From positions 13,796 through 77,795 of the forward strand of contig JAZDHH010000015.1 of the NCBI GenBank assembly GCA_043806015.1: a DNA stretch of 64,000 nucleotides, in the 5' to 3' direction. The notes under the pieces were generated by a model. That model was given only the letters and a program-made list of their open reading frames with translations. It was not told the origin of the DNA and did not search any database. This document shows, piece after piece, positions 1 through 64,000 of the stretch. The DNA is from Nanobdellota archaeon. GTDB lineage: Archaea > Nanobdellota > Nanobdellia > Woesearchaeales > JAHIVG01. The position numbers and the translations under genes are program-made. How positions within the stretch are numbered: the stretch's first letter is position 1; each line of letters starts with the position of its first letter.

Positions 1-1
1 A

Positions 2-361
2 CTCGTGGCAGGGGCCATCGGCTATTATGTCTACACGAAATACGTGAAAAAGCCGAAGCGGCCTGCCTATCGCCCCCAGTCATTCGTCTCGCCCCCGCCG
101 GCAAGCCAGAGACCGAGCCCTGTCGGACCGAGACAGGCGGCGCCGGCCCCGCAGCCCGTGAACCTGCGCCAGCGCTTCCAGAACGTCATCGAGAAGCGCG
201 CCAAGATGTTCGACGCCTTCGACCGCCGCGTCGAAAGGAAGGAAGGGTATGTTCCCCTGAGGCCGGAGAAAAGGACGCGGCCGATAAGAAACCTGAAGAA
301 AAGGCTGGACCGGGGAAGCCCGCAGGCAAAGCAGAGGAAGAGGGCGACTGGGTCGAGATAA
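2..361 (+). CDS. 5'-truncated hypothetical basic/low-complexity protein; reading frame appears to shift near nt ~240 and continue to 501
   Basis: Frame 2 has strong G/C third-position bias from the window start to ~240 and no stop upstream. Frame 1 (no stop from 1 to 501) becomes the protein-like frame after ~240 (…EDAFKALEGIAREGKSRKEPAKKG…KKISKK*). Confidence 0.35.
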   Translation, partial: LVAGAIGYYVYTKYVKKPKRPAYRPQSFVSPPPASQRPSPVGPRQAAPAPQPVNLRQRFQNVIEKRAKMFDAFDRRVERKEGYVPLRPEKRTRPIRNLKKRLDRGSPQAKQRKRATGSR

Positions 362-511
362 CGCCAAGGAAGGAGGACGCCTTCAAGGCCCTCGAGGGCA
401 TTGCCCGGGAAGGCAAATCCAGGAAAGAGCCAGCGAAGAAGGGAGCGGGCAAGAAGGATGAGGATGTCTTCGAGAAGCTTAAGAAGATCTCCAAGAAGTA
501 GGGGGAAACGC

Positions 512-1003
512 ATGCGAAAAGCCCAGATCCAAAGCCAGGTGTTCGTCTTCATCTTCGCCGCGGTCCTTATGGGGCTCATCTTCTTCTTCGGCTGGAAATG
601 GTTCAACCAGCTCAACGACAGCCGCAGGGAAGTCATGTTCCTCGAGTTCAAGGACGACCTCAAGGCCGCACTCGAATCAAAGCGCTACGGCGACAGGGAC
701 GAGGTGCGGCTGAAGCTGCCAGGCACTGCGAAGGAGCTGTGCTTCGTGGACCTTGACAAGGATGTAACTGCAACCACGTGGCCGGCCTCTCAAGGGCATT
801 CCCTGATGAAGGACAGTGTCGAGTCCGGCCAGCAGATCAACGCCTTCCTCGTGACTTCGAAAACTGTGCCGCTCGATTATGTGGGGAAGGTCACGGTCTC
901 TAATGCGGGTCTCATGTTCCTCTGCATCACCGCAAACGCTAACACAGTAACTTTCTGGCTGGAGGGCAAAGGTGACCATGTCGAAGTCTCGCCGACGACA
1001 TAA
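512..1003 (+). CDS. type IV pilin-like protein with class III signal peptide (MRKA|QIQSQVFVFIF…)
   Basis: Internal Met at 512 is preceded by GGGGG at 501-505. The N-terminus has the [KR][GAS]|Q-I motif followed by a hydrophobic helix. It is the first of five tandem pilin-like genes. Confidence 0.55.
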   Translation: MRKAQIQSQVFVFIFAAVLMGLIFFFGWKWFNQLNDSRREVMFLEFKDDLKAALESKRYGDRDEVRLKLPGTAKELCFVDLDKDVTATTWPASQGHSLMKDSVESGQQINAFLVTSKTVPLDYVGKVTVSNAGLMFLCITANANTVTFWLEGKGDHVEVSPTT

Positions 1004-2090
1004 GCGCGGCGCCATAGAGATGCAGTTCGCCTGGATCTTCATCCTTGTAGTAGGGGCCATCATCCTCGCCTTCTTCGTCATGATGGTGCAGAAGCACCGG
1101 ACCATCGCCAAGGAGGAGCAGATCCTGGAGATACGGACGCGGCTCGGCGCCATCCTCACGAACGCCAAGCAGAGCACAGGGACCTTGTTCAGGGTGACCT
1201 TGCCCAAGGAGCAGATGCGCCTCGACTGCTCTGGCCTCGCGATCGGCGAGAAGGGAGCGCTGATCGAAATGAGGGAAGCCTTCGGCCCAGACCTCATCAA
1301 GTCCAGCACTGGCGACACGTTCCTCTGGGTGGTTGACTGGAGCGTGCCTTTCAAGGTCGACAACATGCTGCTCATCACAACGCCGAACGTGCGATACGCA
1401 GTGGCTTACACACCAGGTGAGGTCGGCGGCGAAGACTTGCTTGAGGCCTTGCCCGACAACCTGTCCGTGACTCCCCTTGACCTAACGAGCACTAGTTTAG
1501 CCGAGGTTGTCCAAGGTCTCTCTGACCAAAACCATTACAAGGTCAGGATCGTAAGAATCAAGGAGTATAATGGGGGAGATCCAGACACGGAAATCGGGAC
1601 TGTGAGCCCCCCCGTCCAGATTACCAAGCCGAAGGACAAGGATGTAACGCTGGTCGCCATTGATATCGTTAAGCAAGGCATCGGAGACCCCCTTGACGGC
1701 TACGGGACCGTCACCTTCTACACGAAGCAAGGCAGCAGCTTTGTCAAGGTCGGCGAAGCGCCCTACTTTGGGCGGGCGCTCCTGTACGGAGCCGTATTTT
1801 CTGATAATTTCGACACCTACAACTGCACGCTCAAAAAGGCATTCGGCCACCTGCGGCAGGTCGCGACCACCCTGAAAATCCGGAGCAGCGAGCTCATGAA
1901 TTATTCCATCCAATACTCGGGCTGGTGCGGCGACCCTGCCCAGTATGACCCGAGCGTCAACAAGCTCAACGACATCATCGCCAACGCCGTGCCAGTCGGC
2001 GAAAAGATGAATTTGCTGTACGCTGCGGGCAGGCAGGTCGTAGGAGCGAACCGAGCCCTGCAGCTGAAATCCTGCCCGCTCATCTATTGA
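972..2090 (+). CDS. large pilin-like/pilus-associated protein, class III signal peptide (…KRG|AIEMQFAWIFILVV…)
   Basis: N-terminal basic residues, then G|A-I-E and a hydrophobic segment. The body is a 372-aa soluble domain. It overlaps the upstream pilin gene. Confidence 0.5.
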   Translation: MTMSKSRRRHKRGAIEMQFAWIFILVVGAIILAFFVMMVQKHRTIAKEEQILEIRTRLGAILTNAKQSTGTLFRVTLPKEQMRLDCSGLAIGEKGALIEMREAFGPDLIKSSTGDTFLWVVDWSVPFKVDNMLLITTPNVRYAVAYTPGEVGGEDLLEALPDNLSVTPLDLTSTSLAEVVQGLSDQNHYKVRIVRIKEYNGGDPDTEIGTVSPPVQITKPKDKDVTLVAIDIVKQGIGDPLDGYGTVTFYTKQGSSFVKVGEAPYFGRALLYGAVFSDNFDTYNCTLKKAFGHLRQVATTLKIRSSELMNYSIQYSGWCGDPAQYDPSVNKLNDIIANAVPVGEKMNLLYAAGRQVVGANRALQLKSCPLIY

Positions 2091-2100
2091 ACAGGAACCA

Positions 2101-2598
2101 TTGACCATGAAACGCAGCCAGATCAAGATGACAGAGAACATCGCGATCATCTTCGTATTCTCGCTCCTCCTGATGGCAGGGCTTGTCTTCTACGTCAGGG
2201 TCAAGGAAGGCATGATGAAGGACAAGCAGGCGGCTGCCAACGACCTCGAGTCCATCGAGGTCGCGCAGCGCATCGCCTACCTCTCCGAGATCCGATGCAC
2301 GCGTGACAACGTTGAAGTGCCCAACTGCATAGACGCCCTCAAGGCAGGGATCGTCGCCAAACATAGTGCCCGTTTCCCTGAAGATTACTTTTTAACCTTC
2401 GGCAGGACCAAGGTCATCCTCCGGATCGTTTATCCTCCGCCTATCGCTCCTGACACAGGCAACCTGACTATCTTCGACTTCGCCTGCACTGACTGCAAGC
2501 AGCACAAGCGGGCCTTTATCCCGGTCTCCATCTACAATCCGACAGCCCCCACAGGGTACGGCTTCGGCTACCTCGACATCACCCTGCAGCTCCCATGA
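2101..2598 (+). CDS. pilin-like protein (MKRS|QIKMTENIAIIFVF…); alternative start at 2107
   Basis: Class III signal-peptide-like N-terminus followed by a hydrophobic helix. It is tandem with the neighbouring pilin-like genes. Confidence 0.5.
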   Translation: MTMKRSQIKMTENIAIIFVFSLLLMAGLVFYVRVKEGMMKDKQAAANDLESIEVAQRIAYLSEIRCTRDNVEVPNCIDALKAGIVAKHSARFPEDYFLTFGRTKVILRIVYPPPIAPDTGNLTIFDFACTDCKQHKRAFIPVSIYNPTAPTGYGFGYLDITLQLP

Positions 2599-3062
2599 AA
2601 AAAGCCCAGACAGAAATCCTCGGCCTTGCACTGGTGATCGTGCTCATCAGCCTGGGGCTCCTCTTCGTGGTGCAGTTCCTGGTCAACAAGCAGCCTGAGG
2701 GAAGCAGGGAAGACTACCTGGACAGCCAGCTGGCGAACCATTTCCTCAGCGCCGTGCTGGTGACGCAGAGCGCGGACTGCAAGGGCAAGCTGCTCCGCGA
2801 CGTGGCCATCGCCTGCGCGGACGGGAACTACCTGACCTGCAACGGAGGGGAGACTGCCTGCGAATATTTTAATGTGACTGTTGCACAAATCATTGCCCAA
2901 TCACTCGTCGTCTGGAAACAGGATTTCGAGCTCTGGATCAACGTTTCCGGCGATGACATGTACCATAATCTCAATGGCACTTGCAAATCCTGGCGGCGCG
3001 CGACCTTCCCGCTGCAGACCCAGACGAGGGGAACGCTGATCGCCGATCTCAAGATTTGCTGA
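2595..3062 (+). CDS. pilin-like protein (MKKA|QTEILGLALVIVLI…)
   Basis: Class III signal peptide motif. Its start overlaps the previous gene's stop in an ATGA arrangement. Confidence 0.55.
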   Translation: MKKAQTEILGLALVIVLISLGLLFVVQFLVNKQPEGSREDYLDSQLANHFLSAVLVTQSADCKGKLLRDVAIACADGNYLTCNGGETACEYFNVTVAQIIAQSLVVWKQDFELWINVSGDDMYHNLNGTCKSWRRATFPLQTQTRGTLIADLKIC

Positions 3063-3124
3063 AAGCCATCGCAACCTTTAAATACTCCTGTGCAGGATAA
3101 TGCCCCAGAAACGAGGTGACCTTC

Positions 3125-3382
3125 ATGAAGGGCCAAGGAATCTCCATCAACGTGATTATCATCGCAGCACTGGCATTGCTTGTCCTTGTCGTGCTCGCGG
3201 TCGTATTCGTCAACAGGACAGACATCTTCGTCAAGAACACCGAAGGCGTGAAGTTCTGCACCGAGACGCTCGGCGGCCAATGCGTAACCAAAGTCAACAA
3301 TGCCTGCCCGACAGGGCAGATGAAGATCGGCGTCTGCGGCAATGGCGAGGACGCGCAGTTCTGCTGCAAGCAAGGCCAATAG
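3125..3382 (+). CDS. small pilin-like protein (MKG|QGISINVIIIAALALLV…) with Cys-rich C-terminus
   Basis: Class III signal peptide followed by a short soluble domain with four Cys. A T-rich terminator lies at 3386-3400. Confidence 0.55.
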   Translation: MKGQGISINVIIIAALALLVLVVLAVVFVNRTDIFVKNTEGVKFCTETLGGQCVTKVNNACPTGQMKIGVCGNGEDAQFCCKQGQ

Positions 3383-3445
3383 GCCTTCTTTCTTTTTTTC
3401 TTCACAACATTTTTAAAACCCGACCCATTCTGCCTTTTCTGAGGG

Positions 3446-4441
3446 ATGACCATGATCCAGATTCCATATGAAGACATCGTCGCCAAGATCGTCGAGAAGA
3501 GCTCGCTCACCCGCGAGGAGGTCGACGACCGGGTGCGACAGAAGTGCGAACAGCTCTCCGGCCTGATCTCCAAGGAGGGCGCTGCCCACATCATCGCCAA
3601 CGAGCTCGGCATCCGGCTGCTGGAAGGCTTCACCGGCAAGCTGCAGATCAAGAACATCCTGCCCGGCATGCGCAACGTCGAGGTCCTCGGCAGGGCTGTA
3701 GACGTCTACGACGTCAAGTCCTTCTCCACTCAGGGCCGCGAGGGCAAGGTGGGATCCTTCATCCTGGGCGACGACACAGGCACGATAAGGGTCACGGTCT
3801 GGAACGAGCAGACCCGGGCTTTCGCGAAGCTCCACAAGCAGGACACTGTCAAGATCCAGGGAGGCTATGTGCGGGACAACAACGGCCGCAAGGAGATCCA
3901 CATCAACGACCGGAGCACGATCACCGTCAATCCCTCGGGAGAGGTCGCCCCCGCGTCAGGGCCCTCGGTCGCCCGCAAGCCCCTCAAGGAGCTCAAGGAG
4001 AACGAGAGCAACGTCGAGGTCATGGGCACGGTGGTGCAGGTCTTCGAGCCCAAGTACTTCGAGGTCTGCCCGAGCTGCGGCAAGCGCATTCGGCCTGAGG
4101 GCGGCAGCTTCAGCTGCGCCGCGCACGGCGTGGTCATGCCCGACTATTCCTATGTCTGCAACGTCTTCCTGGACGACGGCACCGACAACATGCGCATCGT
4201 CTTCTTCGGCCGCCAGTCAGACCAGCTCTTCAAGAAGGACAAGGAGGCCATGCTGTCCTTCCGCGAGAACATCGCGGCCTTCGAGCCACTGAAGAACGAC
4301 CTGCTGGGGAACATCATCAAGGTGCAAGGCAGGGTGAGCAAGAACCAGATGTTCGACCGGCTGGAGCTGCTCGCCAACAGCGTCGAGGTCAGCGTGGACC
4401 CTGACGCAGAGCTGAAGCGCCTCTCTGAGCAGAAGAGCTAG
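3446..4441 (+). CDS. rpa: replication protein A-like single-stranded DNA-binding protein (OB folds plus C4-type zinc ribbon)
   Basis: Tandem OB-fold regions and a CPSCG…C…H zinc motif. A TATA-like TTTTTAAAA lies at 3410-3418. Confidence 0.8.
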   Translation: MTMIQIPYEDIVAKIVEKSSLTREEVDDRVRQKCEQLSGLISKEGAAHIIANELGIRLLEGFTGKLQIKNILPGMRNVEVLGRAVDVYDVKSFSTQGREGKVGSFILGDDTGTIRVTVWNEQTRAFAKLHKQDTVKIQGGYVRDNNGRKEIHINDRSTITVNPSGEVAPASGPSVARKPLKELKENESNVEVMGTVVQVFEPKYFEVCPSCGKRIRPEGGSFSCAAHGVVMPDYSYVCNVFLDDGTDNMRIVFFGRQSDQLFKKDKEAMLSFRENIAAFEPLKNDLLGNIIKVQGRVSKNQMFDRLELLANSVEVSVDPDAELKRLSEQKS

Positions 4442-4797
4442 GCCGGCGCGCGCCGGCATCTCCGCTGAACCCTGGTCGACCGCCCCACCCCGATTTCCCG
4501 TGCCGTGGAACAAAAGAATGCTGCTTGCGCCGGTATTTCGGCGGGTCAGTGTCGATCCGATAGACCAGCCGCCTGGCCTCGAGGTCGAGCCTTACGGTCT
4601 CCACAAACCGGGGGATGTTGCCATCGAATGCCTTGAGCTCCTTCTTCACCGCAACAAGCAGCTCGGCATGCGTAAGAGGGATCCTGCCGCACAGCCCGCG
4701 GAGTATCGCTGTCCTCATCTGATTGTATTTCCCCTTGTCGACGGTTCTCCCGGATTTGCCGCGGGGGTGCAGCGTGAGTATCTCTTCGGCCATCATC
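4389..4797 (-). CDS. hypothetical protein; weak RelE/ParE-like C-terminal motif (…RRLVYRIDTD…)
   Basis: The minus-strand ORF segment from the internal ATGATG at 4797 is the more protein-like reading of the region. The opposite-strand ORF 4500-4940 is Pro-rich junk. No partner antitoxin is evident. Confidence 0.3.
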
Positions 4798-5045
4798 ACC
4801 TGAAAGAGGAGGTGATTAATAAATGCGATTCCCTGAAAGGAGCGACGACAAGGCCGCTGCCTCGCTTCCCCATCGCCCGGGCTCCCTGCCCCGGCAATCC
4901 CGCCCTCAGACCCCACTTCCCACTGGACATCCCGGAATAGGATATTTAAAGAAGGCCGGGCACATGCTCCCTTATTGCACATCGCCTCCCGTCGCGGCAA
5001 AGGCCGTGGCGTGAAACAAAACGCGAAAAGCAAGGAGGAAAGGAA

Positions 5046-5300
5046 ATGGACAAGCCAGAGATAAAGTTCCGCGCTGGCGCTATCAGCGCAACCGTGTGGA
5101 ACAACGAGACCAAAGCCAAGGACGGCTCCCCTGCAGCCTACAAGACGATTTCTTTGCAGCGGAGCTTCAAGGACAAGGAAGGCGTCTGGAAGAACACGGC
5201 ATCATTCCGCACCGCCGACATCCCCAAAGCGATGGTGGTGCTGAACAAGGCGTACGAGCACTTGGTGCTCGCCGCCACTGAAAATGGTGATGATGAATGA
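5046..5300 (+). CDS. small protein, possibly PC4/YdbC-like ssDNA-binding fold, translationally coupled to radA
   Basis: AGGAGG RBS at 5032-5037. Its stop overlaps the radA start (ATGA at 5297). The beta-rich sequence …KTISLQRSFKDKEGVWKNTASFRTADIP… resembles the PC4 C-terminal domain pattern. Confidence 0.4.
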   Translation: MDKPEIKFRAGAISATVWNNETKAKDGSPAAYKTISLQRSFKDKEGVWKNTASFRTADIPKAMVVLNKAYEHLVLAATENGDDE

Positions 5301-6244
5301 AAAAACAGGTTGAGCTGGAGGACCTCCCCGGCGTCGGAGCGGCAACAGCGGAGAAGCTCCGCGAGATCGGCTACACAACGGTCATGGGCGTCGCGGTCGC
5401 GTCGCCCGGCGAGCTGGTCGACGCTACTGGCGTGAGCGAATCTGTGGCCAGACGCATGATCCAAGCAGCGCGAGACAGCCTCGAGATGGGCTTCGAGAGC
5501 GCTGATTTGATCCTTGAGCGACGTCAGAAAGTCGAGAAGATCAAGACCGGCTGCTCTGCATTGGACAACCTCCTCGGCGGAGGGGTCGAGACCGCCGCCA
5601 TCACGGAAGCGTTCGGCGAGTTCGGCTCCGGCAAGACCCAGATCGGGCACCTGCTCGCCGTCAAGGCGCAGATGCTGACCCAGGAAAAGGATCCTATCGT
5701 CATCTACATCGACACCGAGAACACCTTCCGGCCGGAGCGCGTCATCGACTACGCGAAGGGCGTCGGCTTCGACCCGGAGATCGCCCTCAAGAACATCAAG
5801 GTCGCCAGGGCGTACAACTCAGACCACCAGATGCTCATCGCCGAGAAGGTCGAGGACCTCATCAAGAACAAGAACCTCAACATCAAGCTGGTGGTCGTCG
5901 ATTCCCTCACCGCGCACTTCCGCGCCGAGTTCATCGGGAGGGGGACATTGGCCGAGCGGCAGCAGAAGCTCAACAAGCACCTCCATACCCTGCTCAAGCT
6001 CGCGGACGTGTACAACCTCGCCGTCTACGTGACGAACCAGGTCATGGCCAAGCCGGACACGTTCTTCGGCGACCCGACGCAAGCGATCGGCGGCCACGTG
6101 GTGGCTCATGCATCCACCTTCCGCTTGTACCTGCGCAAGGGAAGGAAAGGGACGCGCGTCGCGAAGCTTGTTGACTCGCCGAACCTACCAGAAGGAGAGG
6201 CGAACTTCGTGGTCGAGAAGGACGGGATCAAGGACGTCAAGTAG
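5297..6244 (+). CDS. radA: DNA repair and recombination protein RadA
   Basis: N-terminal HhH domain (DLPGVGAATAEKLREIGY), Walker A GEFGSGKTQ and a RecA fold. Oligo-T terminator at 6258-6278. Confidence 0.95.
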   Translation: MKKQVELEDLPGVGAATAEKLREIGYTTVMGVAVASPGELVDATGVSESVARRMIQAARDSLEMGFESADLILERRQKVEKIKTGCSALDNLLGGGVETAAITEAFGEFGSGKTQIGHLLAVKAQMLTQEKDPIVIYIDTENTFRPERVIDYAKGVGFDPEIALKNIKVARAYNSDHQMLIAEKVEDLIKNKNLNIKLVVVDSLTAHFRAEFIGRGTLAERQQKLNKHLHTLLKLADVYNLAVYVTNQVMAKPDTFFGDPTQAIGGHVVAHASTFRLYLRKGRKGTRVAKLVDSPNLPEGEANFVVEKDGIKDVK

Positions 6245-7520
6245 ACTTTGCCAATTCCTGTTTTATTTTTTCTTTTTCGTGCCAGGCCCTTGTTTCGGCA
6301 GCACGAACCAGGAAGGCTGTCCAACGATCCCAATACTTTTCGCTGAGTTCCTCGTCCGAGTTTAATACGCGTCTCGGTTCCTGAAGATTTCCAGAAAGGA
6401 AAATAAATCCATCAGAAAGACCTGCACCCATAACGACGATGCCATGATAGGTGTCATGCCGGAGCCACCCATCCTCACGTGCCATGTCATAGGCGATGGG
6501 AGCCGAAGCGCCGGAATTGTTCCCCCTTCTTTCTACGCCATGAGTGTAGATGAAATCCGTAACAAGATCGTCATCCGCAGACTTGACAAAACCCTTATAC
6601 TGCTTCGCGGCGGACAACAAACCCGGCTTGTTCGGTTGATGGGGAACGACCTGAAAATTATTAGGCGTGATCAAGGGCAGACCTCGCTCTTCCAGAATCT
6701 TATTTGCTTCAACGATGACTAGCGGCATGCGGTCGCGAAGCGTGCGGACGATGAAAGGATGCACGTCATTCCCTTTCATGATGAAATATGGTCGGGGAAT
6801 ATGATCTAGTGTTTCAGGGACAGGAAATTCGCCTTCTCGGTAGCGGAACGGATTGACGAGGCCGGTCGGCATGAGGATGTGATGTCCCTTCCCCCCATAG
6901 GTAGCAGTATCTATGAAAAGGATCTCTGGAGCCTCACTATCTTCGGCGGAAAGGACAAAGGCCGCTGCGCCATCGGAGGACATCACCCTGAATGTCCGAT
7001 CATTGGCAAGAGGATAATAGGACATTGTATCTGTTGCTAGAACCAGGTTCACTTTAGATAGAAGAGATCTATACTCTGGCCCAAACCTCGCGAAATTCTC
7101 TATCTCTTGATGCTGGAGGTTGTCACGACCGACTTCAACCGCGTTGACAAAACCTGAACAGCCCATGATCACATCCAAGGCAGGCTTTCCTTCGATGCCG
7201 AGAAGGTGACTAACCAAGGCCGAGGCTGGCGGCTCAGTGTATTCCCCACTCACATTATGCGCAACATAGACATGGGAGACATCGTCTAACGTCTTTCCGG
7301 CATCCGCCAGCGCCTTTTCCGCAGCGACGGCCGCGAGCACATAGAGATTTTGATGAGGGCCAATCCACCCGCGCGTTTCCACACCAATGGTATTTTTTAT
7401 CCAATCAGCGGTTGTATTAAGGGCAACAATCCGCTCAAGGTGCGTGTTCGGAACTTGGTACTGAGCATCCGCCCTCCCTGTACCAATAACCCGAATAGGC
7501 CTTATAGGGGAAGAATACAT
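6237..7520 (-). CDS. thiolase-fold condensing enzyme, FabH (KAS III)/HMG-CoA synthase-like
   Basis: N-terminal VIGTGRADAQYQVPNTHLERIV and an active-site-like GCSGFVNA match the FabH family. At 427 aa it carries an extension beyond a typical FabH. Confidence 0.65.
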   Translation of the reverse strand: MYSSPIRPIRVIGTGRADAQYQVPNTHLERIVALNTTADWIKNTIGVETRGWIGPHQNLYVLAAVAAEKALADAGKTLDDVSHVYVAHNVSGEYTEPPASALVSHLLGIEGKPALDVIMGCSGFVNAVEVGRDNLQHQEIENFARFGPEYRSLLSKVNLVLATDTMSYYPLANDRTFRVMSSDGAAAFVLSAEDSEAPEILFIDTATYGGKGHHILMPTGLVNPFRYREGEFPVPETLDHIPRPYFIMKGNDVHPFIVRTLRDRMPLVIVEANKILEERGLPLITPNNFQVVPHQPNKPGLLSAAKQYKGFVKSADDDLVTDFIYTHGVERRGNNSGASAPIAYDMAREDGWLRHDTYHGIVVMGAGLSDGFIFLSGNLQEPRRVLNSDEELSEKYWDRWTAFLVRAAETRAWHEKEKIKQELAKST

Positions 7521-7596
7521 TTTTCTGTAAGAAATAGGGGCATCATTAAATATTTATTGGAAAAAATTATTAAAGAACCATGATGAATCATGATTA

Positions 7597-8103
7597 ATGC
7601 GCGCCTTCATCGCCATCGATTTGCCGCAGGAAATGCATCCCGCGCTGCAGCAGATTCAGGAGCAGATCAAGGCCTTCGGCTCGTTCTCCTTCCCGAGGAG
7701 CTTCCACCTCACGCTGTTCTTCCTGGGCGAAATCTCCGAACAGCAGAAAGAGGACGTCGTGAAAAAGCTGTCGACGGCCCGCTTCTCCCCGTTTTCCTTC
7801 ACCCTGTCGGAGATCGGCTTCTTCGACAAGAGGGTGGTGTGGGCGGGCATCCGGCCTGAGGAAGAGACCATCAAGCTGCAGAAGGCCATCTGCTCTGCCC
7901 TCGGCATGCGGGATGATCGCTTCCATCCGCACATCACGCTCGCGAGGATCAAGCAGGCGAAGCCTGGCCTCAAGGAAGCGTGCGAGGAGATGAGGCTGCC
8001 TTCTGAAGAAATCCGCATCGAGAAATTCACGCTTTATAAAAGCACGCTGCTCGCTGACGGGCCGAGATACGAGACGATTGCCAGCTTCGAAGGATTTAAA
8101 TAA
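7597..8103 (+). CDS. thpR: RNA 2',3'-cyclic phosphodiesterase (LigT/ThpR, 2H phosphoesterase)
   Basis: Two H-x-T/S-x motifs (HLTLFFLG and HITLARI). The length of ~168 aa is typical. Confidence 0.85.
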   Translation: MRAFIAIDLPQEMHPALQQIQEQIKAFGSFSFPRSFHLTLFFLGEISEQQKEDVVKKLSTARFSPFSFTLSEIGFFDKRVVWAGIRPEEETIKLQKAICSALGMRDDRFHPHITLARIKQAKPGLKEACEEMRLPSEEIRIEKFTLYKSTLLADGPRYETIASFEGFK

Positions 8104-8132
8104 GAAGACTTGGCATTGAAGGCTGGTGATGC

Positions 8133-8375
8133 ATGATGCATTTTGACACTTTCCTCCTTCGCGTTGGCGACCTGCTCAAGGAATACGCAGACAAGGAGAC
8201 CTTGCCCCAGGATTTCCGCCGAGAATGCCTCAAGGCGAGAGCATCCCTAGACAATGTCCGGCGACTTTCGGATAATGTGGGCGTCGGGCATATTCAGATC
8301 AGGAAACGTCGGAAATACTTAGGGTTGGGCGGGGAGACGTATCATGCTTCTCCGGAATTGGTGTTCCAGCACTGA
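8133..8375 (+). CDS. hypothetical small protein
   Basis: ORF with coding-like codon bias in its first two thirds. No recognisable domain. Confidence 0.3.
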   Translation: MMHFDTFLLRVGDLLKEYADKETLPQDFRRECLKARASLDNVRRLSDNVGVGHIQIRKRRKYLGLGGETYHASPELVFQH

Positions 8376-8423
8376 TGCTTCTTGGCAAAGCTTTAAAAAC
8401 CGCATTCTGCCTCTTTTCCTTGC

Positions 8424-8498
8424 GGGCCCGTAGCCTAGCCTGGATAAGGCGACAGCCTTCTAAGCTGTAGATCGGGGGTTCGAATCCCCCCGGGCTCA
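8424..8498 (+). tRNA. tRNA-Arg (anticodon TCT)
   Basis: Manual cloverleaf: acceptor GGGCCCG/CGGGCTC with one G-U, D stem GCCT/AGGC, anticodon stem ACAGC/GCTGT, loop CTTCTAA, T arm GGGGG-TTCGAAT-CCCCC, discriminator A. Confidence 0.85.
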
Positions 8499-8506
8499 TC
8501 AGCCCC

Positions 8507-8923
8507 ATGACCTGCAATTTTTGCCGGATCGCGAAGCACGTCAAGCCTGAACACATCGTCTATGAGGACAAGGCAGCGGTAGCCTTCCTGAGCGTGGAGC
8601 AGCTCTCGAAGGCCCATGTGCTTGTCATCCCGAAAAAGCACATCAGGGACATCTTCGACATCGACGAGAAAACTGCCGCCCATCTGATGCGAATCACGGT
8701 GAGGGTCGCGAAGGCTGTCAAGCGGACCGTTCGGCCGGCAGGCATCAACATCTACCAATGCAGCGGCAAAGCAGCTGACCAAGAGGTCATGCATTTCCAC
8801 CTGCACATCTTCCCCCGCTTCAAGGGCGACAACCTCTTTAATATCTATAACAACCATCATCCGAAATTTCGGAGGTCTTCCTACCTTGAAGCGATCGCCG
8901 AGAGGATTAGGAGATCGCTATGA
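8507..8923 (+). CDS. HIT (histidine triad) family hydrolase
   Basis: HFHLHIFPR histidine triad motif and ~138 aa length. Confidence 0.85.
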   Translation: MTCNFCRIAKHVKPEHIVYEDKAAVAFLSVEQLSKAHVLVIPKKHIRDIFDIDEKTAAHLMRITVRVAKAVKRTVRPAGINIYQCSGKAADQEVMHFHLHIFPRFKGDNLFNIYNNHHPKFRRSSYLEAIAERIRRSL

Positions 8924-9555
8924 TCCGCGCAATCTATTTCGACGGGTTCAAGACGCTGTTCAGATGGAAGAAGCCTGATCCCGAAGACATGATCCTCGAG
9001 CATTTCCGGCTGTCGTTGTCCTACACTGAGGTCCAACAGAGGGTCATGACAGTCCATTGCGATGCTTTTGGCCACGACATCGAGCGGTTCGAACTGAGAG
9101 CTGCACAAAACCTAGGATTGGATGGCTCGCAGAGGCAAGAGCTCAGCAGGCTGCTTCATGAAGCAGGCAGGAGGGCCGCGCTTGAGGGAGACGCGCAGCA
9201 CGTCATCGAGGAGCTGAAGGGCCGCGGCTATCGCCTCGGCCTCATCACCGACATCTGGCCGCACCCTATCGCAGATGGCATCATCCCCACATCGTTCATC
9301 CGCTTGTTTGACGTCTTCTCGCCGTCATATGCCGTAGGGAAAGTGAAGCCTGATCCGGAGCGTTTCCTGGCCGCGCTCCACGGAGTGAATCCGCACGAGG
9401 CGGCGATGATAGGGGACTCCATTGAGATGGACATCATGCCCGCAAAAAGCCTGGGCATGACCACCGTGCTCTTCGACCCCAGGCATGAGCATCGGAATCC
9501 GCCAGCGGATTACCAGGTCCCCTCGCTTGCCGACGTGCTGAAGATATTTCCATAA
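8920..9555 (+). CDS. HAD-superfamily hydrolase
   Basis: N-terminal IYFDGFKTLF motif I-like sequence and a C-terminal GDS…D motif. The start overlaps the HIT gene stop. Confidence 0.7.
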   Translation: MIRAIYFDGFKTLFRWKKPDPEDMILEHFRLSLSYTEVQQRVMTVHCDAFGHDIERFELRAAQNLGLDGSQRQELSRLLHEAGRRAALEGDAQHVIEELKGRGYRLGLITDIWPHPIADGIIPTSFIRLFDVFSPSYAVGKVKPDPERFLAALHGVNPHEAAMIGDSIEMDIMPAKSLGMTTVLFDPRHEHRNPPADYQVPSLADVLKIFP

Positions 9556-9588
9556 CGTTTAAAAAGATGGGGGAATGCCTTCCCCTTA

Positions 9589-9765
9589 TTGCGGGGGTGG
9601 CCTAGACGACAGCTTTTTACCCTCTCGGGTAAAAACCGGGGAAATACCGGCTGGCCTCTTCGTGTTTCCCAAATTCACTTGGGCAATGGGGGTTTCGGCT
9701 CTGCCTCAAGCCCCCAAAATCTTTATAAGCCAACAAAAAACAAGCATTCATATGCGGGGGTGGCC
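9589..9765 (+). repeat. 13-bp direct repeats (TGCGGGGGTGGCC at 9589-9601 and 9753-9765) flanking copy A of a conserved structured ~110-nt element (core 9610-9715)
   Basis: Exact 13-mer duplication of the 5' end of the tRNA-Cys gene. The enclosed element shares two covarying hairpins with the element at 49676-49785. Confidence 0.6.
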
Positions 9766-9826
9766 AAGCGGCTAAGGCGGCCGCCTGCAGAGCGGCTATT
9801 CGGGGGTTCGAATCCCTCCCCCCGCT
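9754..9826 (+). tRNA. tRNA-Cys (anticodon GCA)
   Basis: Manual cloverleaf: acceptor GCGGGGG/CCCCCGC, D stem GCC/GGC, anticodon stem GCCGC/GCGGC, loop CTGCAGA, T arm GGGGG-TTCGAAT-CCCTC. A T-rich tract follows. Confidence 0.85.
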
Positions 9827-9833
9827 CTTCTTA

Positions 9834-10403
9834 TTAAGAAACAGACTTGCACTTGGCCAGCAGGCTCTTGACTCTAGCGACCGGGAAGCCGATCACGTTT
9901 TCCTTGGATCCTCTGATGCCCGCGATAAGGTCCGCACCGCGGCCTTGGATGGCGAAGGCTCCGGCCTTGTCCAAGGGCTCTCCGGTGACGACATAATCTT
10001 GGATTGTTGCGTTGCTCAATCGCTTGAACCTGACCTCGGTCACTTCAGCTGCCTTCATCACGCGCTTGGTCTCACAATTGATCAGCGCGATGCCGGAGAT
10101 GACATGGACAGTCCTTCCGGAGAGGGATTCCAGCATGGCGACCGCCTGCGCTTTCGTCTTCGGCTTACCAAGTTTATTCTTCCCAAGGACCACGAACGTG
10201 TCCACGCCGATGACTACGCCTTCTCGTTTTGTGCGGGCCACGGCCTTTGCCTTGCCGACAGCCAGATGCATAGCGAGCGCTCTTGGCGGCAGTGGCAGCG
10301 TGAGATCCTCGCTGAAATCACCCGGCTCGACAGAAAAGGGGAGATTAAGCTTCTTTGCAAGAGCTATCCTGCGCGGAGAACCAGAAGCAAGAATGATCTT
10401 CAT
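9834..10403 (-). CDS. maf: Maf-like nucleoside triphosphate pyrophosphatase
   Basis: MKIILASGSPRRIALAKKLNL… matches the Maf N-terminus. The start overlaps the upstream gene's stop (ATGA). Confidence 0.8.
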   Translation of the reverse strand: MKIILASGSPRRIALAKKLNLPFSVEPGDFSEDLTLPLPPRALAMHLAVGKAKAVARTKREGVVIGVDTFVVLGKNKLGKPKTKAQAVAMLESLSGRTVHVISGIALINCETKRVMKAAEVTEVRFKRLSNATIQDYVVTGEPLDKAGAFAIQGRGADLIAGIRGSKENVIGFPVARVKSLLAKCKSVS

Positions 10404-11176
10404 GCCGGCTCGCAATAGAACCGCTCGAAGGCGGCGAGCTGCTTCAGGTTGCCCTGGAAGGTGAAGGTGATGTCGCTGTCCCGCGCTGCCTCGGCCTCGA
10501 GGGGGGTCCACATGACCATGCTGCTCGCTCCCCGCACACAGAGGAGGGCATAGATATCTCGGCAGCTGAGTATCCTCTCGCAGGTGATGGCCGACCATTC
10601 CGCATATGTCTCCGGATGAAGAGACATGAGCCGGGTGTCGTTCCGCTTGGTCATGATTTCAACATGGAAGGCCTCTGAGGTTATCGGCACGTTGATGCGC
10701 AGGTTGAGCGTCGGGAACTCCCTGACCCTGGCGACGTATTTGCTCCGGATGATCCAGAAAGGATCCAAATACGCGGATTTATACCGGACGCTGTCAACGA
10801 TGTACAGGCTCTGGTTGTCGGCGAGGTATCTCACGTGGTAGTCGAACGCGCCGTTGAGCTCAGGCAGCTGCTCGGCATAGGCCTCGAGGATGTCATCCCG
10901 ATACCAGCCGGAGAAGTTGTGGTAAAGCATGGCCGGCGGGGTGATGTCCTCTTCGGGCTGCACCTGAGGCAGGGGGAAGATGTCGATGATGGTGGCAGGC
11001 TCGGAGGGCTGTCCTGAAGGCGTCAGGTTCGTCGCGTTGCCCGGCTGCGGAGGCGTCAGGTTCGTCAGATCGTTCACGGGAAGCGGTGCCTTCGGCCGCA
11101 GGAAGAAATAATAGCCCGCGCCAGCGGCAAGCAGCAATACTGCTGAGGCGATAATAATGAGCATCAGCTTTTTCAT
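10400..11176 (-). CDS. secreted or membrane-anchored hypothetical protein with N-glycosylation sequons
   Basis: N-terminal signal/TM segment and NLT/NAT/NLT sequons. Translationally coupled to maf. Confidence 0.5.
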   Translation of the reverse strand: MKKLMLIIIASAVLLLAAGAGYYFFLRPKAPLPVNDLTNLTPPQPGNATNLTPSGQPSEPATIIDIFPLPQVQPEEDITPPAMLYHNFSGWYRDDILEAYAEQLPELNGAFDYHVRYLADNQSLYIVDSVRYKSAYLDPFWIIRSKYVARVREFPTLNLRINVPITSEAFHVEIMTKRNDTRLMSLHPETYAEWSAITCERILSCRDIYALLCVRGASSMVMWTPLEAEAARDSDITFTFQGNLKQLAAFERFYCEPA

Positions 11177-11254
11177 GAAGCGAGAATGCGGTTTTTTTCT
11201 TTATAAATCTATCTGAACCAAACATTTTTATACCTTCCCTGAGCACTAGGAAGC

Positions 11255-11983
11255 ATGGGGGCCCGCATCCTGGTCGATGAGCAAGGAAGGCAGTTCTACG
11301 TGAAAAACCCGAAGGAGGACTTCCATACCCAGTACGGCTACGTGAGCGCCGAGGACCTGAAAAAGCAGGCCGGGGCGGACGTGAGCACCAACACCGGCAA
11401 GGGGTTCACCCTGCTCAAGGCCTCCTTCATCGACGGCTACATGAAGATAGCGCGCGCCCCCCAGATCATCCCTCGCAAGGACATCGCGCTCATCATCGCA
11501 GAGACCGGCGTCGGCAAGGACAGCATCGTGGTCGATGCGGGCACAGGCTCAGGCGCGCTGGCAATCTCGCTCAGCCGCATCGCGAAACAAGTCGTGAGCT
11601 ACGAGCTCCGCGAGGACTTCGCCAAGGTGGCGGAGAAGAACAAGGCATTCCTGGCCGTGGACAACCTGACCATCAAGCAGAAGGACGTCTACGGAGGCAT
11701 CGACGAGAAAGGCGTCGACCTCATCACCCTCGACCTCCCCGAGCCCTGGAAAGCGCTCCCGGCGGCGGCCGAAAGCCTCGCTGTCGGCGGCTTCCTCGTC
11801 TCCTTTTCCCCGACCATCCCGCAAGTCATGGACTTCGTCAAGGCATTGGCGCCGCATTTCGTGCATCTCAAGACTTCCGAGCTCATCGAACGCGACTGGG
11901 ATGTCGCGGAGCGGAAGGTGCGGCCGAGGAGCATGACCATCGGCCACAGCGGATTCCTGACATTCGCAAGAAGACTGAGGTGA
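11255..11983 (+). CDS. trmI: tRNA (adenine57/58-N1)-methyltransferase TrmI (Gcd14 family)
   Basis: SAM-MTase motif VVDAGTGSGALAISL and TrmI-like N-terminal domain. TATA-like elements at 11207-11245 in the divergent promoter region. Confidence 0.85.
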   Translation: MGARILVDEQGRQFYVKNPKEDFHTQYGYVSAEDLKKQAGADVSTNTGKGFTLLKASFIDGYMKIARAPQIIPRKDIALIIAETGVGKDSIVVDAGTGSGALAISLSRIAKQVVSYELREDFAKVAEKNKAFLAVDNLTIKQKDVYGGIDEKGVDLITLDLPEPWKALPAAAESLAVGGFLVSFSPTIPQVMDFVKALAPHFVHLKTSELIERDWDVAERKVRPRSMTIGHSGFLTFARRLR

Positions 11984-12216
11984 GGCACATGCAGGCATAC
12001 GTGTTGGTGGCGCTGGAGAGCGCGACAGAACAGCAGGTCGTCAAGAAGCTGGAAAAGCTGAAGGAGATCAAGGAGCTGCACATCCTGTTCGGCGAGTGGG
12101 ACCTCATCGCCGAGGTCGATGTGACCAGTTCTGAGCACCTGGGCGATTTCGTGATGCAGTACATCCGGTCTTTGCCCGAGGTCAAGCTCACCAGCACCAT
12201 GATCGTCGCCAAGTAG
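11980..12216 (+). CDS. stand-alone AsnC/Lrp-type RAM (ligand-binding) domain protein
   Basis: 78-aa βαββαβ-type sequence (…YVLVALESATEQQVVKKLEKLKEIKELHILFGEWDLIAEV…). Confidence 0.65.
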   Translation: MRHMQAYVLVALESATEQQVVKKLEKLKEIKELHILFGEWDLIAEVDVTSSEHLGDFVMQYIRSLPEVKLTSTMIVAK

Positions 12217-12780
12217 ATGCTCAAGCGAGAGCTCCGCGTCCTCGGCATAGACGACACGCCTTTCGACAAGCATCGCGACAAGACAGCGACGCTCATCGGC
12301 ATCGTCTACCGGGGCGGCTCCTTCCCTGATGGACTGCTCTCCGCCACCGTCCGAGTCGACGGGACAGACGGGACGGCGGTCATCGCGCGGATGGTCAACC
12401 AGAGCAAGTTCAAGGAGCAGCTCCGCGCCATCCTCCTGAAAGGCATCGCTGTCGCGGGCTTCAACCTCATCGACATCAGGGCGCTCTCCCGGAGGACAAG
12501 GCTGCCGGCCATCGTGGTGATGAGACATATCCCGAAGAGCGATGAGATGGCCTCTGCCCTCAATAAGCTCGGCCTTTCATCTCAGGCCGCCATCCTAAAC
12601 CGGGTCCCGAAGATCCATCGCGCCGGGAAGCTGCTGTTCCAATGCGCGGGATGCTCGCAGCAGCATGCCGCCGAGGTCATCGCGCTCACGACCACGCACG
12701 GCAACCTGCCGGAACCGCTGCGCGTCGCACACCTCATCGCCAGCGGCATCACGCTGGGCGAGAGCAGGGGGAAGGCCTAG
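12217..12780 (+). CDS. DUF99/UPF0215 family protein
   Basis: N-terminal …LRVLGIDDTPF… is characteristic of archaeal DUF99 proteins. Confidence 0.55.
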   Translation: MLKRELRVLGIDDTPFDKHRDKTATLIGIVYRGGSFPDGLLSATVRVDGTDGTAVIARMVNQSKFKEQLRAILLKGIAVAGFNLIDIRALSRRTRLPAIVVMRHIPKSDEMASALNKLGLSSQAAILNRVPKIHRAGKLLFQCAGCSQQHAAEVIALTTTHGNLPEPLRVAHLIASGITLGESRGKA

Positions 12781-12941
12781 CGCTTCTGTGGTTCCCGAAA
12801 AATTCTTTTTCATTACGTCCTTCTAGAAAGGAATTTTTCTTTCGAAGAGCAGTTTATTCACCCCCGCAGATTCTTTTTCCGGATTTCTCTCCGACAATGA
12901 TAAGAAGAATCGATACAGCGGACTTCTTTGAGGTGATAGTG

Positions 12942-14261
12942 ATGAAATGGATCGTCATGTTCCAATTCATGTTTTTGTTATCATCAATAGCCGTAGCCAC
13001 CGACCACGTCGTCATCAGCGAAGTGTTGTTCTGGGCGAACGGCACGGACACCGGCGGCGAGTTCGTGGAGCTCTACAACCCGACCGAGCAGGACGTCGAC
13101 ATCTCGGGGTGGACGCTCGCGACCGAGAGCTCTGAGACCGATGCGACCATACCGGAGAATATCACCCTTCTCGCGCACCATTTCTACCTCATAGCCGACG
13201 CGGGCTGGGACAGCCTCAAGGACAACCCTGACTGGCCGAGCGCGGACCATGAGGAGACCATCACGCTGTCCAATGCCGATTCAGGGATCGCCCTCGTCTC
13301 GCAAAGCGATATCGTCGACGCTGCAGGTTGGGGAGACCCGAGTGGAATAGAAGAAGGCAAGTATGAGGGCGCTCCCTTCCCCGAGATGGCCAAAGCCTGG
13401 AGCCTTGAACGGAAGCCCGGCATCGAGGATCCTGAAGGGGGGAATGGCATCGACACGGACGAGAATTCCGCAGACTTCCTCCTGCGCATCCCTGAGCCGC
13501 AGGGCTCTGGAAGCGAAGAGACCCCTTTTGCGCCGGACACGGTCAACAACTTCAGCATCCAGTTCACTGTCAGCGGAAATGGCGTGGACATAATCTCCTT
13601 CAGCATTGAAGATGATGGCGCGGGGGAAGGAATCCAAGCGATGCCCTTCCCGGGCGAAAGCCGCAACCTGAGTATCAACGCGACCGTGCTCCATGCCGAG
13701 AACGTCACGGTAAGCTTCCTCAACACCACGGTCTTGCTCACCCCCCTCAACGAGACCCACTGGAGAGGGAAGGTTGCCCTCCCGTTCTTCTCTGCGCCGG
13801 GCAACCATTCTCTCTCCATATCCGCCCAGGGCGCTGAAGGGAATGACACGAACCAGACCCGGATCGATGTCCTTGAGGTCGCCGCCCTTGGCCTCGATAG
13901 CGCGGGCATGACCTTCGCAGCCTCCCCGGGTGAGAGCTTCACCGCCTGGGGAGACGATGACATCACCACCGATGACCGGCCGACTGTCCGCAACATCGGC
14001 AACGTGCCGCTCGACCTAAAGGCCAAAGGAACGAGCTTCAGCAACGGCGAGGCAGTGCTTCCGCCCGAGATATCCGGCTTCAACCTGAACATGAGCCAAA
14101 GCTTCACGCCGCTCTCCGAAAGCTGGGCAACGGTCGAGCTGGGCATGGCCTTCGGTGACATGCTGACCGCTCCCTTGAGCGTCAGGCTTGATCTTCCCGC
14201 TGACGCGGAAGGAGGCACTTACATCGGCAGCATGCTGCTCTCCGGCGTCAAGGCAGAATGA
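12942..14261 (+). CDS. secreted lamin-tail-domain (LTD) surface protein
   Basis: Signal peptide MKWIVMFQFMFLLSSIAVA. LTD signature VVISEV…GEFVELYNPT…DISGW. Multiple N-x-S/T sequons. GAGGTGA RBS before ATG 12942. Confidence 0.65.
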   Translation: MKWIVMFQFMFLLSSIAVATDHVVISEVLFWANGTDTGGEFVELYNPTEQDVDISGWTLATESSETDATIPENITLLAHHFYLIADAGWDSLKDNPDWPSADHEETITLSNADSGIALVSQSDIVDAAGWGDPSGIEEGKYEGAPFPEMAKAWSLERKPGIEDPEGGNGIDTDENSADFLLRIPEPQGSGSEETPFAPDTVNNFSIQFTVSGNGVDIISFSIEDDGAGEGIQAMPFPGESRNLSINATVLHAENVTVSFLNTTVLLTPLNETHWRGKVALPFFSAPGNHSLSISAQGAEGNDTNQTRIDVLEVAALGLDSAGMTFAASPGESFTAWGDDDITTDDRPTVRNIGNVPLDLKAKGTSFSNGEAVLPPEISGFNLNMSQSFTPLSESWATVELGMAFGDMLTAPLSVRLDLPADAEGGTYIGSMLLSGVKAE

Positions 14262-14827
14262 GACTGCTGCTCATCCTGATCTTCCTTCCTGTGGCGGACG
14301 CCCTGACCCTTGGCGTCTCGCCGCCGGAGATACGGCTCGGCGAGGTGGAGCCAGGGAAAAACGTGCCCATATCTGTCATTGCCTTCAATCCCGAGCCAGA
14401 GGCGCAAAGCTTTGTGGTCGAAGGGCTTTCAGCAAAGAAAACCGTGCGCGTCAAGGCCAGAGGCAAGGCGGTCGTTGACGGGATGATTGAAGCGCCGGAA
14501 GAGCCGGGAAACCACACGCTGCTCATCACCTTTTCCCCCAAGACCAAAGAACCTGGAATGGCGCCAGGCATCTCGGTGAAGGTCACACTGATGGTGAAAG
14601 GAAAGCCGCCGGAAGTAAGGCTACCTGGACTTCAGCCCGCAGGGCAGAGCATCACCGCCTCGGCAGTTTCTGAGGCTCCCGAAGGGACAGGAAAGCCCAA
14701 CGGCCTAGTCGGCGGAGCGATCATCGGCGGCATCGTCGGGCCTGGGCTGTTCTTCTATCGCATGGTCAGGCGACGGAAGTGGAGGAAGCCCAATCACAAG
14801 AGAAAAAGGGGAGATGATCAGGTATAA
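14258..14827 (+). CDS. secreted protein with C-terminal TM anchor and basic tail
   Basis: Signal peptide, Gly-rich C-terminal TM segment followed by RRRKWRKPNHKRKR. ATGA overlap with the LTD gene. Confidence 0.5.
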   Translation: MRLLLILIFLPVADALTLGVSPPEIRLGEVEPGKNVPISVIAFNPEPEAQSFVVEGLSAKKTVRVKARGKAVVDGMIEAPEEPGNHTLLITFSPKTKEPGMAPGISVKVTLMVKGKPPEVRLPGLQPAGQSITASAVSEAPEGTGKPNGLVGGAIIGGIVGPGLFFYRMVRRRKWRKPNHKRKRGDDQV

Positions 14828-16560
14828 TACAGTTTCCCGCTATCTTTCTGCTCGCGGTCCTTCTGGCTGCCTTCCTTGTTTATGCGCGGCCTCTTGCTGT
14901 CCGGGTCGCGGCGTAGCGTGATGCCCAGGCCGGCAAGGAAGCGATTCATGCCATCCTCCATGGAGAAGGGGCCTTCAAGAAGACCATGGGCAGCGGGCTT
15001 GCCGGAGAACACGACGAGGCGCTCGGCCATGGACTCGATGAACAGCAGGTCATGGTCGACGACCAGCGCGGAGGCGCCGCTGTGCAGCAGGCGCTCATGG
15101 ATGATCCTCGCCAAGGAGAGGCGCTGCTCGACATCGAGATAAGCGGATGGCTCGTCAAGGAGGAAGAGCTCGGCGTCCTCGGCAAGACAGCGGGCGATGG
15201 CCACACGCTGCAGCTCCCCGCCGGAGAGCTCGGAAAGCTTCTTGGTGAGCAGCTCCTTGAGGCTCAGCGACCGCATGAGCAGCACCTCGAACTTGTCGAT
15301 CGCCTTCTTCAGCACGGTCGCCACGAGCTCGTCGCCTGCCTGCAGGTACTGGGCCTTGTAGGACACCCGGACAGCGCCGGCGATGTCATGGCCCTTGACC
15401 TCTCCCGTCAGGATGCGGGCGAAGCTGGTCTTGCCGATGCCGTTCTCGCCCAGGATGCCGACTGTGGCATGGCGCTCGATCATGCCTTCCTCGGCCTCGA
15501 GCTCGAACCTGCCGAAGCTCTGCTTGAGCCTTGGCCAGGCCACGAGCGGCTGCCGCGCCTTGATCTTCATGGGCGGCTTTTCCTGGAACTTGATCTCATA
15601 CTCCCGGAAGCGCATGTTCTCCTCGCGGAGGTAGCCGGAGAGGTAGACATTGATGCCGGCCCGGCTCGGCTTGGGCAAAGAGACAATGCCATAAGCGCCC
15701 TCCTTGCCGTACATGATGTGCACCAGGTCAGCCATGAAGTCGAGGGCGATGAGGTCGTGCTCGATCACCATGACCGCGGTCTGCTCGTTGCAGAGCGAGC
15801 GGATGAAGGCGCCGAGCTTGATGCGCTGCTTGATGTCCAGGTAGCTGGTCGGCTCGTCGAAAAGGAGAAGATTCGCGTCTTTCATTGCTGTAGCGGCAAT
15901 GGCGACGCGCTGCAGCTCGCCGCCGGACACCTTGGCGATGTCCGTGTCAAGGACGTCCCTGAGCTCCAGCTTGTCCACCATCTCGGCTAGGACGCCGCGC
16001 TCATCAACTTTCTTGAGGAGATCGCCGACCGTGCCTGAAAAAAGCTTCGGGATCTGGTCTATCTGCTGCGGCTTGTAGGAGATCTTGATCTTGCCCTGCG
16101 CTATGGCCTCGAAGAAGTTCTGGGCCTCGCTGCCCTTGAAGAACGTGATGAGGTCCTGGACCGAGGTTTCCTTGTCCTGGCCCATGTTCGGCTTGAGGAC
16201 CCCGGCGAGGATCTTGATGGCCGTGGACTTGCCGATCGCGTTCTTGCCGATGACGCCGACGACCTTGCCGAATATAGGCGTGGGCAGGCTGTACAGATGG
16301 AAGCCGTTCTCGCCGTACTGATGGATGATCTTCTCGTCCAGCTCGTCCGGCAGGTTGATGATATGGATGGCGCTGAAAGGGCAGCGCTTGGGGCAGATCC
16401 CGCAGCCGGAGCACAGCGCCGCGTCTATCGCTGCTTTGCCAATCTGCTGCGTGATGCACTCCTGGCCCGCACGGTTGACCGGACAGAGCCTCATGCAGAG
16501 GAAATTGCCGCAGCCCAGGGGGTTGCATTTCTCTCTTTCCACGATGGCGATGCGTGACAT
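14818..16560 (-). CDS. abcE1: ABCE1/RLI ribosome-recycling ATPase (two ABC domains, N-terminal 4Fe-4S ferredoxin domain)
   Basis: N-terminal Cys clusters (CNPLGCGNFLC…CPVNRAG, CSGCGICPKRC), two Walker A/ABC signature regions, 580 aa. Confidence 0.95.
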   Translation of the reverse strand: MSRIAIVEREKCNPLGCGNFLCMRLCPVNRAGQECITQQIGKAAIDAALCSGCGICPKRCPFSAIHIINLPDELDEKIIHQYGENGFHLYSLPTPIFGKVVGVIGKNAIGKSTAIKILAGVLKPNMGQDKETSVQDLITFFKGSEAQNFFEAIAQGKIKISYKPQQIDQIPKLFSGTVGDLLKKVDERGVLAEMVDKLELRDVLDTDIAKVSGGELQRVAIAATAMKDANLLLFDEPTSYLDIKQRIKLGAFIRSLCNEQTAVMVIEHDLIALDFMADLVHIMYGKEGAYGIVSLPKPSRAGINVYLSGYLREENMRFREYEIKFQEKPPMKIKARQPLVAWPRLKQSFGRFELEAEEGMIERHATVGILGENGIGKTSFARILTGEVKGHDIAGAVRVSYKAQYLQAGDELVATVLKKAIDKFEVLLMRSLSLKELLTKKLSELSGGELQRVAIARCLAEDAELFLLDEPSAYLDVEQRLSLARIIHERLLHSGASALVVDHDLLFIESMAERLVVFSGKPAAHGLLEGPFSMEDGMNRFLAGLGITLRRDPDSKRPRINKEGSQKDREQKDSGKLYYT

Positions 16561-16592
16561 GTGGGGAGGGAAAACGCCTGGCTTTTTAATGC

Positions 16593-17108
16593 TTACGAGC
16601 CGACATCAGCCAGGAAATACAGGAAGATGTTCATGACGATGAAGAGCGAGATGATCACCCAGTTCGAGGTGAACCTGCTCCCCAGGCCGATGCCGAAGAC
16701 AAAAGCGATGGCCAACAGGCCGACGAGCTTGTTCTCAAGGCTACGGCTGTAGAAATAGAAGGCCAGCACCAGGCCTATGATGACCGCCCCATAGGTCATG
16801 AAGGCGCTGCCCATCACGGCGCGGGAGAAGAAGAAGCCGAGGCAGGTGACGATCACCACCAGGAAGCCGAACCAGTCCTGGGTGAAGGTAAACTTGCTGA
16901 ACACCTTGTAATGGATGACCCGGGAGATGCTCGGCCCCATCTCCAGCTTCGAGAAGAACCACGTGAAGAGCCAGAACAGGACGAATATGAGGATGAGGTA
17001 GGCGCCGAGGCCGAGGTGCGTCTTGCCCTGCCACCAGGAGAAGAACTTCAGGATGAAGAACAGCTGCACGAGCAGGAAGATGAACTTGCGCCAGGGAACG
17101 CCTGCCAT
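16593..17108 (-). CDS. hypothetical integral membrane protein
   Basis: Several predicted TM helices. No recognised family. Confidence 0.5.
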   Translation of the reverse strand: MAGVPWRKFIFLLVQLFFILKFFSWWQGKTHLGLGAYLILIFVLFWLFTWFFSKLEMGPSISRVIHYKVFSKFTFTQDWFGFLVVIVTCLGFFFSRAVMGSAFMTYGAVIIGLVLAFYFYSRSLENKLVGLLAIAFVFGIGLGSRFTSNWVIISLFIVMNIFLYFLADVGS

Positions 17109-17205
17109 AGCGAGTTTATCAATAGCTGAGTTTAAAAACCTTGCTGCTCCGCTGGAAAAAACCCCGGCTTATAATCGCTGACCATACCGGAGATATTCAC
17201 CCGGG

Positions 17206-18513
17206 TCATACATTCTCGAAATACCTTGCCCGTTCCCAGTCAGTGACCTGCATCCGGTAGTCGTCCCATTCCGCGAGCTTCGCCTGGACATACTTGTCAT
17301 GCGTTTCCTCGCCGAAAAGGTCCTTCATCAGCTTGCTTTTTTTGAAAGCCATCACCGCGTCGTACAGGGATGCGGGCAGCGTGTCGATTCCCCGCGCCTC
17401 AAGTTCTTCGGCAGTGAAGCGGTAGACATCCTCGTTCACGGGCTCCGGCGGCTCAAGGCCTTGCCGGATGCCCTCGAGGCCCGCCTTGAGCATGACCGCG
17501 AAGGCGAGATAGGGATTGCAGCTCGGGTCTGGGCACCGCAGCTCTGCCCTTGCCGCATGCGTCCTGCCGGGGAAGATGCGGGGGATGCGGATGAGCGCGG
17601 AACGGTTGACCTGGGCCCAGCAGATGTAGCATGCCGCCTCATAGCCGGGAAGGAGACGCTTATAGGAGTTGACCGTCGGGCAGAGGATGGCGATCATGTC
17701 CTTGATGAATGCCATCTGGCCGGCGATGAAGTGATAGGCCATCGGGGACAGGCGATAGCGGTCGTGCTCATCAAAAAAGAGGTTGTTTCCCCTGGAGTCA
17801 AAGATGCTCTGGTGGACATGCATCCCGGATCCATTCTGACCGAAGACCGGCTTCGGCATGAAGGAGGCATAGAGGCCGTGCTGCTGGGAAATGGACTTGA
17901 TGCAATACTTGAAGGTGATGGCGTTGTCGGCAGTGCGCAGGGCGCTGTCATATTTGAAATCGATTTCGTGCTGGCCATGCGCAACCTCATGATGTTCCGC
18001 CTCGACATCCAGGCCGAGCCCCTGCAAGGCCATCACCGCATCTTTCCGCACCGTGTTCGCAATGTCCTTGGGCGAATAGTCAAAATAGCCCCCGACATCG
18101 TTGGGAACCGGTGAATGGATGCCATCCCGCTGGAAGAGAAAGAACTCGAGCTCAGGCCCGGTGTTAAAGATGAAGCCCTGCTTTTTTGCCTCTTGGAGCA
18201 TCTTCTTTAGGATAAAGCGCGGGTCCCCGGCAAATGGGTTCCCGTCGGGAGTGAAGACGTCGCAAAAGACCCTGCCAACCCTGCGTTCTGGTGATGTCCA
18301 CGGAAGCTCCGCGAGCGTTTCCTTCTCCGGAACAAGATACATGTCGCTCTCGTGGATGCGCGCGAAACCCTCGATGGACGAGCCGTCAAACCAGACGCCA
18401 TTCTGGAAAGCGCGCTCGGCCTGCTCCACCGGGATGGACACGCTTTTTATCCTCCCGAAGAAGTCTGTGAATTGCAGTTCGACGAACTTCATGGTTTCAA
18501 TAAGAGATTGCAT
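17206..18513 (-). CDS. glnA: glutamine synthetase type I
   Basis: Full-length GS-I sequence with conserved catalytic regions, 435 aa. Confidence 0.95.
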   Translation of the reverse strand: MQSLIETMKFVELQFTDFFGRIKSVSIPVEQAERAFQNGVWFDGSSIEGFARIHESDMYLVPEKETLAELPWTSPERRVGRVFCDVFTPDGNPFAGDPRFILKKMLQEAKKQGFIFNTGPELEFFLFQRDGIHSPVPNDVGGYFDYSPKDIANTVRKDAVMALQGLGLDVEAEHHEVAHGQHEIDFKYDSALRTADNAITFKYCIKSISQQHGLYASFMPKPVFGQNGSGMHVHQSIFDSRGNNLFFDEHDRYRLSPMAYHFIAGQMAFIKDMIAILCPTVNSYKRLLPGYEAACYICWAQVNRSALIRIPRIFPGRTHAARAELRCPDPSCNPYLAFAVMLKAGLEGIRQGLEPPEPVNEDVYRFTAEELEARGIDTLPASLYDAVMAFKKSKLMKDLFGEETHDKYVQAKLAEWDDYRMQVTDWERARYFENV

Positions 18514-18610
18514 ACTTCTCCTTTGTGAGCTGAATATATAATATTTTTTGAAATAAAGTATCGGAATAGTAAAGAATTTCCGAAAATAATAAATAAATGT
18601 TCACTTATTC
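18514..18610. promoter_or_regulatory. AT-rich divergent promoter region between glnA and lrp with TATA-like elements (ATATATAATATTTTTT)
   Basis: ~100 bp of very low GC in a ~60% GC genome, lying between divergent start codons. Confidence 0.5.
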
Positions 18611-19084
18611 ATGGAAATGATGAAAAAAATTAAACAAACAGCCATCGATCCGGTCGAATTGAAAGTCCTTAATCTGCTGCTGAAAAACAGCCGCCAGTCC
18701 ATCAGGATGCTCGCGAGGAAGGCAGGCCTCTCTGCAGCGACGGTGATGAAGCGGCTGCATCGCCTCGAGCACGCCGGAGTCATCCAAGGGTATACTGCAC
18801 AGCTGGACTATGAGGCACTCGGTTACGACATCCCCGTGCTTATTGACCTACAAGTCTCCAAAGGGAAGCTCTTCCAGGTGGAGCGGAAGATAGCGACGCA
18901 TCCCAACGTGATTGCTGTCTACGACACGACCGGAGGCTTCGACGCCACGATCATCGCCATCTTTAAGACGCGACGCGCCATGGATGCCTTCCTCAAGCTG
19001 ATCCAAAGCTATGATTTCGTGGAGCGCACAGAGACGAGGGTCATCCTCAACGTGATCAAAGATGCGCGACTCACCGTCGATTAA
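18611..19084 (+). CDS. lrp: Lrp/AsnC family transcriptional regulator
   Basis: N-terminal HTH (…LKVLNLLLKNSRQSIRMLARKAGLSAATVMKRLHRLEHAGVI…) plus a RAM domain. Divergent from glnA. Confidence 0.9.
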   Translation: MEMMKKIKQTAIDPVELKVLNLLLKNSRQSIRMLARKAGLSAATVMKRLHRLEHAGVIQGYTAQLDYEALGYDIPVLIDLQVSKGKLFQVERKIATHPNVIAVYDTTGGFDATIIAIFKTRRAMDAFLKLIQSYDFVERTETRVILNVIKDARLTVD

Positions 19085-19712
19085 CAGCAGGATCCGGGAA
19101 ATCCGCGACAGGATGGCGAAAGCTGCCCATCGCTGCGGCCGCCAGCCTAGAGAGGTCAGGCTCATGGCAGCGACCAAGCACGCGGCCGTCGAGCAAATCA
19201 GGGATGCTATCGCTTCTGGCATCGGCCTCATCGGCGAGAACTATGTGCAGGACGCCGCTCAGAAGTCCCCGCAGCTTCCGCAGGTGGAGAAGCACTTCAT
19301 CGGCTCGCTGCAGAGCAACAAGGTAAAGCTTGCCGTCAAGCTCTTCGACTGCATCCAGAGCGTCGACAGCCTCAGGCTCGCGAAGGAAATCGACAAAGCC
19401 GCCCTCGAGCAGAACAAGGCCATGCCGGTGTTCATAGAGATAAACCCCGGCGAGGAGAGCAAGGGCGGCGTGCCCTTCGGCGACGCAGGAGCCCTTTACA
19501 ACCAGATGGTCAAGCTGCCCCACATCAAAATTCGGGGGTTGATGGGCATCGCCCCTTTGCACGGCGATGCCCGCGCTTTCTTCCGCAGGATGAAAAAAAC
19601 CGCGGATGAGCTGGGGCTGAAAGAGCTGAGCATGGGCATGAGCGATGACTTCGAGATCGCCATCGAGGAGGGCAGCACGATGGTGCGGGTCGGGAGAGCG
19701 CTATTCGCGTGA
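19062..19712 (+). CDS. yggS: YggS/PROSC family PLP-binding protein
   Basis: …VRLMAATKHAAVEQI…, the typical YggS TIM-barrel sequence, ~216 aa. Confidence 0.85.
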   Translation: MRDSPSINSRIREIRDRMAKAAHRCGRQPREVRLMAATKHAAVEQIRDAIASGIGLIGENYVQDAAQKSPQLPQVEKHFIGSLQSNKVKLAVKLFDCIQSVDSLRLAKEIDKAALEQNKAMPVFIEINPGEESKGGVPFGDAGALYNQMVKLPHIKIRGLMGIAPLHGDARAFFRRMKKTADELGLKELSMGMSDDFEIAIEEGSTMVRVGRALFA

Positions 19713-21020
19713 GGCTTTCTTTCTTTTCACCGGCTCTTCCGGCTTCTGCGATTTCCTTCGCGCATAGCTCACCGGGTTCCTGATCCGCTGGCAGAGGTTG
19801 TCCGGCGTGCATATGCGCAAGTCTTCGTAGAACGAGCGGCAGTTGGGCGGCAATATCGGCTTCTTCCCCTTGCTGTAGCGCATGTGCCCGGTGATGATGA
19901 CCTGGCGGAGCTGCTGCGGGTTCGCCTGGTTCCATTCCAACAGCCTCTTCTCGATCGCCTCGTGGCCCCAGCCACAGCACGAAAGGAAATTCGTGAGCGC
20001 GAAGAGGAAGCGCTTCTTGCCATCCGGCAATCCCTTGAGGCCGAGGCGCATGCAGGGAGGGAACGCTGTTTCAACTATCGCCTCCTCTGGAAGATCATAC
20101 TCCTTGCTCTCACCATGCTCTTCCGGCAGTTCGGGCATGAAATCAAAGGCTTGTATGGTGAGGCGCCGGGCCTCGCCTGGCTCGGCCTTTCGCCTCAGGA
20201 AAGCCCCTTCCACCAAATGGGGGGCTTGAGCCATTTCAGGCATGAAGGCAAGGATCTCCGCCGGCTTCACAGGAACGGACACCAGGCCGGATTTCTCGTT
20301 GAAGCTGTAGCTTGACCGATAGAGGTGACGAGATGAGATGAGGACTGTGTCGATGGCAAGGAAAGGCTCGACGTTGAGGAAGTGTACGATGTTGCCGGAC
20401 TTGTCCCTCGTCGTTGCCTGGACATCCCTCGCCGCGATGCCCGTCTTCTCAAGAACCCTCGAGAAATCGCCTTGCTCGAGCTCCAGGATCCGCTCTCCCA
20501 AGGGGAGCTGGATCATCGCCTTGAGGTAGAAGGCTATGCGGCGCGGAGCATCGGGGAAGAGCAGCTTTGTCTCGACGCTGCCGATCTTGGTGGGGAAGGC
20601 TTCGAAGGGGATGCCGATGTGGAATCCCTTGTTGCCGGAGAACTTGCAAGTGATCGCATTAATGCCATGGTGCTGCAAGGCCTTGATCACCAGGTCTGCC
20701 GCGATCTTGGAATAGTCCAGGAACTTGCAATCGATGTCGAGGACGAGATCCCAGCCGGTGCGGAGGCTTTCGATGTCGCCCCGCTGCATGCCGGGGCTGA
20801 GCTGCAGGGCGTTCTGCCAGCGCTCCTCAGAGATGTGGAACGACGTCGCGCCCTTCTTCACCAGCTCGAGGACGTCGCTCGGGTTGCGGAGCACGTCAGG
20901 CCGCTTGCCAAAGCCCTCGGCGTAGCGAACAGCCACTTCCTTGTCGGCTGCTTCCTCAACGATGGCTTCCTGCACCTCACGCTGCTTGTAATGCCTGAGC
21001 AGGACACTAGGGTGAATCAT
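19701..21020 (-). CDS. priSL: DNA primase: PriS catalytic domain fused to PriL C-terminal Fe-S domain (ORF extends to 21254; start at 21020 preferred)
   Basis: PriS-like LVLDIDCK region. The C-terminal region has the PPCM motif and four Cys typical of the PriL Fe-S domain. The ATG at 21020 shares the TCATGA site with the divergent Toprim gene. Confidence 0.7.
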   Translation of the reverse strand: MIHPSVLLRHYKQREVQEAIVEEAADKEVAVRYAEGFGKRPDVLRNPSDVLELVKKGATSFHISEERWQNALQLSPGMQRGDIESLRTGWDLVLDIDCKFLDYSKIAADLVIKALQHHGINAITCKFSGNKGFHIGIPFEAFPTKIGSVETKLLFPDAPRRIAFYLKAMIQLPLGERILELEQGDFSRVLEKTGIAARDVQATTRDKSGNIVHFLNVEPFLAIDTVLISSRHLYRSSYSFNEKSGLVSVPVKPAEILAFMPEMAQAPHLVEGAFLRRKAEPGEARRLTIQAFDFMPELPEEHGESKEYDLPEEAIVETAFPPCMRLGLKGLPDGKKRFLFALTNFLSCCGWGHEAIEKRLLEWNQANPQQLRQVIITGHMRYSKGKKPILPPNCRSFYEDLRICTPDNLCQRIRNPVSYARRKSQKPEEPVKRKKASRE

Positions 21021-21450
21021 GAAAAAGGATAAAAGCTGCGGCTTTTTATGTCTTGCCATGGATTGCCTGGAAGGCTGGCTGATGGCCTTGCGCTCGAGCA
21101 GGAAGCTCATCGTCGTCGAGGGGAAAAAGGACGCCGCTGCCCTGGCCCAGTTCGGCATCCCCGCCATCCCCCTTAACCGGAGGCCGCTCTTCTCCTTCGC
21201 CGAGGACATCGCAGCGAGGACAAAGGACTGCGTCATCCTCACCGACCTCGACACGGAAGGGAAGCGGCTCTACGCGATGCTCAAGGAGCACCTGACCAGG
21301 AACGGCGTGCGCATCGACACCCAGTTCAGGGAATGGCTCTTCCGCGAGACGACCCTGCGGCAGATCGAAGGCCTTGTCAGCTATGCGGAGAAAGAGGAAA
21401 AGAAAAAAGAAGGGAAGCTCACTCCCCGTCAAAGCTCGGATTGTCGATGA
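21019..21450 (+). CDS. small Toprim-domain protein (start uncertain; alternative Met at ~21082)
   Basis: KLIVVEGKKDAAAL…VILTDLDTEGKRL Toprim motifs. Confidence 0.6.
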   Translation: MKKDKSCGFLCLAMDCLEGWLMALRSSRKLIVVEGKKDAAALAQFGIPAIPLNRRPLFSFAEDIAARTKDCVILTDLDTEGKRLYAMLKEHLTRNGVRIDTQFREWLFRETTLRQIEGLVSYAEKEEKKKEGKLTPRQSSDCR

Positions 21451-21598
21451 TGGCCTGGTAGTACTCCACCGGCTTGACCTGCGAGATGATCGTCCGGTGG
21501 ACGATGAATCTGCTGTCCGGCGTCTTGAAGATCTTCGACTCGATGAGCGGCATCCTCTTGAGCTGCTCAAGCTTCTTTTCGCTTATGCGTGCGGTCAT
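21419..21598 (-). CDS. small hypothetical protein (59 aa, below the ORF-track cutoff)
   Basis: ATG at 21598 with a GAGGTGA RBS five nt upstream. Translation: MTARISEKKLEQLKRMPLIESKIFKTPDSRFIVHRTIISQVKPVEYYQAIIDNPSFDGE. Confidence 0.35.
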   Translation of the reverse strand: MTARISEKKLEQLKRMPLIESKIFKTPDSRFIVHRTIISQVKPVEYYQAIIDNPSFDGE

Positions 21599-21685
21599 GG
21601 TTTCACCTCGGAATGGACGGCGAATCGCCAGGATTAATGTCTTGCCCCAGAAAAACCGGAAGGAATCCGACGGAGAGCGGAAGGC

Positions 21686-22750
21686 TTACAGCTCGATGAT
21701 TATTGTTTTCGCTTTCAGATCAAAAGCCTTTATGAACTCGTGGGTGGCGAGCCTTTGCTTCATTTCCTCTTTAGGGAGACTATGCACCTCGTCGAGCAAG
21801 CCCTTGACCAGCTGATAATGCTCATAGATGAGCTCGCCCTTCCGCGTGTTCTCTGCGATCTCATGCTCGATCCTCGCCAGCTGCCCCTGCTGCTGCGAGA
21901 TGATGGTGAGCAGCCGGTCGCGCTCCCGGTCTCCGGGCGCCGGACGATGGTGGCGCCGCAGGGACAGCTTCTCGACCGCTTCTGAAAAAGAGGCAACGGC
22001 CGTCAGCTGCTTACCCTCGTGCTCCTTGAGCCTGAAAGGGGCGATATCGCCATCCTCGGTGATGACCGGCTCCACCGGCGAGGAAAGCATCGCCTTGAGC
22101 TCGCTGAAGCACCGCTGCGCGTCCTCGACGTTTAAGGTCTTCGCGGTCTTGTCGATCCCTGCGCGGCCGCAAAGCTCCTCAGCGAACTTGCCGCCGAGGG
22201 AAAGCCCGATCGCGAACCATTTGACGACGCTGTCAAAGTCCTGCTCCTTGAGCAGCGAAGAAAACGCTTCAAAGGAAAGCGAAGGGATGTCTTTGCAGAC
22301 TGGGAAGCGATAGGCTTCGCCCATCTTCAAGATCCTTTCCTTCCAGACCCTGGCTTCCATGATGAGCTCGATTAGGCCATTCTTGGCCACTACCAGGTTG
22401 CCGGTGCCGAAGAGCTCGAAGATAAGGGCATGAGCATCGAGCTCTATGACGATGATGCGCTCAAAGCCATGCTGCTCCACTTTCTGCACCATCGCGCCGA
22501 GCAACAGCTTCCTCAGGCGCTGGCAGAACATGGGCGGCTCCTCCTGCGCCGGCTTTTGCTGCGTCAGGAAGATCAACGTAGGGAACATGACCTTGAGCAG
22601 GCGCTTGCCCTGACCAGGCACATGGAAATCGAAGATGAACTCCTTGTCGTCCGGCTGATAGACCTTCTGCAGCCTGCCGCCTATGAGGGCCTGAAGCTCC
22701 TTCGCGATGATGCCGATTTCCATTACGGAAAGCTCTCGTTGCTTCGCCAT
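21686..22750 (-). CDS. NFACT/FbpA (Rqc2)-family protein, N-terminal half only
   Basis: MAKQRELSVMEIGIIAKELQALIGGRLQKVYQPDDKEFIFDFH… matches NFACT-N. At 354 aa it lacks the C-terminal NFACT-R region. Confidence 0.65.
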   Translation of the reverse strand: MAKQRELSVMEIGIIAKELQALIGGRLQKVYQPDDKEFIFDFHVPGQGKRLLKVMFPTLIFLTQQKPAQEEPPMFCQRLRKLLLGAMVQKVEQHGFERIIVIELDAHALIFELFGTGNLVVAKNGLIELIMEARVWKERILKMGEAYRFPVCKDIPSLSFEAFSSLLKEQDFDSVVKWFAIGLSLGGKFAEELCGRAGIDKTAKTLNVEDAQRCFSELKAMLSSPVEPVITEDGDIAPFRLKEHEGKQLTAVASFSEAVEKLSLRRHHRPAPGDRERDRLLTIISQQQGQLARIEHEIAENTRKGELIYEHYQLVKGLLDEVHSLPKEEMKQRLATHEFIKAFDLKAKTIIIEL

Positions 22751-22823
22751 GCGGCATCATGGTCTACGGTCATTTAAGGCCTTTACGAAAGCTTTTTAAG
22801 AGGCATGGTGCCTAACGGGGCAC

Positions 22824-23354
22824 ATGTTCATCAGGATCAAGAGGATCAACGGCCAGCACTATGCCTACAAGGTCAAGAACGCGTGGACCGAGAGCGGGGC
22901 GAGGCAGAAATCCGTCAAGTACCTCGGCAAGGCGGTCGTGCTCCCCCCTCCAGATGCAACGGCATTCGCCTCCCTGCCCAGTGATGCGGACTACCCGTGC
23001 ATCGTGTCATCCCTCATCGAATGGGAGCTGCTGTCCCGGGGTTTCCGGAAGACTGAGGGCTGCTTTGTCAAGGAAGGCGCGACCCTCGCCCTGAAGAGCC
23101 ATGTCCCCCATGCCCAGGAGAAGCCGGTGGTCCTGAAAATCAACGACGGCTATCTCTGCCAGGAGACCGTGCAACGCATCCTCTCCTTCCGGCGGAAGGA
23201 TGAGGAGGACCATGAGCAGGCAGGCATCCGCCTCGCCAACGCCTTCATCTCCGCAGGCATCAGGATCCCGCCCGAGGTCTTTGTCAAGGCGTACGACAAG
23301 GTCTCCTATTTCGAAGAGCCGCAGGTGAAGGCGGGGATTGAGGATTACCAGTAA
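22824..23354 (+). CDS. hypothetical protein; N-terminus resembles the DNA-binding beta-hairpin of IS1634-type transposases (…YAYKVKNAWTESGARQKSVKYLGK)
   Basis: Pattern similarity only. No DDE domain is present. Confidence 0.4.
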   Translation: MFIRIKRINGQHYAYKVKNAWTESGARQKSVKYLGKAVVLPPPDATAFASLPSDADYPCIVSSLIEWELLSRGFRKTEGCFVKEGATLALKSHVPHAQEKPVVLKINDGYLCQETVQRILSFRRKDEEDHEQAGIRLANAFISAGIRIPPEVFVKAYDKVSYFEEPQVKAGIEDYQ

Positions 23355-23356
23355 GG

Positions 23357-23824
23357 TCAATAATACTTCGAGAACACGTGCTCGTCCTTGTCATCGTAAT
23401 AGTGCCGTGGCAGCACCGCCTCTTTCTTCGCGCCCATCTTCTCGTAGAAGCGGTGGGCGCGCGCGTTCGTGTCATGGGTCATGATGATGAGCTTCCTCGC
23501 TTTGCTGCCGTGGCTCTCGAAGAAGGCCTGCGCGTCGACCTCCATCGAAGTGTAAAGCTGCTGCGCCACGCCGGTGCCGAAATACTGCGGCAACAGCCCG
23601 ATGTGATAGAGCTCGTACAGCCCGTGCTTCGGCCTGCCGTGCATGACCCAGGAGACAAGACCGATTATCTGACCATTGTCGACGGCAATGAGGTAGCGAT
23701 GGTGCTTTTCCATCTCCTGCAAGAACGTCTGCTCGGCCTCCTCTTGCGTCTTGATGTTGAGGAAGCTCACCAGCACCTGGGCTATGCCGGATGCGTCATG
23801 CTTTGTCGCGATGCGGATATCCAC
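23357..23824 (-). CDS. GNAT family N-acetyltransferase
   Basis: Acetyl-CoA-binding motif region (…YIGLLPQYFGTGVAQQL…), 155 aa. Confidence 0.8.
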   Translation of the reverse strand: MDIRIATKHDASGIAQVLVSFLNIKTQEEAEQTFLQEMEKHHRYLIAVDNGQIIGLVSWVMHGRPKHGLYELYHIGLLPQYFGTGVAQQLYTSMEVDAQAFFESHGSKARKLIIMTHDTNARAHRFYEKMGAKKEAVLPRHYYDDKDEHVFSKYY

Positions 23825-25633
23825 CTATTCCACCGTCACTGATTTTGCTAAGTTCCGCGGCTTGTCGATGTCGCAGCCGCGGATATTGGCGATATGGTAT
23901 GCGAGGAGCTGCAGCGGGATCACCGCGAGCAGCGGCTGGATGCTCTCCTTCGCTTTGGGGATGAGGATGACGTGATCGGCAAGGTGCTCGAGATCCTTGC
24001 TCTTCTCCGAGGCGATGGCGATGATCCTTCCGCCGCGCGCCTTGACCTCCTGCATGTTGCTCAGGATCTTCTTGAAGGCGCCGTTGGTCGGCGCGACGAA
24101 GACAGCGGGCATCAGGTCATCGATGAGGGCGATGGGGCCGTGCTTCATCTCCGCTGCGGGATAGCCTTCGGCATGGATGTAGCTGATCTCCTTCATCTTG
24201 AGCGCCCCTTCGAGAGCGACCGGAAAATTGACCCCCCTGCCGAGGTAGAGGAAATTGTGGTTGTGGGCATAGTGCTCGGCGATGGTGCGGATGCCGTCGC
24301 TTTTCTTCAATGCTGCTCGCATCGATTGCGGAACCTCTTCGAGTTCTTCGAGGAGCTTCTTGATCTCTTCTTTGGTCCTCGTGCCCTTTTCTTGCGCGAG
24401 GAGCACGGCAAAGAGGTAGAGGGCGCCGACCTGCGACGTGAAGGCCTTGGTGCTGGCGACGCCGATCTCCGGGCCGGCGTGCAGGTAGATACCGCCTCTA
24501 GCCTCGCGGGCGATGGTGCTGCCGACCACGTTCACGATGCCGAAGGTCTTGGCTTTCCTCGCCCTTGCTTCGCGCAAGGCAGCCAATGTATCCGCGGTCT
24601 CTCCAGACTGGCTGATGACGATGACCAGGTCATCCTCGCCGACAAGGGGATTGCGGTATCGGAACTCGGAAGCGTACTCGACCTCGACCGGTATGCGGGC
24701 GATCTCCTCGATAAGGTATTCGCCGACCAATGCCGCGTGCCATGAGGTGCCGCAGGCCGTGATGACAATGCGGGACAGGCGCCCCAGGAAGCCTTCCGGG
24801 AGGTTGAGGCCGCCGAAGGAAACCCTGCTGCCGGTGATTCGGCCACGCAGGACGTTCATGAAGCTCTCGGGCTGCTCCATGATCTCCTTCAGCATGAAGT
24901 GCTCGTAGCCATGGCGCTCGATGGCCTCGATGGTCCAGGTGATCTCATCAACCTGCTTGTCGAGCTGACGGTTGTGGAGGTTGACGATCCGGTAGCCTGC
25001 CTTGGTGATGACCGCGACGTTGCCGTCGTCCAGGTAGACGACCCGCTTGGTGTGCGCGACCAGGGGGGATGCATCGCTGGCGACGAAGAACTCGTCCTTG
25101 CCCAGGCCGATCATGAGCGGCGACCCGTTGCGGGCCGCGACCAGCTTTTTCTCGTCGACGTGCATGACCAGCAGGCCGTAGGCGCCCTCGACGTGCCTGA
25201 GCGCCCGCAGCACCGCCTTCTCGAGGTTCCCGGCATAATATTTCTCGACAAGGTTCGCGATGACCTCGGAGTCTGTCTCCGAGGAGAAATGGAAGCCTTC
25301 CTCGGTCAAGGCGGCCTTGAGCGCGCTGAAGTTCTCGATGATGCCGTTGTGCACGATGGCGATGGTGCCGCCGCTGCTGAGGTGCGGATGCGCATTCTGC
25401 TCGGTGACCCTGCCATGCGTCGCCCAGCGCGTGTGCCCGATGCCTATGCGTTCGGTCGCGTGCGGGCTTGGCCGCACCTGGCTTATCCTGCCGACGCGGC
25501 GGATCAGGCGGAAAGGCTTTGCCTGCAGAGCGATCCCCCAAGAATCATACCCTCGGTATTCCAGCGCCTTCAGCCCTTCGACGAGAATGGGTTCAGCGAC
25601 TTTGCCTCCCAGATAACCGAAGATGCCGCACAT
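23825..25633 (-). CDS. glmS: glutamine--fructose-6-phosphate aminotransferase (GlmS)
   Basis: MCGIFGY N-terminal nucleophile Cys, glutaminase domain plus two SIS domains. Internal Met at 25633 chosen over the ORF extension. Confidence 0.95.
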   Translation of the reverse strand: MCGIFGYLGGKVAEPILVEGLKALEYRGYDSWGIALQAKPFRLIRRVGRISQVRPSPHATERIGIGHTRWATHGRVTEQNAHPHLSSGGTIAIVHNGIIENFSALKAALTEEGFHFSSETDSEVIANLVEKYYAGNLEKAVLRALRHVEGAYGLLVMHVDEKKLVAARNGSPLMIGLGKDEFFVASDASPLVAHTKRVVYLDDGNVAVITKAGYRIVNLHNRQLDKQVDEITWTIEAIERHGYEHFMLKEIMEQPESFMNVLRGRITGSRVSFGGLNLPEGFLGRLSRIVITACGTSWHAALVGEYLIEEIARIPVEVEYASEFRYRNPLVGEDDLVIVISQSGETADTLAALREARARKAKTFGIVNVVGSTIAREARGGIYLHAGPEIGVASTKAFTSQVGALYLFAVLLAQEKGTRTKEEIKKLLEELEEVPQSMRAALKKSDGIRTIAEHYAHNHNFLYLGRGVNFPVALEGALKMKEISYIHAEGYPAAEMKHGPIALIDDLMPAVFVAPTNGAFKKILSNMQEVKARGGRIIAIASEKSKDLEHLADHVILIPKAKESIQPLLAVIPLQLLAYHIANIRGCDIDKPRNLAKSVTVE

Positions 25634-25634
25634 C

Positions 25635-26318
25635 CTATCCCACCTTCCCCTCGATGAGGGGAATATCCTCCGGCCTTCCGAGGTCGAGCCAGGACGCGAC
25701 ACGCTTCACCTTCACCATACGGAGGCTGGCGAGAGAGGTGATGGCGTCGGTGAGCTCAATCTCCCCCCTTGACGATGGCTTCACGTTCTCGAGCGCCGGG
25801 AAGATGACCGGCGTGAACTTGTAGAGCCCTGTGTTGATGAGGCTGCTAGGAGGATGAACAGGCTTCTCGACAATCTGCTGGAGATAATCATCATCGGTGA
25901 CCAGGACGCCGTAGCGCTCTGGATGGCCGCTCTCGATGGCCGCGACATAGCTGAAGCCGTCGTCGACGAGCATGCTCTTGATGTCTTCGGGCGACCAGAG
26001 ATTGTCCGCGCCCATGACCAGGAAATTCATGGTGCCTAAAGCGTCCTTCGCCTGCAGCAGGGCATGGCCAGTGCCGAGCTGCTCCCGCTGTTCGATGAAT
26101 TCCGCTGCAATGCCCTGCCCCTTGAAGAAGGCATTGACCGTCTCCCCGAGATAGCCGACGACGACCACGAAACGGGTGATGCCCGCTGCCTTCGCAGCGT
26201 CGAGAAGGTAGCCGAGGAACGGCCTGCCGTTTATCGGGATGAGGCATTTCGGCATGGTCTCGGTAAAGGGCTTCATCCGGACCCCTTTGCCTGCGGCAAG
26301 GATGACTGCGGTGTTCAT
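25635..26318 (-). CDS. sugar-1-phosphate nucleotidylyltransferase (GlmU N-terminal domain-like)
   Basis: AVILAAGKGVRMKP…G-x-G-T-R-like motif. One nt separates it from the glmS start, suggesting an operon. Confidence 0.85.
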   Translation of the reverse strand: MNTAVILAAGKGVRMKPFTETMPKCLIPINGRPFLGYLLDAAKAAGITRFVVVVGYLGETVNAFFKGQGIAAEFIEQREQLGTGHALLQAKDALGTMNFLVMGADNLWSPEDIKSMLVDDGFSYVAAIESGHPERYGVLVTDDDYLQQIVEKPVHPPSSLINTGLYKFTPVIFPALENVKPSSRGEIELTDAITSLASLRMVKVKRVASWLDLGRPEDIPLIEGKVG

Positions 26319-26329
26319 GACAAAGCGGA

Positions 26330-26480
26330 AGTGCTCCTCCTTAATTAGCTTTATTACAAATTGATTGATAATTACCCTTTTTTAGACGGGATTATGAGCT
26401 ATGATTTTATAAGAAACAATAATAATATTATTAATTGATTTATAATATTAGTAAAATATTTATACTTGTTTGCGCTCACT
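26330..26480. promoter_or_regulatory. AT-rich (~80% AT) divergent intergenic promoter island
   Basis: A run of TTATAA/TATTA-type elements in a GC-rich genome, lying between divergent genes at 26318 (minus) and 26612 (plus). Confidence 0.45.
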
Positions 26481-26611
26481 TTCCCCATGAACACGAAAGA
26501 GTTCCTTTCCGTCGACTTCCATGACATATGGAACTGGATTCTGGGAATCATTGCCATCGGCCTGCTTTGGTGGGGGATCAGCACCATCGTCAAGGTGATG
26601 AGCGTGAAGCC

Positions 26612-27541
26612 ATGAAAGAACGCTATTTCCTCCTCCGGGAAGGCGAGGAGTTCGCCTTCGCCCCCGCGATGCTGCTGCCGACGCCGGAAAGCGCCCAAAT
26701 CCTCACGAATCCGACGAGGATGCAGATCCTCAGGCTGCTCGCGAAACGCGAGATGTACCCCGCAGAGATCGCCCAGAAGATCGGGATGCACGAACAGAAG
26801 GTCTACTACCACATCCGGCAGCTCCTGAACAGCGGAATCCTCACCATCACCGAGAAGACCGAGATCAGGGGCACGGTGGCGAAGCGCTTCAGGCCCGTGT
26901 CCATGAACTTCTGCCTCAGCCTCGGCAGCGACTGGAAAACAATGGTGAATCCCTTCGGGGCGAAGAAGGACGCTCCAGAGTCGAGATTCCTCGAGCCGTT
27001 CGTCATGGACAACGCCCTCAACGCCTCCATCGTCGTCGGCAGCCCGGACCCGCACGGCCCGCTCAAGGCCCGGGCGAGGGACAGCCATTATGCCATCGAG
27101 CTCGGCCTCTATCTTGGCCAGTTCTGCCAGACAAAGACTCACTTTTCCGCTATGCTGGACGTCGACGTGCGCCTCTCCAGCGACCCGGGCAACCTCATCC
27201 TTGTCGGCGGCCCGATCACCAATCTCATCATCGCCCAGTTCAACGACAACCTGCCGGCGCGCTTCAGCGACAAGAAACCCTGGGAGATCATCGGGCCGAG
27301 CGGCAAGCATTACATCGAGGAGACCACCGGCATGGTCGCCAGGATGCGCAATCCGCTCTTCCCGAAGAGCTGGATACTGGCCCTGGCAGGCATACGGTCT
27401 GTCGGAACGAAAGCTGCGGTTTTGGCCTTGGCCAAGGGCGTCTCCGCTGATTTCAAGGGCCAGGAGCCCTATTGCCATGTCATCAACGGATTTGACCTTG
27501 ATGGAGACGGGAGGGTAGATAGCTATGAGATACTGGACTAA
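26612..27541 (+). CDS. ArsR-like winged-helix transcriptional regulator with large C-terminal domain of unknown function
   Basis: N-terminal …TNPTRMQILRLLAKREMYPAEIAQKIGMHEQKVYYHIRQL… HTH. GGTGA RBS before ATG 26612. The antisense 359-aa ORF was rejected. Confidence 0.6.
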   Translation: MKERYFLLREGEEFAFAPAMLLPTPESAQILTNPTRMQILRLLAKREMYPAEIAQKIGMHEQKVYYHIRQLLNSGILTITEKTEIRGTVAKRFRPVSMNFCLSLGSDWKTMVNPFGAKKDAPESRFLEPFVMDNALNASIVVGSPDPHGPLKARARDSHYAIELGLYLGQFCQTKTHFSAMLDVDVRLSSDPGNLILVGGPITNLIIAQFNDNLPARFSDKKPWEIIGPSGKHYIEETTGMVARMRNPLFPKSWILALAGIRSVGTKAAVLALAKGVSADFKGQEPYCHVINGFDLDGDGRVDSYEILD

Positions 27542-27572
27542 GACTCACTTTTCCGCTTTGAGGTGGTGCTAG

Positions 27573-28226
27573 ATGCTCGGTTTTTTCCGTAAAAGGGATG
27601 CTGAAGAGATGTCAAGCCGGGTCGAACAGGCATTTTCCAAGGTGGACACGGACCTCCGCCATGTCCAGACGTGGATCAACCATGTCCAGGACAGGCATCA
27701 GGAGCTTGAGATGGCTCATCAGGACCATCTAAGCATCACCCGGAGGGATGTCCAGCACCTGAACAGCTGGGTGCAATACCTCCATAAGCACCTTTCCGGC
27801 CTCCATGGGGGGGTGAAGCAGCTCTCTGAAGGCCTAAAAATGGTCCAGGAAAGCCAAAACAGGCTTTCACAAAGGCTTGAAAGCCTTGAGCAGAAGTCTC
27901 ACTTTTTAGGTTTGGAACAGCCAAAACAGGCATTGGCGCCTCCCAGGATGGTGCCTAAAGGGCCGGATACGGGAATGGTGCAACTCCATAACGTGGATCT
28001 TCTTTCACCATCAGAACGCGATGTGGTCAGGGTCCTTGTCCATAGCCCGGAGCCGTTGGATTACCATGCCTTGGCATCCAAGCTCGGCCTCAATTACACA
28101 ACAGTCAAGAACCTCATCTATCGCATGAAGAAGAAAGGTTTTGTGATCAGGAACCGGCTGAATGCGCAGGGCGAAAAGGAATTTTTCCTTGACCAGATGT
28201 TCCGCATCCGGGTCAGCGGCAGATAA
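27573..28226 (+). CDS. coiled-coil protein with C-terminal MarR-like winged HTH
   Basis: Heptad-rich N-terminal half. C-terminal …LSPSERDVVRVLVHSPEPLDYHALASKLGLNYTTVKNLIYRMKKKGFV…. Confidence 0.55.
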   Translation: MLGFFRKRDAEEMSSRVEQAFSKVDTDLRHVQTWINHVQDRHQELEMAHQDHLSITRRDVQHLNSWVQYLHKHLSGLHGGVKQLSEGLKMVQESQNRLSQRLESLEQKSHFLGLEQPKQALAPPRMVPKGPDTGMVQLHNVDLLSPSERDVVRVLVHSPEPLDYHALASKLGLNYTTVKNLIYRMKKKGFVIRNRLNAQGEKEFFLDQMFRIRVSGR

Positions 28227-28265
28227 TAAATGGATGGAAATGCATAGAAAACTGGGATAGAAAAC

Positions 28266-28620
28266 GGGTGTCACCATAGTGTCACTTTGGTGACATAGAC
28301 GAGGAAAATGGCGTTTTGCCCCGGGATTCCGCAAGCAGGCTTCCGCCTGTTTTCACGGATATCTCTCTTCTCCGTCGGAGAATCCGTTCACGCCCGCGAA
28401 AAATGACTTCCTGCCTCAGAAGGATGCGCGTCACACCCGTGTCACTTTGGTGACATAGACGACAAAAGGCCTTTTTGGTGACACGAGTGACGTGACACGT
28501 CACCGATGACACGCTCCCGGTGACAACGCCTTTTATCGACGAGAAATAGAAAATGCTACGCGAGAGCGGAAAAGAGCCACCGACGATGTCACCACGGTGT
28601 CACTTTGGTGACATAGACGC
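28266..28620. repeat. three copies of a ~33-bp repeat GTCACnnnnnGTGTCACTTTGGTGACATAGACG (cores at 28279-28301, 28439-28461, 28597-28619), spaced ~159 bp apart, plus extra GTGAC/GTCAC half-sites at 28478-28525
   Basis: Read directly from the sequence. The core contains the perfect palindrome TGTCAC-TTTG-GTGACA. The region is non-coding and lies between convergent gene ends (28226 and 28600). Confidence 0.75.
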
Positions 28621-29106
28621 TGTTGAAAAACGGCGCAGGGCCATAAAAACCTTGTTCGCGAGCGCCCGCGGCGTCGCGCGCGTGCTGTCCGCGACCAGTA
28701 CGCGATGCTTCCCAACCCTTGCTTCATGCCCACACACATCGAGCAGTTCACAATCCAGGTTTTCCTGGATTTTTTCAGGGCTGTATCTACGGGCTGAGAG
28801 GCGCTTGCGGAGGATATCGGTCTGGCAGCGCAGGAGGATGCAGGCGTCAAAGAAATGGGGGGGCAAGGTCTGGCTCAGATGTCCTTCAACGATGTAGCCG
28901 CCTTTGGGCAGGTTCGCCCTGAGGCTTTTCTCCAGCGCCTTGGGATCGATGACCATGCTCTCTCGCTTGGAGTCATAGGCTTCCGCGAGCCTGTGGCGCT
29001 TGATGTATTGGGTGAGATGGATGACTTTCGTCCCTAGCAAAAGTGAGAGCTCGTCAGCCAGTGAGCTCTTGCCGACCCCGGGCGTGCCGGTTATCGCGAG
29101 GCGCAT
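28600..29106 (-). CDS. Fap7/AK6-like P-loop kinase (putative adenylate kinase involved in small-subunit rRNA maturation)
   Basis: MRLAITGTPGVGKSS Walker A, ~168 aa, NMP-kinase-like. Confidence 0.7.
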   Translation of the reverse strand: MRLAITGTPGVGKSSLADELSLLLGTKVIHLTQYIKRHRLAEAYDSKRESMVIDPKALEKSLRANLPKGGYIVEGHLSQTLPPHFFDACILLRCQTDILRKRLSARRYSPEKIQENLDCELLDVCGHEARVGKHRVLVADSTRATPRALANKVFMALRRFSTASMSPK

Positions 29107-29137
29107 GAGCTATCATCCAGGCCATTTGCTTATAAAG

Positions 29138-29740
29138 CTAGCCTTTTCGCTTGGCGATGAAATAGGTTAAAAGAAGAACCGCGGATACTGCTATTCCGCC
29201 AACGAGGAACCAGAACCAGGATCCTAGCGAAACAGAGGCTTTGGCGACTTCTCCGGCCGCATTCTGAGCCACGAATGTCGCGCTTTCGTCTGCTGCAGAC
29301 CTTAATGCCTCTGGAGCGGCGGCCATCATCGTCTTTTCCCGGGGCAACACCCGGTAGAAGTAAAGGATGCCGGCGCCAAGGAGAAGAACGCCGAGAGCAG
29401 GGAGTGTATGCCGGATGCTGACCTTCAGGCCCTCCTTCGACTCTGGAGCGATGATGATGAACTTGTTGGCGAGGGCGTAATGATTGACCTCTTTGCCCTT
29501 CTGGCTGTAATGGAACTCTTCCGCTGTCACGAGATTGGCGGCAAGGAGCTGCTGCAGATTGTAATGCACGGTCGAGAGAGGCATCTGCAGCTCATCGCCG
29601 ATCTGCGTCTCTGTGGCCTCCTTCTGGGCGAGGAGGTCGAGGATGCGGCGGCAGGTGTCGCTGGAGATCACCTGGGCGAGCTTCTTGGCCTTGTCCTCCT
29701 TCATGGAGACAAGGAGAAAGGTTTCCTTTTTCGGCTTCAT
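29138..29740 (-). CDS. membrane-anchored ArsR-family HTH regulator
   Basis: N-terminal wHTH (…CRRILDLLAQKEATETQIGDELQMPLSTVHYNLQQL…) followed by two TM helices. Confidence 0.7.
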   Translation of the reverse strand: MKPKKETFLLVSMKEDKAKKLAQVISSDTCRRILDLLAQKEATETQIGDELQMPLSTVHYNLQQLLAANLVTAEEFHYSQKGKEVNHYALANKFIIIAPESKEGLKVSIRHTLPALGVLLLGAGILYFYRVLPREKTMMAAAPEALRSAADESATFVAQNAAGEVAKASVSLGSWFWFLVGGIAVSAVLLLTYFIAKRKG

Positions 29741-29844
29741 GTCGTCCTGGGAGGCGACGGCCTATATAAACATTGCTTTGGCTTTGAACAGGATGGAAGG
29801 CTTCAACGATAGCTATTTATATGCCGGCCGGCAACGCATGGACT

Positions 29845-30243
29845 ATGCCGTCCTTCAGTATCCAGACCGAAGGCAAGGAGTCCCTGACTGACATCACGGC
29901 CGAGGTGGAGCGGCTCGTCGCCGCATCAGGCGCACGCGAAGGCGTCTGCAGCGTCTATGTGCCGCACGCCACCGCCGCCCTGGCAATCAACGAAAACGCT
30001 GATCCGGCCGTGCAGGATGACATCCTGGAAGCCCTGAGGGGACAGGTCAAGGACAGCGGCTGGAGGCATGACCGCATCGACGGGAATGCCGCCGCCCACA
30101 TCAAGGCGGCCATCATCGGACCGAGCGAGACCATCCCGATCAGGGAAGGGAAGCTCGCCCTGGGAACCTGGCAGGACATCTTCCTCTGCGACTTCGATGG
30201 GCCGCGGCAGCGGAAGGTCCTGGTGACGATCATCAAAGCGTAG
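29845..30243 (+). CDS. YjbQ/UPF0047 family protein
   Basis: …LAINENADPAVQDDILEAL…HIKAAIIGPSETIPIREGKLALGTWQDIFLCDFDG… matches the family's conserved motifs. Confidence 0.8.
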   Translation: MPSFSIQTEGKESLTDITAEVERLVAASGAREGVCSVYVPHATAALAINENADPAVQDDILEALRGQVKDSGWRHDRIDGNAAAHIKAAIIGPSETIPIREGKLALGTWQDIFLCDFDGPRQRKVLVTIIKA

Positions 30244-30385
30244 ATGAGGCAGAAAAGCTGGCATCGGACTGGTGCCTAAGGCGGATTGTGCGTGATGACT
30301 GAGTGAACACCAACTGAGCGCAAGCGATGATGAACAGAAGTAACTTAGGAGCGCATCCAAAGCCTTAGCCAGAACATGCAGACAG

Positions 30386-30805
30386 CTAGCTCGATTTCTT
30401 GAAATACTTCCACTCGTGGAGGAGGAGGAGCAGCGTCACCGCGAGCGTGGTGACCATGGCGCCAAAGTAATAGCCGAATCCTATGGCGATGCCGATGAGG
30501 CAGACAGCCCACAGCGAGGCCGCGGTCGTGAGGCCGCGGACATGCCCGCCGAAGTGGATGATGGTGCCCGCCCCCAAGAATCCTATGCCGGTGATGAGGC
30601 CTTGCGCAATCTTCGCCGCAGAGTCTGGGTCTGGGAACGTGGTCAATGCGATGAGGATGCCCAACGTCGACCCGAGGCAGACCAGGATGTGCGTCCTCAG
30701 CCCTGCTGCCATGTGCTCATGCTCGCGCTCGAAGCCGACGGCCCCACCGAAAAGCACCGCTAGGAAAAGGCGCAGGAGCATCTCATTGAGGCCGATAACT
30801 GACAT
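30386..30805 (-). CDS. MgtC/SapB family membrane protein
   Basis: …LFGGAVGFEREHEHMAAGLRTHILVCLGSTL… MgtC signature, 139 aa. Confidence 0.8.
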   Translation of the reverse strand: MSVIGLNEMLLRLFLAVLFGGAVGFEREHEHMAAGLRTHILVCLGSTLGILIALTTFPDPDSAAKIAQGLITGIGFLGAGTIIHFGGHVRGLTTAASLWAVCLIGIAIGFGYYFGAMVTTLAVTLLLLLHEWKYFKKSS

Positions 30806-30860
30806 AGGGCTTGTTCAAAAGAAGCATAGATAAAAAGCTTTGTTGCCATTCGGGAATGGG

Positions 30861-32009
30861 TCAGCCGAACATCTGCAGGAATTCCTCGTCCTTCTCCTGC
30901 TGCTTGACCTTGGCGATGGCGGCCACGAAGTCCTTTTCGATGATCTTCTGCCGGTTCGCGCGTATGGCGAAATAGCCGGCTTCGGTGCAGGCCGCCCTGA
31001 TCTCCGCGCCGGAGAAGCCCTGCATCTTCAGGACCAGGGCTTTCACGTTGTGCGTTTCCTCCAGTTTCATGTTCCTGCTGTGGATTCCGAAGATCTGCTC
31101 TATGCCTTCCTTGGACGGGAGCGGGATGAAGATCTGCCGGTCGAGACGGCCAGGCCGCAGGATCGCAGGATCGAGGATGTCCCTGCGGTTGGTGCAGCCG
31201 ATGACCTTGACATTGCCGAGAGGCTTGAAGCCGTCAATCTCGGCGAGGAGCTGCATGAAGGTGCGCTGCACCTCGCGCTCGCCCGAGGTGCCGATCTCGA
31301 TGCGCTTGGCCGCGATGGCGTCGAGCTCGTCGATGAAGATGATGGACGGGGCGCGAGCCTTGGCGAGCTCGAAGACCTCCTTGACCAGCTTGGCTCCCTC
31401 GCCGATGAACTTCTGCACCAGCTCCGAGCCGACAATCTCGATGAAGGTGCTGTTCGTGGACGCGGCGACCGCTTTCGCGAGGAGCGTCTTCCCCGTCCCC
31501 GGATCGCCATAGAGAAGGATGCCTTTCGGCGGCGTGATGCCGACCTTCTTGAAGAGCTCCGGCTTCTTCAGGGGAAGCTCGATGACTTCCTGCACTTCGG
31601 TGATCTGCGCCGAAAGGCCGCCGACGTCCTCCCACGAGACCTCCGGCTTTTCCATGATGACGAACTTCTCGACATCGAACTTCTTGCCTACCTGCAGCTT
31701 CCGGAGGACCGTGAGGTTGCGCTGCTCGACGAGCGCAGAGTCACCGGCCGCTATCGGCCCGCAGCTCTTCGAGATGTTCACGAGGAACTGGTTGCCGTTG
31801 GGAACCCGGATGATGGCGTGCTCGCCCTGCACCTCGCGGATGTCGCAGATCATCAGCGGCGTCGCCTTGAAGCGCTCGAGCTCGTTCCTCAGGTTCTGGA
31901 TGGTCTCGCGGAGCAGCCGGTTCTCTTCCTCGAGCTGGGAGGCCTGCATCGTGAAATTGTAGATCACGTTTTCAGCGTCCTTGTCTTCTTCCTTGGTTGT
32001 CATGGTCAT
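30861..32009 (-). CDS. pan: proteasome-activating nucleotidase (PAN), AAA+ ATPase
   Basis: Coiled-coil N-terminus, OB domain, AAA Walker A GPPGTGKT. ATGA coupling with the upstream pmbA stop. Confidence 0.95.
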   Translation of the reverse strand: MTMTTKEEDKDAENVIYNFTMQASQLEEENRLLRETIQNLRNELERFKATPLMICDIREVQGEHAIIRVPNGNQFLVNISKSCGPIAAGDSALVEQRNLTVLRKLQVGKKFDVEKFVIMEKPEVSWEDVGGLSAQITEVQEVIELPLKKPELFKKVGITPPKGILLYGDPGTGKTLLAKAVAASTNSTFIEIVGSELVQKFIGEGAKLVKEVFELAKARAPSIIFIDELDAIAAKRIEIGTSGEREVQRTFMQLLAEIDGFKPLGNVKVIGCTNRRDILDPAILRPGRLDRQIFIPLPSKEGIEQIFGIHSRNMKLEETHNVKALVLKMQGFSGAEIRAACTEAGYFAIRANRQKIIEKDFVAAIAKVKQQEKDEEFLQMFG

Positions 32010-33313
32010 GCCGTCGAGGTGGTGATGCCCACGCCCTTGACCAGGGCGTGCGGGGTGACCACCGGATGCTCTGTCTCCCAGCACATCACTTGCCTGGAAT
32101 CTTTGCCGAGGGCGGCTGTCGCGGAAAGCATGCGGGGCAGCACGTCGCTGATGCGGAAGCCGCGGACAGGCCCCGCGATCTCGCCATCCTTGATGAGGAA
32201 CACCGCATCCCTGGGGACAGTCGAGAACTGGCCCGAGACATAGTTCTGGAACCGCGTGTACCAGAGGTTGGTCACCAGCAGCCCCTGCTTAACCTGCCCA
32301 ATCAGCTGCCCCTTATTATTTTTTCCTTTTTTCAGGACAAGGTTCCATGGCTCAGGGGCGACGAGGCCGGCGTTGCCGGTCGTCTTGGTGTGATACTTCC
32401 GCGCAAGCGAGGTGTTGTAAAGGTAATGCTCCAGCACCCCTTCTTTGATGATTGCCGTCCGCCTCGTGGGGACGCCCTCCTGGTCAAAGGGCGATGAATG
32501 GAAACCATCAGCAAGCCTGCCATCATCAAAAAGAGTGATGATCGGAGAGGCGACCTTCTTATGCAGCGCGCCAGCAAAGAAGGACACTCCGGCCTCCACA
32601 CTGAACATCGAGGCTGCTGATCCAACGAGATCGATGAGGTTGGCGAAGGCCAACGGCTCGAAGACGATGTCATAGGTCCCTGGCGCGAGGCGTTTTGGTC
32701 CCATCGCAAGGGCAGCTGTCTGGCCGGCTTCTTTCCCCGCCTCCGCCGGATCGATGCTAAGGGTTGAGCCGCAGCGCACCTGATGGCTTGAGGCGTCCTT
32801 CGCGGCAAACGATCTCAAGGAGAGGTAAATGTTCGTGCCTTTTGCTGTTGCGTCCACCCCTTCTGAAGTGAGCAGATGACGCTCAGAAGAGCCATATTCG
32901 AAAACACCGCTCGAGCGGACCGCACCCGCGTCCTTCGCGGCTTCGATCGCGTCCTTGACCATTACGGGCGCCCGGCCATCCAGACCGATGATGCGGCGAT
33001 CAAAGCTTTGCGGGACAGGAGCATAGCGGAACGGCCCCTTCGCGATGCCGAAGAACTCCTTGTTCTCGGGCAGCGACGCCGAGAACGCGATGAGGCGCCG
33101 GGCGACCTCCTTCGGTCCAGCGACAGACTGCAGCGCCACCACCGCGGTGCGTCGCTTGTAAGAGAAGAAAACCTCCACATGGCTCTGGTTCCAAAGCATG
33201 GGGGTGATGATGTCGTTGTTCACGAACTTCAGATGCGTGCGGTCGCTCTTCGTGTAGGCGATGGCGATGTCCTTCGCGCCCTGCTTTTCCAGTTCCCTCA
33301 GGAGCTTATCCAT
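32006..33313 (-). CDS. pmbA: TldE/PmbA family metalloprotease
   Basis: TldD/PmbA fold, paralogous to the adjacent tldD gene and overlapping it by 8 nt. Confidence 0.8.
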   Translation of the reverse strand: MDKLLRELEKQGAKDIAIAYTKSDRTHLKFVNNDIITPMLWNQSHVEVFFSYKRRTAVVALQSVAGPKEVARRLIAFSASLPENKEFFGIAKGPFRYAPVPQSFDRRIIGLDGRAPVMVKDAIEAAKDAGAVRSSGVFEYGSSERHLLTSEGVDATAKGTNIYLSLRSFAAKDASSHQVRCGSTLSIDPAEAGKEAGQTAALAMGPKRLAPGTYDIVFEPLAFANLIDLVGSAASMFSVEAGVSFFAGALHKKVASPIITLFDDGRLADGFHSSPFDQEGVPTRRTAIIKEGVLEHYLYNTSLARKYHTKTTGNAGLVAPEPWNLVLKKGKNNKGQLIGQVKQGLLVTNLWYTRFQNYVSGQFSTVPRDAVFLIKDGEIAGPVRGFRISDVLPRMLSATAALGKDSRQVMCWETEHPVVTPHALVKGVGITTSTA

Positions 33314-34700
33314 TGCGCACTCCCAGACGGACGCCTCTCAGCCTGATGGAAGGGCCACCCATGGACACCGGTATGCCCTGCATCGGCTCGCCCTTGCCGC
33401 ATGTCCCGGAGAAGAGCTGGAAGTCCTTTCCCACCGCGTCGATGGAGCCGTAGAGAGACTGGGTCGTGAGCTCAATCACCGGCTGGCGCAACGGGACTGT
33501 CAGCTTGCCGCCCTCGATGAGGTAGGCTTCGCTGCCGACATATTTTTGGTTGACCCGCGTGTCATCGATGTTCCATTCCATGAAGCTCTTGATGAAGACA
33601 CCGCGCTTCACCCCTGAGATGAGCTCCTCCTGGCCCTGATCCCGGGGAAGGATGAAGGTGTTGGACATTCGGGGGATAGGCTCCCGCTCGAAGCTCGCGG
33701 CCCGCGCAGAGCCGTTGCTCTGCACCTTGAGGTGCGCGGCCGTCTCCCGGCTGTGGAGCAGCTCGGTGATGATCCCTTCCTTCACCAGAAACTTCCTCCG
33801 CGCCTTGACCCCTTCGTCGTCGAAATGATAAAAGCCCGCTGAATGCTCAATGGTCGGGTCATCGACAAGGGTGATGCAAGGGGCGGCGATGCGGCTGCCG
33901 ATGACCTTCGGCGTGATGAAGGATTCGCCTGCCTGGGCTCCCTCGCGGCCGAAGATGCGGTCAGCCTCGTAGGGATGCCCGCCTGATTCGTGGACCAGGA
34001 TGCCGGTGACCTCCGGAGCGGCCACGACGTCCAGGATGCCTTTCGGCGAGGCTTCCGCCTTCGCCACGTTCCGCTGCATCGCGGCGATGTCTTCGCTGAG
34101 CATGCTTTCCATGCGCCAGGCCTTGACCTCTTTCCGGCCGCCGACAGAGCCTTTCTGCCAGAAGCGCTGCATGCTGCCATCGCCCAAGGTCCCCATGGCG
34201 AAGAGGCTGATGGCGGGGTAGGTCGACTCGATCTCGGTGCCTTCGGACGTCGCCACCCGCTTAAGAGTCTCTGAGGATGACAATGAGAAAAAACGGGTGG
34301 AGAGCGGCTTCGCTATCCGGTCAAGGTCGGTGAGGTAAGCCAGCGTCTCCTCTGGTGTCATCCCTTCTGCAGGGATCCTCACTTTAGCGTTGCGCTTCTT
34401 CGCAACCGCAAGCCTGGACTGCGACGGCGTCACGAGGTTGGATGCCTTGGCAGCCTTCGCCGCCCGCGCCATGATGCGGAAGAGGGATGCTTTCGTGAGC
34501 GTGTCGGTGGAGCAGAAGCAGAGCTTCCCTGCGACCATCATCCGGATGCCGACGCCTTCGCGCTCGGTGCATGCGCTGATCTCGGGGATGCTGTTCTTGA
34601 GGAGGAACCCTTGCGAGACCGCCTTCTCGTAGCGTGCCTCGGTATAGCTTGAGCCGAGCCTTTCGCCTTCTTTCAGGATAGAGGTGATAACCTTGTTCAT
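33306..34700 (-). CDS. tldD: TldD family metalloprotease
   Basis: HESGGHPYE metal-binding region, 464 aa. Confidence 0.85.
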   Translation of the reverse strand: MNKVITSILKEGERLGSSYTEARYEKAVSQGFLLKNSIPEISACTEREGVGIRMMVAGKLCFCSTDTLTKASLFRIMARAAKAAKASNLVTPSQSRLAVAKKRNAKVRIPAEGMTPEETLAYLTDLDRIAKPLSTRFFSLSSSETLKRVATSEGTEIESTYPAISLFAMGTLGDGSMQRFWQKGSVGGRKEVKAWRMESMLSEDIAAMQRNVAKAEASPKGILDVVAAPEVTGILVHESGGHPYEADRIFGREGAQAGESFITPKVIGSRIAAPCITLVDDPTIEHSAGFYHFDDEGVKARRKFLVKEGIITELLHSRETAAHLKVQSNGSARAASFEREPIPRMSNTFILPRDQGQEELISGVKRGVFIKSFMEWNIDDTRVNQKYVGSEAYLIEGGKLTVPLRQPVIELTTQSLYGSIDAVGKDFQLFSGTCGKGEPMQGIPVSMGGPSIRLRGVRLGVRNG

Positions 34701-35644
34701 CGGAATACGCTGAGATCTTCAACGAGCGCCTGCGCGACCGCCACCTTGAGGTCCTGCGGATGCAGGCCTTTGGAGAGGTAAAGCGTCTTGAGTTCATCGT
34801 GAGATGCTATAGTGATGTCGCCGCCGTGCTTCGCAGGCCGCCGGACCTCCAGCTTGCCCATCCGCGGCAGGATGAGGAGCTGAGCAATCGCGAAGATCGG
34901 GTTGTCTTCGGTCAGGGCTTCTGGACAGAAAGCCTTTGCCACTTTCTTCTGGATGGCCTCGGGAGAATCCGCAAGGGCGATATGCGATTCCGGCACAGAA
35001 GAGCTCATCTTGCCGCCTTTCTGCAAGGAGGGGATGAGGGGGCTGTGCACGCAGACCGGGGCCCGATAGTTCAAGAGGGGGAGCAGCTCGCGGGCGAGCA
35101 TGTGGATCTTGCGCTGCTCGATGCCTGCCTGGGCGATCTCCACGCCGAGCGCCTTGATGTCCTCGACCTGCATGAAAGGATAGATGATCTGGGATACCTT
35201 GGCGTGCTCGATGTCGCGGGCAATCTCCTGCATGCTCCGGAGGGCGCGCTGCAGCGTCGTGTCCAGCGACATCTTCAGCAGATCATCAAAATAGTTGAGG
35301 TTGCGCTGGAAGCTCGAGCCTAGGACGAACTCGGCATCGTCCAGCCCTGCCTTCTTGAAGGTGTCCTGCCACACCTTGGCCTGGTCGTGGATGAAGTCCC
35401 ATTCGCCCTTCTGGTTGAGATATGTATGCCAGTCTGCGAACAGCACTTTCACCCTGCAGCCGGCTTTCATCAGGTCCATAAGCTTGGTGATGGTGACGAG
35501 ATGGCCGAGATGCACCGGCCCTGAGGTCTCATAGCCGCAGTAGGTCACGGGATGCTTCTTGCGGTCGAAGAGCTCGATGAGCTCTTTCTCTTCAACAATT
35601 TCAACGGTGTTACGCTTGATGAGTTCGAGGCTTGCGGAATCCAT
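34697..35644 (-). CDS. tyrS: tyrosine--tRNA ligase (archaeal type)
   Basis: HLGH (PVHLGHL) and KMSSS-like motifs, 315 aa. TATA box TTTATATA at 35672-35679 about 28 nt upstream. Confidence 0.9.
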   Translation of the reverse strand: MDSASLELIKRNTVEIVEEKELIELFDRKKHPVTYCGYETSGPVHLGHLVTITKLMDLMKAGCRVKVLFADWHTYLNQKGEWDFIHDQAKVWQDTFKKAGLDDAEFVLGSSFQRNLNYFDDLLKMSLDTTLQRALRSMQEIARDIEHAKVSQIIYPFMQVEDIKALGVEIAQAGIEQRKIHMLARELLPLLNYRAPVCVHSPLIPSLQKGGKMSSSVPESHIALADSPEAIQKKVAKAFCPEALTEDNPIFAIAQLLILPRMGKLEVRRPAKHGGDITIASHDELKTLYLSKGLHPQDLKVAVAQALVEDLSVFR

Positions 35645-35975
35645 ACCTCAAGCCAACCTTTCAGAATTTATATACCTTTGGTTTCAGACGAGAAAGCCGG
35701 GGGTGGGGGCCATGTTTACCTAAGAGAATGAGGGGGCATATGGAGTTGGATGGATAAAGCGGGTGCCCGTGATCGATGAGTCTGGGGCGAACATTTATAA
35801 ATCATGCCCGAATCCCCAATCCCATTACCAACCGACCCTGGAAAGCGGGGGCGAATCTTGCGTGAGGTCATAAAAACCGCAAGGCTTTCTTGCGCAAGGT
35901 AATACCAGGCCACTGAAAACAAAGGACGGACAGCACAAAGAACGATTAACGAAATTAATACGAGGCGGTGATACC

Positions 35976-36575
35976 ATGGCAGAAGAGACCTTTTTAGTCC
36001 CGACGAATGTTTACCTGAAGGCGGGCATCCATATCGGCACCAAGTTCCAGACAAAGTACATGGAACGCTTCATCTACAAGACCAGGCCGGACGGCCTCGC
36101 CGTGCTGAACCTGCAGAAGATCGACGAGCGCATCAAGATCGCGGCGAAGATGCTTTCCTTCTACAACCCGGAAGATATCATGGTGGTGAGCAGGCGCGAG
36201 AACGGCTGGAAGGCGGCGAAGATGTTCGGTAAGGTCATCGGCTGCAGGGTATTCGCCGGCCGCTACCCGCCAGGCATCCTCACCAACCCCAAGCTCGAGA
36301 TCTTCACCGAAGCGAAGGTCCTGATCGCGACGGACGCGTGGCCTGACCGCAACCCGATCAACGACGCGATCAAGATCGGCATCCCGGTCGTCGCCCTCTG
36401 CGACACCAACAACCAGACGAACAACATCGACCTGGTGGTTCCCTGCAACAACAAGGGCAAGAAGAGCCTCGGCCTGCTGTTCTTCATCCTCGCCAAGGAA
36501 TTCCTCAAGGAGAAAGGCACCATCAAGAGCGACGAGGAGTTCAAGCAAACGATCGAGGACTTCACCGAAGAATGA
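35976..36575 (+). CDS. rps2: 30S ribosomal protein S2 (uS2)
   Basis: Conserved uS2 sequence. GAGGCGGTGAT RBS. Confidence 0.9.
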   Translation: MAEETFLVPTNVYLKAGIHIGTKFQTKYMERFIYKTRPDGLAVLNLQKIDERIKIAAKMLSFYNPEDIMVVSRRENGWKAAKMFGKVIGCRVFAGRYPPGILTNPKLEIFTEAKVLIATDAWPDRNPINDAIKIGIPVVALCDTNNQTNNIDLVVPCNNKGKKSLGLLFFILAKEFLKEKGTIKSDEEFKQTIEDFTEE

Positions 36576-37582
36576 ACCTTGCTGAGCGGATCAAACGATT
36601 CAGAAGCCGTCCGTTCACGGATCAGCTCGAAGCTGCCGTCGCCCTGAGCGACGTCGATGACACGCTCATCACCAACGCACACAAGGCCGCCGCCCGGCTC
36701 GCACTCCTAAAACAGCACAGAATCGGCTTGCTTGGCAAAGCGGCCTTCGCGGCAGCGAGCTGGGGACAGGAGCAGCTCCCTCGGCCTTTCCGGCCGAGCT
36801 ATGACCGAAGCATCAGACGGCGCGCACGAATGCTCAAGGGCGTGCCAACCGAACTCTATGATACGCGGGTCCCGGAGCTCGTCTATCTCCTCCCCACCGC
36901 TATCTATGCAGCGCTCGCGACGCGGTATGCGCTCCGGCTGGAGGGGGCTCCGGACATCATCCCCATTCTCGAGATCACCCGAAGCTGCGAGCCGACATAC
37001 GACCGCATCCAGCAGACTCGACTGCCGAACAACCCAAACGCCGAACTGTTGAACGGAATGGTCACGATCGGCGGCCGCCGCCTCGACCTTGCCCCCTTCC
37101 TAGACGGTTTCCCCGAGGTCCAAGAAGCACGAAGAGGAGCTATGGAACAGGACACGCATTCCATCTATGGCATCCTCGAAGCGTACGGCATCGTCCTGGT
37201 CGGGCCCGTCGGCAACCGCCTCGGGCGGCAGAACGGCACCTTTGACGGGACGGTCGAGATTGGCGAGCATGCCCTGGATGTCCAAGCCTATCAGGCTGAG
37301 CGTGGCGCTTCCTTCGATGGCTGCAGGCTCGTCTCCCAAGACTGGAAACTCAGGCTCCTCACCCAAGGCCTGGGCGGCAGGGAGCTGGTCCTCCTCGGCG
37401 ACCGGGAAGAGCATCACGCCCTCGGGAAAAGCCTGGAAAGCGCGGGCAAGCAGCACCTCCTCCTCAATATCGGCGACCATCATCTTCTGGAACATAACAT
37501 TGAGGAACTTGTCCGGCATTATAGCCTCCATCCTGAGCAATATCAGGCTGCCTGGGCAGCTGTTCGAAGCCTTTCTCGATGA
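36572..37582 (+). CDS. hypothetical Ala/Arg/Leu-rich protein, translationally coupled to rps2
   Basis: Strong G/C third-position bias on the plus strand. ATGA overlap with the rps2 stop. No recognised domain. Confidence 0.5.
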   Translation: MNLAERIKRFRSRPFTDQLEAAVALSDVDDTLITNAHKAAARLALLKQHRIGLLGKAAFAAASWGQEQLPRPFRPSYDRSIRRRARMLKGVPTELYDTRVPELVYLLPTAIYAALATRYALRLEGAPDIIPILEITRSCEPTYDRIQQTRLPNNPNAELLNGMVTIGGRRLDLAPFLDGFPEVQEARRGAMEQDTHSIYGILEAYGIVLVGPVGNRLGRQNGTFDGTVEIGEHALDVQAYQAERGASFDGCRLVSQDWKLRLLTQGLGGRELVLLGDREEHHALGKSLESAGKQHLLLNIGDHHLLEHNIEELVRHYSLHPEQYQAAWAAVRSLSR

Positions 37583-38171
37583 TCCTGAAGCGACATGAAG
37601 CGCCTTCTGCGGTGAACCGGTGCTTGCGCAGGATGGCCAAACGGCCTTGCCCGTCCCGCCGCAATTCGACGATGCACTTGCTCCAGTACTCGAGAAGGTC
37701 TCCTCCCGCCTGCTGCACCTCTTCGGTGCCGAACGGGGTATAGGCATGGTTGACCAGGATGACCGGTATGTGCGCCCTTCTGGAGATGCGGGCCAGCACC
37801 GCGAGTTGGACCGCCATCGCCCGGTTGACCATCACCGGGTCCTTGGCCTTCGCAAGCTCTAGGCGATAGGGCGTAGCGATTGAGTCCACGATAAGCATGG
37901 ACAACGGAGGCAGCTGCCTGGAAAGAGAGAGCAGGTGGCGCTGCAGCTCCAAGAAGGAATACGCCGGCAGGACGGTGAACGGAAAAGGCCCTATCTGTTT
38001 CAGCCGTTCGCCGGAAACGCCGCATTCAGTATCGATGACCAAGGGGTTTCCCTGCACTGCGACCGTCTTTGCCGCGAGAAGGCAATAGGTCGTCTTGCCT
38101 ATGCCTGCCGGTCCGAAGACCGTTGTGATGATCCCCGGCTCGATTTCGAAGAATGAGAGCGGATCGATCAT
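37464..38171 (-). CDS. radB: RadB/KaiC-like RecA-superfamily ATPase
   Basis: Walker A GPAGIGKTT, ~235 aa. Its 3' end overlaps the convergent gene 36572-37582 by ~118 nt. Confidence 0.75.
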   Translation of the reverse strand: MIDPLSFFEIEPGIITTVFGPAGIGKTTYCLLAAKTVAVQGNPLVIDTECGVSGERLKQIGPFPFTVLPAYSFLELQRHLLSLSRQLPPLSMLIVDSIATPYRLELAKAKDPVMVNRAMAVQLAVLARISRRAHIPVILVNHAYTPFGTEEVQQAGGDLLEYWSKCIVELRRDGQGRLAILRKHRFTAEGASCRFRIIEKGFEQLPRQPDIAQDGGYNAGQVPQCYVPEDDGRRY

Positions 38172-38289
38172 ACCCCTATAAATCTGAAGATGCATTCATA
38201 TAGTTATCCCCCCTTTTTCCGGAAAAAAACAGTTCTTTGCCGCACTCTTTTCGAAAGGTTTTTTATACTCTCGTCGATTCCCCGACGCC

Positions 38290-39759
38290 ATGAAAACAAG
38301 GAATCTTTGGATATTGGCTGGGATCTTCCTTGCCGTCCTCTGCCTACGGCTCGTGCTCGCCTTCCGGACACCGTATTTTGAGTTTGATAGCTACGGGGCC
38401 TTGCGTCAGGTGACCGCAATCGAGGAAACCTGGCGGCCTCTCCGCATAGACAACCTCGGCTATGGCGGCCGGGAGCTGTCGCCACAGCCATTCTATGACT
38501 ATATCCTCGCCTTCGGAAAAAAAGCCACCCCTCTCGCCCTCAAAATCCTCCCCAACCTCTTCATAAGCCTGCTAGTCATCATCGCTTTCGTCACGGCGAG
38601 ACGCGTGACGAAAAACGACGAAGCCGCGCTCATCGCCGCCTTCGCCGCCGGCTTCGTTCCCATGGTCTTCCAGACGACCATCTACTCGCTCTCCCCATTG
38701 GCCCTGGCCACCCCCCTCCTGTTCCTTTGCCTCTACTTTTTCATCGACATCGACAAAGAGCATGCCCTCATCAACTACCTCCTGTGCTTCCTCATCCTGG
38801 CTCTCATCAGCCCGCTCGTCTTCGTCCTCGTCATCGGACTCCTCCTTTACCTTTTCATCGCAAAGCTCGAACGCTTCCCCACCGGCAGGGCGGAAGTCGA
38901 GGTCGCCCTCTTCTCCACATTCTTTTCCCTCTGGCTCCAGTTCGTGATCCACAAAAAACCAATCTTACACCACGGCCTGAACATGATCTGGCAGAACGTC
39001 CCCAAGAGCCTTCTCGGGGAGATGTTCTTCAACCTCTCTTTCCTCGATTCCATCAACCGCATCGGCCTTCTGCCCTTCCTCTGCGGCCTGTTCATCGTCT
39101 ACCGGTACCTGTTCAAAGAAAAGAACAGGGTCATGCACCTCTTCATCAGCCTGGCCCTTTCCCTCGGCGTGCTCCTCACCCTGAAGCTGATGCCGCTGAT
39201 GATCGGCCTGTGCATCCTCGGCGTGCTCCTCACGCTGCTCTTCGCGGTGTTCCTCGACCAGTTCTTCGGCTTCATCGAGAAGACGAAAGTGCGACAATAC
39301 CATCTCCTGTTCTTCATCGGCATCATTTCCTTGTTCATCATTTCCTCCGTCCTGCCGGCGCTGTTGCTTGCCGACCGACAATTGGCGGGGTCAGTCCCCG
39401 GTCCCGATGAGATCGCCGCCATGTCCTGGCTCAAGGCGAACGCCAAAGGCGCTGTCGCGGCGCCGCTCAACAGCGGCTTCCTCATCGAGGCTGTCGCCGA
39501 ACGGCCGACCATAGCCGACAGGGACTTCCTCATGGCGCCTGATGTGCAGCAGCGGCTTTCGGACATCGACAAGACGTTCACCACACCCCACAAGACCGAT
39601 GCCTTGGCCTTGCTCGAGAAATACGGCGCCAGTTACCTGTACGCCCCTCCGGACATGGTCCTCAAGGACACAATAACGGCAAGCGACTGCTTCCAACTGG
39701 TCTTTGACCGCGGCGCGATGATCTACAAGGCTACCTGTAGGCTGGGGGCATCCCCGTGA
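38290..39759 (+). CDS. polytopic membrane protein, GT-C/PMT-like glycosyltransferase candidate with extracytoplasmic C-terminal domain
   Basis: At least 10 TM helices, then a soluble C-terminal domain. Confidence 0.5.
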   Translation: MKTRNLWILAGIFLAVLCLRLVLAFRTPYFEFDSYGALRQVTAIEETWRPLRIDNLGYGGRELSPQPFYDYILAFGKKATPLALKILPNLFISLLVIIAFVTARRVTKNDEAALIAAFAAGFVPMVFQTTIYSLSPLALATPLLFLCLYFFIDIDKEHALINYLLCFLILALISPLVFVLVIGLLLYLFIAKLERFPTGRAEVEVALFSTFFSLWLQFVIHKKPILHHGLNMIWQNVPKSLLGEMFFNLSFLDSINRIGLLPFLCGLFIVYRYLFKEKNRVMHLFISLALSLGVLLTLKLMPLMIGLCILGVLLTLLFAVFLDQFFGFIEKTKVRQYHLLFFIGIISLFIISSVLPALLLADRQLAGSVPGPDEIAAMSWLKANAKGAVAAPLNSGFLIEAVAERPTIADRDFLMAPDVQQRLSDIDKTFTTPHKTDALALLEKYGASYLYAPPDMVLKDTITASDCFQLVFDRGAMIYKATCRLGASP

Positions 39760-41042
39760 AAAAAGAACACCAACTGCTCTTGCTCCTCGTCGCCGTGGCG
39801 CTCATGCTCGCCATCCCCTTGGCCATCAGAGCGAAGCACGATGGAGGACTGCTCATCGGCCCTGAGCCGTATCTTGCCCTGGCTCACCGCGAGCTCACCG
39901 CTTTCAGCCTTCTCATCCTGGCCGGCGAAGCCATAGGCCCCGAGCACGTCGTGCGTTTCCTGCCCGGCATCTGCCTCCTGGCCGTCGCCCTCGTAAGCTA
40001 TACGCTCATCAGGAAAAGAGGCCGCGGCCACCGCTTCGCCATCATCGCTATCGGCCTTTTCGCTTTTTCGTCCGCGGCGATTGCGGCAGGACTCCGCTTC
40101 GGAGAGACCGCCCTCCACTTCGCCCTCGCAACTCTCGCCTTGCATTTCTTCCTCAGGCGGAAGGCTTGGCCGGTCTCCATCCTGTTCCTCAGCGTCATCG
40201 CCTGGAGCAATCCGGCGTCCGGCCTCATCACCCTCGTGAGCCTTTTCGCCTTTTCCGTAGGCTTCCGCCGACTCCTTCGCTTCTGCGCCGTCCTTATCCT
40301 TCCTGCCCTGACCATCCTTCTGCGAGGGCTTCATTTCCCCCAGGTCGCCTCTGCGGAAAGCATCGTCGCTGACTTCGGGTCGGTCATCGGCATATCCCTC
40401 TTCGCCATCCTCGCCGGCATCGGCGGCCTGGTCATCTGCTGGAGGCGGCGAGAGAAGCTTTCCGCCCTGTACCTCTTCCTCGCGATCACCCTGGTCGCCT
40501 TCCGCTTCTGGCCTGTCGAGGCTATGCTTTTCCTGGCTTTCTCTTTCGCCCTGTTCGGCGCCTTCGCGGTCGAGCGCCTATTTTCCATGAGATGGCAGCT
40601 CCAGCTCATTAAGTCATTGACGCTCATCACTTTTGCCTGCGGCATATTGTTCTCTGCGCTGGTGAGCATCCAGACCATGACGGCGGAGAAGCCCACTCCG
40701 GAGATGGTGCAGAGCTATCTCCAGCTGCATCGCCTGCCCCCCGGCATCGTCCTCAGCTATTCAGACTATTCTCCTTTCGTCAACTTCTTCTCCGGAAAGG
40801 GCGCTGTGCCCGAGGAAGCCGGCGACGCAATCTTCTATGCCCAGGAATTCCAGGATACTGTCAATCTTCTCCAACAGCAGAACGTCAGCTACATCTGGAT
40901 CGACACGGAGATGCGGCACGGCCTGGTATGGGACAATGAGGAGCAAGGCCTGCTCTACATGCTGCGCAACAACGTGACGTTCAAGAAGATCTACAACCGG
41001 AGCGGGATCGAGATCTGGACGGTCAATGCTTCCGCAACTTGA
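39756..41042 (+). CDS. polytopic membrane protein, tandem paralog of the upstream gene
   Basis: Same architecture as 38290-39759. ATGA-coupled to it. Confidence 0.5.
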   Translation: MKKEHQLLLLLVAVALMLAIPLAIRAKHDGGLLIGPEPYLALAHRELTAFSLLILAGEAIGPEHVVRFLPGICLLAVALVSYTLIRKRGRGHRFAIIAIGLFAFSSAAIAAGLRFGETALHFALATLALHFFLRRKAWPVSILFLSVIAWSNPASGLITLVSLFAFSVGFRRLLRFCAVLILPALTILLRGLHFPQVASAESIVADFGSVIGISLFAILAGIGGLVICWRRREKLSALYLFLAITLVAFRFWPVEAMLFLAFSFALFGAFAVERLFSMRWQLQLIKSLTLITFACGILFSALVSIQTMTAEKPTPEMVQSYLQLHRLPPGIVLSYSDYSPFVNFFSGKGAVPEEAGDAIFYAQEFQDTVNLLQQQNVSYIWIDTEMRHGLVWDNEEQGLLYMLRNNVTFKKIYNRSGIEIWTVNASAT

Positions 41043-41463
41043 TCAAGTCACCGATGGTCAACTGGCCTGAGGGCGCGACCTTCTGCGCTCCCTGCTGCTC
41101 ATCGACCTGTTCCACAAGCCGTATCCCTAAAAGATGCTCGAACTTCCGAGCCATCGGGATCGGCGGCTCGAAGCTGGAAGTCTCGATCTTGTGGATGAGC
41201 GAGACCTTCTCAGTTACCTTCTTTGCGAAGTCCTCATGATTCAGGCCGAGGGCTTCCCGCTTCTTGCGCATGCGCTCCGCGTAATCGGCCATGATGTGCT
41301 GCTCGGTCTTCGGCTTCTGCGGCAAAGCCTGCGGCTGCTGCCTCGGCTGTACCGCGCGGACCATCATGCCATGGCGGCTGCAGCGCTTGCAGACCGTCAG
41401 ATGCGTCCCTTCGATATCCACAACGAAGAGCTGGTCCTCTGAACCGCACATCTCGCATTGCAT
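41023..41463 (-). CDS. mbf1: archaeal MBF1-like protein (zinc ribbon plus XRE-type HTH)
   Basis: CEMCG…CKRC zinc ribbon and HTH …LGLNHEDFAKKVTEKVSLIHKIETS…. TTTATA about 24 nt upstream of ATG 41463. Confidence 0.8.
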   Translation of the reverse strand: MQCEMCGSEDQLFVVDIEGTHLTVCKRCSRHGMMVRAVQPRQQPQALPQKPKTEQHIMADYAERMRKKREALGLNHEDFAKKVTEKVSLIHKIETSSFEPPIPMARKFEHLLGIRLVEQVDEQQGAQKVAPSGQLTIGDLIKLRKH

Positions 41464-41495
41464 AGCCCTGGCGAGGCTTTCCGAGTATAAAAACG

Positions 41496-42323
41496 TTATG
41501 CTGGCCGAACAGAGAATTTCTTCACCAGCCTGGAGGGGTGGTAGCTCAGCTTCGCCTTCCGCAGCCCGGGGATGCCCAGGTCCTGCTCCCGATTGATCCA
41601 TGGGAAAGCGGAAAGGCGCTCGGCAAAGGCCTTGTTGACGAATGCGGAAAGCCCCCGGTAGTCGTTGTTGGCCTTCTCGAAGTGGATGACGTACGTGTCC
41701 TGGTTAAGGGGCTCGCCGAGGGCGAAGGCCTCGATGATGCCGTTGACGCGCACCGCGACTCCCTGGACAGCCAGTTCTTTGAGACACCTGAAGGATGCTT
41801 GGATCGCGTCATATTCGCCCTTGAGGAGCTCCCCTTCGCAATTGTGTTTCCTGCACCAGTCTTCCATGACCACGAGGCATTCATCCCTGTTTTTCAGAGA
41901 GACCTCCTCGACCTCAGGGGACAGCGCCGTGGCGCTATTGACGAAGCTGCGCTTCTCCTCATAACGGCTTCCCTGCAGCGTCGCAAGATCGCCCTGAGCG
42001 TAGACGTAGTCCTCTTGCGGCCGGTCCTCCTCGACAGCGAATCCCAGGGCTTTTGCTTTGGCAGCGAAAGACTCGTCCGTACGCAGCACCGGAGCATCGA
42101 TGCTTGGAAGCAGCTTTTCCGGAGCAGCCCCCACGGGCATGAAGAAGAAGGGCTTCATGACAGCAGCCTTGATGAGCAGATGGCCTTGTCGCTCTTCCCA
42201 GATTATTGGCCGAGCCTGCGTCCAGCAGAACAGGTTGGTGAACGTCAGCTCGGAGATGACAGGGGGGAAGCGGTTGAAATAGCGGTCAAAGAGTGTCTTG
42301 TCCTTGAGCTGGATTTCCTGCAT
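41496..42323 (-). CDS. DUF2156 (MprF C-terminal/GNAT-like) domain protein
   Basis: …LFDRYFNRFPPVISELTFTNLFCW… is typical of the DUF2156 family. Confidence 0.55.
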   Translation of the reverse strand: MQEIQLKDKTLFDRYFNRFPPVISELTFTNLFCWTQARPIIWEERQGHLLIKAAVMKPFFFMPVGAAPEKLLPSIDAPVLRTDESFAAKAKALGFAVEEDRPQEDYVYAQGDLATLQGSRYEEKRSFVNSATALSPEVEEVSLKNRDECLVVMEDWCRKHNCEGELLKGEYDAIQASFRCLKELAVQGVAVRVNGIIEAFALGEPLNQDTYVIHFEKANNDYRGLSAFVNKAFAERLSAFPWINREQDLGIPGLRKAKLSYHPSRLVKKFSVRPA

Positions 42324-42327
42324 GCGT

Positions 42328-43488
42328 TCAGATGCCCGCGTCCTTTCGGATGATCTCTGCCTTGTCCGTCCTCTCCCAGGTGAAGTCAGGATCATCCCTG
42401 CCGAAATGGCCGTACGCGGCGGTCTTCCTGAAGATCGGCCGTCGCAGCTTCAGATGCTCGATGATCGCTGCCGGCTTCATGGAGAAGTGCTTGAACACCA
42501 GCTCGCTGATGCGCTCTTCAGGGATCTTGTTCGTGCCGAAGCATTCGACCGCCACCGAGGTCGGCTGCGCGACGCCGATGCAGTAGGACACGGACACTTC
42601 GCATTTCTCTGCGAGGCCCGCGGCAACGAGGTTCTTGGCAATATAGCGGGCCATGTAGGCACCGCTCCGGTCGACCTTGCTCGGATCCTTTCCGGAGAAG
42701 CATCCTCCGCCATGGCGGCCGATGCCGCCATACGTATCGACGATGATCTTCCTTCCGGTGACCCCGGTGTCGCCCTCCGGTCCGCCGATCACGAAGCGGC
42801 CGGTCGCGTTGACAAATATCTTTGTCTTGGGGTCAAGCCATCTGCCCATGACCGGCTGGATGACGTTGGTGATTATGTCCTCCCGCACCCTCGCTTCCGC
42901 TACGGATTCCTGATGCTGCGCCGCGATGACCACCGCGTCGGATCGCAGGGCTTTGCCATCATGATATTCGATGGTGACCTGCGCCTTGCCGTCCGGCCCG
43001 AGATAGGGCAGCAGCTTGCCTTTCCTGACTTCCGCGAGCCTCCGCGTCAGCTTATGGGCGAGCAGGATGGGGAGAGGCATAAGCTCAGGGGTCTCGTTGC
43101 AGGCGAAGCCATACATTATGCCTTGGTCGCCGGCGCCCTGCTCATGGTCCTTGTCCTGGTTGACGCCGGCGGCGATGTCCGGGCTTTGCGCATGGATGGA
43201 GACGAGAACGCCTGCGTCATAGGCATCGATGCCATAGCTCGGGTCGGTGTAGCCGATCTCCGCGAGGACATTGCGAGTGAGCTTCTGGACATCCACGAAG
43301 CCTTTCGTGGTGACTTCGCCGGCGCAGATGATGAGGCCGGTCGTGGTCAAGCACTCAATCGCGACCCTGGACGCGGGATCCTGCCGTATGAGCTCATCGA
43401 CGATAGCGTCGCTGATCTGGTCGCAGATCTTGTCCGGATGGCCTTCGGTGACACTCTCAGAGGTAACTAATTTTTTCATCGCAATCAC
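42328..43488 (-). CDS. mat: S-adenosylmethionine synthetase, archaeal type (MAT)
   Basis: Full-length archaeal MAT, 386 aa. TATATAAAT at 43512-43520 upstream. Confidence 0.95.
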
Positions 43489-43521
43489 CCGGGCGAGGGG
43501 CTTGAGAAGACTATATAAATA

Positions 43522-44217
43522 TTATGGGGCGGGGAAGGCGTAGAACCGGTCTCCGAGCACGAAGCATTGGCGGAGCCGTGCCTTGCGGAGCAGCGGGCCG
43601 AGCCTGCTGCCTTGCACATCACTGCCTTCCACGAGCGGATGGAAGGAAGGCAGCACGAGCAGCTTCTTCCTCTTCCATGTCGCCCAGACAAAGCATTTGA
43701 ACCGCTCTTCCCTGACGCCGGAGCGGACGGTGAAAGCGGGATGCTCATGACCGATGAACAGCACTTTGGCGCTTCTCACGATCAATTCCCTGTCGCCATG
43801 GAGAAAGGCATACGCACCCACCGCATGGCTTTTCACCAGGGATACCCCCCGTTTTGCGAGGATCGGCCTGAGCGCCGTGTCATGGTTCCCTTCGACCACG
43901 ATGACCTTCCGGCCCTGCTGCAACAGGTCGAGAAGCCGCAAGGTGTCCCTCCATTCCTGCTCATTGATCCCGCCAAAGTCATGCTTGACATCTCCCAGGA
44001 TGACGACGGTCTCCGGTCTTAACTGCGAGAGCAAGGAGGCCATCGTCGCCCTGATCTGCTGGAACTGCGTCTTGGGCACCAGGATGCCTTTCTGTAAAAG
44101 CGCTTGCTCATAGCCGAGGTGCAGGTCTGCTATGACGAGCGTCCGCCCCCTACGCAGGAAGGCAGCGGGGCCACAGAGCAGGATGTCCTCGGTGAGGGCA
44201 TAGCGGGGGAGCGCCAT
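43522..44217 (-). CDS. calcineurin-like metallophosphoesterase
   Basis: D-x-H…GD…GNHD motifs (IADLHLG, ILGDVKHD, EGNHD). Confidence 0.8.
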   Translation of the reverse strand: MALPRYALTEDILLCGPAAFLRRGRTLVIADLHLGYEQALLQKGILVPKTQFQQIRATMASLLSQLRPETVVILGDVKHDFGGINEQEWRDTLRLLDLLQQGRKVIVVEGNHDTALRPILAKRGVSLVKSHAVGAYAFLHGDRELIVRSAKVLFIGHEHPAFTVRSGVREERFKCFVWATWKRKKLLVLPSFHPLVEGSDVQGSRLGPLLRKARLRQCFVLGDRFYAFPAP

Positions 44218-44270
44218 GACTGCAGAAAGGTGAGAAAACTATTTAAACACTCCGACCTTCGAGACCTCTT

Positions 44271-44435
44271 ATGTGGGCTTGGAAAAAAAAGAGGGCTCTC
44301 CTCGAGGCGAGGCGTGTCGAGCGCGACATCAGGAAAGACCTCCCCCTCAGAGACATCAAGGAGTCCCATGCCGCCTTCGACCGACAGGTCAAGCAGCTGG
44401 AGTCCATCGTCTCCAAAAAAAAGAAAAAGCGCTAG
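44271..44435 (+). CDS. small basic coiled-coil protein (54 aa, not in the ORF track)
   Basis: TTTAAA about 25 nt upstream of ATG 44271. Strong GC3 bias. Translation: MWAWKKKRALLEARRVERDIRKDLPLRDIKESHAAFDRQVKQLESIVSKKKKKR. Confidence 0.35.
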   Translation: MWAWKKKRALLEARRVERDIRKDLPLRDIKESHAAFDRQVKQLESIVSKKKKKR

Positions 44436-45217
44436 TCCTTCAGGAAAGACTGCAGCGACCGCATACCCCTCGGCATTTTCATCTGCTTCGCGACCGCCTG
44501 CGCTTCTTTGTGCTCCAGGAGAATCCTGATGAACCTCTTCCTCGTCCGTGACGTCAGGACGCGGGTCAGCAAGGCGTCCGCCAGCCGCTCTGGCTTGGTG
44601 AGCGTCGATTCCTGCAGCATCGAGACAAGCATCTCCTCCTGGGCTTCCTTGCCCATGATCTTCTTGAGGTTGTCCGCGCTGAAGAGCTCCTGCACAAAGC
44701 GCTCCTTGGCCTGCTGCTTGAGGATCTTCTGGTCGCCGGTGTCGCTCAGCAGGCTGGCGAGCAGCTGCGGATTGGCCATGAGGATGTACTTCACGATCTG
44801 CATCGTGCGGACGACGCTGTTGCGGTAGTTCTGCTTGTCCAGGTGCAGGATGACCTCGGCCAGGATGCTTTCAAAGGAGATGACCTCGATGCCCTTCACC
44901 TTGGGCTCGCGCGCCAGGCCGAGGACGAGCACCTTGCGATATGGCTTGCTTGCGCCGACGAAATGCTCGATGAGGTCGTTGACCTTCTCCACCACCCCCT
45001 TGTCGAAGAACTTCGCCTCGTAATCCTCCGCCTTGAGGTTCTCCGACGGAGTGATCGACACCTGCGTCTCCATGTGCATGACATCCTTGAGGTTGCCGTC
45101 CTCGAGGCAGATCGCGAAGGTGTCCACCTCCCGGTTGTGCGCGACGCGGATGCTGTTCATGGTGAAAAAGCCCTTCTTGTGGAGCCACCAGTTGATGATC
45201 TCCTTCTCCGGATTCAT
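44432..45217 (-). CDS. hypothetical protein, possible PD-(D/E)xK-like N-terminal domain plus alpha-helical C-terminal domain
   Basis: …VDTFAICLEDGNLKDVMHMETQVS… candidate nuclease motif. Last gene of a four-gene minus-strand cassette. Confidence 0.45.
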   Translation of the reverse strand: MNPEKEIINWWLHKKGFFTMNSIRVAHNREVDTFAICLEDGNLKDVMHMETQVSITPSENLKAEDYEAKFFDKGVVEKVNDLIEHFVGASKPYRKVLVLGLAREPKVKGIEVISFESILAEVILHLDKQNYRNSVVRTMQIVKYILMANPQLLASLLSDTGDQKILKQQAKERFVQELFSADNLKKIMGKEAQEEMLVSMLQESTLTKPERLADALLTRVLTSRTRKRFIRILLEHKEAQAVAKQMKMPRGMRSLQSFLKD

Positions 45218-45909
45218 AGCGACACCCCCATCTTGCCCGCGAGCACGTCCCGCAGGTCATCTTCAGGAATAGAGCAGCCCCTGAGGCGCAGCCCCCAGAG
45301 CACGGCATCAAGCAAAACTTTTTTCGGCATCTTTTCAGGAAGATAATCGTCCAGCAGCCCGAGCTCCACCGCGACGAGGCAGAGCTCGAGCGAGCGTATC
45401 ACCCTGAGGCCGGACAGCCGCTTCTGGAGCGCGCGGAAGTTCTCCATGTCCACGACGATCTTGGTATGGAGCTTCTCCTGAAGGATGTCGCGGAGCCCCA
45501 AAGGCTGCTCGATGAGCAGCCGCGAGGTGCGCTCGTCGATGACGATGGCCTTCGCCTCATAGGCAAGGGCGCCGGCGATGGCCTCCACCTCCGCCTGGTG
45601 CAGCAGCGTGATGCTCGTGCCTTTCGCCGAGTAGAGGTTGTTTGCGAGGGCGAACAGTACGTCGCGGTCCTTGTCCAGCTTGCCGCGCGGCGCGATGACG
45701 AAGGTCCCGGTCTTGATCTCACGCAGGACCTGCAAGGCCTCGAACTCGAAGCGCTTGATGGCGAGCGGCTGCTCGACGAGCTCCCGCCTGACCGCCGGCG
45801 TGAGCAGGAACTGGCCCCTGAACCGCTCCTTGAGCGGCTTGAGGATCCAGAGCAGGTTGTTCGTGGCCAGGCTGATGACCGGTCCTGAGTCGAAGCTGAT
45901 GGTTCTCAT
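45214..45909 (-). CDS. hypothetical protein with PIN-like N-terminal region
   Basis: MRTISFDSGPVISLA… and …AIVIDERTSR… resemble PIN acidic motifs. ATGA-coupled on both sides. Confidence 0.45.
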   Translation of the reverse strand: MRTISFDSGPVISLATNNLLWILKPLKERFRGQFLLTPAVRRELVEQPLAIKRFEFEALQVLREIKTGTFVIAPRGKLDKDRDVLFALANNLYSAKGTSITLLHQAEVEAIAGALAYEAKAIVIDERTSRLLIEQPLGLRDILQEKLHTKIVVDMENFRALQKRLSGLRVIRSLELCLVAVELGLLDDYLPEKMPKKVLLDAVLWGLRLRGCSIPEDDLRDVLAGKMGVSL

Positions 45910-46439
45910 AGGTTGAAGAGCGATTTCGCCGTCTCGAAGCGCGCTTTCATGCTGATCTTTCCCTTGGGCGAGGGAAGCTCGTGCAGCTTCCCAACATAGC
46001 CCATGAGCTCCCATTGCGAGACACCCAGGATGGAGGCGGCCTGCGCCAGGGAGATGCCGTGCTCATATAATTTTGTCCCTTTCTTGATCTCGGCCTGGTT
46101 GATGACCTCGATGATGTAGAGGCGCAGCCGATGGTCCGCAGATTGGATGATGGTGAAGAGGGAACGGATGGTCTTGCGGTACGCGCCTTCATCGCCAGAT
46201 TTTAGTTGACATTCCGCCTGCGCGAGGCCTTCCCAGACGCCTTTGGGCATCCTGCCCTCCCGTTCCGTTATCTTGGACATTGCATAGAGCAGGATCGCGA
46301 CAGCGACAGAATCCTCGTCCTGGAAGATGGACGCGTTGTGGATGGTGTGGTTGCTCAGCTCCTTGATGGCCTGGACGCTCAATGACGGGTCGAGGGACCT
46401 GAGGACCTGAAGAATGTCATCGCGGACAACCGGTTCCAT
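45906..46439 (-). CDS. hypothetical HTH-containing protein
   Basis: C-terminal …GISLAQAASILGVSQWELMGYVGK… HTH. Confidence 0.5.
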   Translation of the reverse strand: MEPVVRDDILQVLRSLDPSLSVQAIKELSNHTIHNASIFQDEDSVAVAILLYAMSKITEREGRMPKGVWEGLAQAECQLKSGDEGAYRKTIRSLFTIIQSADHRLRLYIIEVINQAEIKKGTKLYEHGISLAQAASILGVSQWELMGYVGKLHELPSPKGKISMKARFETAKSLFNL

Positions 46440-46460
46440 ACTGTTGGAAAAAGCATGAGA

Positions 46461-46586
46461 TTATTTAAAATTTTCCTGGCGATCCCTTTCTGTGAGCCGC
46501 AAATCGACGACTTCCTGCTGCTTCAGCATGGACTCGACTTCAGAACGTGTCATCCCTAACAACGCTGCGAGGTCATCCACTTTCAT
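46461..46586 (-). CDS. small HTH (excisionase/MerR-like) protein
   Basis: MKVDDLAALLGMTRSEVESMLKQ…. The ORF may start further upstream, at 46685. Confidence 0.3.
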   Translation of the reverse strand: MKVDDLAALLGMTRSEVESMLKQQEVVDLRLTERDRQENFK

Positions 46587-46717
46587 TAGCCCGAAACGTG
46601 CATGAGGTGATTCATAAATGTTTTGGTTCTCAAAAAACGCGCCATTTCTCCATGCATTGAAAAAGGATATGCACGACAATAGCAACGTTTATAAACATCC
46701 CTAGCCAAAAATAATGC

Positions 46718-47308
46718 ATGGCCAAGGCAAAGCCGCTCGGCGTCCACGTCACGAACTATGAAGTGAAAAGCCAGGACTTCCCTTTCCATGCCCGGAGCTT
46801 CTATGTCATGGTGCATGAGTGGATGCTCGAGCATGAGTTCGCCCCCGACGCCGCCGACCCCAACTTCCCGGAGACCATGTACTACGAGGCGAGACAGCAG
46901 GACGGCAGGCGGGAGATCTGGTGCTGGTGGCGCAACAAGTACGTGCCGCAGAACAACCCATTCTACCGCTACGCCCTCAACGTGAACATGCACTGGCTCG
47001 GCGCGAAGGACACCGACATCGTGCAGAACGGCCGCAAGCTCAAGCTCCAGAAAGGCGAGTTCTGGTTCTCGGTGCAGGCAGTCCTCGAGGTCGACTACCA
47101 GAACAAGTGGCGCACCCACTGGCTCCTCAAGCATCTCCTGGAGACGTTCTGGAAACGCTTCATCTGGAAGGACCTCGAGAAGCACCGGCACACGCTGTAC
47201 AAGATATCCTATGACCTGCGCAACGATGTCATGCAGTTCCTGCAGATCCGGCAGCCGGAGCAAAAACCGAAATCCTGGTGGCCGGCGATGGGCTATGTGG
47301 AAAACTAA
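46718..47308 (+). CDS. hypothetical Trp-rich protein
   Basis: GTTTATAAAC TATA about 25 nt upstream. 14 Trp residues in 196 aa. No recognised domain. Confidence 0.5.
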   Translation: MAKAKPLGVHVTNYEVKSQDFPFHARSFYVMVHEWMLEHEFAPDAADPNFPETMYYEARQQDGRREIWCWWRNKYVPQNNPFYRYALNVNMHWLGAKDTDIVQNGRKLKLQKGEFWFSVQAVLEVDYQNKWRTHWLLKHLLETFWKRFIWKDLEKHRHTLYKISYDLRNDVMQFLQIRQPEQKPKSWWPAMGYVEN

Positions 47309-47365
47309 AAATATTTAAAGCGGCCTCTTCTTTTCGTCCTTGCCCGCCTCCGGCGCAGCAGCAAA

Positions 47366-47392
47366 AAACCGCCGGTTTTTTGGTCGCTCCGC
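47366..47392 (+). terminator. perfect palindrome AAAAAACCGG/CCGGTTTTTT followed by T-run
   Basis: Read directly. Lies downstream of the gene ending at 47308. Confidence 0.5.
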
Positions 47393-47493
47393 AGGCCCCG
47401 CCTCCGTAGCATAGTAGCCATTGCGGCGGACTTGTATATTGCCGGAGAAATCCGCAGGTCGAGGGTGCAACTCCCTCCGGAGGCTCTTTGCCC

Positions 47494-47922
47494 ATGGACG
47501 CCAAACTCATCAAGCAGCACAACCTGCCCTGGAACGAGCTCGAGCTCGCCTTCGATCTCGACGACGCCAAGACCGTCCGCGACGTCCGCAAGAAGGTCGG
47601 CGAGCATTTCGACTCCTACGCGAAATACGTCGAGGAGCTCGTCCAGCCGGAGGCCACACTGGCGAACCTGACAGAGGCCAAGCAGTTCACCGAGGCAGAG
47701 AAGAAACGCATGTTCGCCCTGTACCGCCGCCTCATGTTCCTGCAGCGCCTCAGCCTCGAGGTCGGCATCGACAATGATGAAAAAAAGGATGCGCAATTCC
47801 TCAAGGAATCGCTTTCCGAATGGACGCAGCTGAAGCCGGAGATCAAGGCAATATTCTCCAAGCTCAAGGAAGCGTGGAGCGGTGACAGCGACGCGAAAGA
47901 GGAAGCGGAATATTTCGGGTGA
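47494..47922 (+). CDS. hypothetical acidic alpha-helical protein upstream of adk
   Basis: Strong GC3 bias. Six nt upstream of adk. Confidence 0.5.
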   Translation: MDAKLIKQHNLPWNELELAFDLDDAKTVRDVRKKVGEHFDSYAKYVEELVQPEATLANLTEAKQFTEAEKKRMFALYRRLMFLQRLSLEVGIDNDEKKDAQFLKESLSEWTQLKPEIKAIFSKLKEAWSGDSDAKEEAEYFG

Positions 47923-47928
47923 GCACAG

Positions 47929-48612
47929 ATGCGAATGATTCTCATCGGACCGCCGGGCGCCGGAAAAGGCACCCAGGTAACGCTAATCCAAAACTATTAT
48001 CAGAAGCATTTCGACCAGAGCATGCCGCAGATCTCCACGGGAGACGAGCTCAGGGCCGCGGTCAGAAATCACACCGCGGAGGGCATGAAAGCGAAAAGCT
48101 ATATGGATGCTGGTCGGCTCGTGCCTGACGAAATCATAATCCCCATTCTTATGGAACGAATCCTTCAGCCGGACTGCGCGTCCGGCTACATCCTTGACGG
48201 CTTTCCCCGAAACCTTGCCCAGGCAGAGAAATTGGACTCCGTCTCAGACCGCGTGGGGACGATAGAGGCCGTTACCTACATCGATGTTCCCGATACTGAA
48301 ATTGTCCGGCGGCTCGTCAATCGACGGGTTTGCCCCCAATGCAAGCGCGGATACAACCTCCTGTTCCAAAAACCCCGTAGCCCAGGCATCTGCGATGAAG
48401 ACGGGACGCCCCTCGTGCAGCGTGACGACGACAACGAAGGGACAATCAGGAATCGGCTGGCCGTGTTCCATCACCAGACGCAACCCCTCCTCGACTTTTA
48501 CAAAAAAAGGGGGATCCTGTACCGCATCGATGGGGCACCATCTGCCCATGTTGTGAGCACTGCTCTCGAGGCTTTGTTGCAACAATTATCGCCTAGCGAA
48601 AAAGCGCCCTGA
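47929..48612 (+). CDS. adk: adenylate kinase (long form with zinc-binding LID)
   Basis: GPPGAGKGTQ P-loop and CPQC…C…D LID motif. Confidence 0.9.
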   Translation: MRMILIGPPGAGKGTQVTLIQNYYQKHFDQSMPQISTGDELRAAVRNHTAEGMKAKSYMDAGRLVPDEIIIPILMERILQPDCASGYILDGFPRNLAQAEKLDSVSDRVGTIEAVTYIDVPDTEIVRRLVNRRVCPQCKRGYNLLFQKPRSPGICDEDGTPLVQRDDDNEGTIRNRLAVFHHQTQPLLDFYKKRGILYRIDGAPSAHVVSTALEALLQQLSPSEKAP

Positions 48613-49537
48613 CCGCGATCGTGGCATAGCTCCCCTTCGGCAAGGAAAAGCTGACTGTCCTTTTCTGGAAACCGGGGTTCAGGTCGTCCGGCTCGGCTGA
48701 TGAGACGGCAAGATCCCCGAGAGGGACAAACGCTGGACGAAAATAACCTTCAGCGCTCAGGCCGTGGAGCTGCCGGATCACAAAATCCCGCTCAGAGATG
48801 CCCTCTTGCGCAAGAAGTGGTGGGATGCGCTCGTCCTCGATCCCGAAACCCGGGACGGGCAATGCGCATTCGTCCACCACTTCCTTCGGGAAAGCCAACT
48901 CCCCTGTCGGGAACTCCACAAGATCATGCAGGCCCTTCCTGATCTCTGCATCGAGAAGGCGGTTGAAGAGCAGACTTTGATAGGAGTGAACCATTATGCC
49001 CAATAGGTTGGTGCGTGCGGAGAGATGCCTCAAGGGATCGTTTCCTTCATAACCGAGCATTCTGGCTGCCCCGGAAAAGTCTTTGGTGACGAGCAGCTTG
49101 CCTATGAGATGATTTTTTCCGGCGACACCGAACCGCTGCTCCCCGAAGTAGTTCGGCATCTTGGAAAGAGCCACGGGGCCATGGTCGAGCTTGCGGACAA
49201 CAAGGGAAAAGCGGTTGCCTTCAAGCTCTCCGAGGGAAAGGCGCTCCTCACGGGAGCCGAGGAAGCTCAGCGAAAGCTGCGGAAGCTCGAGATCGCTGTG
49301 CGGCCCGTTATATAGCGACACGAACTGTGAGGTCACTGCTCGCTTGTCCTTTAGCCCTGCGAGATTGAACCATTTTGCAGGCTTATGCAAAGCTTCTGCA
49401 AGCCGGGTGATGGCCTCGTCATCCGTGAGGTCTCTCTTGGTCAGCCGATAGAAGGCGTAGGGCCCCTGCCCCTTCACATCATGATGGGCGATTTCCTCGA
49501 CCACGAAATCCTCGGGAAGGCGCTTGACCTCAAACAT
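48593..49537 (-). CDS. truD: tRNA pseudouridine synthase TruD/Pus7 family
   Basis: MFEVKRLPEDFVVEE N-terminus and NYFGEQRFG motif. The ORF-track extension to 49753 overlaps the tRNA and was rejected. Confidence 0.8.
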   Translation of the reverse strand: MFEVKRLPEDFVVEEIAHHDVKGQGPYAFYRLTKRDLTDDEAITRLAEALHKPAKWFNLAGLKDKRAVTSQFVSLYNGPHSDLELPQLSLSFLGSREERLSLGELEGNRFSLVVRKLDHGPVALSKMPNYFGEQRFGVAGKNHLIGKLLVTKDFSGAARMLGYEGNDPLRHLSARTNLLGIMVHSYQSLLFNRLLDAEIRKGLHDLVEFPTGELAFPKEVVDECALPVPGFGIEDERIPPLLAQEGISERDFVIRQLHGLSAEGYFRPAFVPLGDLAVSSAEPDDLNPGFQKRTVSFSLPKGSYATIAVRALFR

Positions 49538-49590
49538 GGCAGGGGTAAGGTAAAAAGGTTTAAAAAGCTGCCGCAATAGCCAGGTATCAC

Positions 49591-49835
49591 GAGCCTGTAG
49601 CGCAGCCTGGTAACCTCGGCGAAGGTTGGGCAAACAGCGCGAGTGCCTCCTAAGCACTAGGTCGGGGGTTCGAACCAGCTTTTTCCCCTCGCGGGGAAAA
49701 ACCGGGGAAATACCTGATTGACCCAGGTATTCTTCCCAGAAAAGAAAGGTCAATGGGGGTTTCGGCGTTCCGCCTCAAGCCCCCCAGTTGCTGCAAGGCA
49801 ACATCCCAGAAGCTCCGAAAGTCCCCCCAGGCTCG
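49591..49835 (+). tRNA. tRNA-Arg (anticodon CCT) with two putative non-canonical introns (D-loop ~49615-49636; T-loop 49676-49822)
   Basis: Acceptor GAGCCTG pairs with CAGGCTC 230 nt downstream. D stem GCGC/GCGC, anticodon stem AGTGC/GCACT, loop CTCCTAA, T stem GGGGG (49664-49668) with CCCCC (49823-49827), discriminator G then CTTTTTTC. Confidence 0.55.
49676..49785 (+). ncRNA. copy B of a conserved structured element (core of the putative T-loop intron)
   Basis: Shares CAGCTTTTT-hairpin-AAAAACCGGGGAAATACC and CAATGGGGGTTTCGGC…GCCTCAAGCCCCC with 9610-9715. Compensatory changes: ACCC/GGGT versus CCCC/GGGG, and GGC/GCC versus GGCG/CGCC. Confidence 0.5.
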
Positions 49836-49846
49836 CTTTTTTCACC

Positions 49847-50938
49847 ATGGACCCTGTGTTGATCAATGAGGGATGGCGCATCTTTTTACGACGCCTGCGG
49901 ATCGGGTTATGCGGCTATCCGTCGTATGAAGGCTCGAGCGATGACATATGCGCCGCCATCGTCGACCGATGCTGGAACGGCACGTATTTCATGACCAGCG
50001 CAGGCCATTTCCGAGAGTTCTGGACGCGCGACTTCGGGCTCTGCATCGACGCCCTCCTCGCGCTCGGGCATAAAGAGAAGGTGAGGTCGACTCTTGCCTA
50101 CGCGCTCGACCGATTCTCGAGAACCAGGTTGACTACCACCATCAATCCCGCAGGGAAGCCTTTCGACTTCCCCACCTATGCCCCTGATTCCCTGGCCTTC
50201 CTCCTCCGAAGCCTCGCAAGGCTGCATGACCGGACGCTTGTCGACCATCATCGCCCTTTTCTCGAGAATGAAATCCGGCGCTTCCGGGAGACTGTGTTGG
50301 ATGAGCAAGGCGCGGTGCGTAAGGACCGGGAATTCTCATCCATCAATGATCATGGACGTCGGAGAAGCTCCTGCTACGACACGTGCATGGCCGCGATTGT
50401 CCAGCGCTATGCACGGGAGCTCGGCCTTGATGCTCCTTGCGAAACAGACTATCCGCGACTCCTGAAACAGCGATACTGGAAGGGGGATCGCTTCATCAGC
50501 GATCTCGGCCAGGGATTGGTGACCGGTGATGCCAACGTCTTTCCCGCCTACTGCGGCGTCTGCAGCGATGCGATGGCCAAGAAGGCGCTTGCCGCGATCC
50601 GACTGCTTGGCCTTGATAAGCCAATGCCTTTGAAATATCACGCAGGTCGCACGACAAGAGGCAATGCCTACAGCTGGCTGGCGCCGGGCTATGAACGACA
50701 CACGGTCTGGCTGCATCTCGGTTTCGCCTATCTCGATGCGGTGGCAATGCATGAGCCTCATCTTCTCAAACCCTATCTCGACGCTTACGACCTGTTCATC
50801 GGCAAATACCGCAACTTCTTTGAGGTGGTTGACGACCGGCTCCGACCGTACCATAGCCTGTTCTACGCGTGCGACGACTCCATGCTTTGGGCCGCCAATT
50901 TCCTCAAGCTGAAAAAGCTTATAAAGCACCGCAGGTGA
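49847..50938 (+). CDS. (alpha/alpha)6-barrel glycoside hydrolase-like protein (GH63/GDE-like)
   Basis: …GYPSYEGS…FWTRDFG… motifs. Internal Met at 49847 chosen because the ORF extension overlaps the tRNA. Confidence 0.45.
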   Translation: MDPVLINEGWRIFLRRLRIGLCGYPSYEGSSDDICAAIVDRCWNGTYFMTSAGHFREFWTRDFGLCIDALLALGHKEKVRSTLAYALDRFSRTRLTTTINPAGKPFDFPTYAPDSLAFLLRSLARLHDRTLVDHHRPFLENEIRRFRETVLDEQGAVRKDREFSSINDHGRRRSSCYDTCMAAIVQRYARELGLDAPCETDYPRLLKQRYWKGDRFISDLGQGLVTGDANVFPAYCGVCSDAMAKKALAAIRLLGLDKPMPLKYHAGRTTRGNAYSWLAPGYERHTVWLHLGFAYLDAVAMHEPHLLKPYLDAYDLFIGKYRNFFEVVDDRLRPYHSLFYACDDSMLWAANFLKLKKLIKHRR

Positions 50939-50948
50939 TGCCAAGACC

Positions 50949-51992
50949 ATGGCTCGCATCCTCTACGGTGTTGGCGGGCAGGGCATGGGCCACGCCACGA
51001 GAAGCGCTACAATCATCAAAGAGCTCGGGAAAGAGCATGAGCTGGTGATCGTCTCCGGCGGCCGCGCTTTCGCCTACCTTTCAGAAAAGTTCCCGAACGT
51101 AAAGAAGGTGCACGTCCTGCACCACAGCCAGAAAAACGACCGCATCCTGAGCCCCGAGACCTTCGCATCGAACCTGGTCTCGATCCCCAGGTACTACCGC
51201 TCCTTCCAGCGCGTGTCTTCCATCATCCGCTCCTTCAAGCCGGAGATGGTGCTCTGCGATCTCGAGCTGTTCACCGCGCTGGCCGCGAAAAAATCCCATC
51301 TGCCGCTGCTCAGCATCGACAACCAGCACATCCTCACCAAGACGAGGCTCGGCATCCACCAGCAGGCATCCGGTCTCGCATTGAAGTTCCTCATCCGTTC
51401 AATGGCGCCGCGCGCCACGGACTACATCATCACCACCTTTTTCCTGCCCAAACGGAAAGCCCTCAACGTGCATCTCGTGCCGCCCATCGTGCGCGAATCC
51501 ATCATCCGGGCGAAATGCTCCATCGGCAAGCATGTCCTGGTCTACCAGACATCGAAGACCCACACCACGCTCCTCGAAGAGCTGCAGAAGATCGATGAAC
51601 AGTTCATCGTCTATGGCTACGACCGAATAGGCCGACAGAAGAACTTGATCTTCCGTAAATTCAACGAAAAGCAATTCTTCCGCGACCTCGCAAGCTGCAA
51701 GGCGATCGTGACTAACGGCGGCCTGAGCCTCATCGGGGAAGCGGTGTATCTCAAGAAGCCTGTATTCTCCATGCCCATCCGGGATGACTTCGAGCAGTAC
51801 GTCAACGCGTACCATATCCAAAAGAAGGGGTATGGGCTCTCCAGGCCGGTCTTCACGAGACGCGCCTTCCTGCATTTCATGAGCCGCCTGGACAGCTACA
51901 AGGCCGCGCTTAGGGAGCACCGTCAGGACGGCAATAGGCTCCTATTGGAGAAGCTCCGCGCCTGGATCACGCTGTACGCAGGAGACGCCTGA
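50949..51992 (+). CDS. GT-B glycosyltransferase (MurG/GT28-like)
   Basis: N-terminal GGQGMGH Gly-rich loop and a C-terminal UDP-sugar-binding-like region. Confidence 0.65.
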   Translation: MARILYGVGGQGMGHATRSATIIKELGKEHELVIVSGGRAFAYLSEKFPNVKKVHVLHHSQKNDRILSPETFASNLVSIPRYYRSFQRVSSIIRSFKPEMVLCDLELFTALAAKKSHLPLLSIDNQHILTKTRLGIHQQASGLALKFLIRSMAPRATDYIITTFFLPKRKALNVHLVPPIVRESIIRAKCSIGKHVLVYQTSKTHTTLLEELQKIDEQFIVYGYDRIGRQKNLIFRKFNEKQFFRDLASCKAIVTNGGLSLIGEAVYLKKPVFSMPIRDDFEQYVNAYHIQKKGYGLSRPVFTRRAFLHFMSRLDSYKAALREHRQDGNRLLLEKLRAWITLYAGDA

Positions 51993-53751
51993 GCGTCTCG
52001 ACGATATCCTTCCCTTCCGCGCGGCCGCGCAGCGTTTCCATCGCCTTGCCGACGAGCGCATTGAATGCCATGCCCGCGTGCTGATTGATGATCTCTTTCA
52101 GCCCGACCTCCAGCTCTTCCGGCGATAACGTCCTGTAGCCCATTGGATCCGGATGCTTCCCCTGCCCGATCTGCACCAAGAGCTCGAAAACAGCGTCGCG
52201 CGTGATGGCCCCCTGGTCCCAGAGCGCCACCAGCTGCTGGCCCTGCCCGAGGGGGTCGACCTCGATGTTGAAGCGACGCTTGATCTCCTTCCCCGAATTG
52301 AGGAAAAAATCCGCGAGCGCGTTGAGCGGGATGTTCCGGTACGCTGCCTGCAACTCTTCCAATGGCAAGTCATCCGCCAAGACAAGCTTCGTCATCTCGT
52401 GCGAAAGCCCGAGCTTCTCGTAGTGGGCGAAACGCTGCTCATAGGTCAGCGGGAGCGTGACCAGTTCCGGGTGAGGCACGACCGGCTTGGTGTCTGTCTC
52501 CGGATACATGCGAGCCGCGCCAGGGATGGGTCTGAGGTAGCTCGATGTTCCGTCAGGATTCGCCTTGCGTACTTCCTGGGGGGTGCCTTTTTTCAGCAAG
52601 GCGCAATGATCGCGCACTGCCTGGAGCGCCCGGAGAGCGCGCCAGCTCTCGCCGAGGACGATGATGAAGCCAGCGTCATCATGGCAGCCGAGCGACGCCC
52701 TGACAGCGTCGACCTCTTCCAGGGTTATGCCGTAGCCGGGGAGCTCATCCGCGTGCATCAGGCCGCCGATGCCGGTCTTGACTTTCGCGACGTCCGAGAA
52801 TTCGGTGCCGAGACGCCTGCCGGGCTGGATCAGCTGCCCGAAAATGCCCTTTGCCTTGCCGCATCGCATGCCGAAGACAGATCCGTTTGCCTGGAGCACC
52901 TTCTGGACCATCTTCGAGCCGGTATGCATCATCGACGATGTCACTTCCTCCGCCGGGCCAAACGATACGTCTGCGAGACATTTTCTCAGGGGGATCATGT
53001 TCTGCTGGCGCTGCACCTCATAATCCACGAGCGTCGGAAGCAGCCGGAGGTCCTGCGCGCCCTTGATCTCGATGCGGTTGCCGCCTTCGATGGAGATGTT
53101 GACATCCTGCCGTATGGTGCCGATGCCACGACGGACTCTTCCGGTGGAGCGGAGGAGCATGCCGAGCTGATGGGCGACGCTCTTGCATTGCTCTGGCGAT
53201 GTGATGTCCGGCTCGGTCGCGATCTCGATGAGCGGTATGCCGAGGCGATCGAGCCGATAGGAGACACTGTCCTGGCGCTGCTCGATGATGCGGCCAGACT
53301 CCTCCTCGATGCAAAGCGTGGCGATGCGGATGCTGGCGTCCGGCGTCTTCAGTATGCCGTTCCTCGCGACGAGGGCTGTGCGCTGGAAGCCCGAGGGGTT
53401 AGATCCGTCGATGACAATCTTGCGCATGATCTGTATCCGGTCGACCACGCGCATATGCAGCAGCTTGGCGAGCTGCAGCGCCACGCCCAACGCCTCGGGA
53501 TTAAGTTCGTGCGGAGGCTCGTCGTCAAGCTCGACCAGGCAGGTCGTGTCCGGATAGAACTCGTAGACAAAGGTGCGCTCCCTTCCGGTTTCATGCATCG
53601 CGGCCTCATCGACAACCCCGAGCTCGCCGGACACCGCCCGGAGCTTCCGGACCACCTTGCCTGGCGGCGGATCGTCGCGGAGCGCGCTCGGGCAGCCGCA
53701 GAACAGCTTCTTCGTCGCGAGCTGCTGGTGGATCTCGAGGCCGATTTTCAT
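51967..53751 (-). CDS. gatE: Glu-tRNA(Gln) amidotransferase subunit E (GatE)
   Basis: MKIGLEIHQQL N-terminus, 594 aa, GatB/E fold. Confidence 0.9.
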   Translation of the reverse strand: MKIGLEIHQQLATKKLFCGCPSALRDDPPPGKVVRKLRAVSGELGVVDEAAMHETGRERTFVYEFYPDTTCLVELDDEPPHELNPEALGVALQLAKLLHMRVVDRIQIMRKIVIDGSNPSGFQRTALVARNGILKTPDASIRIATLCIEEESGRIIEQRQDSVSYRLDRLGIPLIEIATEPDITSPEQCKSVAHQLGMLLRSTGRVRRGIGTIRQDVNISIEGGNRIEIKGAQDLRLLPTLVDYEVQRQQNMIPLRKCLADVSFGPAEEVTSSMMHTGSKMVQKVLQANGSVFGMRCGKAKGIFGQLIQPGRRLGTEFSDVAKVKTGIGGLMHADELPGYGITLEEVDAVRASLGCHDDAGFIIVLGESWRALRALQAVRDHCALLKKGTPQEVRKANPDGTSSYLRPIPGAARMYPETDTKPVVPHPELVTLPLTYEQRFAHYEKLGLSHEMTKLVLADDLPLEELQAAYRNIPLNALADFFLNSGKEIKRRFNIEVDPLGQGQQLVALWDQGAITRDAVFELLVQIGQGKHPDPMGYRTLSPEELEVGLKEIINQHAGMAFNALVGKAMETLRGRAEGKDIVETLRRLLRTA

Positions 53752-53798
53752 GGGGGGCTTGAGTTATGACCTTTTTCTACCGGTTGCTTTCGATGGCA

Positions 53799-55076
53799 TT
53801 ATCTTAAAAAATCATCCGCCTCGCTCCTCTCGGAAAGCTCGCCGGCGAGATTCTCCATGAAGAGCCGCGGAATGTCCTCCTTTGCGCGGTTGCTCAGCAG
53901 CCAGGCGAGCTTGATGAAGGCTGCCTCAGGCGTCATGTCCGAGCGATGGCCGATGATGCCGAGCCTCTGCAGCTCGCGGCCGGCGGAGTAGACGTTGAGA
54001 TCGACCCTGCCATACACGGTCTGCGCAGCCATGACGATGGGAGTCCTCTTCGCGAGCCGCTTGAGCTTCTTCTTGATGTCGAGGTTCTCTGAGGTCATCC
54101 CCTCGTCGCCGATGGGGAGATGGCCGAGGCCGGTCCCCTCGACGACGATGCCATCCGCCTTTGCCGGGAATTCCTGCGCGAACATGTTCGGATGCGCTTT
54201 GATGACTGGGATGCATAATCCCCCGTTGAAGGACGTGAACACCGGCGGCCTGTTCACGGGTTGTGGAATGGCGATGAGCTCGATGCGCTTCTCAGCGACG
54301 GATACGCGCGCGATAGGCTTCGCGTTGACCGGCCGGAACGCATCGCGCCTGCTCGTGTGCATCTTCCTCACTTTCAGGCCGGGGAGCACGTGGCAATAGT
54401 CGTCGTTCTGGCTCTCGTGCATGCAGATGCCGACGCAGGGCACCTTGGCCTGCGTGATGAAGAGAATCGCGGAGAGGAGGTTGAGGCCGGCATCGCTGCT
54501 GCCGCGGTCGGCGCTGCGCTGCGCGCCCACGAAAAGGATGGGGATCGGAGGAGGGTTGACGAGAAACGAGATCGCCGCGCTCGTGTAGTGCATGGTGTCG
54601 GTGCCGTGCGTGACGATGATGCCGGCGACGCCTGTGCCGATCTCCGCCTCGATCTCCTTGGCGAGCGCGTTGTAGAAAGAGAATCGCGCATTCTCGCTCA
54701 TCATGTTGGCGACGAGCCGCGCCTTGATGTTCGCCATGCCACGCATCTCCGGGAACATGGCAAGCAGCTCCGCCGGCGTGAAGGAGGCGATGACCGCTCC
54801 GGTGGCGTAATCGATCTTCGAGGCGATGGTGCCGCCGGTATGCAGGATCGCGATGGTCGGCAGCCCTCCTTCCAGGGCCTCCTGCGACGGGACCGCAGCG
54901 TGGCGCTGCGGCAGGGCGACGGATTCGATACTTTTTATGGCATTCTTTTTTATCCCGAGATTGTAGCCGTTCTTCAGCTTGAGGACTGTGAAGTGCTTTT
55001 CCTCTGGGAGAAGCGTGCCTTCGAGCACCTCATTTCTGGCATGGATGCGCACCCAGGAGCCTGGTTCCATGGCCAT
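53799..55076 (-). CDS. gatD: Glu-tRNA(Gln) amidotransferase subunit D (GatD), asparaginase-like
   Basis: HTGGTIAS asparaginase motif. Start at 55076 overlaps the nif3 stop (TGATG). Confidence 0.9.
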   Translation of the reverse strand: MAMEPGSWVRIHARNEVLEGTLLPEEKHFTVLKLKNGYNLGIKKNAIKSIESVALPQRHAAVPSQEALEGGLPTIAILHTGGTIASKIDYATGAVIASFTPAELLAMFPEMRGMANIKARLVANMMSENARFSFYNALAKEIEAEIGTGVAGIIVTHGTDTMHYTSAAISFLVNPPPIPILFVGAQRSADRGSSDAGLNLLSAILFITQAKVPCVGICMHESQNDDYCHVLPGLKVRKMHTSRRDAFRPVNAKPIARVSVAEKRIELIAIPQPVNRPPVFTSFNGGLCIPVIKAHPNMFAQEFPAKADGIVVEGTGLGHLPIGDEGMTSENLDIKKKLKRLAKRTPIVMAAQTVYGRVDLNVYSAGRELQRLGIIGHRSDMTPEAAFIKLAWLLSNRAKEDIPRLFMENLAGELSERSEADDFLR

Positions 55077-55819
55077 CAGAGCCCTGTCGGAAGGTCGACG
55101 AAACGCGTGGTGATGTTGAACCTTTTTTCGAGATGCTTCGCGAGAGCCTTGAGGCCTAAGGTTTCCGTGGCATAGTGGCCTGCGAAGAGCACGTTCATGT
55201 CCAGCTCTTTTGCGAGCGGCATGTATTGGTGCTTGGTCTCGCCGGTGATGAGGGCGTCCAGGCCGAGGTCCTTGGCCTCCTCCAGCGCGAAGCAGCCGTC
55301 GCCTGAGACGATGCCGACACTGCGGATCGTCTGCTTGCCATAGGCTGCGACCACGCACCGCGTGTGCAACTTCCGGTTGAGCATGTCAATCAGCGCCTTC
55401 AAAGGCAACGGCCGGAGCTTGGCTTTCATGCCGATCTGCATGCCGTGATATTCGCCGAAAGGCTCAACCGAGGTTGTGGACAGTAGCCGCGCCAGCTGAG
55501 CGTTATTGCCCAACACCTGGTGGGCGTCGAGAGGAAGATGCGAGGCGTAGAGGGCGAGGTCCTTCCGTATGCATGCCTTGATGCGCTGGAAATGGCTTCC
55601 GGTGAGCAGCAACGGCTTCCTCCAGAACAGGCCGTGATGGACAAAGAGGATCTGCCCGGGAGATTGAGTGATGCTCTCCAGCGACGCGTCCACAGCAAAG
55701 CAGGCAGTCTTCACTTCTGACAGGCCCTGGACCTGAAGGCCGTTCTGCGAAAGGTCCTTGATGGCCTCGGTATTGAGGAGGTCGTCGCAATAATCCACGA
55801 TGCGCCTAGTCTCTGCCAT
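55076..55819 (-). CDS. Nif3-family dinuclear metal centre protein
   Basis: Nif3/YbgI conserved N-terminus, ~247 aa. Confidence 0.8.
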   Translation of the reverse strand: MAETRRIVDYCDDLLNTEAIKDLSQNGLQVQGLSEVKTACFAVDASLESITQSPGQILFVHHGLFWRKPLLLTGSHFQRIKACIRKDLALYASHLPLDAHQVLGNNAQLARLLSTTSVEPFGEYHGMQIGMKAKLRPLPLKALIDMLNRKLHTRCVVAAYGKQTIRSVGIVSGDGCFALEEAKDLGLDALITGETKHQYMPLAKELDMNVLFAGHYATETLGLKALAKHLEKRFNITTRFVDLPTGL

Positions 55820-56669
55820 GCAGCGCCTCCGCGATGAGCGGCGCAACGTCGATGCGGTTGCTCTGATGCGGGATCGTGTTGGTCGTGACGACCACCGCGC
55901 CGAGGCGGCGCAACTTTTCGTCTGCGTTTTCAGCGAAGATGCCATGCACCGCGAGGCAGACAATCCGTTTCGCCTTCTGGCGCTTTGCCTGCCGGATCAC
56001 TTCTAGCATGGTATGGCCGGAGCTGATGATGTCGTCCACGATGGCCACAGTCTGACCGCGCAGAGACTCCCTCGCTTCAGTTATATGGACGTGCTCGTCA
56101 TCAAACCGCTTTTTCTTGAGCACCATCGCCCGGGTCTTGGCGAGCCCTGCCACAGCCATCGCCCATTGGAAGCTCTCCTCGTCAGGACCGACGATAATCG
56201 CTTTAGGATAATGCGCTCGCAAGAATGCCGCCAAGAGTTTGACCGCGGTCAGGCGTTTCCCTTGCGGGAAGAGGGACTCGATGTTCGAGACCCGGTGCAG
56301 GTGCGGATCGATGGTGATGATCCTGCCCGCATATGCTGAGAAGAGACTGGTGAAGATGTGGTTGGACACCGCCTCGCCAGAATGGAATCTCGCGTCCTGC
56401 CGAAGGTAAGGCATATAGGGCACGACGAGCGTGATGCGCCTCGCACCCAGGTCGCGCAGCGTCGAGAGCGCGAAGATGAGCGGCAGGATCTTCGCGTTGG
56501 GATAGTGCAGCTGCGACACCACGACGACCTGCTGCTGCGGCTTCGGCACCTTGACGAGCGCCTCCCCGTCAGGGAAGTCGTGCTCCTGCAGGAGAGCGAA
56601 CGGCGCGCCGAGGATCTTCGCGACCTTCTTTGCGAGAGGGGCGGCGTCGGCAAAGGAAGTGACGAGCAT
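55806..56669 (-). CDS. prs: ribose-phosphate pyrophosphokinase
   Basis: PRPP synthetase N-terminal domain and PRPP-binding loop. Confidence 0.9.
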   Translation of the reverse strand: MLVTSFADAAPLAKKVAKILGAPFALLQEHDFPDGEALVKVPKPQQQVVVVSQLHYPNAKILPLIFALSTLRDLGARRITLVVPYMPYLRQDARFHSGEAVSNHIFTSLFSAYAGRIITIDPHLHRVSNIESLFPQGKRLTAVKLLAAFLRAHYPKAIIVGPDEESFQWAMAVAGLAKTRAMVLKKKRFDDEHVHITEARESLRGQTVAIVDDIISSGHTMLEVIRQAKRQKAKRIVCLAVHGIFAENADEKLRRLGAVVVTTNTIPHQSNRIDVAPLIAEALHGRD

Positions 56670-56704
56670 AGTGTCTCGCTGGCGCGGGGATTATATAAAG
56701 GTTT

Positions 56705-58309
56705 TTACAGCGCATCAGGATTCAGGAAGGTGCCGTCCACGCAGCTCCTCAGACCTTTCGAGGTCGCGCACCTGCCGCACAAGCCATTGCCGCACATGGT
56801 GCGGAATTCGACCGAGGACAGGATGCGCTCCGGGGGGAGGGAGCGCTGTTCGATGCGGATGGCCTCGCGGATCATGGGCTCGGGGCCTGCGTTGAGGCAT
56901 AAACCGGGCTTCAAGGAAGGAAGCTCTTTCGCGAGGAGCTGGGTGACCAGGCCTTTGAAGCCCACTTCCCCAGAATCTGTAGCAAGATGCATCCGGCAGC
57001 GCGTCTTGATATGCTCGACGCAGGAGAGGTGCTCCTTGGTCCTGCCCCCGAAGAAAGCCACGCAATCCGGATATCGTTTCAGGAACAGCGCCATGGCCGC
57101 GATGCCGGAGCCTCCGGCAACGAGGATTGCCGTGCCTTTCGGCTCAACGGGATTGCCGTAGGGGCCACGGAGATACAGGTCGTCCTTAGGTTTTAGGTCG
57201 CTCAGCCTACCTGAGACGAGCCCCCTCTTCTGGACGAGGATCTTGCAGGGCTGGTCGTCGAAAACAGCATAGGGCTTTTCCCCGGCGCCCGGCAGCCAGA
57301 CGAAGACGAATTGGCCGGGACGTATGCTGAAGCCGTGGTCGAGCGTAAGCAGCGAAAGGTCCGGGGCGAGCTGCTCATTTTCGGAAATGACGAATTTCTC
57401 GTATTGCATCGTCGACTCATGTAAAAACGCCTTCGCCGTTGCTGTGCCTTGCGCGAGGTCTTGAGAGAACGCGGAGAAATACGCTTTCGCCTGCTGCGTG
57501 CTCATGCCTGCGAGGGCTGATCCCACTCCGAAGAACTGGGCGCCTGCTTCCTTGTACGCTTGGACGTCTTCGGCAGAAGAGATGCCTCCGCAGGCGATGA
57601 TGGGCAGCTCGGTGAGCTGCCTGAGCCTTTTCACGTAGGCGACTCCTGCGGGAAGGATTGCCTTGCCTGAAATGCCGCCGACCGTGTTGCTCAGCACAGG
57701 AAATCCGTCATGCTCAAGCCGTATCGGTCCTTTAGTGTTAATCGCGACAAATCCTGCTGCCCCGCCTTTCAGCGCCGCCTGGACAACAAGCTCTGGCTCA
57801 AGGTTTGGCGAAAGCTTCACAAGGACCGGCTTGCCTTCTTTCGCTGCGGCTTCTGTGAGGGCATTGACAAGGGACGGATCTTGGCCACAAACCTGGCCGT
57901 AACGACGAGAATGGGGGCAGGAGACGTTGAGCTCGAAACCGTCTGCGTGGGGGCTGAGGTCGCGAGTGACTTTGCTTATCTCGTCCGGCGTACTGCCAAA
58001 AATCGAGGCGAGGAGGAAACGATCCGGCGGTAGCGATATTATTGAGAGTTGAGCGGCGAAGGCCTCGCTTCCCGGATTTGCGAGACCGACCGCATTGACA
58101 AAGGAGAGCCCTTGTTCATCGTACTGTGCGATGATCGGATCCTTGTTGCCTTCTTTCGGCTCAGGGCCTATGCTCTTCGTCGTCAGGATGCCGAGCTCGG
58201 GAATCTCGCGGGCTAGGCGCTCGATGGCCTGCGCCTGGGTCATGGCGATGCCCGACGGTATGGTGAAGGGGCCGCTGATGCGCTTGCCGAAGAATATGCA
58301 GCCGGGCAT
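56705..58309 (-). CDS. pyrD: dihydroorotate dehydrogenase (class 1B catalytic PyrD) fused to PyrK-like electron-transfer subunit
   Basis: N-terminal TIM-barrel DHOD sequence. C-terminal FAD/NAD-binding domain ending in CGNGLCGRC…C, a 2Fe-2S motif typical of PyrK. Single 534-aa ORF. Confidence 0.8.
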   Translation of the reverse strand: MPGCIFFGKRISGPFTIPSGIAMTQAQAIERLAREIPELGILTTKSIGPEPKEGNKDPIIAQYDEQGLSFVNAVGLANPGSEAFAAQLSIISLPPDRFLLASIFGSTPDEISKVTRDLSPHADGFELNVSCPHSRRYGQVCGQDPSLVNALTEAAAKEGKPVLVKLSPNLEPELVVQAALKGGAAGFVAINTKGPIRLEHDGFPVLSNTVGGISGKAILPAGVAYVKRLRQLTELPIIACGGISSAEDVQAYKEAGAQFFGVGSALAGMSTQQAKAYFSAFSQDLAQGTATAKAFLHESTMQYEKFVISENEQLAPDLSLLTLDHGFSIRPGQFVFVWLPGAGEKPYAVFDDQPCKILVQKRGLVSGRLSDLKPKDDLYLRGPYGNPVEPKGTAILVAGGSGIAAMALFLKRYPDCVAFFGGRTKEHLSCVEHIKTRCRMHLATDSGEVGFKGLVTQLLAKELPSLKPGLCLNAGPEPMIREAIRIEQRSLPPERILSSVEFRTMCGNGLCGRCATSKGLRSCVDGTFLNPDAL

Positions 58310-58585
58310 CTTTTCAGGGAGGTGGATAGCGGGGTCATTATTAAACCCTGCCTTCTTTTTATAGGGGATTGCCCCGAAGTTCTGTTTCCATAGGAAACGA
58401 TGGGGTGTTTTTTAGCCGTTTTTCCACACTGAGGGCTTCCCTTTATATGGGAAAGAGGTCTTAAGGGGCGGTTCCACGAGAAACTGAGGTGCCACCCTTT
58501 CTTGAAGCTATAGCTTGAAGAGCATTTAAAAACAGCAGGGTTTATAAAGGAGTAATCCTTTCTGTTTAAAAAGGGGGTGTGAACC

Positions 58586-59128
58586 ATGGGCAAGAAAGAA
58601 ATCCAAGTGGTCAACATCGTTGTCAGCACGAATCTCAAGCATGATATCCCGCTCGAAAAGATGGCTGCGACGCTCAGCAACACGGAATACAACCCCGAGC
58701 AGTTCCCCGGCCTGGTCATCCGCATCAAGGATCCGAAGACCAGCGCGCTGATCTTCTCCTCGGGCAAGATCGTCTGCACCGGCGCCCGCTCCATGGATAA
58801 GGTCGAGGAGAGCATCAAGAAGATCATCAAGAGTCTCGAGAAGATCAACGTCAAGATCACCATCAAGCCGGATATCAAGATCCAGAACATCGTGGCTTCC
58901 GGAACCGTCGGCATGGACCTCAACCTCAACGTGCTCGCCATGAAGCTCGACAACACGGAGTACGAGCCAGAGCAGTTCCCCGGCCTGGTCTACAAATTGC
59001 CTGAGGCAAAAGCGACCTTCCTGCTGTTCAGCAACGGCAAGGTTGTCTGCACCGGCACCAAGAGCGAAGAGGAAGTGCACAAGGCACTCGATAAGCTGAT
59101 CGAGAACCTGAAAAAAGTCCTCAAGTAA
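58586..59128 (+). CDS. tbp: TATA-box binding protein
   Basis: Two direct TBP repeats (…NIVVSTNLKHDIPLEKMA… and …NIVASGTVGMDLNLNVLA…). TATA-like elements at 58441-58563. Confidence 0.95.
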   Translation: MGKKEIQVVNIVVSTNLKHDIPLEKMAATLSNTEYNPEQFPGLVIRIKDPKTSALIFSSGKIVCTGARSMDKVEESIKKIIKSLEKINVKITIKPDIKIQNIVASGTVGMDLNLNVLAMKLDNTEYEPEQFPGLVYKLPEAKATFLLFSNGKVVCTGTKSEEEVHKALDKLIENLKKVLK

Positions 59129-59197
59129 CCGGAATATTTTCGTTTTTCCACCCTCATCCATATAAAGAGGTGAATCATCCCCTAGTGGGAACCCTGC

Positions 59198-61261
59198 ATG
59201 GAAGACGACGTCATGGAGATGGAGACCGCGAAGCCCGCCTTGAACGCGGCAGAGCAGATCCAGAAGTTCCAAGAATTCTTCGAGAGCCGCATGATGACCG
59301 AGCTCCTCGAGCAGGTGCGCAAGGGGCACACGTTCATCGTCATCGATTTCAACGAGATCTCCAAGCATGACATCGGCCTCGCTGAAGAAATCTTGGAATA
59401 TCCTGACGAGGTGATAAAAGCGGCCGAGCTCGCGGTGCTGCAGTTCGACCTGCCGGCGGAGCTCAAGCATTTCCATGTGCGTTTCCGCAACCTGTCGCAG
59501 AACGCGCAGGTCATGATCCGCGACATCCGCAGCAAGCACATCAACAAGTTCATCAGCATCCAAGGCGTGGTGCGCCAGAAGAGCGAGGTGCGACCCCAGG
59601 TGACGACCGTGCGCTTCGAATGCCCGAGCTGCGGCAACGTCATCACCATCCTGCAGCTGGACAGCTCCTGGAAGGAGCCGAGCCGATGCTCCTGCGGCCG
59701 CAAGGGCAAGTTCAAGCAGCTCTCCAAGGAACTCGTGGATGCACAAGGCCTCGTGGTCGAGGAATCCCCGGAAGACCTGACGGGCGGCGAGCAGCCAAAG
59801 CGCATGAACATCTTCCTCAAGGACGATCTCGTCTCGCCGCTGTCAGAGAAGAGGACCAACCCCGGAACCAAAATCAGGATCGCGGGCGTTGTCAAGGAAG
59901 TGCCCATCTTCACCCGCATGGGGACCAAAAGCACAAGGTTCGACCTGCTCGTCGAGGCCAACGGCGTCGAGGCGATCGCTGAGGACTTCTACGAGATCCT
60001 GATCACACCGGAAGAGGAGACGCAGATCAAGGAGATCGCTGCCGACCCGAAGGTCATGCAGCGGCTCGTCAACAGCTGCGCGCCATCCATCTACGGCCAT
60101 GACCGCGTCAAGGAAGCGCTGCTCCTGCAGCTCGCAGGCGGCGTGCACAAGACCAGGAGCGACGGCATGACCACGAGGGGGGACATGCATGTCCTGCTCG
60201 TCGGCGATCCCGGCGCTGGAAAAAGCCAGCTCCTCAAGCGCGTCAACCAGATCGCGCCGAAGTCGAGGTATGTGAGCGGAAAGGGCGCCAGCGGAGCCGG
60301 CTTGACCGCCTCTGTCGTCAAGGACGAGTTCCTGAAAGGCTGGAGCCTCGAAGCAGGGGCCTTAGTGCTCGCGAACAACGGCGTGTGCTGCATCGACGAG
60401 TTCGACAAGATGGACGTCGAGGACAGAGCTGCGATGCATGAAGCACTTGAACAACAAACGGTCTCCATAAGCAAAGCAAACATCCAAGCAACGCTCATCG
60501 CCCGCACTACCGTGCTCGCTGCCGCGAACCCGAAGCTCGGAAGGTTCGATCCTTACGACCTGCTCGCCAACCAGATCGACCTGCCCAGCACGCTCATCAA
60601 TCGTTTCGACCTCATCTTCCCCATCAAGGACCTTCCGGACAAGGATACGGACACCAAGATGGCCGCCCACATCCTCAGCCTGCATCAGAACCCGATGTTC
60701 GAGGAGCCGGAGATCTCCACGAATCTGCTGAAGAAGTACATCTCCTATGCGCGACAGCGCATCTCCCCGGTCCTTACCGACAGCGCCATCGAAGAGATCA
60801 AGGACTATTATCTCAAGATGCGGGACAAGAGCTCGACCGAGGAGGGGGGCATCAAGGCCGTGCCTATCAGCCCGCGCCAACTCGAAGCCCTGGTGCGCCT
60901 CGCAGAAGCTTCTGCAAAGCTCAGGATGAGCGACAAGGTGACCAAGCGGGACGCCAAACGGGCCATCGACCTGCTGCACTACTGCCTCCAGCAGATCGGC
61001 ATCGATCCGGAGACCGGAAAGATCGACATTGATCGCATCGCCACAGGGGTGCCTGCGACCGAGCGCAGCAAGATCGTCTCCATCCGGGAGATCATCCAGG
61101 ACCTCGAGAACCAGCTGGGCAAGACAATCCCCATCGATGACGTCATCAAGCTCGCCGCCGAGCGCGGCATCACCGAGGAGAAGGTCGAAGAAGCCATAGA
61201 AAAGCTCAAGCGCTCGGGCGATATCTTTGAGCCGAGGCACGGCTTCATCTCGAGGATTTAA
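59198..61261 (+). CDS. mcm: MCM replicative helicase
   Basis: Zn finger CPSCG…C, Walker A GDPGAGKS, Walker B/arginine finger regions, 687 aa. Confidence 0.95.
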   Translation: MEDDVMEMETAKPALNAAEQIQKFQEFFESRMMTELLEQVRKGHTFIVIDFNEISKHDIGLAEEILEYPDEVIKAAELAVLQFDLPAELKHFHVRFRNLSQNAQVMIRDIRSKHINKFISIQGVVRQKSEVRPQVTTVRFECPSCGNVITILQLDSSWKEPSRCSCGRKGKFKQLSKELVDAQGLVVEESPEDLTGGEQPKRMNIFLKDDLVSPLSEKRTNPGTKIRIAGVVKEVPIFTRMGTKSTRFDLLVEANGVEAIAEDFYEILITPEEETQIKEIAADPKVMQRLVNSCAPSIYGHDRVKEALLLQLAGGVHKTRSDGMTTRGDMHVLLVGDPGAGKSQLLKRVNQIAPKSRYVSGKGASGAGLTASVVKDEFLKGWSLEAGALVLANNGVCCIDEFDKMDVEDRAAMHEALEQQTVSISKANIQATLIARTTVLAAANPKLGRFDPYDLLANQIDLPSTLINRFDLIFPIKDLPDKDTDTKMAAHILSLHQNPMFEEPEISTNLLKKYISYARQRISPVLTDSAIEEIKDYYLKMRDKSSTEEGGIKAVPISPRQLEALVRLAEASAKLRMSDKVTKRDAKRAIDLLHYCLQQIGIDPETGKIDIDRIATGVPATERSKIVSIREIIQDLENQLGKTIPIDDVIKLAAERGITEEKVEEAIEKLKRSGDIFEPRHGFISRI

Positions 61262-61263
61262 TC

Positions 61264-61839
61264 ATGGCACTACGACCCGTCGCAGTCAAGCTGGACATCG
61301 GGACCGTACTCAAGACTCCCCTCCAGAGCCAGGGCGATTGGCAGCCTAACCGGCTGCTCCTGCATGACGGCACAGTGGCGGAGCGGCTGAACATCGTCGC
61401 CACGGTGGTCTCGGTCGCGGAGAAGGACTGCGCCATCGACGATGGAACAGGCATCGTGTCCTTACGCTTTCTCAGCGATATCCCTCCGGTGGGCAGCGTC
61501 GTGCAGCTCATCGCGAGAGTCCGGGAACTCAACGGCGAGAGGTATCTCACGTCGGAAATCTTGCGCGTCGTTGATTCCCGATGGCTGCAGGTGCGGAGGA
61601 AAGAGCTGCTGCCTTCCGGAGAGCAGCTGCCTGCGCCCCCGCCCCCTGAGCCGGTGGATGACCGACCAGTGGAAGCGGTCCTGAAGGCCGTCCGTGAGCT
61701 TGACGCCGGCCAGGGAGCGGACACGGATGAGGTCATCGCCGCGAGCAAGATCGGCAACGCCGAGGCCATCATCACCTCGCTGCTGAAAGAAGGCGAGATC
61801 TTCGAGCTGCGGCCAGGGAAGCTGAAAATTCTTGAATAA
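61264..61839 (+). CDS. OB-fold plus winged-helix protein, RPA32-like
   Basis: N-terminal OB-like beta-rich region and C-terminal wH-like …IIASKIGNAEAIITSLLKEGEIFEL…. Three nt downstream of the mcm stop. Confidence 0.45.
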   Translation: MALRPVAVKLDIGTVLKTPLQSQGDWQPNRLLLHDGTVAERLNIVATVVSVAEKDCAIDDGTGIVSLRFLSDIPPVGSVVQLIARVRELNGERYLTSEILRVVDSRWLQVRRKELLPSGEQLPAPPPPEPVDDRPVEAVLKAVRELDAGQGADTDEVIAASKIGNAEAIITSLLKEGEIFELRPGKLKILE

Positions 61840-61841
61840 AG

Positions 61842-62762
61842 TCAGAGCAGCGGCGAGACGTAGACCTCTACTAACGCCGCGACGACAAGCAAGCCAAGCG
61901 CGATGAAGACCAAGTTGGCGGTGTCGATCACGATGTTCCTGAAGCGGTCGGTCTCGAAGCTGTGGCGCACGATGGCGATGGAGATTATGCCGCCGGCGAC
62001 GCCCACGATCACATAGGCGAGGATCTCGAGGCCGCCGTGGAAGGCGACCCGCAGGAAGCCGTGTGAAAAGGACGCGAAATAGCCACCGATCTTAGCGATG
62101 CCGACCGCGCCGAGATAGGTCGCCAGCTTGTTGTTGATGAGGTTGCCCATGTAGACGCCGATCACCGCCGCGTTCCACAGCAGCACGAAGATTGCGCCGA
62201 ATCCGTACACCAGGGCGAAAAGCAGGCAGAAGAACATCACGCCGAGATTGTTGATGAATATCCGGAGGAGGGCGCCCGAGCTGAAGGCGTTGCCTGTGAC
62301 GTTGGAGTTGATGCTCTGGATGGTCTTGATCTGCGCCTCGAAAAGCGTCGCGGTGATGCCGCCGGGAAGCACGAGGAACCAGAAGAGCACGGAAAGCAGG
62401 GCGCCGAGGAACAGGTAGAAGAAGAGCATGACCGCCTTCGAATGCTCCTTGAGCAGCGGCAGTTCGGAAGCCGAGGTCTCGTCCTTCTTCTCCTCCAGGC
62501 GAAGCGTGTTGTAGATCAGGGGGATGGCCGCGAGCGTGGTCAGGAACACCATGATCATAGACGCGTAGCTCATGAAGATCCACCAGGAGAGGAACAGGGC
62601 TACGGAGTTGTAAAGGAACCCCACGAAGAGCATGAGATATGGCTTCGATTCCGCAGAAAGCGGGTTCGATATCGACTCCAGCACCATAGACGAGAAAAGG
62701 ACAAGCCGGTCTTTTAAATGTTTCGACAGCTTTAAATAGCATCGAGGATTCCCCGATAGCAT
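61842..62762 (-). CDS. DUF95/SpoIIM-family membrane protein
   Basis: …FINNLGVMFFCLLFALVYGFGAIFVLLWNAAVIG… is the typical topology and sequence. Confidence 0.6.
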   Translation of the reverse strand: MLSGNPRCYLKLSKHLKDRLVLFSSMVLESISNPLSAESKPYLMLFVGFLYNSVALFLSWWIFMSYASMIMVFLTTLAAIPLIYNTLRLEEKKDETSASELPLLKEHSKAVMLFFYLFLGALLSVLFWFLVLPGGITATLFEAQIKTIQSINSNVTGNAFSSGALLRIFINNLGVMFFCLLFALVYGFGAIFVLLWNAAVIGVYMGNLINNKLATYLGAVGIAKIGGYFASFSHGFLRVAFHGGLEILAYVIVGVAGGIISIAIVRHSFETDRFRNIVIDTANLVFIALGLLVVAALVEVYVSPLL

Positions 62763-63168
62763 GGATTACGAAGCCATGCTGGACAAGGGCATCGAGCAGC
62801 TGCCTGAATCGACCAAGAATACCGAACGTTTCGAGATACCGAAGGTGCTCGGCCATGTGCAGGGCAACAAGACAGTGATCAGTAACTTCGCCCAGATCGC
62901 GCAGACGCTCCGCCGCGACCCCGCGCACCTCCTTAAGTATATCCTCAAGGAGCTGGCGACACCCGGCGAACTCGACCAGAACCGCATGATCATCGGCCGC
63001 AAAGTGCCTGCGAGTGAAGTGAACCAGCGGATCGTCCAATATGCCACCACCTTCGTGATATGCACGGAATGCAAGCGCCCGGACACCGCGCTTGTCAAGG
63101 AAGGCAACACTACCACCCTCAAATGCTCGGCCTGCGGGGCCTCGAGACCGGTCCATGCAAAGATATGA
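62761..63168 (+). CDS. eif2b: translation initiation factor 2 subunit beta (aIF2beta)
   Basis: C-terminal CTECKRPDT…CSACG zinc ribbon. eIF2beta core. Confidence 0.85.
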   Translation: MDYEAMLDKGIEQLPESTKNTERFEIPKVLGHVQGNKTVISNFAQIAQTLRRDPAHLLKYILKELATPGELDQNRMIIGRKVPASEVNQRIVQYATTFVICTECKRPDTALVKEGNTTTLKCSACGASRPVHAKI

Positions 63169-63457
63169 TCTCACGCTCAAGAAGCATTACACTCCCGACG
63201 GCAGACTTCTCCTCGCAATCTGCGATTCTGAGCTCTTAGGCAAAAGGTTCTCTGAAGGCAACCTCCAGCTTGACCTCCGCCCTGGCTTTTATCAGGGTAA
63301 ACAGATGGCAGAAGCGGACGCCCTCAGGCTTATGCACGCCGCAAGCATCGTCCATGTGGTAGGCAAGAGGAGCGTCGCTGCGTTGAAGAAAGCGGGCTAC
63401 ACCGTCGCTCCCTTGAGCATCGATGGCGTGCCCCATGCCCAGCTCGTCCTCCTATGA
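63155..63457 (+). CDS. DUF424 family protein
   Basis: …LLLAICDSELLGKRF…IDGVPHAQLVL… pattern. The DUF424 assignment is by sequence-pattern resemblance only. Confidence 0.55.
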   Translation: MQRYDLTLKKHYTPDGRLLLAICDSELLGKRFSEGNLQLDLRPGFYQGKQMAEADALRLMHAASIVHVVGKRSVAALKKAGYTVAPLSIDGVPHAQLVLL

Positions 63458-63708
63458 AACGCATCATCGTGAAGGGCGTCGTCCAAGGGGTTGCCTACCG
63501 ATATTTTGCGAAGGATGCTGCCCATCGCCTAGGCATCGATGGCTGGGCGCGGAATCTCGAGGACGGCAGCGTCGAGATTATGGCCGAAGGGAAGAAAGTG
63601 GATGTGTTTCTTGCACTGTTGCGAAAAGGACCGATAGGCTCACACGTAACAGAAATCAGTGCCGAGGAGAAAAAAGGCCGTATCGCTCCCGGCTTCTCCA
63701 TCCGCTAG
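63454..63708 (+). CDS. acyP: acylphosphatase
   Basis: VKGVVQGVAYRYF…GWARNLEDGSVEIMAEG motifs, 84 aa. Confidence 0.85.
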   Translation: MKRIIVKGVVQGVAYRYFAKDAAHRLGIDGWARNLEDGSVEIMAEGKKVDVFLALLRKGPIGSHVTEISAEEKKGRIAPGFSIR

Positions 63709-64000
63709 CCGAACCATCTCCCCAAGCCTTCCTGCTTGTCCGCTTCCTTGCCGAAGACCGCCTCTATCCTGCGTTTGGTCAGCTCGAGGACCTGCTTGAG
63801 GTATGGAGGGAGGTCGTATTTCTCCGCGAGGCTGATGCTTGGCCCCATGTATTTGGTGACCGACCCTTCGCTGATCGTGAACAGCAGCTTGCCGCCGCAT
63901 TTGGTGCAGGAGCCGATAAGCGGAGGCCTCCGGAACTTCTGGTTGCACTTGACGCAGCGGAACTGCTGCATGGAGAATTTTCGCAGATTCCCTTTGGTGT
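63705..64000 (-). CDS. C-terminal part of a protein with a C4 zinc ribbon (CVKCNQKF…CTKCGG); 5' end lies outside the window
   Basis: The ORF is open to the window edge in frame. Confidence 0.4.
   Translation of the reverse strand, partial: TKGNLRKFSMQQFRCVKCNQKFRRPPLIGSCTKCGGKLLFTISEGSVTKYMGPSISLAEKYDLPPYLKQVLELTKRRIEAVFGKEADKQEGLGRWFG

Follow-up and report, generated by a model that had tools for sequence, protein, structure and literature searches.

Introduction

DPANN archaea need contact with other cells. In the type II secretion system (T2SS) GspG is the major pseudopilin and GspH, GspI, GspJ and GspK are the minor ones, while in type IVa pili the minor pilins FimU, PilV, PilW and PilX occur together with the adhesin PilY1. 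In class III signal peptides, a Gly, Ala or Ser at position -1 and a charged residue at -2 stand ahead of the hydrophobic domain (PMC4371748), and the peptidase EppA requires Gln at +1 (PMC4371748, PMC3875500). Archaeal pilin genes are usually unlinked to the machinery genes, as in Methanococcus, Haloferax, and most archaea. In the literature, TFF system 1 (Epd-like) and 4A machinery is present in DPANN, and some machinery-bearing DPANN genomes are reported with unannotated pilins. DPANN archaea are also thought to bring in DNA and nutrients through pili (PMC9563170).

Here, we analyze a 64,000-nucleotide stretch of a Nanobdellota genome (hereafter the window; contig JAZDHH010000015.1, positions 13,796 to 77,795, forward strand), concentrating on five consecutive genes near its left end, designated g1 to g5. 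We conclude that they probably encode type IV filament subunit precursors (class III prepilins) of a Woesearchaeota/Nanoarchaeia-type DPANN archaeon. Judged from their sequences, they appear to be pilin-like proteins of new families. By gene order and homology they belong to the proximal end of a large operon that is conserved among Woesearchaeota-type DPANN archaea, a context that was absent from the preliminary description of this DNA.

Results

Five consecutive genes with basic leaders

The five genes are all on the plus strand and begin with ATG, with start codons picked by homology together with Shine-Dalgarno sites. Gene g1 (512..1003) encodes a 163-aa protein beginning MRKA/QIQ (the slash marks the predicted cleavage site); a 200-aa ORF from a TTG at 401 runs over the tail of the upstream gene in a different frame. 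Gene g2 (978..2090; 370 aa, or 372 from a GTG at 972) has the leader MSKSRRRHKRG/AIE and is NCBI locus tag V1735_05070, for which the NCBI start is an internal Met. It is followed by g3 (2107..2598; 163 aa, MKRS/QIK), g4 (2595..3062; 155 aa, MKKA/QTE), and g5 (3125..3382; 85 aa, MKG/QGI), the last with a predicted mature length of 82 aa. The leaders are basic, 3-11 residues long, and end in K/R-G/A/S, with Gln at +1 in g1, g3, g4, and g5, and Ala in g2. Each protein has one hydrophobic segment – identified by hydropathy – immediately C-terminal to the motif.

The preliminary description had proposed five consecutive plus-strand ORFs with class III signal peptides, matching the archaeal prepilin-peptidase substrate pattern. 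The observation stands, and its interpretation is supported in part: all five genes exist, the motif, single helix, and conservation agree, and at every N-terminus a charged -2 residue and a Gly, Ala, or Ser at -1 precede the hydrophobic domain. A Glu is present at +3 in g2 and g4 (the latter also with Gly at +6) and at +6 in g3, but none is near the start of g1 or g5. The missing +5 Glu of Epd pilins and the Ser at -1 in g3, which is less usual, speak against a pilin reading.

We scanned all six frames with our own regular expression, used in place of FlaFind, for a basic leader and [KR][GAS] followed by a hydrophobic stretch. It flagged g1, g2, g4, and g5, and missed g3 because its residues +3 to +7 are charged. 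Four further sites (near 16.6, 29.2, 30.1, and 30.5 kb) all lack the basic-leader plus Gln pattern, and a start of this kind is unique to the five genes among the ORFs of the window. All five proteins have an even number of Cys residues (2, 4, 4, 6, and 6 from g1 to g5) and one to three N-glycosylation sequons, with three in g4; from sequence, both features are compatible with extracellular domains.

The window is 58% GC and has many overlapping ORFs on both strands, and a coincidental N-terminal pattern in spurious reading frames is thus an explanation to be weighed. It is so improbable as to be negligible: full-length homologues of all five genes occur in the same order in many species (25-36% identity), which refutes it, coding potential is positive with a GC3 of 0.76-0.78, and the structures predicted for g2 and g3 (see below) are confident.

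Junctions and putative transcription signals

The genes had been described as tightly coupled through overlaps or ATGA junctions. This is correct for g1/g2, which overlap by 26 nt, and for g3/g4, which share an ATGA, but not for g2-g3 or g4-g5, which are separated by gaps of 16 nt and 62 nt, respectively. Within the g4-g5 gap, 41 nt upstream of the g5 start codon, is a TATA-box-like TTTAAATA (3077..3084, plus strand). This 8-mer is present in seven copies in the window versus 0.11 expected, several of them shortly 5' of gene starts, including those at 3077 (g5), 44240 (a minus-strand gene from 44217), and 62731 (a gene at 62761). The copy at 3077-3084 is a probable separate promoter for g5. 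A T-rich terminator had also been suggested, and we find a hairpin (AAGGCC-AATA-GGCCTT; 3372-3387) that overlaps the g5 stop codon and is followed by a T-rich run, the whole spanning 3372..3403 on the plus strand; this is a likely end of the transcription unit.

Conserved families lacking recognized pilin relatives

Within each family, the leader motif persists in dozens of species. Gln is found at +1 in 60/60 members of the g3 family, 55/60 of g4, 44/52 of g1, and 80/103 of g5, and the g3 family (40 homologues) shows next to no variation at Gln +1 and Glu +6. In the g1 family, -2 is Lys or Arg and -1 is Ala, Ser, or Gly, and g1 orthologues lie immediately 5' of g2 in 55 of 78 loci. The g2 family is large, with 2,175 clusters at 50% identity, and has four invariant Cys residues. 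In the g5 family the N-terminal 35 aa are highly conserved while the C-terminus varies apart from its conserved Cys residues, with CC as its usual end; relatives carry one to three or more copies per locus. Homology between the globular parts of g1-g5 was considered and dismissed (hhalign probability <50%). The motif is nonetheless common to at least eight families without mutual homology of their globular parts by the same measure, which suggests that they share a signal for processing or assembly.

Searches with known models returned little. None of g1-g5 matches the Pfam or NCBIfam pilin models (e.g. Class_IIIsignal/DUF361, Pilin_N, N_methyl; Pfam at E<=1), and there is no consistent pilin match among 140 members of the g1, g3, g4, and g5 families against Pfam and NCBIfam at E<=0.01; a single family member matches PilV (E=0.005). 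A single-sequence homology search with g4 found only itself and one 80% relative, g2 had no match in a metagenome scan, and a PDB profile search with the g5 family returned nothing. Two other classes of protein were rejected: archaellins, as there is no flagellin domain, and bindosome-type substrate-binding proteins, as there is no binding-protein domain.

Predicted structures

AF2 gives a model of g2 with a pLDDT of 88.3 and a pTM of 0.82, in which an N-terminal helix (residues 8-63) is followed by an alpha/beta domain and a C-terminal helical bundle. The g3 model (pLDDT 91.7) has a helix at residues 2-57, a beta-hairpin, two short helices, and four beta-strands. Both proteins are thus predicted to have a 56-residue N-terminal helix bearing a globular domain, a pilin-like architecture; the architecture comes from these two models, and the single hydrophobic segment of g1-g5 from hydropathy. 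A cleavable Sec signal peptide was dismissed, because the motif precedes the hydrophobic domain and the helix runs on to residue 57-63. Structure prediction of the 372-aa form of g2 had been suggested as a way to look for an adhesin domain; the g2 model does have the long helix and a globular part, but no significant match to adhesins. Structural comparison with solved pilins and adhesins gave no significant match.

A giant surface protein and the wider operon

Upstream of g1 is the 3' end of a giant surface-protein gene (1..501, plus strand), cut by the window edge, which precedes g1 in relatives. In the encoded C-terminus, a transmembrane helix (..AGAIGYYVY) is followed by a tail rich in Pro, Lys, and Glu whose last residues are ..DVFEKLKKISKK*. 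The reading frame of the fragment shifts near a CCCC run at about 247-250, and the joined translation (frame 2, then frame 1; residues 1-166) aligns with the C-termini of the proteins of 725-3,148 aa encoded next to the 5' side of g1 in relatives (E as low as 4e-9, with no composition correction). Domains of the Ig-like, CarboxypepD_reg, and TSP3 types occur in the giant protein together with its C-terminal anchor.

The giant gene, g1-g4, and genes for small Cys-rich pilins form the front of an operon that in its full form has up to about 18 prepilin-like genes. It is found in at least 226 species genomes of Woesearchaeota-type DPANN archaea, with g1-g4 beside the giant protein in constant order, and adjoins housekeeping genes such as RPA; the distal block is missing from the genome of the window. 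We found no description of this operon in Woesearchaeota in the literature. In three full copies (loci L048, L004, and L017) every protein examined has an N-terminal hydrophobic segment, and extra hydrophobic segments are limited to the giant protein and two F2 copies. Ten proteins of one full operon match no pilin, ATPase, platform, or peptidase family in Pfam.

At two related loci (L005 and L006) the operon is followed by genes for Amidase_3 (a weak match) and SLT proteins. Together with the thought that DPANN pili import DNA and nutrients (PMC9563170), these neighbours bring to mind a short pseudopilus, a T2SS-like or competence-like piston in which g5 would be the major and g1-g4 the minor pseudopilins, and whose task, in place of adhesion, would be secretion of the giant protein or of wall hydrolases, or uptake of host DNA. 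One major and four minor subunits, one of them large, do recall GspG with GspH-I-J-K. We nevertheless regard this as very unlikely: there is no significant sequence or structural likeness to Gsp or Com pseudopilins, archaea have no outer membrane, a secretin partner is missing, about 18 prepilin-like genes in a full operon is far above a T2SS, and the hydrolase neighbours occur in only one of the lineages examined.

No assembly machinery found near the operon

The preliminary description had reported no assembly ATPase or platform nearby, and this holds for the window 3' of the cluster, where no ATPase, platform, or prepilin peptidase was found among about 30 proteins (Pfam) or with all-frame motif regular expressions. 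The same machinery was not found within 10 kb on either side of 84 related loci (about 1.4 Mb), and six-frame searches for a Walker A box of the T2SSE type and for the GxGD motif of A24 peptidases gave zero matches in 1.41 Mb (84-86 loci). Inside the operon, here or in relatives, there is neither a polytopic membrane protein nor an A24 (peptidase) motif. The earlier title had presented this absence as noteworthy; it is ordinary, since Methanococcus, Haloferax, and most archaea separate pilin and machinery genes.

The same observations could be read without any type IV machinery. The proteins would then be ordinary uncleaved type II signal anchors, forming with the giant protein a fixed, S-layer-like envelope scaffold, and K-K-A-Q would serve topology or partner recognition. 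Machinery genes in 0/84 loci, N-terminal hydrophobic segments in all operon proteins examined with nothing resembling a polytopic platform or peptidase, and the lack of any significant sequence or fold match to pilins are in keeping with this, as are the domains and C-terminal anchor of the giant protein, which are those of many archaeal envelope proteins, and the very wide conservation of the operon beside housekeeping genes. We judge such a scaffold unlikely, however, because the positive-inside rule needs no fixed K/R-G/A/S-Gln triplet, whereas this triplet is kept in many unrelated families and matches a known peptidase site. Moreover, the predicted 56-residue helices far exceed a membrane span, in the manner of pilins, and the small g5 proteins, whose genes are multi-copy and whose helix is hyper-conserved while the tip varies, have the typical make-up of polymerizing pilins.

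Discussion

We favour the reading of g1-g5 as prepilins, in which the larger cluster probably builds a cell-surface fibre for attachment. The hydrophobic helix at the N-terminus would insert each protein into the membrane, and a prepilin peptidase encoded elsewhere would cut the 3-11 residue leader after K/R-G/A/S. This peptidase is probably EppA-like, because +1 is Gln. An ATPase and platform, also encoded elsewhere, would then extrude the subunits into a fibre with a core of bundled N-terminal helices, and the likely use of the fibre would be attachment to surfaces or host cells.

The preliminary description had envisaged one major pilin among minor ones, and the features of the g5 family fit the former role. 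We propose g5 as the best candidate for the main subunit because of its small size, its richness in Cys, a TATA-like box of its own, and its membership in a multi-copy family with a conserved N-terminus and variable C-terminus; at 85 aa it is also close in size to the 74-aa Epd major pilin. The proposed minor pilins g1-g4, with four unrelated globular domains on a similar helix and co-transcribed with a giant membrane-anchored protein, may be of low abundance and serve to initiate the fibre, to cap it, or to connect it with the giant protein. With a C-terminal membrane anchor of its own, the giant protein is not an obvious tip adhesin, a point against the prepilin reading.

It is conceivable, if somewhat doubtful, that the operon as a whole specifies an undescribed surface apparatus of Woesearchaeota/Nanoarchaeia. 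It would consist of one or two giant anchored proteins and a consecutive series of as many as about 18 that are prepilin-like and represent over 10 unannotated families unrelated to one another, with an invariant core of g1-g2-g3-g4 plus small Cys-rich pilins and never linked to ATPase, platform, or peptidase genes. It could be either a new type IV filament subtype or a pilin-derived envelope structure with which these host-dependent archaea hold their partners, and the genome of the window would be a naturally reduced example with the core only.

Taken alone and outside the operon context, five such genes are fairly ordinary, since pilin genes in tandem at a distance from the machinery are a common sight in archaea. 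The analysis supplies candidate subunit families for DPANN, the g2 family among them, along with the operon architecture and two confident structure models, and the data predict an EppA-like peptidase with specificity for Gln at +1. If the model is true, the cluster offers a handle on surface or host attachment of Woesearchaeota-type archaea, and type IV filament systems are more varied than so far recognized.

Comparison with known systems

The Epd pili of M. maripaludis (EpdA-E) share many features with this locus. The Epd sites RA/QI, KG/QV, and KG/QI resemble KA/QI, RG/AI, RS/QI, KA/QT, and KG/QG here, with short leaders, a small residue at -1, Lys or Arg at -2, and Gln at +1 in four of the five. 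In both, one operon carries several minor pilins (putative here) of differing size, and the major pilin is very small (74 aa in Epd and 85 aa for g5, the candidate here). The Epd pilin genes are apart from those for the ATPase and two platform proteins, and no such genes were found near the cluster here. The differences are also clear. There is no detectable homology here to DUF361/Class_IIIsignal or to any Epd family, the +5 Glu is not conserved, and Ala or Ser often takes the place of Gly at -1. The Epd operon carries the peptidase EppA, whereas the operon here carries none, opens with giant surface proteins, and has up to about 18 prepilin-like genes. Finally, g5 has a Cys-rich C-terminal knot, while the main Epd pilin is described as having no C-terminal globular domain.

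By analogy, the cluster may be likened to GspH-I-J-K and FimU-PilV-W-X, as four co-transcribed, mutually unrelated subunits appear to be set on a common N-terminal helix, one of them much larger, adjoining a very large surface protein and with a separate small putative major subunit. It differs from bacterial minor pilins and pseudopilins in that the G/F/M-x-x-x-E N-methylation motif (cleaved after Gly, with Phe or Met at +1) is absent from g1-g5, there is no significant sequence or fold match (no consistent Gsp or Pil domain), the giant protein is self-anchored C-terminally, and the host is a single-membrane archaeon.

Haloferax PilA1-6 and other stand-alone arCOG pilins are likewise encoded by tandem genes without machinery and, as here, combine a conserved hydrophobic N-terminal domain with variable C-termini. 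They belong to recognized families (DUF1628/Pilin_N, PilA arCOGs), however, are PibD substrates without +1 Gln, and are not part of a fixed multi-family operon with giant proteins. The VARTIG module of Thermococcales, likened here by description, is similar in that its operon of small proteins with predicted transmembrane segments is headed by the gene for a large, secreted protein with Ig domains, in many cases ending in a transmembrane helix. VARTIG is hypervariable and gained in genomic islands, whereas the order and families here are constant across hundreds of species and the small proteins have a common prepilin-type motif.

Five consecutive genes with prepilin-like N-termini

Near the start of the window lie five consecutive plus-strand genes, g1–g5, each encoding a class III-type leader with a hydrophobic segment right behind it, the only such segment in the protein. 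Start codons were chosen by Shine-Dalgarno-like sites and homologue N-termini, giving g1 (512–1003, 163 aa, with leader and putative cut site MRKA↓QIQSQVFVFIF..), g2 (978–2090, 370 aa, MSKSRRRHKRG↓AIEMQFAWIFIL..), g3 (2107–2598, 163 aa, MKRS↓QIKMTENIAIIFVF..), g4 (2595–3062, 155 aa, MKKA↓QTEILGLALVIVL..) and g5 (3125–3382, 85 aa, MKG↓QGISINVIIIAALALL..). These ORFs, leaders and single hydrophobic segments confirm the preliminary description of five tandem genes with class III-type starts, and its size range of 85 to 372 aa broadly holds, with g2 reduced to 370 aa by homology and its Shine-Dalgarno site. Its region start at 401 does not stand: the longer version of g1, a TTG ORF from 401, is an artefact, 401–501 being part of the upstream gene, read in a different frame.

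GC3 in the five genes is 0.76–0.78, against 0.84–0.91 in the window's housekeeping genes, and coding statistics are positive for all of them; that g1–g5 are chance ORFs is a reading to which we give almost no credence. The cysteine counts are all even (2, 4, 4, 6 and 6) and each protein has 1–3 N-x-S/T sequons, a composition that fits predicted export of disulfide-bonded, glycosylated domains. A six-frame scan of the window with our own pattern (a basic leader, Lys or Arg then Gly, Ala or Ser, and a hydrophobic stretch) picks up g1, g2, g4 and g5, and would take in g3 too but for the charged side chains that it has from +3 to +7; four further sites, near 16.6, 29.2, 30.1 and 30.5 kb, lack the basic leader and Gln pattern. 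Public entries identical to g2, g3 and g4 (V1735_05070, V1735_05075 and V1735_05080) are hypothetical proteins of a 'Nanoarchaeota archaeon' MAG. The NCBI version of g2 begins at an internal Met (MQFAW.., 356 aa rather than 370 aa) and therefore loses the basic leader and cleavage motif; mis-called starts of this kind would conceal the prepilin signature from automated tools.

The genes had been described as tightly coupled, which is true of g1 and g2 (a 26-nt overlap) and of g3 and g4 (a common ATGA), but gaps of 16 nt and 62 nt separate g2 from g3 and g4 from g5. Within the latter gap, at 3077–3084, is TTTAAATA, an 8-mer with seven copies in the window (3077, 4943, 8095, 44240, 46462, 47312 and 62731) compared to 0.11 expected by chance. 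Several lie shortly upstream of gene starts – 3077 (g5), 44240 (a minus-strand gene from 44217) and 62731 (a gene at 62761) – and the 8-mer probably represents this genome's TATA box consensus, so that g5 probably has a promoter of its own. The transcription unit probably ends with a hairpin at 3372–3387 and, as anticipated, a T-rich run.

Evidence for and against pilin identity

The g1–g5 leaders conform to the published archaeal prepilin rule, with Gly, Ala or Ser at -1, a charged residue at -2, and the site preceding the hydrophobic domain (PMC4371748). They also agree with the sites cut by EppA, the prepilin peptidase of the Epd pilins of Methanococcus maripaludis (EpdA RA↓QI, EpdB and EpdC KG↓QV, EpdE KG↓QI), with Ala at +1 in g2. 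The +1 Gln is conserved in Epd pilins and required by EppA (PMC4371748, PMC3875500), and across species it is present in 60/60 members of the g3 family, 55/60 of g4, 44/52 of g1 and 80/103 of g5. Other positions are family-specific: 59/60 g3 members have Glu +6, Glu +3 and Gly +6 each occur in 55/60 g4 members, and 53/73 g2 members have Gln +5. No homology links the globular parts of g1–g5 and of F2, a further protein family of the related loci (hhalign probability below 50%); judged by sequence, the N-terminal module is the sole element common to them, as in pilin sets.

Confident AlphaFold2 models built on family alignments place a long N-terminal helix in both proteins modelled. In g2 (pLDDT 88.3, pTM 0.82) helix 8–63 is followed by an alpha/beta domain and a C-terminal helical bundle, and the family has four invariant Cys; in g3 (pLDDT 91.7) helix 2–57 is followed by a beta-hairpin, two short helices and four beta-strands. 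Loci carry multiple copies of the g5 family, whose first 35 residues hardly vary (KKAQG-I/L-S-x-N-V/T-IIIAAIAL..VLVVL..IF.GR) and whose C-terminus is highly variable but has conserved Cys, usually with CC at the end; major pilins usually show this pattern, and g5 is close in size to the 74-aa Epd major pilin.

Pilin models of Pfam and NCBIfam match neither g1–g5 nor 140 family members, a profile of the g5 family has no match in the PDB, and the Epd-type +5 Glu is not conserved in the g1–g5 families. The proteins could instead be uncleaved signal anchors that join the giant surface protein encoded upstream in a complex of the envelope, a reading that we regard as unlikely. We consider it likely that g1–g5 encode type IV filament subunits, and are less confident of their individual roles.

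A conserved operon in related genomes

Relatives were gathered via g2 homologues (24 proteins) and a scan of species-representative genomes, which found a g2 relative in 226 genomes, with 80 loci retained. Most genomes are named Woesearchaeota, Nanoarchaeia or Nanoarchaeota, with many TPA 'uncultured Methanosarcinales' and a few bacterial-labelled bins. Some operon contigs, among them L010, L068, L086 and the many 'uncultured Methanosarcinales' loci, come from MAGs that carry the names Aminicenantes, Binatia, Dehalococcoidales or Methanosarcinales and are probably mis-binned or mislabelled. At 50% identity, an exhaustive profile search for the g2 family yields 2,175 clusters, of which 1,840 have E<=1e-10, and nearly all of the best 150 of the 2,175 are 320–390 aa long.

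Clustering of all ORFs in these loci reveals a conserved co-directional operon, in the order F15, F8, the giant gene (1,000–2,700 aa), g1, g2, g3, g4 and one to three small g5-type proteins, then a tiny protein, one or two F2 copies, another tiny protein, F11, F9, F14/F12, F7 and, further on, F13 (F numbers denote ORF families). With denominators restricted to loci where the feature could be seen, and counts that are lower bounds, g1 is upstream of g2 in 55/78 loci, g3 and g4 are both downstream in 57/74, a protein of at least 700 aa is just upstream in 47/56, and a g5-type gene and an F2 gene lie within 10 kb in 49/66 and 37/48, respectively. Most operon proteins start K-K/R-A/G/S, often with Gln next, and then a hydrophobic helix. 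Every protein examined in three full operons (L048, L004 and L017) has an N-terminal hydrophobic segment, the exceptions to the simple plan being the giant protein, with an added C-terminal anchor, and both L004 F2 copies, with extra hydrophobic stretches. Pfam matches in the operon are restricted to Ig-like, TSP3 and CarboxypepD_reg, all within giant proteins.

The window locus comprises the proximal portion only: the giant tail, g1–g4 and a single g5. In L004, L046, L048 and L087 the operon terminates at the RPA gene, and ~10–12 more prepilin-like genes (F2, F11, F9, F14/F12, F7 and F13) stand between the small pilins and RPA. RPA is likewise next after g5 in the window, only 63 nt away (3383–3445), so this distal block is absent here, either lost or relocated; comparable compact operons occur elsewhere (e.g. 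L015, L031 and L035). In L005/L006 (18349–20987) the operon goes on with a prepilin-like protein that weakly matches Amidase_3 and a >1,000-aa protein with a lytic transglycosylase (SLT) domain, a hint that this lineage may attack the cell wall of a bacterial partner.

Window positions 1–501 encode a transmembrane helix and a Pro/Lys/Glu-rich tail, and align end-to-end with the C-termini of the 725–3,148 aa proteins directly upstream of g1 in relatives when read in frame 2 until ~250 and then in frame 1 to the stop at 499–501. The switch, at a CCCC run (~247–250), stems from an indel introduced in assembly or else reflects a real frameshift or pseudogene.

The remaining window genes are housekeeping, including RPA, RadA, PAN, MCM, TBP, GatD/E and a fused PriS-PriL primase, a single 517-aa ORF (19701–21254, minus strand) matching both DNA_primase_S and DNA_primase_lrg; such fusions are known from some DPANN archaea. 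A lamin-tail domain protein, whose first ~100 codons appear out of frame or wrongly started, precedes a 189-aa protein whose start resembles a secretion signal (12642–14827, plus strand), and the two are a probable further surface-protein pair. Unusual for a small archaeal genome are proteins at 26528–27541 (plus) and 41496–42395 (minus), one combining an ArsR-type HTH with S_layer_C and another matching LPG_synthase_C, the C-terminal domain of phosphatidylglycerol lysyltransferase. A tRNA-Thr(TGT) gene (47400–47486, plus) is 87 nt long, suggesting an intron or long variable region.

Assembly machinery and a proposed mechanism

The earlier observation that no assembly ATPase or platform gene is nearby is borne out by Pfam and by six-frame motif patterns. 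Pfam finds no secretion ATPase, platform protein or A24 peptidase among ~30 window proteins, and six-frame translation of 1.41 Mb (the window and 86 loci) contains neither a T2SSE-type Walker A box nor an A24 GxGD motif. The few Walker-A matches in called proteins are within giant or prepilin-like operon proteins or flanking genes, none fitting the secretion-ATPase pattern, and the full operon copies (L048, L004 and L017) encode no polytopic membrane protein. ATPase, platform and peptidase are thus never linked to the operon in the loci examined. This is not unusual: in M. maripaludis the ATPase, two platform genes and the major pilin gene are at separate loci, Haloferax pilA1-6 are not co-regulated with pilB/pilC (PMC4371748), and in most archaea pilin genes are located outside T4P operons. 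A 2026 census reports that DPANN have machinery of the Epd-like TFF system 1 and of subsystem 4A, and a DPANN genome study found some genomes in which machinery genes are present and annotated pilins absent.

We propose that g1–g5 are prepilins. An EppA-like peptidase with its gene at another locus would cut them ahead of Gln +1 (in g2, Ala +1), and an ATPase and platform, likewise unlinked, would polymerise them. The main subunit would be g5, with g1–g4 a fixed minor-subunit set co-transcribed with the giant surface protein, possibly priming or capping the fibre or coupling it to the giant protein; the filament would function in attachment.

Comparison with known systems

We found no description of this operon in the searchable literature, whose coverage mostly excludes subscription journals. 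By themselves g1–g5 would be an ordinary archaeal pilin cluster, and their moderate interest stems from the larger operon to which they belong, which is conserved and unannotated. Bacterial GspH-K and PilVWX/PilY1 sets compare with g1–g4 by analogy only, and a pseudopilus serving secretion or DNA uptake seems to us quite improbable. Among known systems the Epd pilus (TFF system 1) is nearest, and it shares with the proposed g1–g5 system the leader type, the +1 Gln, multiple minor pilins per operon, a very small major pilin and machinery genes at other loci. However, g1–g5 have no sequence homology to Epd pilins and no +5 Glu, and their operon, unlike that of Epd, lacks a peptidase, carries giant proteins at its 5′ end and holds a far larger number of prepilin-like genes.

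Follow-up and report, generated by a model that had tools for sequence, protein, structure and literature searches.

The window analysed here is a 64-kb chromosomal stretch of an uncultured, deep-branching DPANN archaeon ('Nanoarchaeota'). The best match to its GatE protein (MFH1133905.1) outside its own genome is 51% identical, so that the lineage has been sampled once. Housekeeping genes in the window include those for RadA, an RPA-like protein, ABCE1, glutamine synthetase, primase, GlmS, a class I aminoacyl-tRNA synthetase and S2, and also those for MCM, GatD and GatE, TruD, adenylate kinase, TrmI, LigT, HIT and Maf proteins. No gene for a transposase, an integrase, a reverse transcriptase or any other mobile-element protein was found in the 64 kb by methods including Pfam, and neither the splicing endonuclease EndA nor the ligase RtcB was found among the window's ORFs. 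There are four tRNA genes, and two of the four carry a copy of the same hairpin-rich module of 136-139 nt, here called copy A (at tRNA-Cys) and copy B (in tRNA-Arg(CCT)). The features of the two loci are listed in Table 1.

Copy A lies directly before a complete tRNA-Cys(GCA) gene, in a locus with housekeeping genes on both flanks. The 13-mer TGCGGGGGTGGCC, which comprises nucleotides -1 to +12 of that gene, occurs exactly twice in the window, at 9590-9602 and 9753-9765, and the first occurrence is a detached stump of the tRNA 5' end. The preliminary description had already placed copy A between repeats of the tRNA-Cys 5' end, the second of them starting an intact tRNA-Cys, and this is correct; the repeat is exact, but its first copy, given as 9589-9601, was off by one. 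Between the two 13-mers lie 150 nt, laid out as 7 nt, the core and another 7 nt, mirroring the arrangement at copy B. The tail of the core is A-rich and holds a conserved CAACA. None of the window's other tRNA genes has a duplicated end.

Two promoter-like boxes are found at this locus. Upstream of the first 13-mer is the sequence GTTTAAAAAG, which includes the TATA-like box TTTAAAAA (P1). Both the box and its spacing from the stump match those of tRNA-Arg(TCT) (8392, at -32) and tRNA-Arg(CCT) (49559, at -32), and this canonical tRNA promoter arrangement suggests that the stump is the original start of the tRNA-Cys gene. The second box, TTTATAAG (P2), sits in the tail of copy A at the distance from the complete tRNA-Cys given in Table 1, and no box of this kind is present in the aligned part of copy B. 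As to the neighbourhood, Maf homologues in relatives show neither synteny nor a tRNA-Cys, and for the HAD protein adjoining the locus no homologue was found.

Copy B lies in a tRNA gene which had not been annotated. Rfam at gathering score found three tRNAs only in the window, and neither ARAGORN nor Rfam reported any tRNA at 49.6 kb in the unspliced sequence. In-silico removal of the two introns listed in Table 1 gives a 76-nt tRNA-Arg(CCT) which is recognised by ARAGORN. In a systematic scan for BHB motifs (helix, 3-nt bulge, 4-bp helix, 3-nt bulge, helix) the top solution, far ahead of the others, was the intron that contains copy B, with a score of 19 and helices of H=4, h=5 and h'=7. Here the T-stem itself (GGGGG/CCCCC) serves as the outer helix h, while UUCG/CGAA forms the central helix H and AGCUUU/GAAGCU the inner helix h', with AA↓C and AG↓U as bulges. 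Cuts after the second bulge nucleotide on both sides restore the 7-nt T-loop UUCGAAU. Judged by sequence and predicted fold, copy B constitutes the interior of a genuine BHB intron at position 59/60 of tRNA-Arg(CCT), so that the relation to introns implied by the earlier term 'intron-derived' is borne out. The layout is once more 7 nt, core and 7 nt, and here the flanking positions are the central BHB helix plus bulges. There is no flanking direct repeat at copy B; the nearest approach is TTCGAAC versus TCCGAAA, a likeness for which the BHB helix and the palindromic T-loop already account. At 147 nt the intron exceeds most archaeal tRNA introns at non-canonical positions.

Table 1. Features of the tRNA-Cys and tRNA-Arg(CCT) loci (positions in the window).
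Feature	Position	Strand	Remarks
TATA-like box P1, TTTAAAAA	9558..9565	+	33 nt upstream of stump G+1
Direct-repeat copy 1, tRNA-Cys stump (nt -1 to +12)	9590..9602	+	exact 13-mer
Left 7-nt spacer UAGACGA	9603..9609	+	aligns to helix H and 5' bulge of copy B
Copy A core	9610..9745	+	closing helix GCUU/AAGC; 169.7 bits, z = -2.8
Copy A stem-loops 1, 2 and 3	9614-9635, 9639-9670, 9688-9715	+	consensus fold
TATA-like box P2, TTTATAAG	9722..9729	+	in copy A tail, 32 nt upstream of tRNA-Cys G+1
Right 7-nt spacer AUUCAUA	9746..9752	+	aligns to complement of H and 3' bulge of copy B
Direct-repeat copy 2 (nt -1 to +12 of complete tRNA-Cys)	9753..9765	+	exact 13-mer
tRNA-Cys(GCA), complete, intron-less	9754..9826	+	ARAGORN; Rfam tRNA, 61.6 bits
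TATA-like box of tRNA-Arg(CCT)	49559..49566	+	at -32; conserved in locus L141 of a relative
tRNA-Arg(CCT), unannotated, two introns	49591..49835	+	exons 49591-49610, 49634-49674, 49822-49835
D-loop intron, 23 nt	49611..49633	+	relaxed HBh': H = GCCU/GGGC, inner helix h' 5 bp
T-loop intron at 59/60, 147 nt	49675..49821	+	canonical hBHBh'; BHB scan, MFE fold
Copy B core	49676..49814	+	175.4 bits, z = -4.0
Copy B stem-loops 1, 2 and 3	49680-49701, 49705-49737, 49755-49784	+	consensus fold
Copy B small hairpin	49787-49802	+	closing helix also present

The cores of copies A and B are homologous. Over 9603-9753 aligned with 49669-49822 the column identity is 83%, and it is concentrated in four identical blocks, CAGCTTTTT, AAAAACCGGGGAAATACC (9631/49697), CAATGGGGGTTTCGGC (9684/49751) and GCCTCAAGCCCCC, of 9, 18, 16 and 13 nt, so that at least 56 block positions are the same in both copies, while the stretches in between are about 30-50% identical. 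This patchiness is significant: 47 of 139 columns fall into the three longest identical runs (p=5e-4, from 100,000 shuffles of the columns). The preliminary description had aligned about 110 nt (9610-9715 with 49676-49785) as an element common to two tRNA loci. The homology and the two tRNA loci stand (the second being the unannotated tRNA-Arg(CCT)), but the unit is longer: weak homology continues beyond the former 3' limit up to an AAGC at 9745/49813 which pairs with the GCUU at the 5' end, and the shared unit is therefore 9610-9745 and 49676-49814, about 136-139 nt. The similarity is thus one between intervening sequences at different positions of different tRNA genes, and it is significant.

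A covariance model built from the pair and run with filters off recovered two sites only in the window, copies B and A at 175 and 170 bits, with the third-best match at 11 bits. The alignment argues for constraint on the module family: block-wise conservation of this kind shows that constraint, as read from these two sequences, has acted somewhere on the path between copy A and copy B. As copy A is possibly a recent copy of a family member not seen here, constraint on copy A itself is not thereby proven. A conserved peptide was considered and rejected as the cause of the conservation, since the overlapping ORFs (9589-9837 and one from 49718) extend across tRNA sequence and the blocks agree nucleotide by nucleotide, without a codon-like pattern.

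In the consensus fold the module consists of the closing helix, a 9-bp stem-loop 1, a stem-loop 2 with a conserved base and a variable top, a long stem-loop 3 with a small internal loop, and weak extra helices. The copies differ by A-U versus C-G in stem-loop 1 and by GGC/GCC versus GGCG/CGCC in stem-loop 3. It had been proposed from such compensatory changes that the hairpins keep their pairing under selection on RNA structure. All differences in stems do preserve pairing, with three pairs changed on both sides and none of the predicted pairs broken, but 28 of the 32 predicted pairs are invariant between the copies and the observed covariation was reached in 60 of 500 shuffles, so that selection on structure cannot be demonstrated statistically with n=2 and the covariation is a hint that falls short of significance. 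Compared with shuffled sequences the cores fold well (z of -2.8 for A and -4.0 for B). The reverse strands also fold well (z of -2.4 and -2.8), so that folding energy does not tell the two strands apart; what defines the strand is the tRNA context together with G·U pairs, among them one in stem-loop 3 conserved on the plus strand.

Searches for known RNA families gave nothing credible for either copy, even at E<=10 in Rfam, and this upholds the earlier statement that the element is not a C/D-box, H/ACA, hammerhead or RNase P RNA. By inspection of the sequence, CUGA is present in copy B only, there is neither a pseudouridylation pocket nor a K-turn, and the conserved CAACA lies near a 3-bp helix. 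Stem-loop 1 resembles CRISPR-DR57 (24.6 bits for B and 14.5 bits for A, against a gathering score of 39); this likeness was put down to a hairpin next to an A-run, and no CRISPR array is found among the direct repeats of the window.

Larger collections were scanned with exact motifs. In 596 Gb of GTDB genomes the pattern CCGGGGAAA-N30-60-GGGGGTTTCGG gave 64 matches, all attributable to chance (bacterial genes and 16S rRNA) and none accompanied by the other blocks. An 18-mer gave 58 chance matches in the JGI metagenomes, none with the hairpin context, and an 18-mer and a 16-mer gave chance matches only in the viral contigs of IMG/VR. The scans needed a perfect match to 18-20 specified bases, in collections that do not include the source genome itself, and they therefore exclude close homologues there, not diverged ones. 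The covariance model had no match in 165 kb of the relatives' loci. Further copies, which the preliminary description had proposed to look for, were thus found neither in the window beyond the two, nor in the collections, nor in the relatives' loci. That description had itself named the lack of further homologues as a point against its reading, and the case for a widespread functional RNA is weakened by it.

The locus of tRNA-Arg(CCT) could be followed in relatives. The gene order GatD-GatE-glycosyltransferase-unknown-[tRNA]-TruD-Adk is kept in two of them, one represented by L141 and L142, which are identical at this locus, and the other by L157, with GatE identities to the window of 51% and 50%, respectively. 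The tRNA-Arg(CCT) of L141/L142 has three introns, in the D-loop, in the anticodon loop (20 nt) and at 59/60 (35 nt), and that of L157 has a 16-nt anticodon-loop intron and a 12-nt intron at 59/60. The D-loop intron of L141 is at the same site as in the window and related in sequence. Around the 3' splice site the sequence is conserved, with CGAAAG↓T in the window, CGGAAG↓T in L141/L142 and CGAAAA↓T in L157. An intron at 59/60 is thus common to three lineages and its site predates their split. The 35-nt orthologous intron showed no significant homology to the module (p=0.12-0.5). Taken together, the comparison indicates that the module is a lineage-specific filling of an old 59/60 intron.

The conserved interior raises the question of a function of its own. 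The module could be a functional non-coding RNA, produced from tRNA-Arg by excision of the intron, possibly as a circle, and from the tRNA-Cys leader by RNase P; the conserved blocks would then be its functional surface, and the tRNA genes would lend their promoters and processing enzymes. The block-wise conservation (p=5e-4) survives in a copy without a BHB, the stem differences all keep pairing, the G·U pair of stem-loop 3 is retained on the plus strand, and both copies have the orientation of the tRNAs and lie behind strong tRNA promoters. Guide RNAs can be housed in long archaeal tRNA introns, an example being the C/D box sRNA in the intron of tRNA-Trp. We hold this explanation unlikely all the same, given that the module has no C/D or H/ACA boxes and matches no Rfam family, that no homologue came up in the exact-match scans or in the 165 kb from relatives, and that a T5 tract close to its 5' end (9614-9618 in copy A, 49680-49684 in copy B) would partly terminate transcription in an archaeon. 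Moreover, the orthologous introns of two relatives lack the module, which is accordingly not needed in related organisms.

Copy A, in distinction to copy B, shows no convincing BHB, and no candidate stands out there in the scan. The best one in the geometry of copy B, UAGA with UUCA (9747-9750), has three of four pairs in the central helix, an h of 1 bp and an h' out of register, so that the motif is degenerate. The similarity of the stump to tRNA-Cys can be extended to nucleotide 18 (9608) by admitting one mismatch and one indel (…GGCC-U-AG-A-CG in the stump versus …GGCC-A-AG-CG in tRNA-Cys). With this extension the end of the stump coincides exactly with the 5' cut that copy B predicts by analogy, but the extension from 13 to about 18 nt is suggestive and not significant alone.

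A still working copy A was considered in another register. Here tRNA-Cys would be transcribed from P1 and a 163-nt intron, including the duplicated 5' exon, would be removed by way of a relaxed BHB in which the GGCC at 9599-9602 pairs with its duplicate at 9762-9765 and the bulges are UA↓G and AA↓G. This would yield a tRNA-Cys with U13 in place of A13. Several details fit. The self-complementary GGCC forms the exact end of the repeat, with a 3-nt NAG behind it on both sides, and splicing in this register would give a Watson-Crick pair U13-A22 instead of the A13·A22 mismatch of the downstream gene; the box and spacing of P1 are canonical for a tRNA promoter, and in the MFE fold of 9591-9827 the 3' acceptor strand is paired to the upstream GCGGGGG. 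Disrupted tRNA genes are known from DPANN archaea, as are endonucleases of broad substrate specificity, some of which cut relaxed motifs (PMC5829648, PMC3239211). In the BHB scan, however, this candidate, with an H of 4, an h of 0 and an h' of 2, is outside the best ones, any repeat with a 4-nt palindrome gives such a helix automatically, and the complete tRNA-Cys downstream, with a TATA box of its own, needs no splicing. Splicing of copy A in this way thus appears improbable.

The exact repeat had led to the proposal of a target-site duplication around a mobile element. In its most explicit form, the module would be a MITE-like non-autonomous DNA transposon of tRNA genes, the 13-bp repeat its target-site duplication, and copy B a copy landed inside an existing intron. 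Besides the repeat at copy A, such a proposal is in agreement with the absence of the module from the orthologous intron of two relatives, as expected for an insertion into a pre-existing 59/60 intron, and with two of four tRNA genes in 64 kb being affected. Other features of the two copies speak against it: copy B has no flanking repeat, 7 non-repeated nucleotides intervene on each side between the repeat at copy A and the conserved core, terminal inverted repeats are absent beyond the closing helix of 4-6 bp, and the window holds no transposase, integrase or reverse transcriptase gene. In addition, the left edge of the repeat coincides with the 5' end of the mature tRNA, which transposition does not predict. 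The target-site duplication of the preliminary description, in the sense of a classical transposon, is therefore not supported, and a DNA transposon is considered improbable as well.

Direct repeats of tRNA ends are also generated by integration. Integrative elements that enter archaeal tRNA genes leave a direct repeat of one end of the tRNA next to a reconstituted gene, and they have been proposed as a source of new introns and tRNA fragments (PMC3293823). The tRNA-Cys locus shows the same architecture on a smaller scale, with a 5' fragment, an insert and an intact tRNA, and the 13-bp repeat could be an att-type scar of a plasmid or virus which carried a tRNA-Cys 5' fragment and intron-like sequence and was later mostly deleted. 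A 13-bp repeat is short for an archaeal att core. What remains between the repeats is 150 nt, the window has no gene for an integrase or any other mobile-element protein, housekeeping genes lie on either side, and the intron-like geometry of the insert is left unexplained, so that such a scar must be regarded as very improbable.

The explanation which we prefer, with a probability of about one half, is that the modules belong to a lineage-specific family of paralogous BHB tRNA introns, of which copy A is a by-passed or fossil member in the tRNA-Cys leader. The module would be a self-folding intron interior made of the closing helix and three to four hairpins. Copy B would be the active intron, cut by the splicing endonuclease at AA↓C and AG↓U with subsequent ligation of the exons, and the 147-nt intron would presumably come free as an RNA, linear or circular. 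At the other locus, copy A would be a copy of the intron in the D-arm region of tRNA-Cys, after the first 12 (perhaps 18) nucleotides, and this ancestral D-arm intron is putative. It would have been by-passed once the 5' exon was duplicated onto its 3' side, and with that duplication tRNA-Cys could be made without splicing. At present the tRNA would be made from the complete downstream gene, either by transcription from P2 in the tail of the element or by read-through from P1 with subsequent cleavage by RNase P, and copy A would be leader or fossil sequence which no longer needs to be spliced.

For the origin of the duplicated exon there are three options under this paralogous-intron explanation. 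The duplication may have arisen at insertion, as a duplication of the staggered-cut type; the intron-containing gene may have been incompletely replaced by an intron-less copy whose 5' end is the mature +1, and this would account for the start of the repeat at -1/+1; or the recombination may have been att-like. The conservation of the hairpins may serve a folding which shields the T-arm from the 147-nt insert and presents the BHB, or the stability of an excised and possibly circular RNA, or a trans-acting function or recognition during mobility. If the modules form an intron family, all members are expected to be spliceable, and in this respect copy A departs from expectation, since it has no convincing BHB and precedes a complete tRNA. 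That its interior has been kept despite the lost BHB implies either that copy A is young and goes back to a third family member not seen here, or that its interior functions independently of splicing. The evidence base consists of two copies in one genome fragment.

A more far-reaching proposal sees in the module an autonomous unit of structured RNA or DNA that would colonise the tRNA genes of this DPANN lineage, at BHB sites or within them, and tRNA-Cys would have been caught in the middle of an insertion. A precise, intron-sized unit would have entered behind the D-arm while the 5' exon was duplicated, and palindromic ends (GGCC at tRNA-Cys, the T-loop UUCGAA at tRNA-Arg) would supply the central BHB helix. 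Colonisation and this mode of insertion, taken jointly, are in our judgement rather unlikely. If true, the locus would be the first direct footprint of a DNA-level mechanism of archaeal tRNA intron gain, and the conserved hairpins would be recognised by the mobility machinery or be required for the function of a stable circular RNA.

Archaeal BHB introns at non-canonical positions are described from Thermoproteales, Micrarchaeota (ARMAN) and other DPANN archaea, and copy B is similar to these in its position at 59/60 of the T-loop, next to a D-loop intron, in its hBHBh' structure, in the restoration of the cloverleaf on removal, and in a site which is common to orthologues. It differs from the orthologous introns of 12 and 35 nt by its far greater length (147 nt) and by the conserved interior with several hairpins. 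In being long, conserved and structured, this interior is comparable to the functional RNAs of archaeal tRNA introns, among them the C/D sRNA of the tRNA-Trp intron, from which it is distinguished by the lack of C/D or H/ACA boxes and of any Rfam match.

The relation between copies A and B is closest to what has been called 'intron transposition' in Thermoproteales, i.e. the occurrence of similar introns at different positions in different tRNA genes, the mechanism of which is still unknown according to the review literature (PMC4090602, PMC4390854). Near-identical introns in different tRNA genes and positions go back to Fujishima et al. 2010, as cited in the same accounts (PMC4090602, PMC4390854). 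Here too homologous intervening sequences are carried by different genes, tRNA-Arg(CCT) and tRNA-Cys(GCA), at different positions of the tRNA. The differences are the host, a DPANN archaeon instead of a member of the Thermoproteales, and the state of copy A, which is predicted not to be spliceable and has a duplicated 5' exon at its flank, something that the accounts cited do not report.

For the duplicated exon the best parallel is the tRNA-Thr(GGU) of Caldiarchaeum, where the reconstituted gene is preceded by a 5' fragment of the tRNA, an arrangement that has been tied to intron gain (Sugahara et al. 2012, PMC3293823). In both cases the 5' fragment forms a direct repeat upstream of a complete gene, with foreign sequence in between. 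The Caldiarchaeum insert has 1.8 kb and encodes a recombinase, whereas that of copy A has 150 nt, is non-coding, has no recombinase nearby and is, unlike the former, homologous to an intron of another tRNA. A second parallel are the split tRNAs, whose leader sequences are homologous to introns (PMC4390854). Copy A is likewise intron-like, lies outside the mature tRNA body and is placed beside a tRNA fragment that bears a promoter, but in distinction to split tRNAs no trans-splicing partner is needed, as the complete tRNA-Cys follows directly downstream.

What is new here, on the best explanation, is the pairing of an active intron with a paralogue fossilised in a tRNA leader behind a duplicated exon stump. 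The way in which archaeal tRNA introns spread between genes is addressed by this locus, which looks like a snapshot of the movement or the loss of such an intron and would be a rare footprint of tRNA intron gain or loss. The combination of a predicted active intron with a homologue that keeps its geometry but has a duplicated 5' exon and two promoters makes a pathway of gain or loss testable. Independently of how the module arose, the multi-intron tRNA-Arg(CCT) gene, which standard tRNA finders had missed in three DPANN lineages, is now correctly annotated.

The tRNA-Arg(CCT) gene is interrupted by two to three introns in each of three DPANN lineages, namely in the D-loop, in the anticodon loop and, at position 59/60, in the T-loop. 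The intron at the latter site measures 147, 35 and 12 nt across the lineages. ARAGORN did not call this tRNA-Arg(CCT) in any of the three lineages, nor was the gene of the window called by the Rfam tRNA model. A second tRNA gene, tRNA-Thr(TGT), carries in the window a canonical anticodon-loop intron of 15 nt, while on the syntenic contig of a relative (L141) the gene is 73 nt long and without intron. Between these lineages intron content is variable gene by gene.

tRNA genes with and without introns in the window and in the syntenic loci of two relatives (L141/L142 and L157).
Gene	Location	Strand
tRNA-Arg(CCT), multi-intron	window 49591-49835	+
tRNA-Arg(CCT), multi-intron	L141 about 5365-5487	-
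tRNA-Arg(CCT), multi-intron	L142 about 5450-5582	-
tRNA-Arg(CCT), multi-intron	L157 about 6365-6467	-
tRNA-Thr(TGT), with intron	window 47400-47486	+
tRNA-Thr(TGT), intron-less	L141 9046-9118	-

The 5' strand of stem-loop 1, the first hairpin of the module common to copy A (tRNA-Cys) and copy B (tRNA-Arg(CCT) intron), is a T5 tract kept in both copies (9614-9618 and 49680-49684, respectively). Since oligo-T is a termination signal for the archaeal RNA polymerase, these tracts could end transcription prematurely within the tRNA-Arg intron and shortly past the tRNA-Cys stump. The end of the tRNA-Arg(CCT) itself has a T6 tract (49838-49843). Stem-loop 1 and the next 15 nt weakly match the Rfam family CRISPR-DR57, with 24.6 bits (49677-49713) and 14.5 bits (9611-9647) for a gathering score of 39. 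No CRISPR array was found in the window, and the match is probably a mere likeness of a hairpin plus A-run.

Surrounding the tRNA genes of the window are clusters of RNA-processing and modification genes (7597-12780 and 48593-49537), namely LigT 2'-5' RNA ligase-like, HIT, TrmI/GCD14 methyltransferase, Endo_dU (PF01949) and TruD. Directly 5' of the tRNA-Cys promoter lies a HAD-family hydrolase gene (8920-9555), whose product had no homologue but itself at E<=1e-10 in a collection of 5.8 billion proteins.

Two further regions contain repeats. Direct repeats 273 nt apart inside 58669-59059, with 86% and 74% identity, suggest that a plus-strand gene here encodes a tandem pair of homologous domains; on the minus strand, the ORF that was tested had no Pfam match. 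The intergenic region 28227-28640 (about 400 nt) separates an unknown ORF from an AAA_18 kinase-like gene and has ArsR-type HTH genes on either side. It contains three direct copies of GTCAC-N5-GTGTCACTTTGGTGACATAGACG, spaced by 160 and 158 nt, and GTGAC/GTCAC dyads clustered at 28477-28525. The region resembles a set of iterated protein-binding sites, origin-like or operator-like.

Follow-up and report, generated by a model that had tools for sequence, protein, structure and literature searches.

The window analysed here, a 64-kb stretch of DNA, carries on its minus strand a primase gene, with its ATG at 21020-21018 and its stop codon at 19701-19703, and, divergently on the plus strand, a gene for a small protein whose Toprim domain had been correctly recognised by an earlier first-pass annotation (Table 1). 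With a probability of roughly 0.85, we read this locus as a pair of ordinary genes on the chromosome of a DPANN archaeon of the Woesearchaeota type (GTDB Nanoarchaeota), namely a replicative primase and a stand-alone Toprim protein, diverging from a 37-bp promoter.

The primase is 100% identical to an NCBI entry named 'hypothetical protein V1735_05210 [Nanoarchaeota archaeon]'. Its strand and start codon were as the first-pass annotation had given them, while the length of 440 aa proposed there was found to be 439 aa. Because the N-terminus MIHxS..LLxHYK is kept across the aligned homologues (n = 25), we placed the start at ATG 21020. Two other candidates, GTG 21254 and ATG 21236, were rejected, as they have neither a homologous N-terminus nor a correctly placed TATA-like box. 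The 517-aa ORF with a GTG start (19701-21254) is a mechanical listing that reads through upstream and has no counterpart among the homologues.

Table 1. Coordinates of the genes, domains and predicted promoter elements at the locus (positions of the window)
Feature	Position	Strand	Remarks
Fused monomeric archaeo-eukaryotic primase gene	19701..21020	-	439 aa + stop
PriL-type C-terminal (putative Fe-S) domain	19740..20090	-	about aa 311-427
PriS-like AEP catalytic domain	20226..21020	-	about aa 1-265
Spurious N-terminal extension of the Toprim ORF, MKKDKSCGFLCLA	21019..21057	+	13 codons, in frame, no counterpart in any homologue
Intergenic bidirectional promoter (predicted)	21021..21057	both	37 bp; 8 nt purine-rich (BRE-like) + 8-nt TATA-like + 21 nt + ATG
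TATA-like box GATAAAAG	21028..21035	+	-30..-23 of Toprim ATG 21058; preceded by GAAAAAG (BRE-like)
TATA-like box CATAAAAA	21043..21050	-	-30..-23 of primase ATG
Small stand-alone Toprim protein gene	21058..21450	+	130 aa; NCBI model P0121 has the same start

Domains and relatives of the fused primase

The N-terminal half of the primase has the motifs of the AEP family and, in its AF2 model (pLDDT 85.8), the AEP fold. In the 25 homologues, D95 and D97 (the DxD of LVLDID), the segment SGNKGFH with H134, and D224 (ID) are invariant, in agreement with AEP motifs I (hhhDhD/E), II (sxH) and III (hD/E), and so are R231 and H232. Foldseek searches with the model returned Prim-PolC, the LigD polymerase domain, human Pri1 and Pyrococcus PriS (E 6e-7 to 1e-4, probability 1.00). 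The first-pass annotation had proposed alignments to PF01896 and PF04104; the former matched aa 97-252 with 28.8 bits, above the cut-off of 26.8. Besides Cys98, no conserved Cys/His zinc motif could be read from the alignment in the N-terminal domain.

The C-terminal domain is predicted to be of the PriL type, with a putative [4Fe-4S] cluster. Two cysteines, Cys323 (FPPC) and Cys394 (PPNC), are invariant, and two more, Cys404 and Cys410, are found in at least 90% of the aligned sequences; in Pyrococcus abyssi PriL (9f26_B), the four residues correspond to the PPC motif and the C-terminal Cys motifs. The PF04104 match, over profile positions 94-218 of 266, reached 20.0 bits, just under the gathering score of 22.4. 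The NCBIfam PriL models gave E values of 2e-7 to 6e-5, far under their full-length equivalog cut-offs, which is to be expected where a single domain is matched. The domain has the helical fold of the PriL C-terminal domain in the model, and a Foldseek search with this domain alone gave no significant match (E about 0.7). Both domains are well predicted and are separated by a low-confidence segment at aa 299-306. A basic tail follows the PriL-type domain. The PPCM/four-Cys domain described by the first-pass annotation is present as a predicted Fe-S domain, and the fusion of PriS and PriL(CTD) on one chain is supported; the sequence contains LVLDID within WDLVLDIDC, and FPPCM with further Cys residues.

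This arrangement had been called rare. We found, in contrast, that it is the standard primase in a large part of DPANN, with more than 3,800 homologues (PMC7414124, PMC3914693, PMC10250227). The best 120 of these have 422-486 aa and cover 92-100% of the query, and their named sources are mostly Woesearchaeota/Nanoarchaeota; at least 551 loci with the fused primase occur in GTDB species-representative genomes. The PriS-PriL fusion was first seen in N. equitans and then in other nanosized archaea (PMC3914693), and is considered a synapomorphy of Undinarchaeota and DPANN Cluster 2 (PMC7414124). In these lineages the fused family is described as the only cellular primase, without separate priS or priL (PMC7414124, PMC10250227). 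Within the 64-kb window, neither a second primase-like ORF nor a separate priL was found. By its sequence, the window primase thus belongs to a known family with a characterised representative, NEQ395 of N. equitans, a monomeric enzyme with a [4Fe-4S] cluster that makes RNA primers of ~9 nt (PMC10250227).

NEQ395 and the window primase share the N-terminal AEP domain (DxD / sxH / hD), the linker and the C-terminal PriL-type four-Cys domain, and both are single chains without the PriL N-terminal domain; the flexible linker of NEQ395 corresponds to the low-confidence aa 299-306. They differ in length (393 aa for NEQ395 versus 439 aa) and in host, since the window primase, known here from sequence and model, comes from a mesophile-type, Woesearchaeota-like MAG with 58% GC. 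With the heterodimeric enzymes (Pyrococcus 1G71/9F26, human 4RR2), the window primase has in common the catalytic fold and motifs of PriS and, on the PriL side, the signature PPC...C...C...C together with the fold of the Fe-S domain. Unlike them, it carries both functions on one polypeptide and has no PriL N-terminal domain, as deduced from the restricted span of the PF04104 match. By analogy with NEQ395, the PriS domain would supply a two-metal active site, the tethered Fe-S domain would hold the initiating nucleotide and the template, and short RNA primers would be made without a separate large subunit.

The Toprim protein and its start

The Toprim gene had been proposed to begin at ATG 21019, so that the two start codons would overlap and each promoter would lie inside the other gene. 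The palindrome TCATGA is indeed present at 21017-22, with CAT (21018-20) and ATG (21019-21) overlapping within it, and the reading frame from ATG 21019 is open up to 21058. However, this ATG is merely the first in-frame one of a stop-to-stop ORF, and the homologous N-terminus is the downstream Met at 21058. All 13 aligned homologues, whose N-termini are gene-caller predictions, begin at this Met and have 117-130 aa, one further, unaligned match having 167 aa; another 120 homologues mostly have 112-135 aa. Moreover, the N-terminus of the Toprim profile lies within 4 residues of Met 21058, and PDB 1T6T (118 aa), which aligns from its residue 6, begins at this position as well. We also compared the locus with that of relatives, by way of P0002 and P0003. 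In L003, the closest of them whose gap is likewise 37 nt, the position homologous to ATG 21019 reads ATA, and in another (L001) the gap is 64 nt and the region is out of register with the window. In adjacent primase-Toprim pairs of other species (n = 29), the gap is 42-124 nt and the genes never overlap. Finally, no TATA-like box is found at -33..-23 of 21019, where the A/T content reaches 6/8 at -33 only and 4-5/8 at -32..-28. An overlap of the start codons is therefore very improbable, and the Toprim gene very probably starts at 21058, 39 bases downstream of 21019, which leaves a 37-bp intergenic promoter between two start codons that do not overlap. ATG 21082 was also considered and rejected, since this start would cut the conserved helix LxxWxxxLkes and has neither a homologous N-terminus nor a correctly placed TATA-like box.

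The suggestion that the Toprim protein is a DnaG-like partner of the primase was not supported. A primase of the DnaG type, or a subunit resembling DnaG and priming together with the fused primase, would be in line with the intact metal site, in which Glu E21 and the DxD D63/D65 (E34 and D76/D78 when counted from 21019) are invariant, with weak profile matches to bacterial DnaG Toprim cores (E 0.013-0.1), and with the conserved divergent pairing described below. Nevertheless, DnaG proteins have 320-400+ aa with additional domains and share with the window protein the Toprim core alone, whereas the latter consists, in its 130 aa, of this core and short helices. Toprim was the only DnaG domain detected in it; the zinc-binding, RNA-polymerase-flank and helicase-binding regions are missing. 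Its best matches are small stand-alone proteins (1T6T, E 1.6e-22, profile positions 5-109; also 2i5r and 2fcj) and the RNase M5 N-domain. Archaeal DnaG is described as an exosome subunit (PMC4227792), which also counts against DnaG. We thus give little credence to a DnaG-type protein, while the idea of some functional link to the primase gains support from the pairing.

Sequence comparison places the protein, which is related to the RNase M5 N-domain and is not a DnaG, with the small stand-alone Toprim proteins of the 1T6T / PRK04017 type. Similarity to the small Toprim proteins (1T6T from Aquifex aeolicus; PRK04017, an archaeal 'hypothetical protein' of NCBIfam; 2I5R; 2FCJ) includes end-to-end similarity with 1T6T, a size of ~120 aa, and the Glu and DxD residues. 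The PRK04017 NCBIfam models scored 38-52 bits against equivalog cut-offs of 120-193, and we therefore consider the protein a member of the broad family and not an equivalog. The RNase M5 model TIGR00334 scored 18.5 bits (cut-off 110.65), and the RNase M5 structures 6tg6/6tpq were matched in the N-domain region only; the C-terminal domain with which RNase M5 binds 5S rRNA and uL18 is missing from the window protein. The protein has an intact Glu/DxD metal site and most probably acts as a nuclease or phosphotransfer enzyme that depends on Mg2+. We found nothing on this small Toprim protein in the searchable literature.

The intergenic promoter

Of the candidate starts, 21020 and 21058 have a TATA-like box; 21019, 21082, 21236 and 21254 have none. 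Across the window, 16-18 of the 66 ORFs have an 8-mer with at least 7/8 A/T starting at -31..-29, versus a background of 1.4% per position, and we infer that a box at -30..-23 is the usual leaderless-promoter geometry of this genome. The Toprim box resembles the other promoters of the window (aaaG[GC]TTTWTAWA) but is weaker, with 6/8 A/T. The 8+8+21 layout was also found in L003.

Both genes would be transcribed divergently as leaderless mRNAs from opposed BRE/TATA-like boxes. Each TATA-like box lies 8-15 nt upstream of the ATG of the opposite gene, so that the two pre-initiation complexes would share the same ~60 bp, and interference between the two promoters is predicted.

Conservation and meaning of the divergent pair

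Of 75 eligible species loci, 42 have the Toprim gene near the primase, in every case upstream of it and divergent; in the other 33, no Toprim gene lies within 3 kb. Taking the Toprim gene as the starting point, the primase lies divergently upstream in 48 of 61 eligible metagenome loci. The protein search with the Toprim profile returned close Woesearchaeota-type relatives only. The pair is thus kept in about 56-79% of the sampled loci, versus less than 3% for other neighbours: yggS, NFACT, glnA and lrp were kept in at most 2 of 80. The divergent pair is strongly conserved while its other neighbours are not, a point that appears to be new; we found no report of the pairing in the searchable literature.

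Could this conservation, or the primase itself, have a more trivial origin? Archaeal plasmids are known to carry PriS-PriL-like fusions and monomeric AEPs (PMC3973330, PMC10250227), and the fused primase, instead of being a cellular primase, might be part of a plasmid or virus that has integrated, comparable to PolpTN2 or the pRN1 Rep protein. PolpTN2, from the Thermococcus nautilus plasmid pTN2, is likewise a fusion of a PriS domain with a PriL-CTD-like domain (PMC3973330); unlike the window primase it is plasmid-borne, and it is a fusion of independent origin whose sequence shows no similarity to nanosized archaeal primases (PMC3914693). The window primase, in contrast, has housekeeping flanks in a chromosomal context (RPA, RadA, ABCE1, GlnA, GlmS, PAN, GatD/E and MCM occur in the window) with uniform base composition, and its orthologues, in hundreds of species-representative genomes, belong to the family that the literature treats as the only cellular primase in these lineages. 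A mobile-element origin was rejected on genomic context. More weight must be given to an adjacency that is inherited gene order without functional meaning, the Toprim protein acting in an unrelated process such as RNase M5-like rRNA processing. The sampled loci all come from one broad lineage (Woesearchaeota/Nanoarchaeia), some Toprim members carry the JGI label 'ribonuclease M5', and the Toprim gene is absent near the primase in the 33 loci mentioned above, so that we hold this to be a serious possibility, somewhat short of even odds. Nevertheless, within one set of loci the Toprim gene was kept in 42 and the other neighbours in at most 2, the pairing also holds from the Toprim side, and the primases at the compared loci are only 46-58% identical to that of the window.

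Tentatively, we suggest that the Toprim and monomeric primase genes form a conserved divergent two-gene module in Woesearchaeota-type DPANN, with the Toprim protein perhaps serving the primase as its dedicated partner. If so, it could act as a metal-dependent nuclease in the processing or removal of RNA primers, or as an accessory factor that makes up for functions missing along with the PriL N-terminal domain or PriX, and expression of both genes would be coupled, or made to alternate, by the ultra-compact bidirectional promoter.

The PriS-PriL fusion has already been published as characteristic of a large clade within DPANN and adds nothing new, and the claimed overlap of start codons vanishes on comparison with homologues. 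The very clear, presumably leaderless TATA geometry (-30..-23) is usable for correcting gene starts in GC-rich DPANN MAGs. Moreover, a primase-Toprim divergent pair conserved far above background synteny is a testable lead to function for the 1T6T-like small Toprim family, which has a solved structure and is uncharacterised, possibly in primer processing in organisms with a minimal replisome.

Domains and setting of the fused primase

The primase ORF reads on the minus strand from ATG 21020-21018 to a stop codon at 19703-19701; the first-pass annotation had placed it correctly from this ATG, but it encodes 439 aa, not 440. A 517-aa form from GTG 21254, which appeared in a mechanical listing, was rejected as upstream read-through, since the Met at 21020 is the first residue in 25/25 aligned homologues and opens a conserved N-terminus (MIxLS..LxHYKR).

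The earlier assignment of a PriS region and a PriL Fe-S domain to one chain was right, as indicated by profiles, PDB alignment, conserved residues and fold. In Pfam, PriS (PF01896) matched aa 97-252 at 28.8 bits, above the 26.8 cut-off, and PriL (PF04104) matched aa 304-414 (profile positions 94-218 of 266) at 20.0 bits, slightly under the 22.4 cut-off; five NCBIfam PriL models matched aa 293-436 (E 2e-7 to 6e-5). The sole significant PDB sequence match, P. abyssi PriL (9f26_B, E 3.8e-6), aligned exactly at FPPC and at PPNC...C...C. Across the 25-sequence alignment, the catalytic residues D95/D97 (DxD), H134 (SGNKGFH), D224 and R231/H232 were invariant, as were C323 and C394, and C404 and C410 were conserved in at least 90% of sequences. 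Moreover, the AF2 model (mean pLDDT 85.8, with a low-confidence stretch between the domains at aa 299-306) matched the AEP catalytic domains of Prim-PolC, LigD-pol, human Pri1 and Pyrococcus PriS.

The fusion had also been called a rare arrangement, which does not hold. An NCBI protein of a Nanoarchaeota MAG has the identical sequence (100%), and a search with the primase gave >3,800 matching proteins, the best 120 of which are 422-486 aa long at 92-100% query coverage, their named sources being mostly Woesearchaeota/Nanoarchaeota MAGs. A scan with one genome per species gave at least 551 confirmed primase loci. Raymann et al. 2014 described the fusion in other nanosized archaea as well as in Nanoarchaeum equitans, for which they credit Iyer et al. 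2005 (PMC3914693); Dombrowski et al. are also cited on it. The N. equitans enzyme NEQ395, purified by Schneider et al. 2023, is monomeric, carries a [4Fe-4S] cluster and makes RNA primers of ~9 nt, its preferred template triplet having a central T (PMC10250227). The fused primase is a known kind of gene, in a lineage where it is expected.

The window, with genes for RPA, RadA, ABCE1, GlnA, Lrp, YggS, NFACT, GlmS, PAN, TldD/PmbA, GatD/E and MCM, is ordinary archaeal chromosome. This gene content and a base composition that is even throughout rule out a primase of mobile-element origin. A search of the 64 kb turned up no further ORF resembling a primase or PriL, which has little bearing on the remaining genome.

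The primase 3' end overlaps that of a convergent yggS-like gene by 12 nt (19701-19712), an overlap that recurs in the two closest relatives over 38-39 nt (L001, 7273-7311; L003, 5043-5080). Elsewhere, the S-adenosylmethionine synthetase gene may have been horizontally acquired, the tRNA-Thr(TGT) may contain an intron or other insertion, and the Lamin-tail-domain (LTD) proteins are probably surface or secreted and DPANN-typical.

Features of the window
Feature	Position	Strand	Remark
RPA-like OB-fold protein	3446-4441	+	replication/recombination
RadA	5297-6244	+	replication/recombination
MCM	59198-61261	+	replication/recombination; full-length, archaeal winged-helix domain
A/T-box gene	14818-16560	-	8/8 box at -30..-23
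A/T-box gene	16593-17108	-	8/8 box at -30..-23
A/T-box gene	29138-29740	-	8/8 box at -30..-23
A/T-box gene	34697-35644	-	8/8 box at -30..-23
A/T-box gene	43522-44217	-	8/8 box at -30..-23
A/T-box gene	48593-49537	-	8/8 box at -30..-23
A/T-box gene	46718-47308	+	8/8 box at -30..-23
LTD protein	12642-14261	+	also L003 8566-9891
glnA	17206-18513		GGAGG-like leader
yggS-like gene	19062-19712		Ala_racemase_N
59-aa ORF	21419-21598	-	no Pfam match
NFACT-N	21686-22750	-	divergent pair with 176-aa protein
176-aa protein	22824-23354	+	no Pfam match
S-adenosylmethionine synthetase	42328-43479	-	bacterial/eukaryotic-type MetK domains PF00438, PF02772, PF02773, not archaeal-type MAT
tRNA-Thr(TGT)	47400-47486	+	87 nt vs 71-position model

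Identity and start of the Toprim protein

The divergent gene does encode a Toprim domain, as first annotated (PF01751, 27.6 bits), and its product is a small Toprim protein of the stand-alone kind. It was matched by the PRK04017 models (archaeal 'hypothetical protein') at 38-52 bits, under their equivalog cut-offs, and the RNase M5 model matched weakly. In a family profile search, 1T6T, a 118-aa Aquifex structural-genomics protein, was matched end to end (E 1.6e-22), followed by further small proteins of this kind and by the N-domain of RNase M5 (E ~1e-3). DnaG Toprim cores matched only marginally (E 0.013-0.1); the protein is not a DnaG, contrary to the DnaG-like identity suggested earlier. 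The Glu/DxD site is intact, E34, D76 and D78 (long-ORF numbering) being invariant among the aligned homologues.

The plus-strand ORF ends at 21450 and its first in-frame ATG, 21019-21021, overlaps the primase start inside the palindrome TCATGA (21017-21022). This overlap, on which the first-pass annotation had based its back-to-back promoters, is real as sequence, but the predicted Toprim start is the ATG at 21058, which encodes Met14 in the long ORF, on five lines of evidence. The NCBI model is 130 aa long; all 13 aligned homologues (117-130 aa) begin at the Met14 column, leaving the extension MKKDKSCGFLCLA without an aligned counterpart, and most of another 120 homologues measure 112-135 aa; residue 6 of 1T6T and the N-terminus of the profile both fall at 21058; in L003 the intergenic distance is likewise 37 nt and the overlapped position reads ATA, the gap in L001 being 64 nt; and promoter geometry fits only 21058.

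The C-terminal tail KEEKKKEGKLTPRQSSDCR is longer than those of the homologues. The last 32 nt of the gene are overlapped convergently by a 59-aa ORF lying downstream of NFACT; L001 has a called gene of 54 aa in the corresponding position, with which this ORF shares 77% identity.

Predicted promoters in the 37-bp spacer

Archaeal BRE/TATA promoters of leaderless mRNAs are recognised by an A/T box ~30 nt before the ATG. A/T-rich 8-mers are scarce in this 58% GC window (1.4% of positions), yet 16-18 of 66 ORFs have one starting at -31..-29 from the ATG, typical upstream boxes reading aaaG[GC]TTTATAAA. At -30..-23, the box is CATAAAAA (21050-21043) for the primase ATG and GATAAAAG (21028-21035, following GAAAAAG) for the Toprim ATG at 21058; the box scan found nothing comparable upstream of the candidate starts 21019, 21082, 21236 and 21254. 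The spacer is therefore symmetric, each strand carrying 8 nt BRE-like, 8 nt TATA-like and then 21 nt to the ATG, a layout shared by L003.

With 37 nt between the two genes, the window and L003 show the closest spacing of all adjacent pairs examined (the 29 other pairs range from 42 to 124 nt), and the predicted bidirectional leaderless promoter is unusually compact. TBP/TFB bound at one box would occupy DNA needed by RNA polymerase for the opposite promoter, so that primase and Toprim initiation would alternate rather than occur simultaneously.

Many window genes have an 8/8 A/T box (TTTATAAA, TTTTTAAA or TATATAAA, mostly after aaaG[GC]) at exactly -30..-23, a pattern implying that most window transcripts would be leaderless; a few, such as glnA, have a GGAGG-like leader instead. 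The 73-bp spacer between NFACT-N and the 176-aa protein likewise has A/T boxes on both strands, with CTTTTTAA at -32..-25 of 22824.

Conservation of the primase-Toprim pair

Among 80 species-representative loci (primases of 46-58% identity), 42 have a Toprim homologue upstream of the primase and divergent from it; in none is it on the same strand or downstream. Seventy-five had the required ≥500 nt of upstream sequence (42/75), and no Toprim gene was found within 3 kb in the other 33; the two genes are directly adjacent in 29 (median gap 73 nt). From the Toprim side, 61 metagenome loci extended far enough upstream, and in 48 of them the primase lay upstream in divergent orientation. Of the other neighbours (yggS, NFACT, glnA, lrp and the 176-aa ORF), none recurs in more than 2 of the 80. 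Thus, within the one broad lineage from which all loci were sampled, the pair is kept far more often than background synteny would predict, and this suggests that the genes are co-regulated or functionally linked.

No mention of this pairing was found in the searchable literature, and the pairing alone adds to prior knowledge. The interest of the locus is low except for this conserved primase-Toprim module and its compact, putatively bidirectional leaderless 37-bp promoter.
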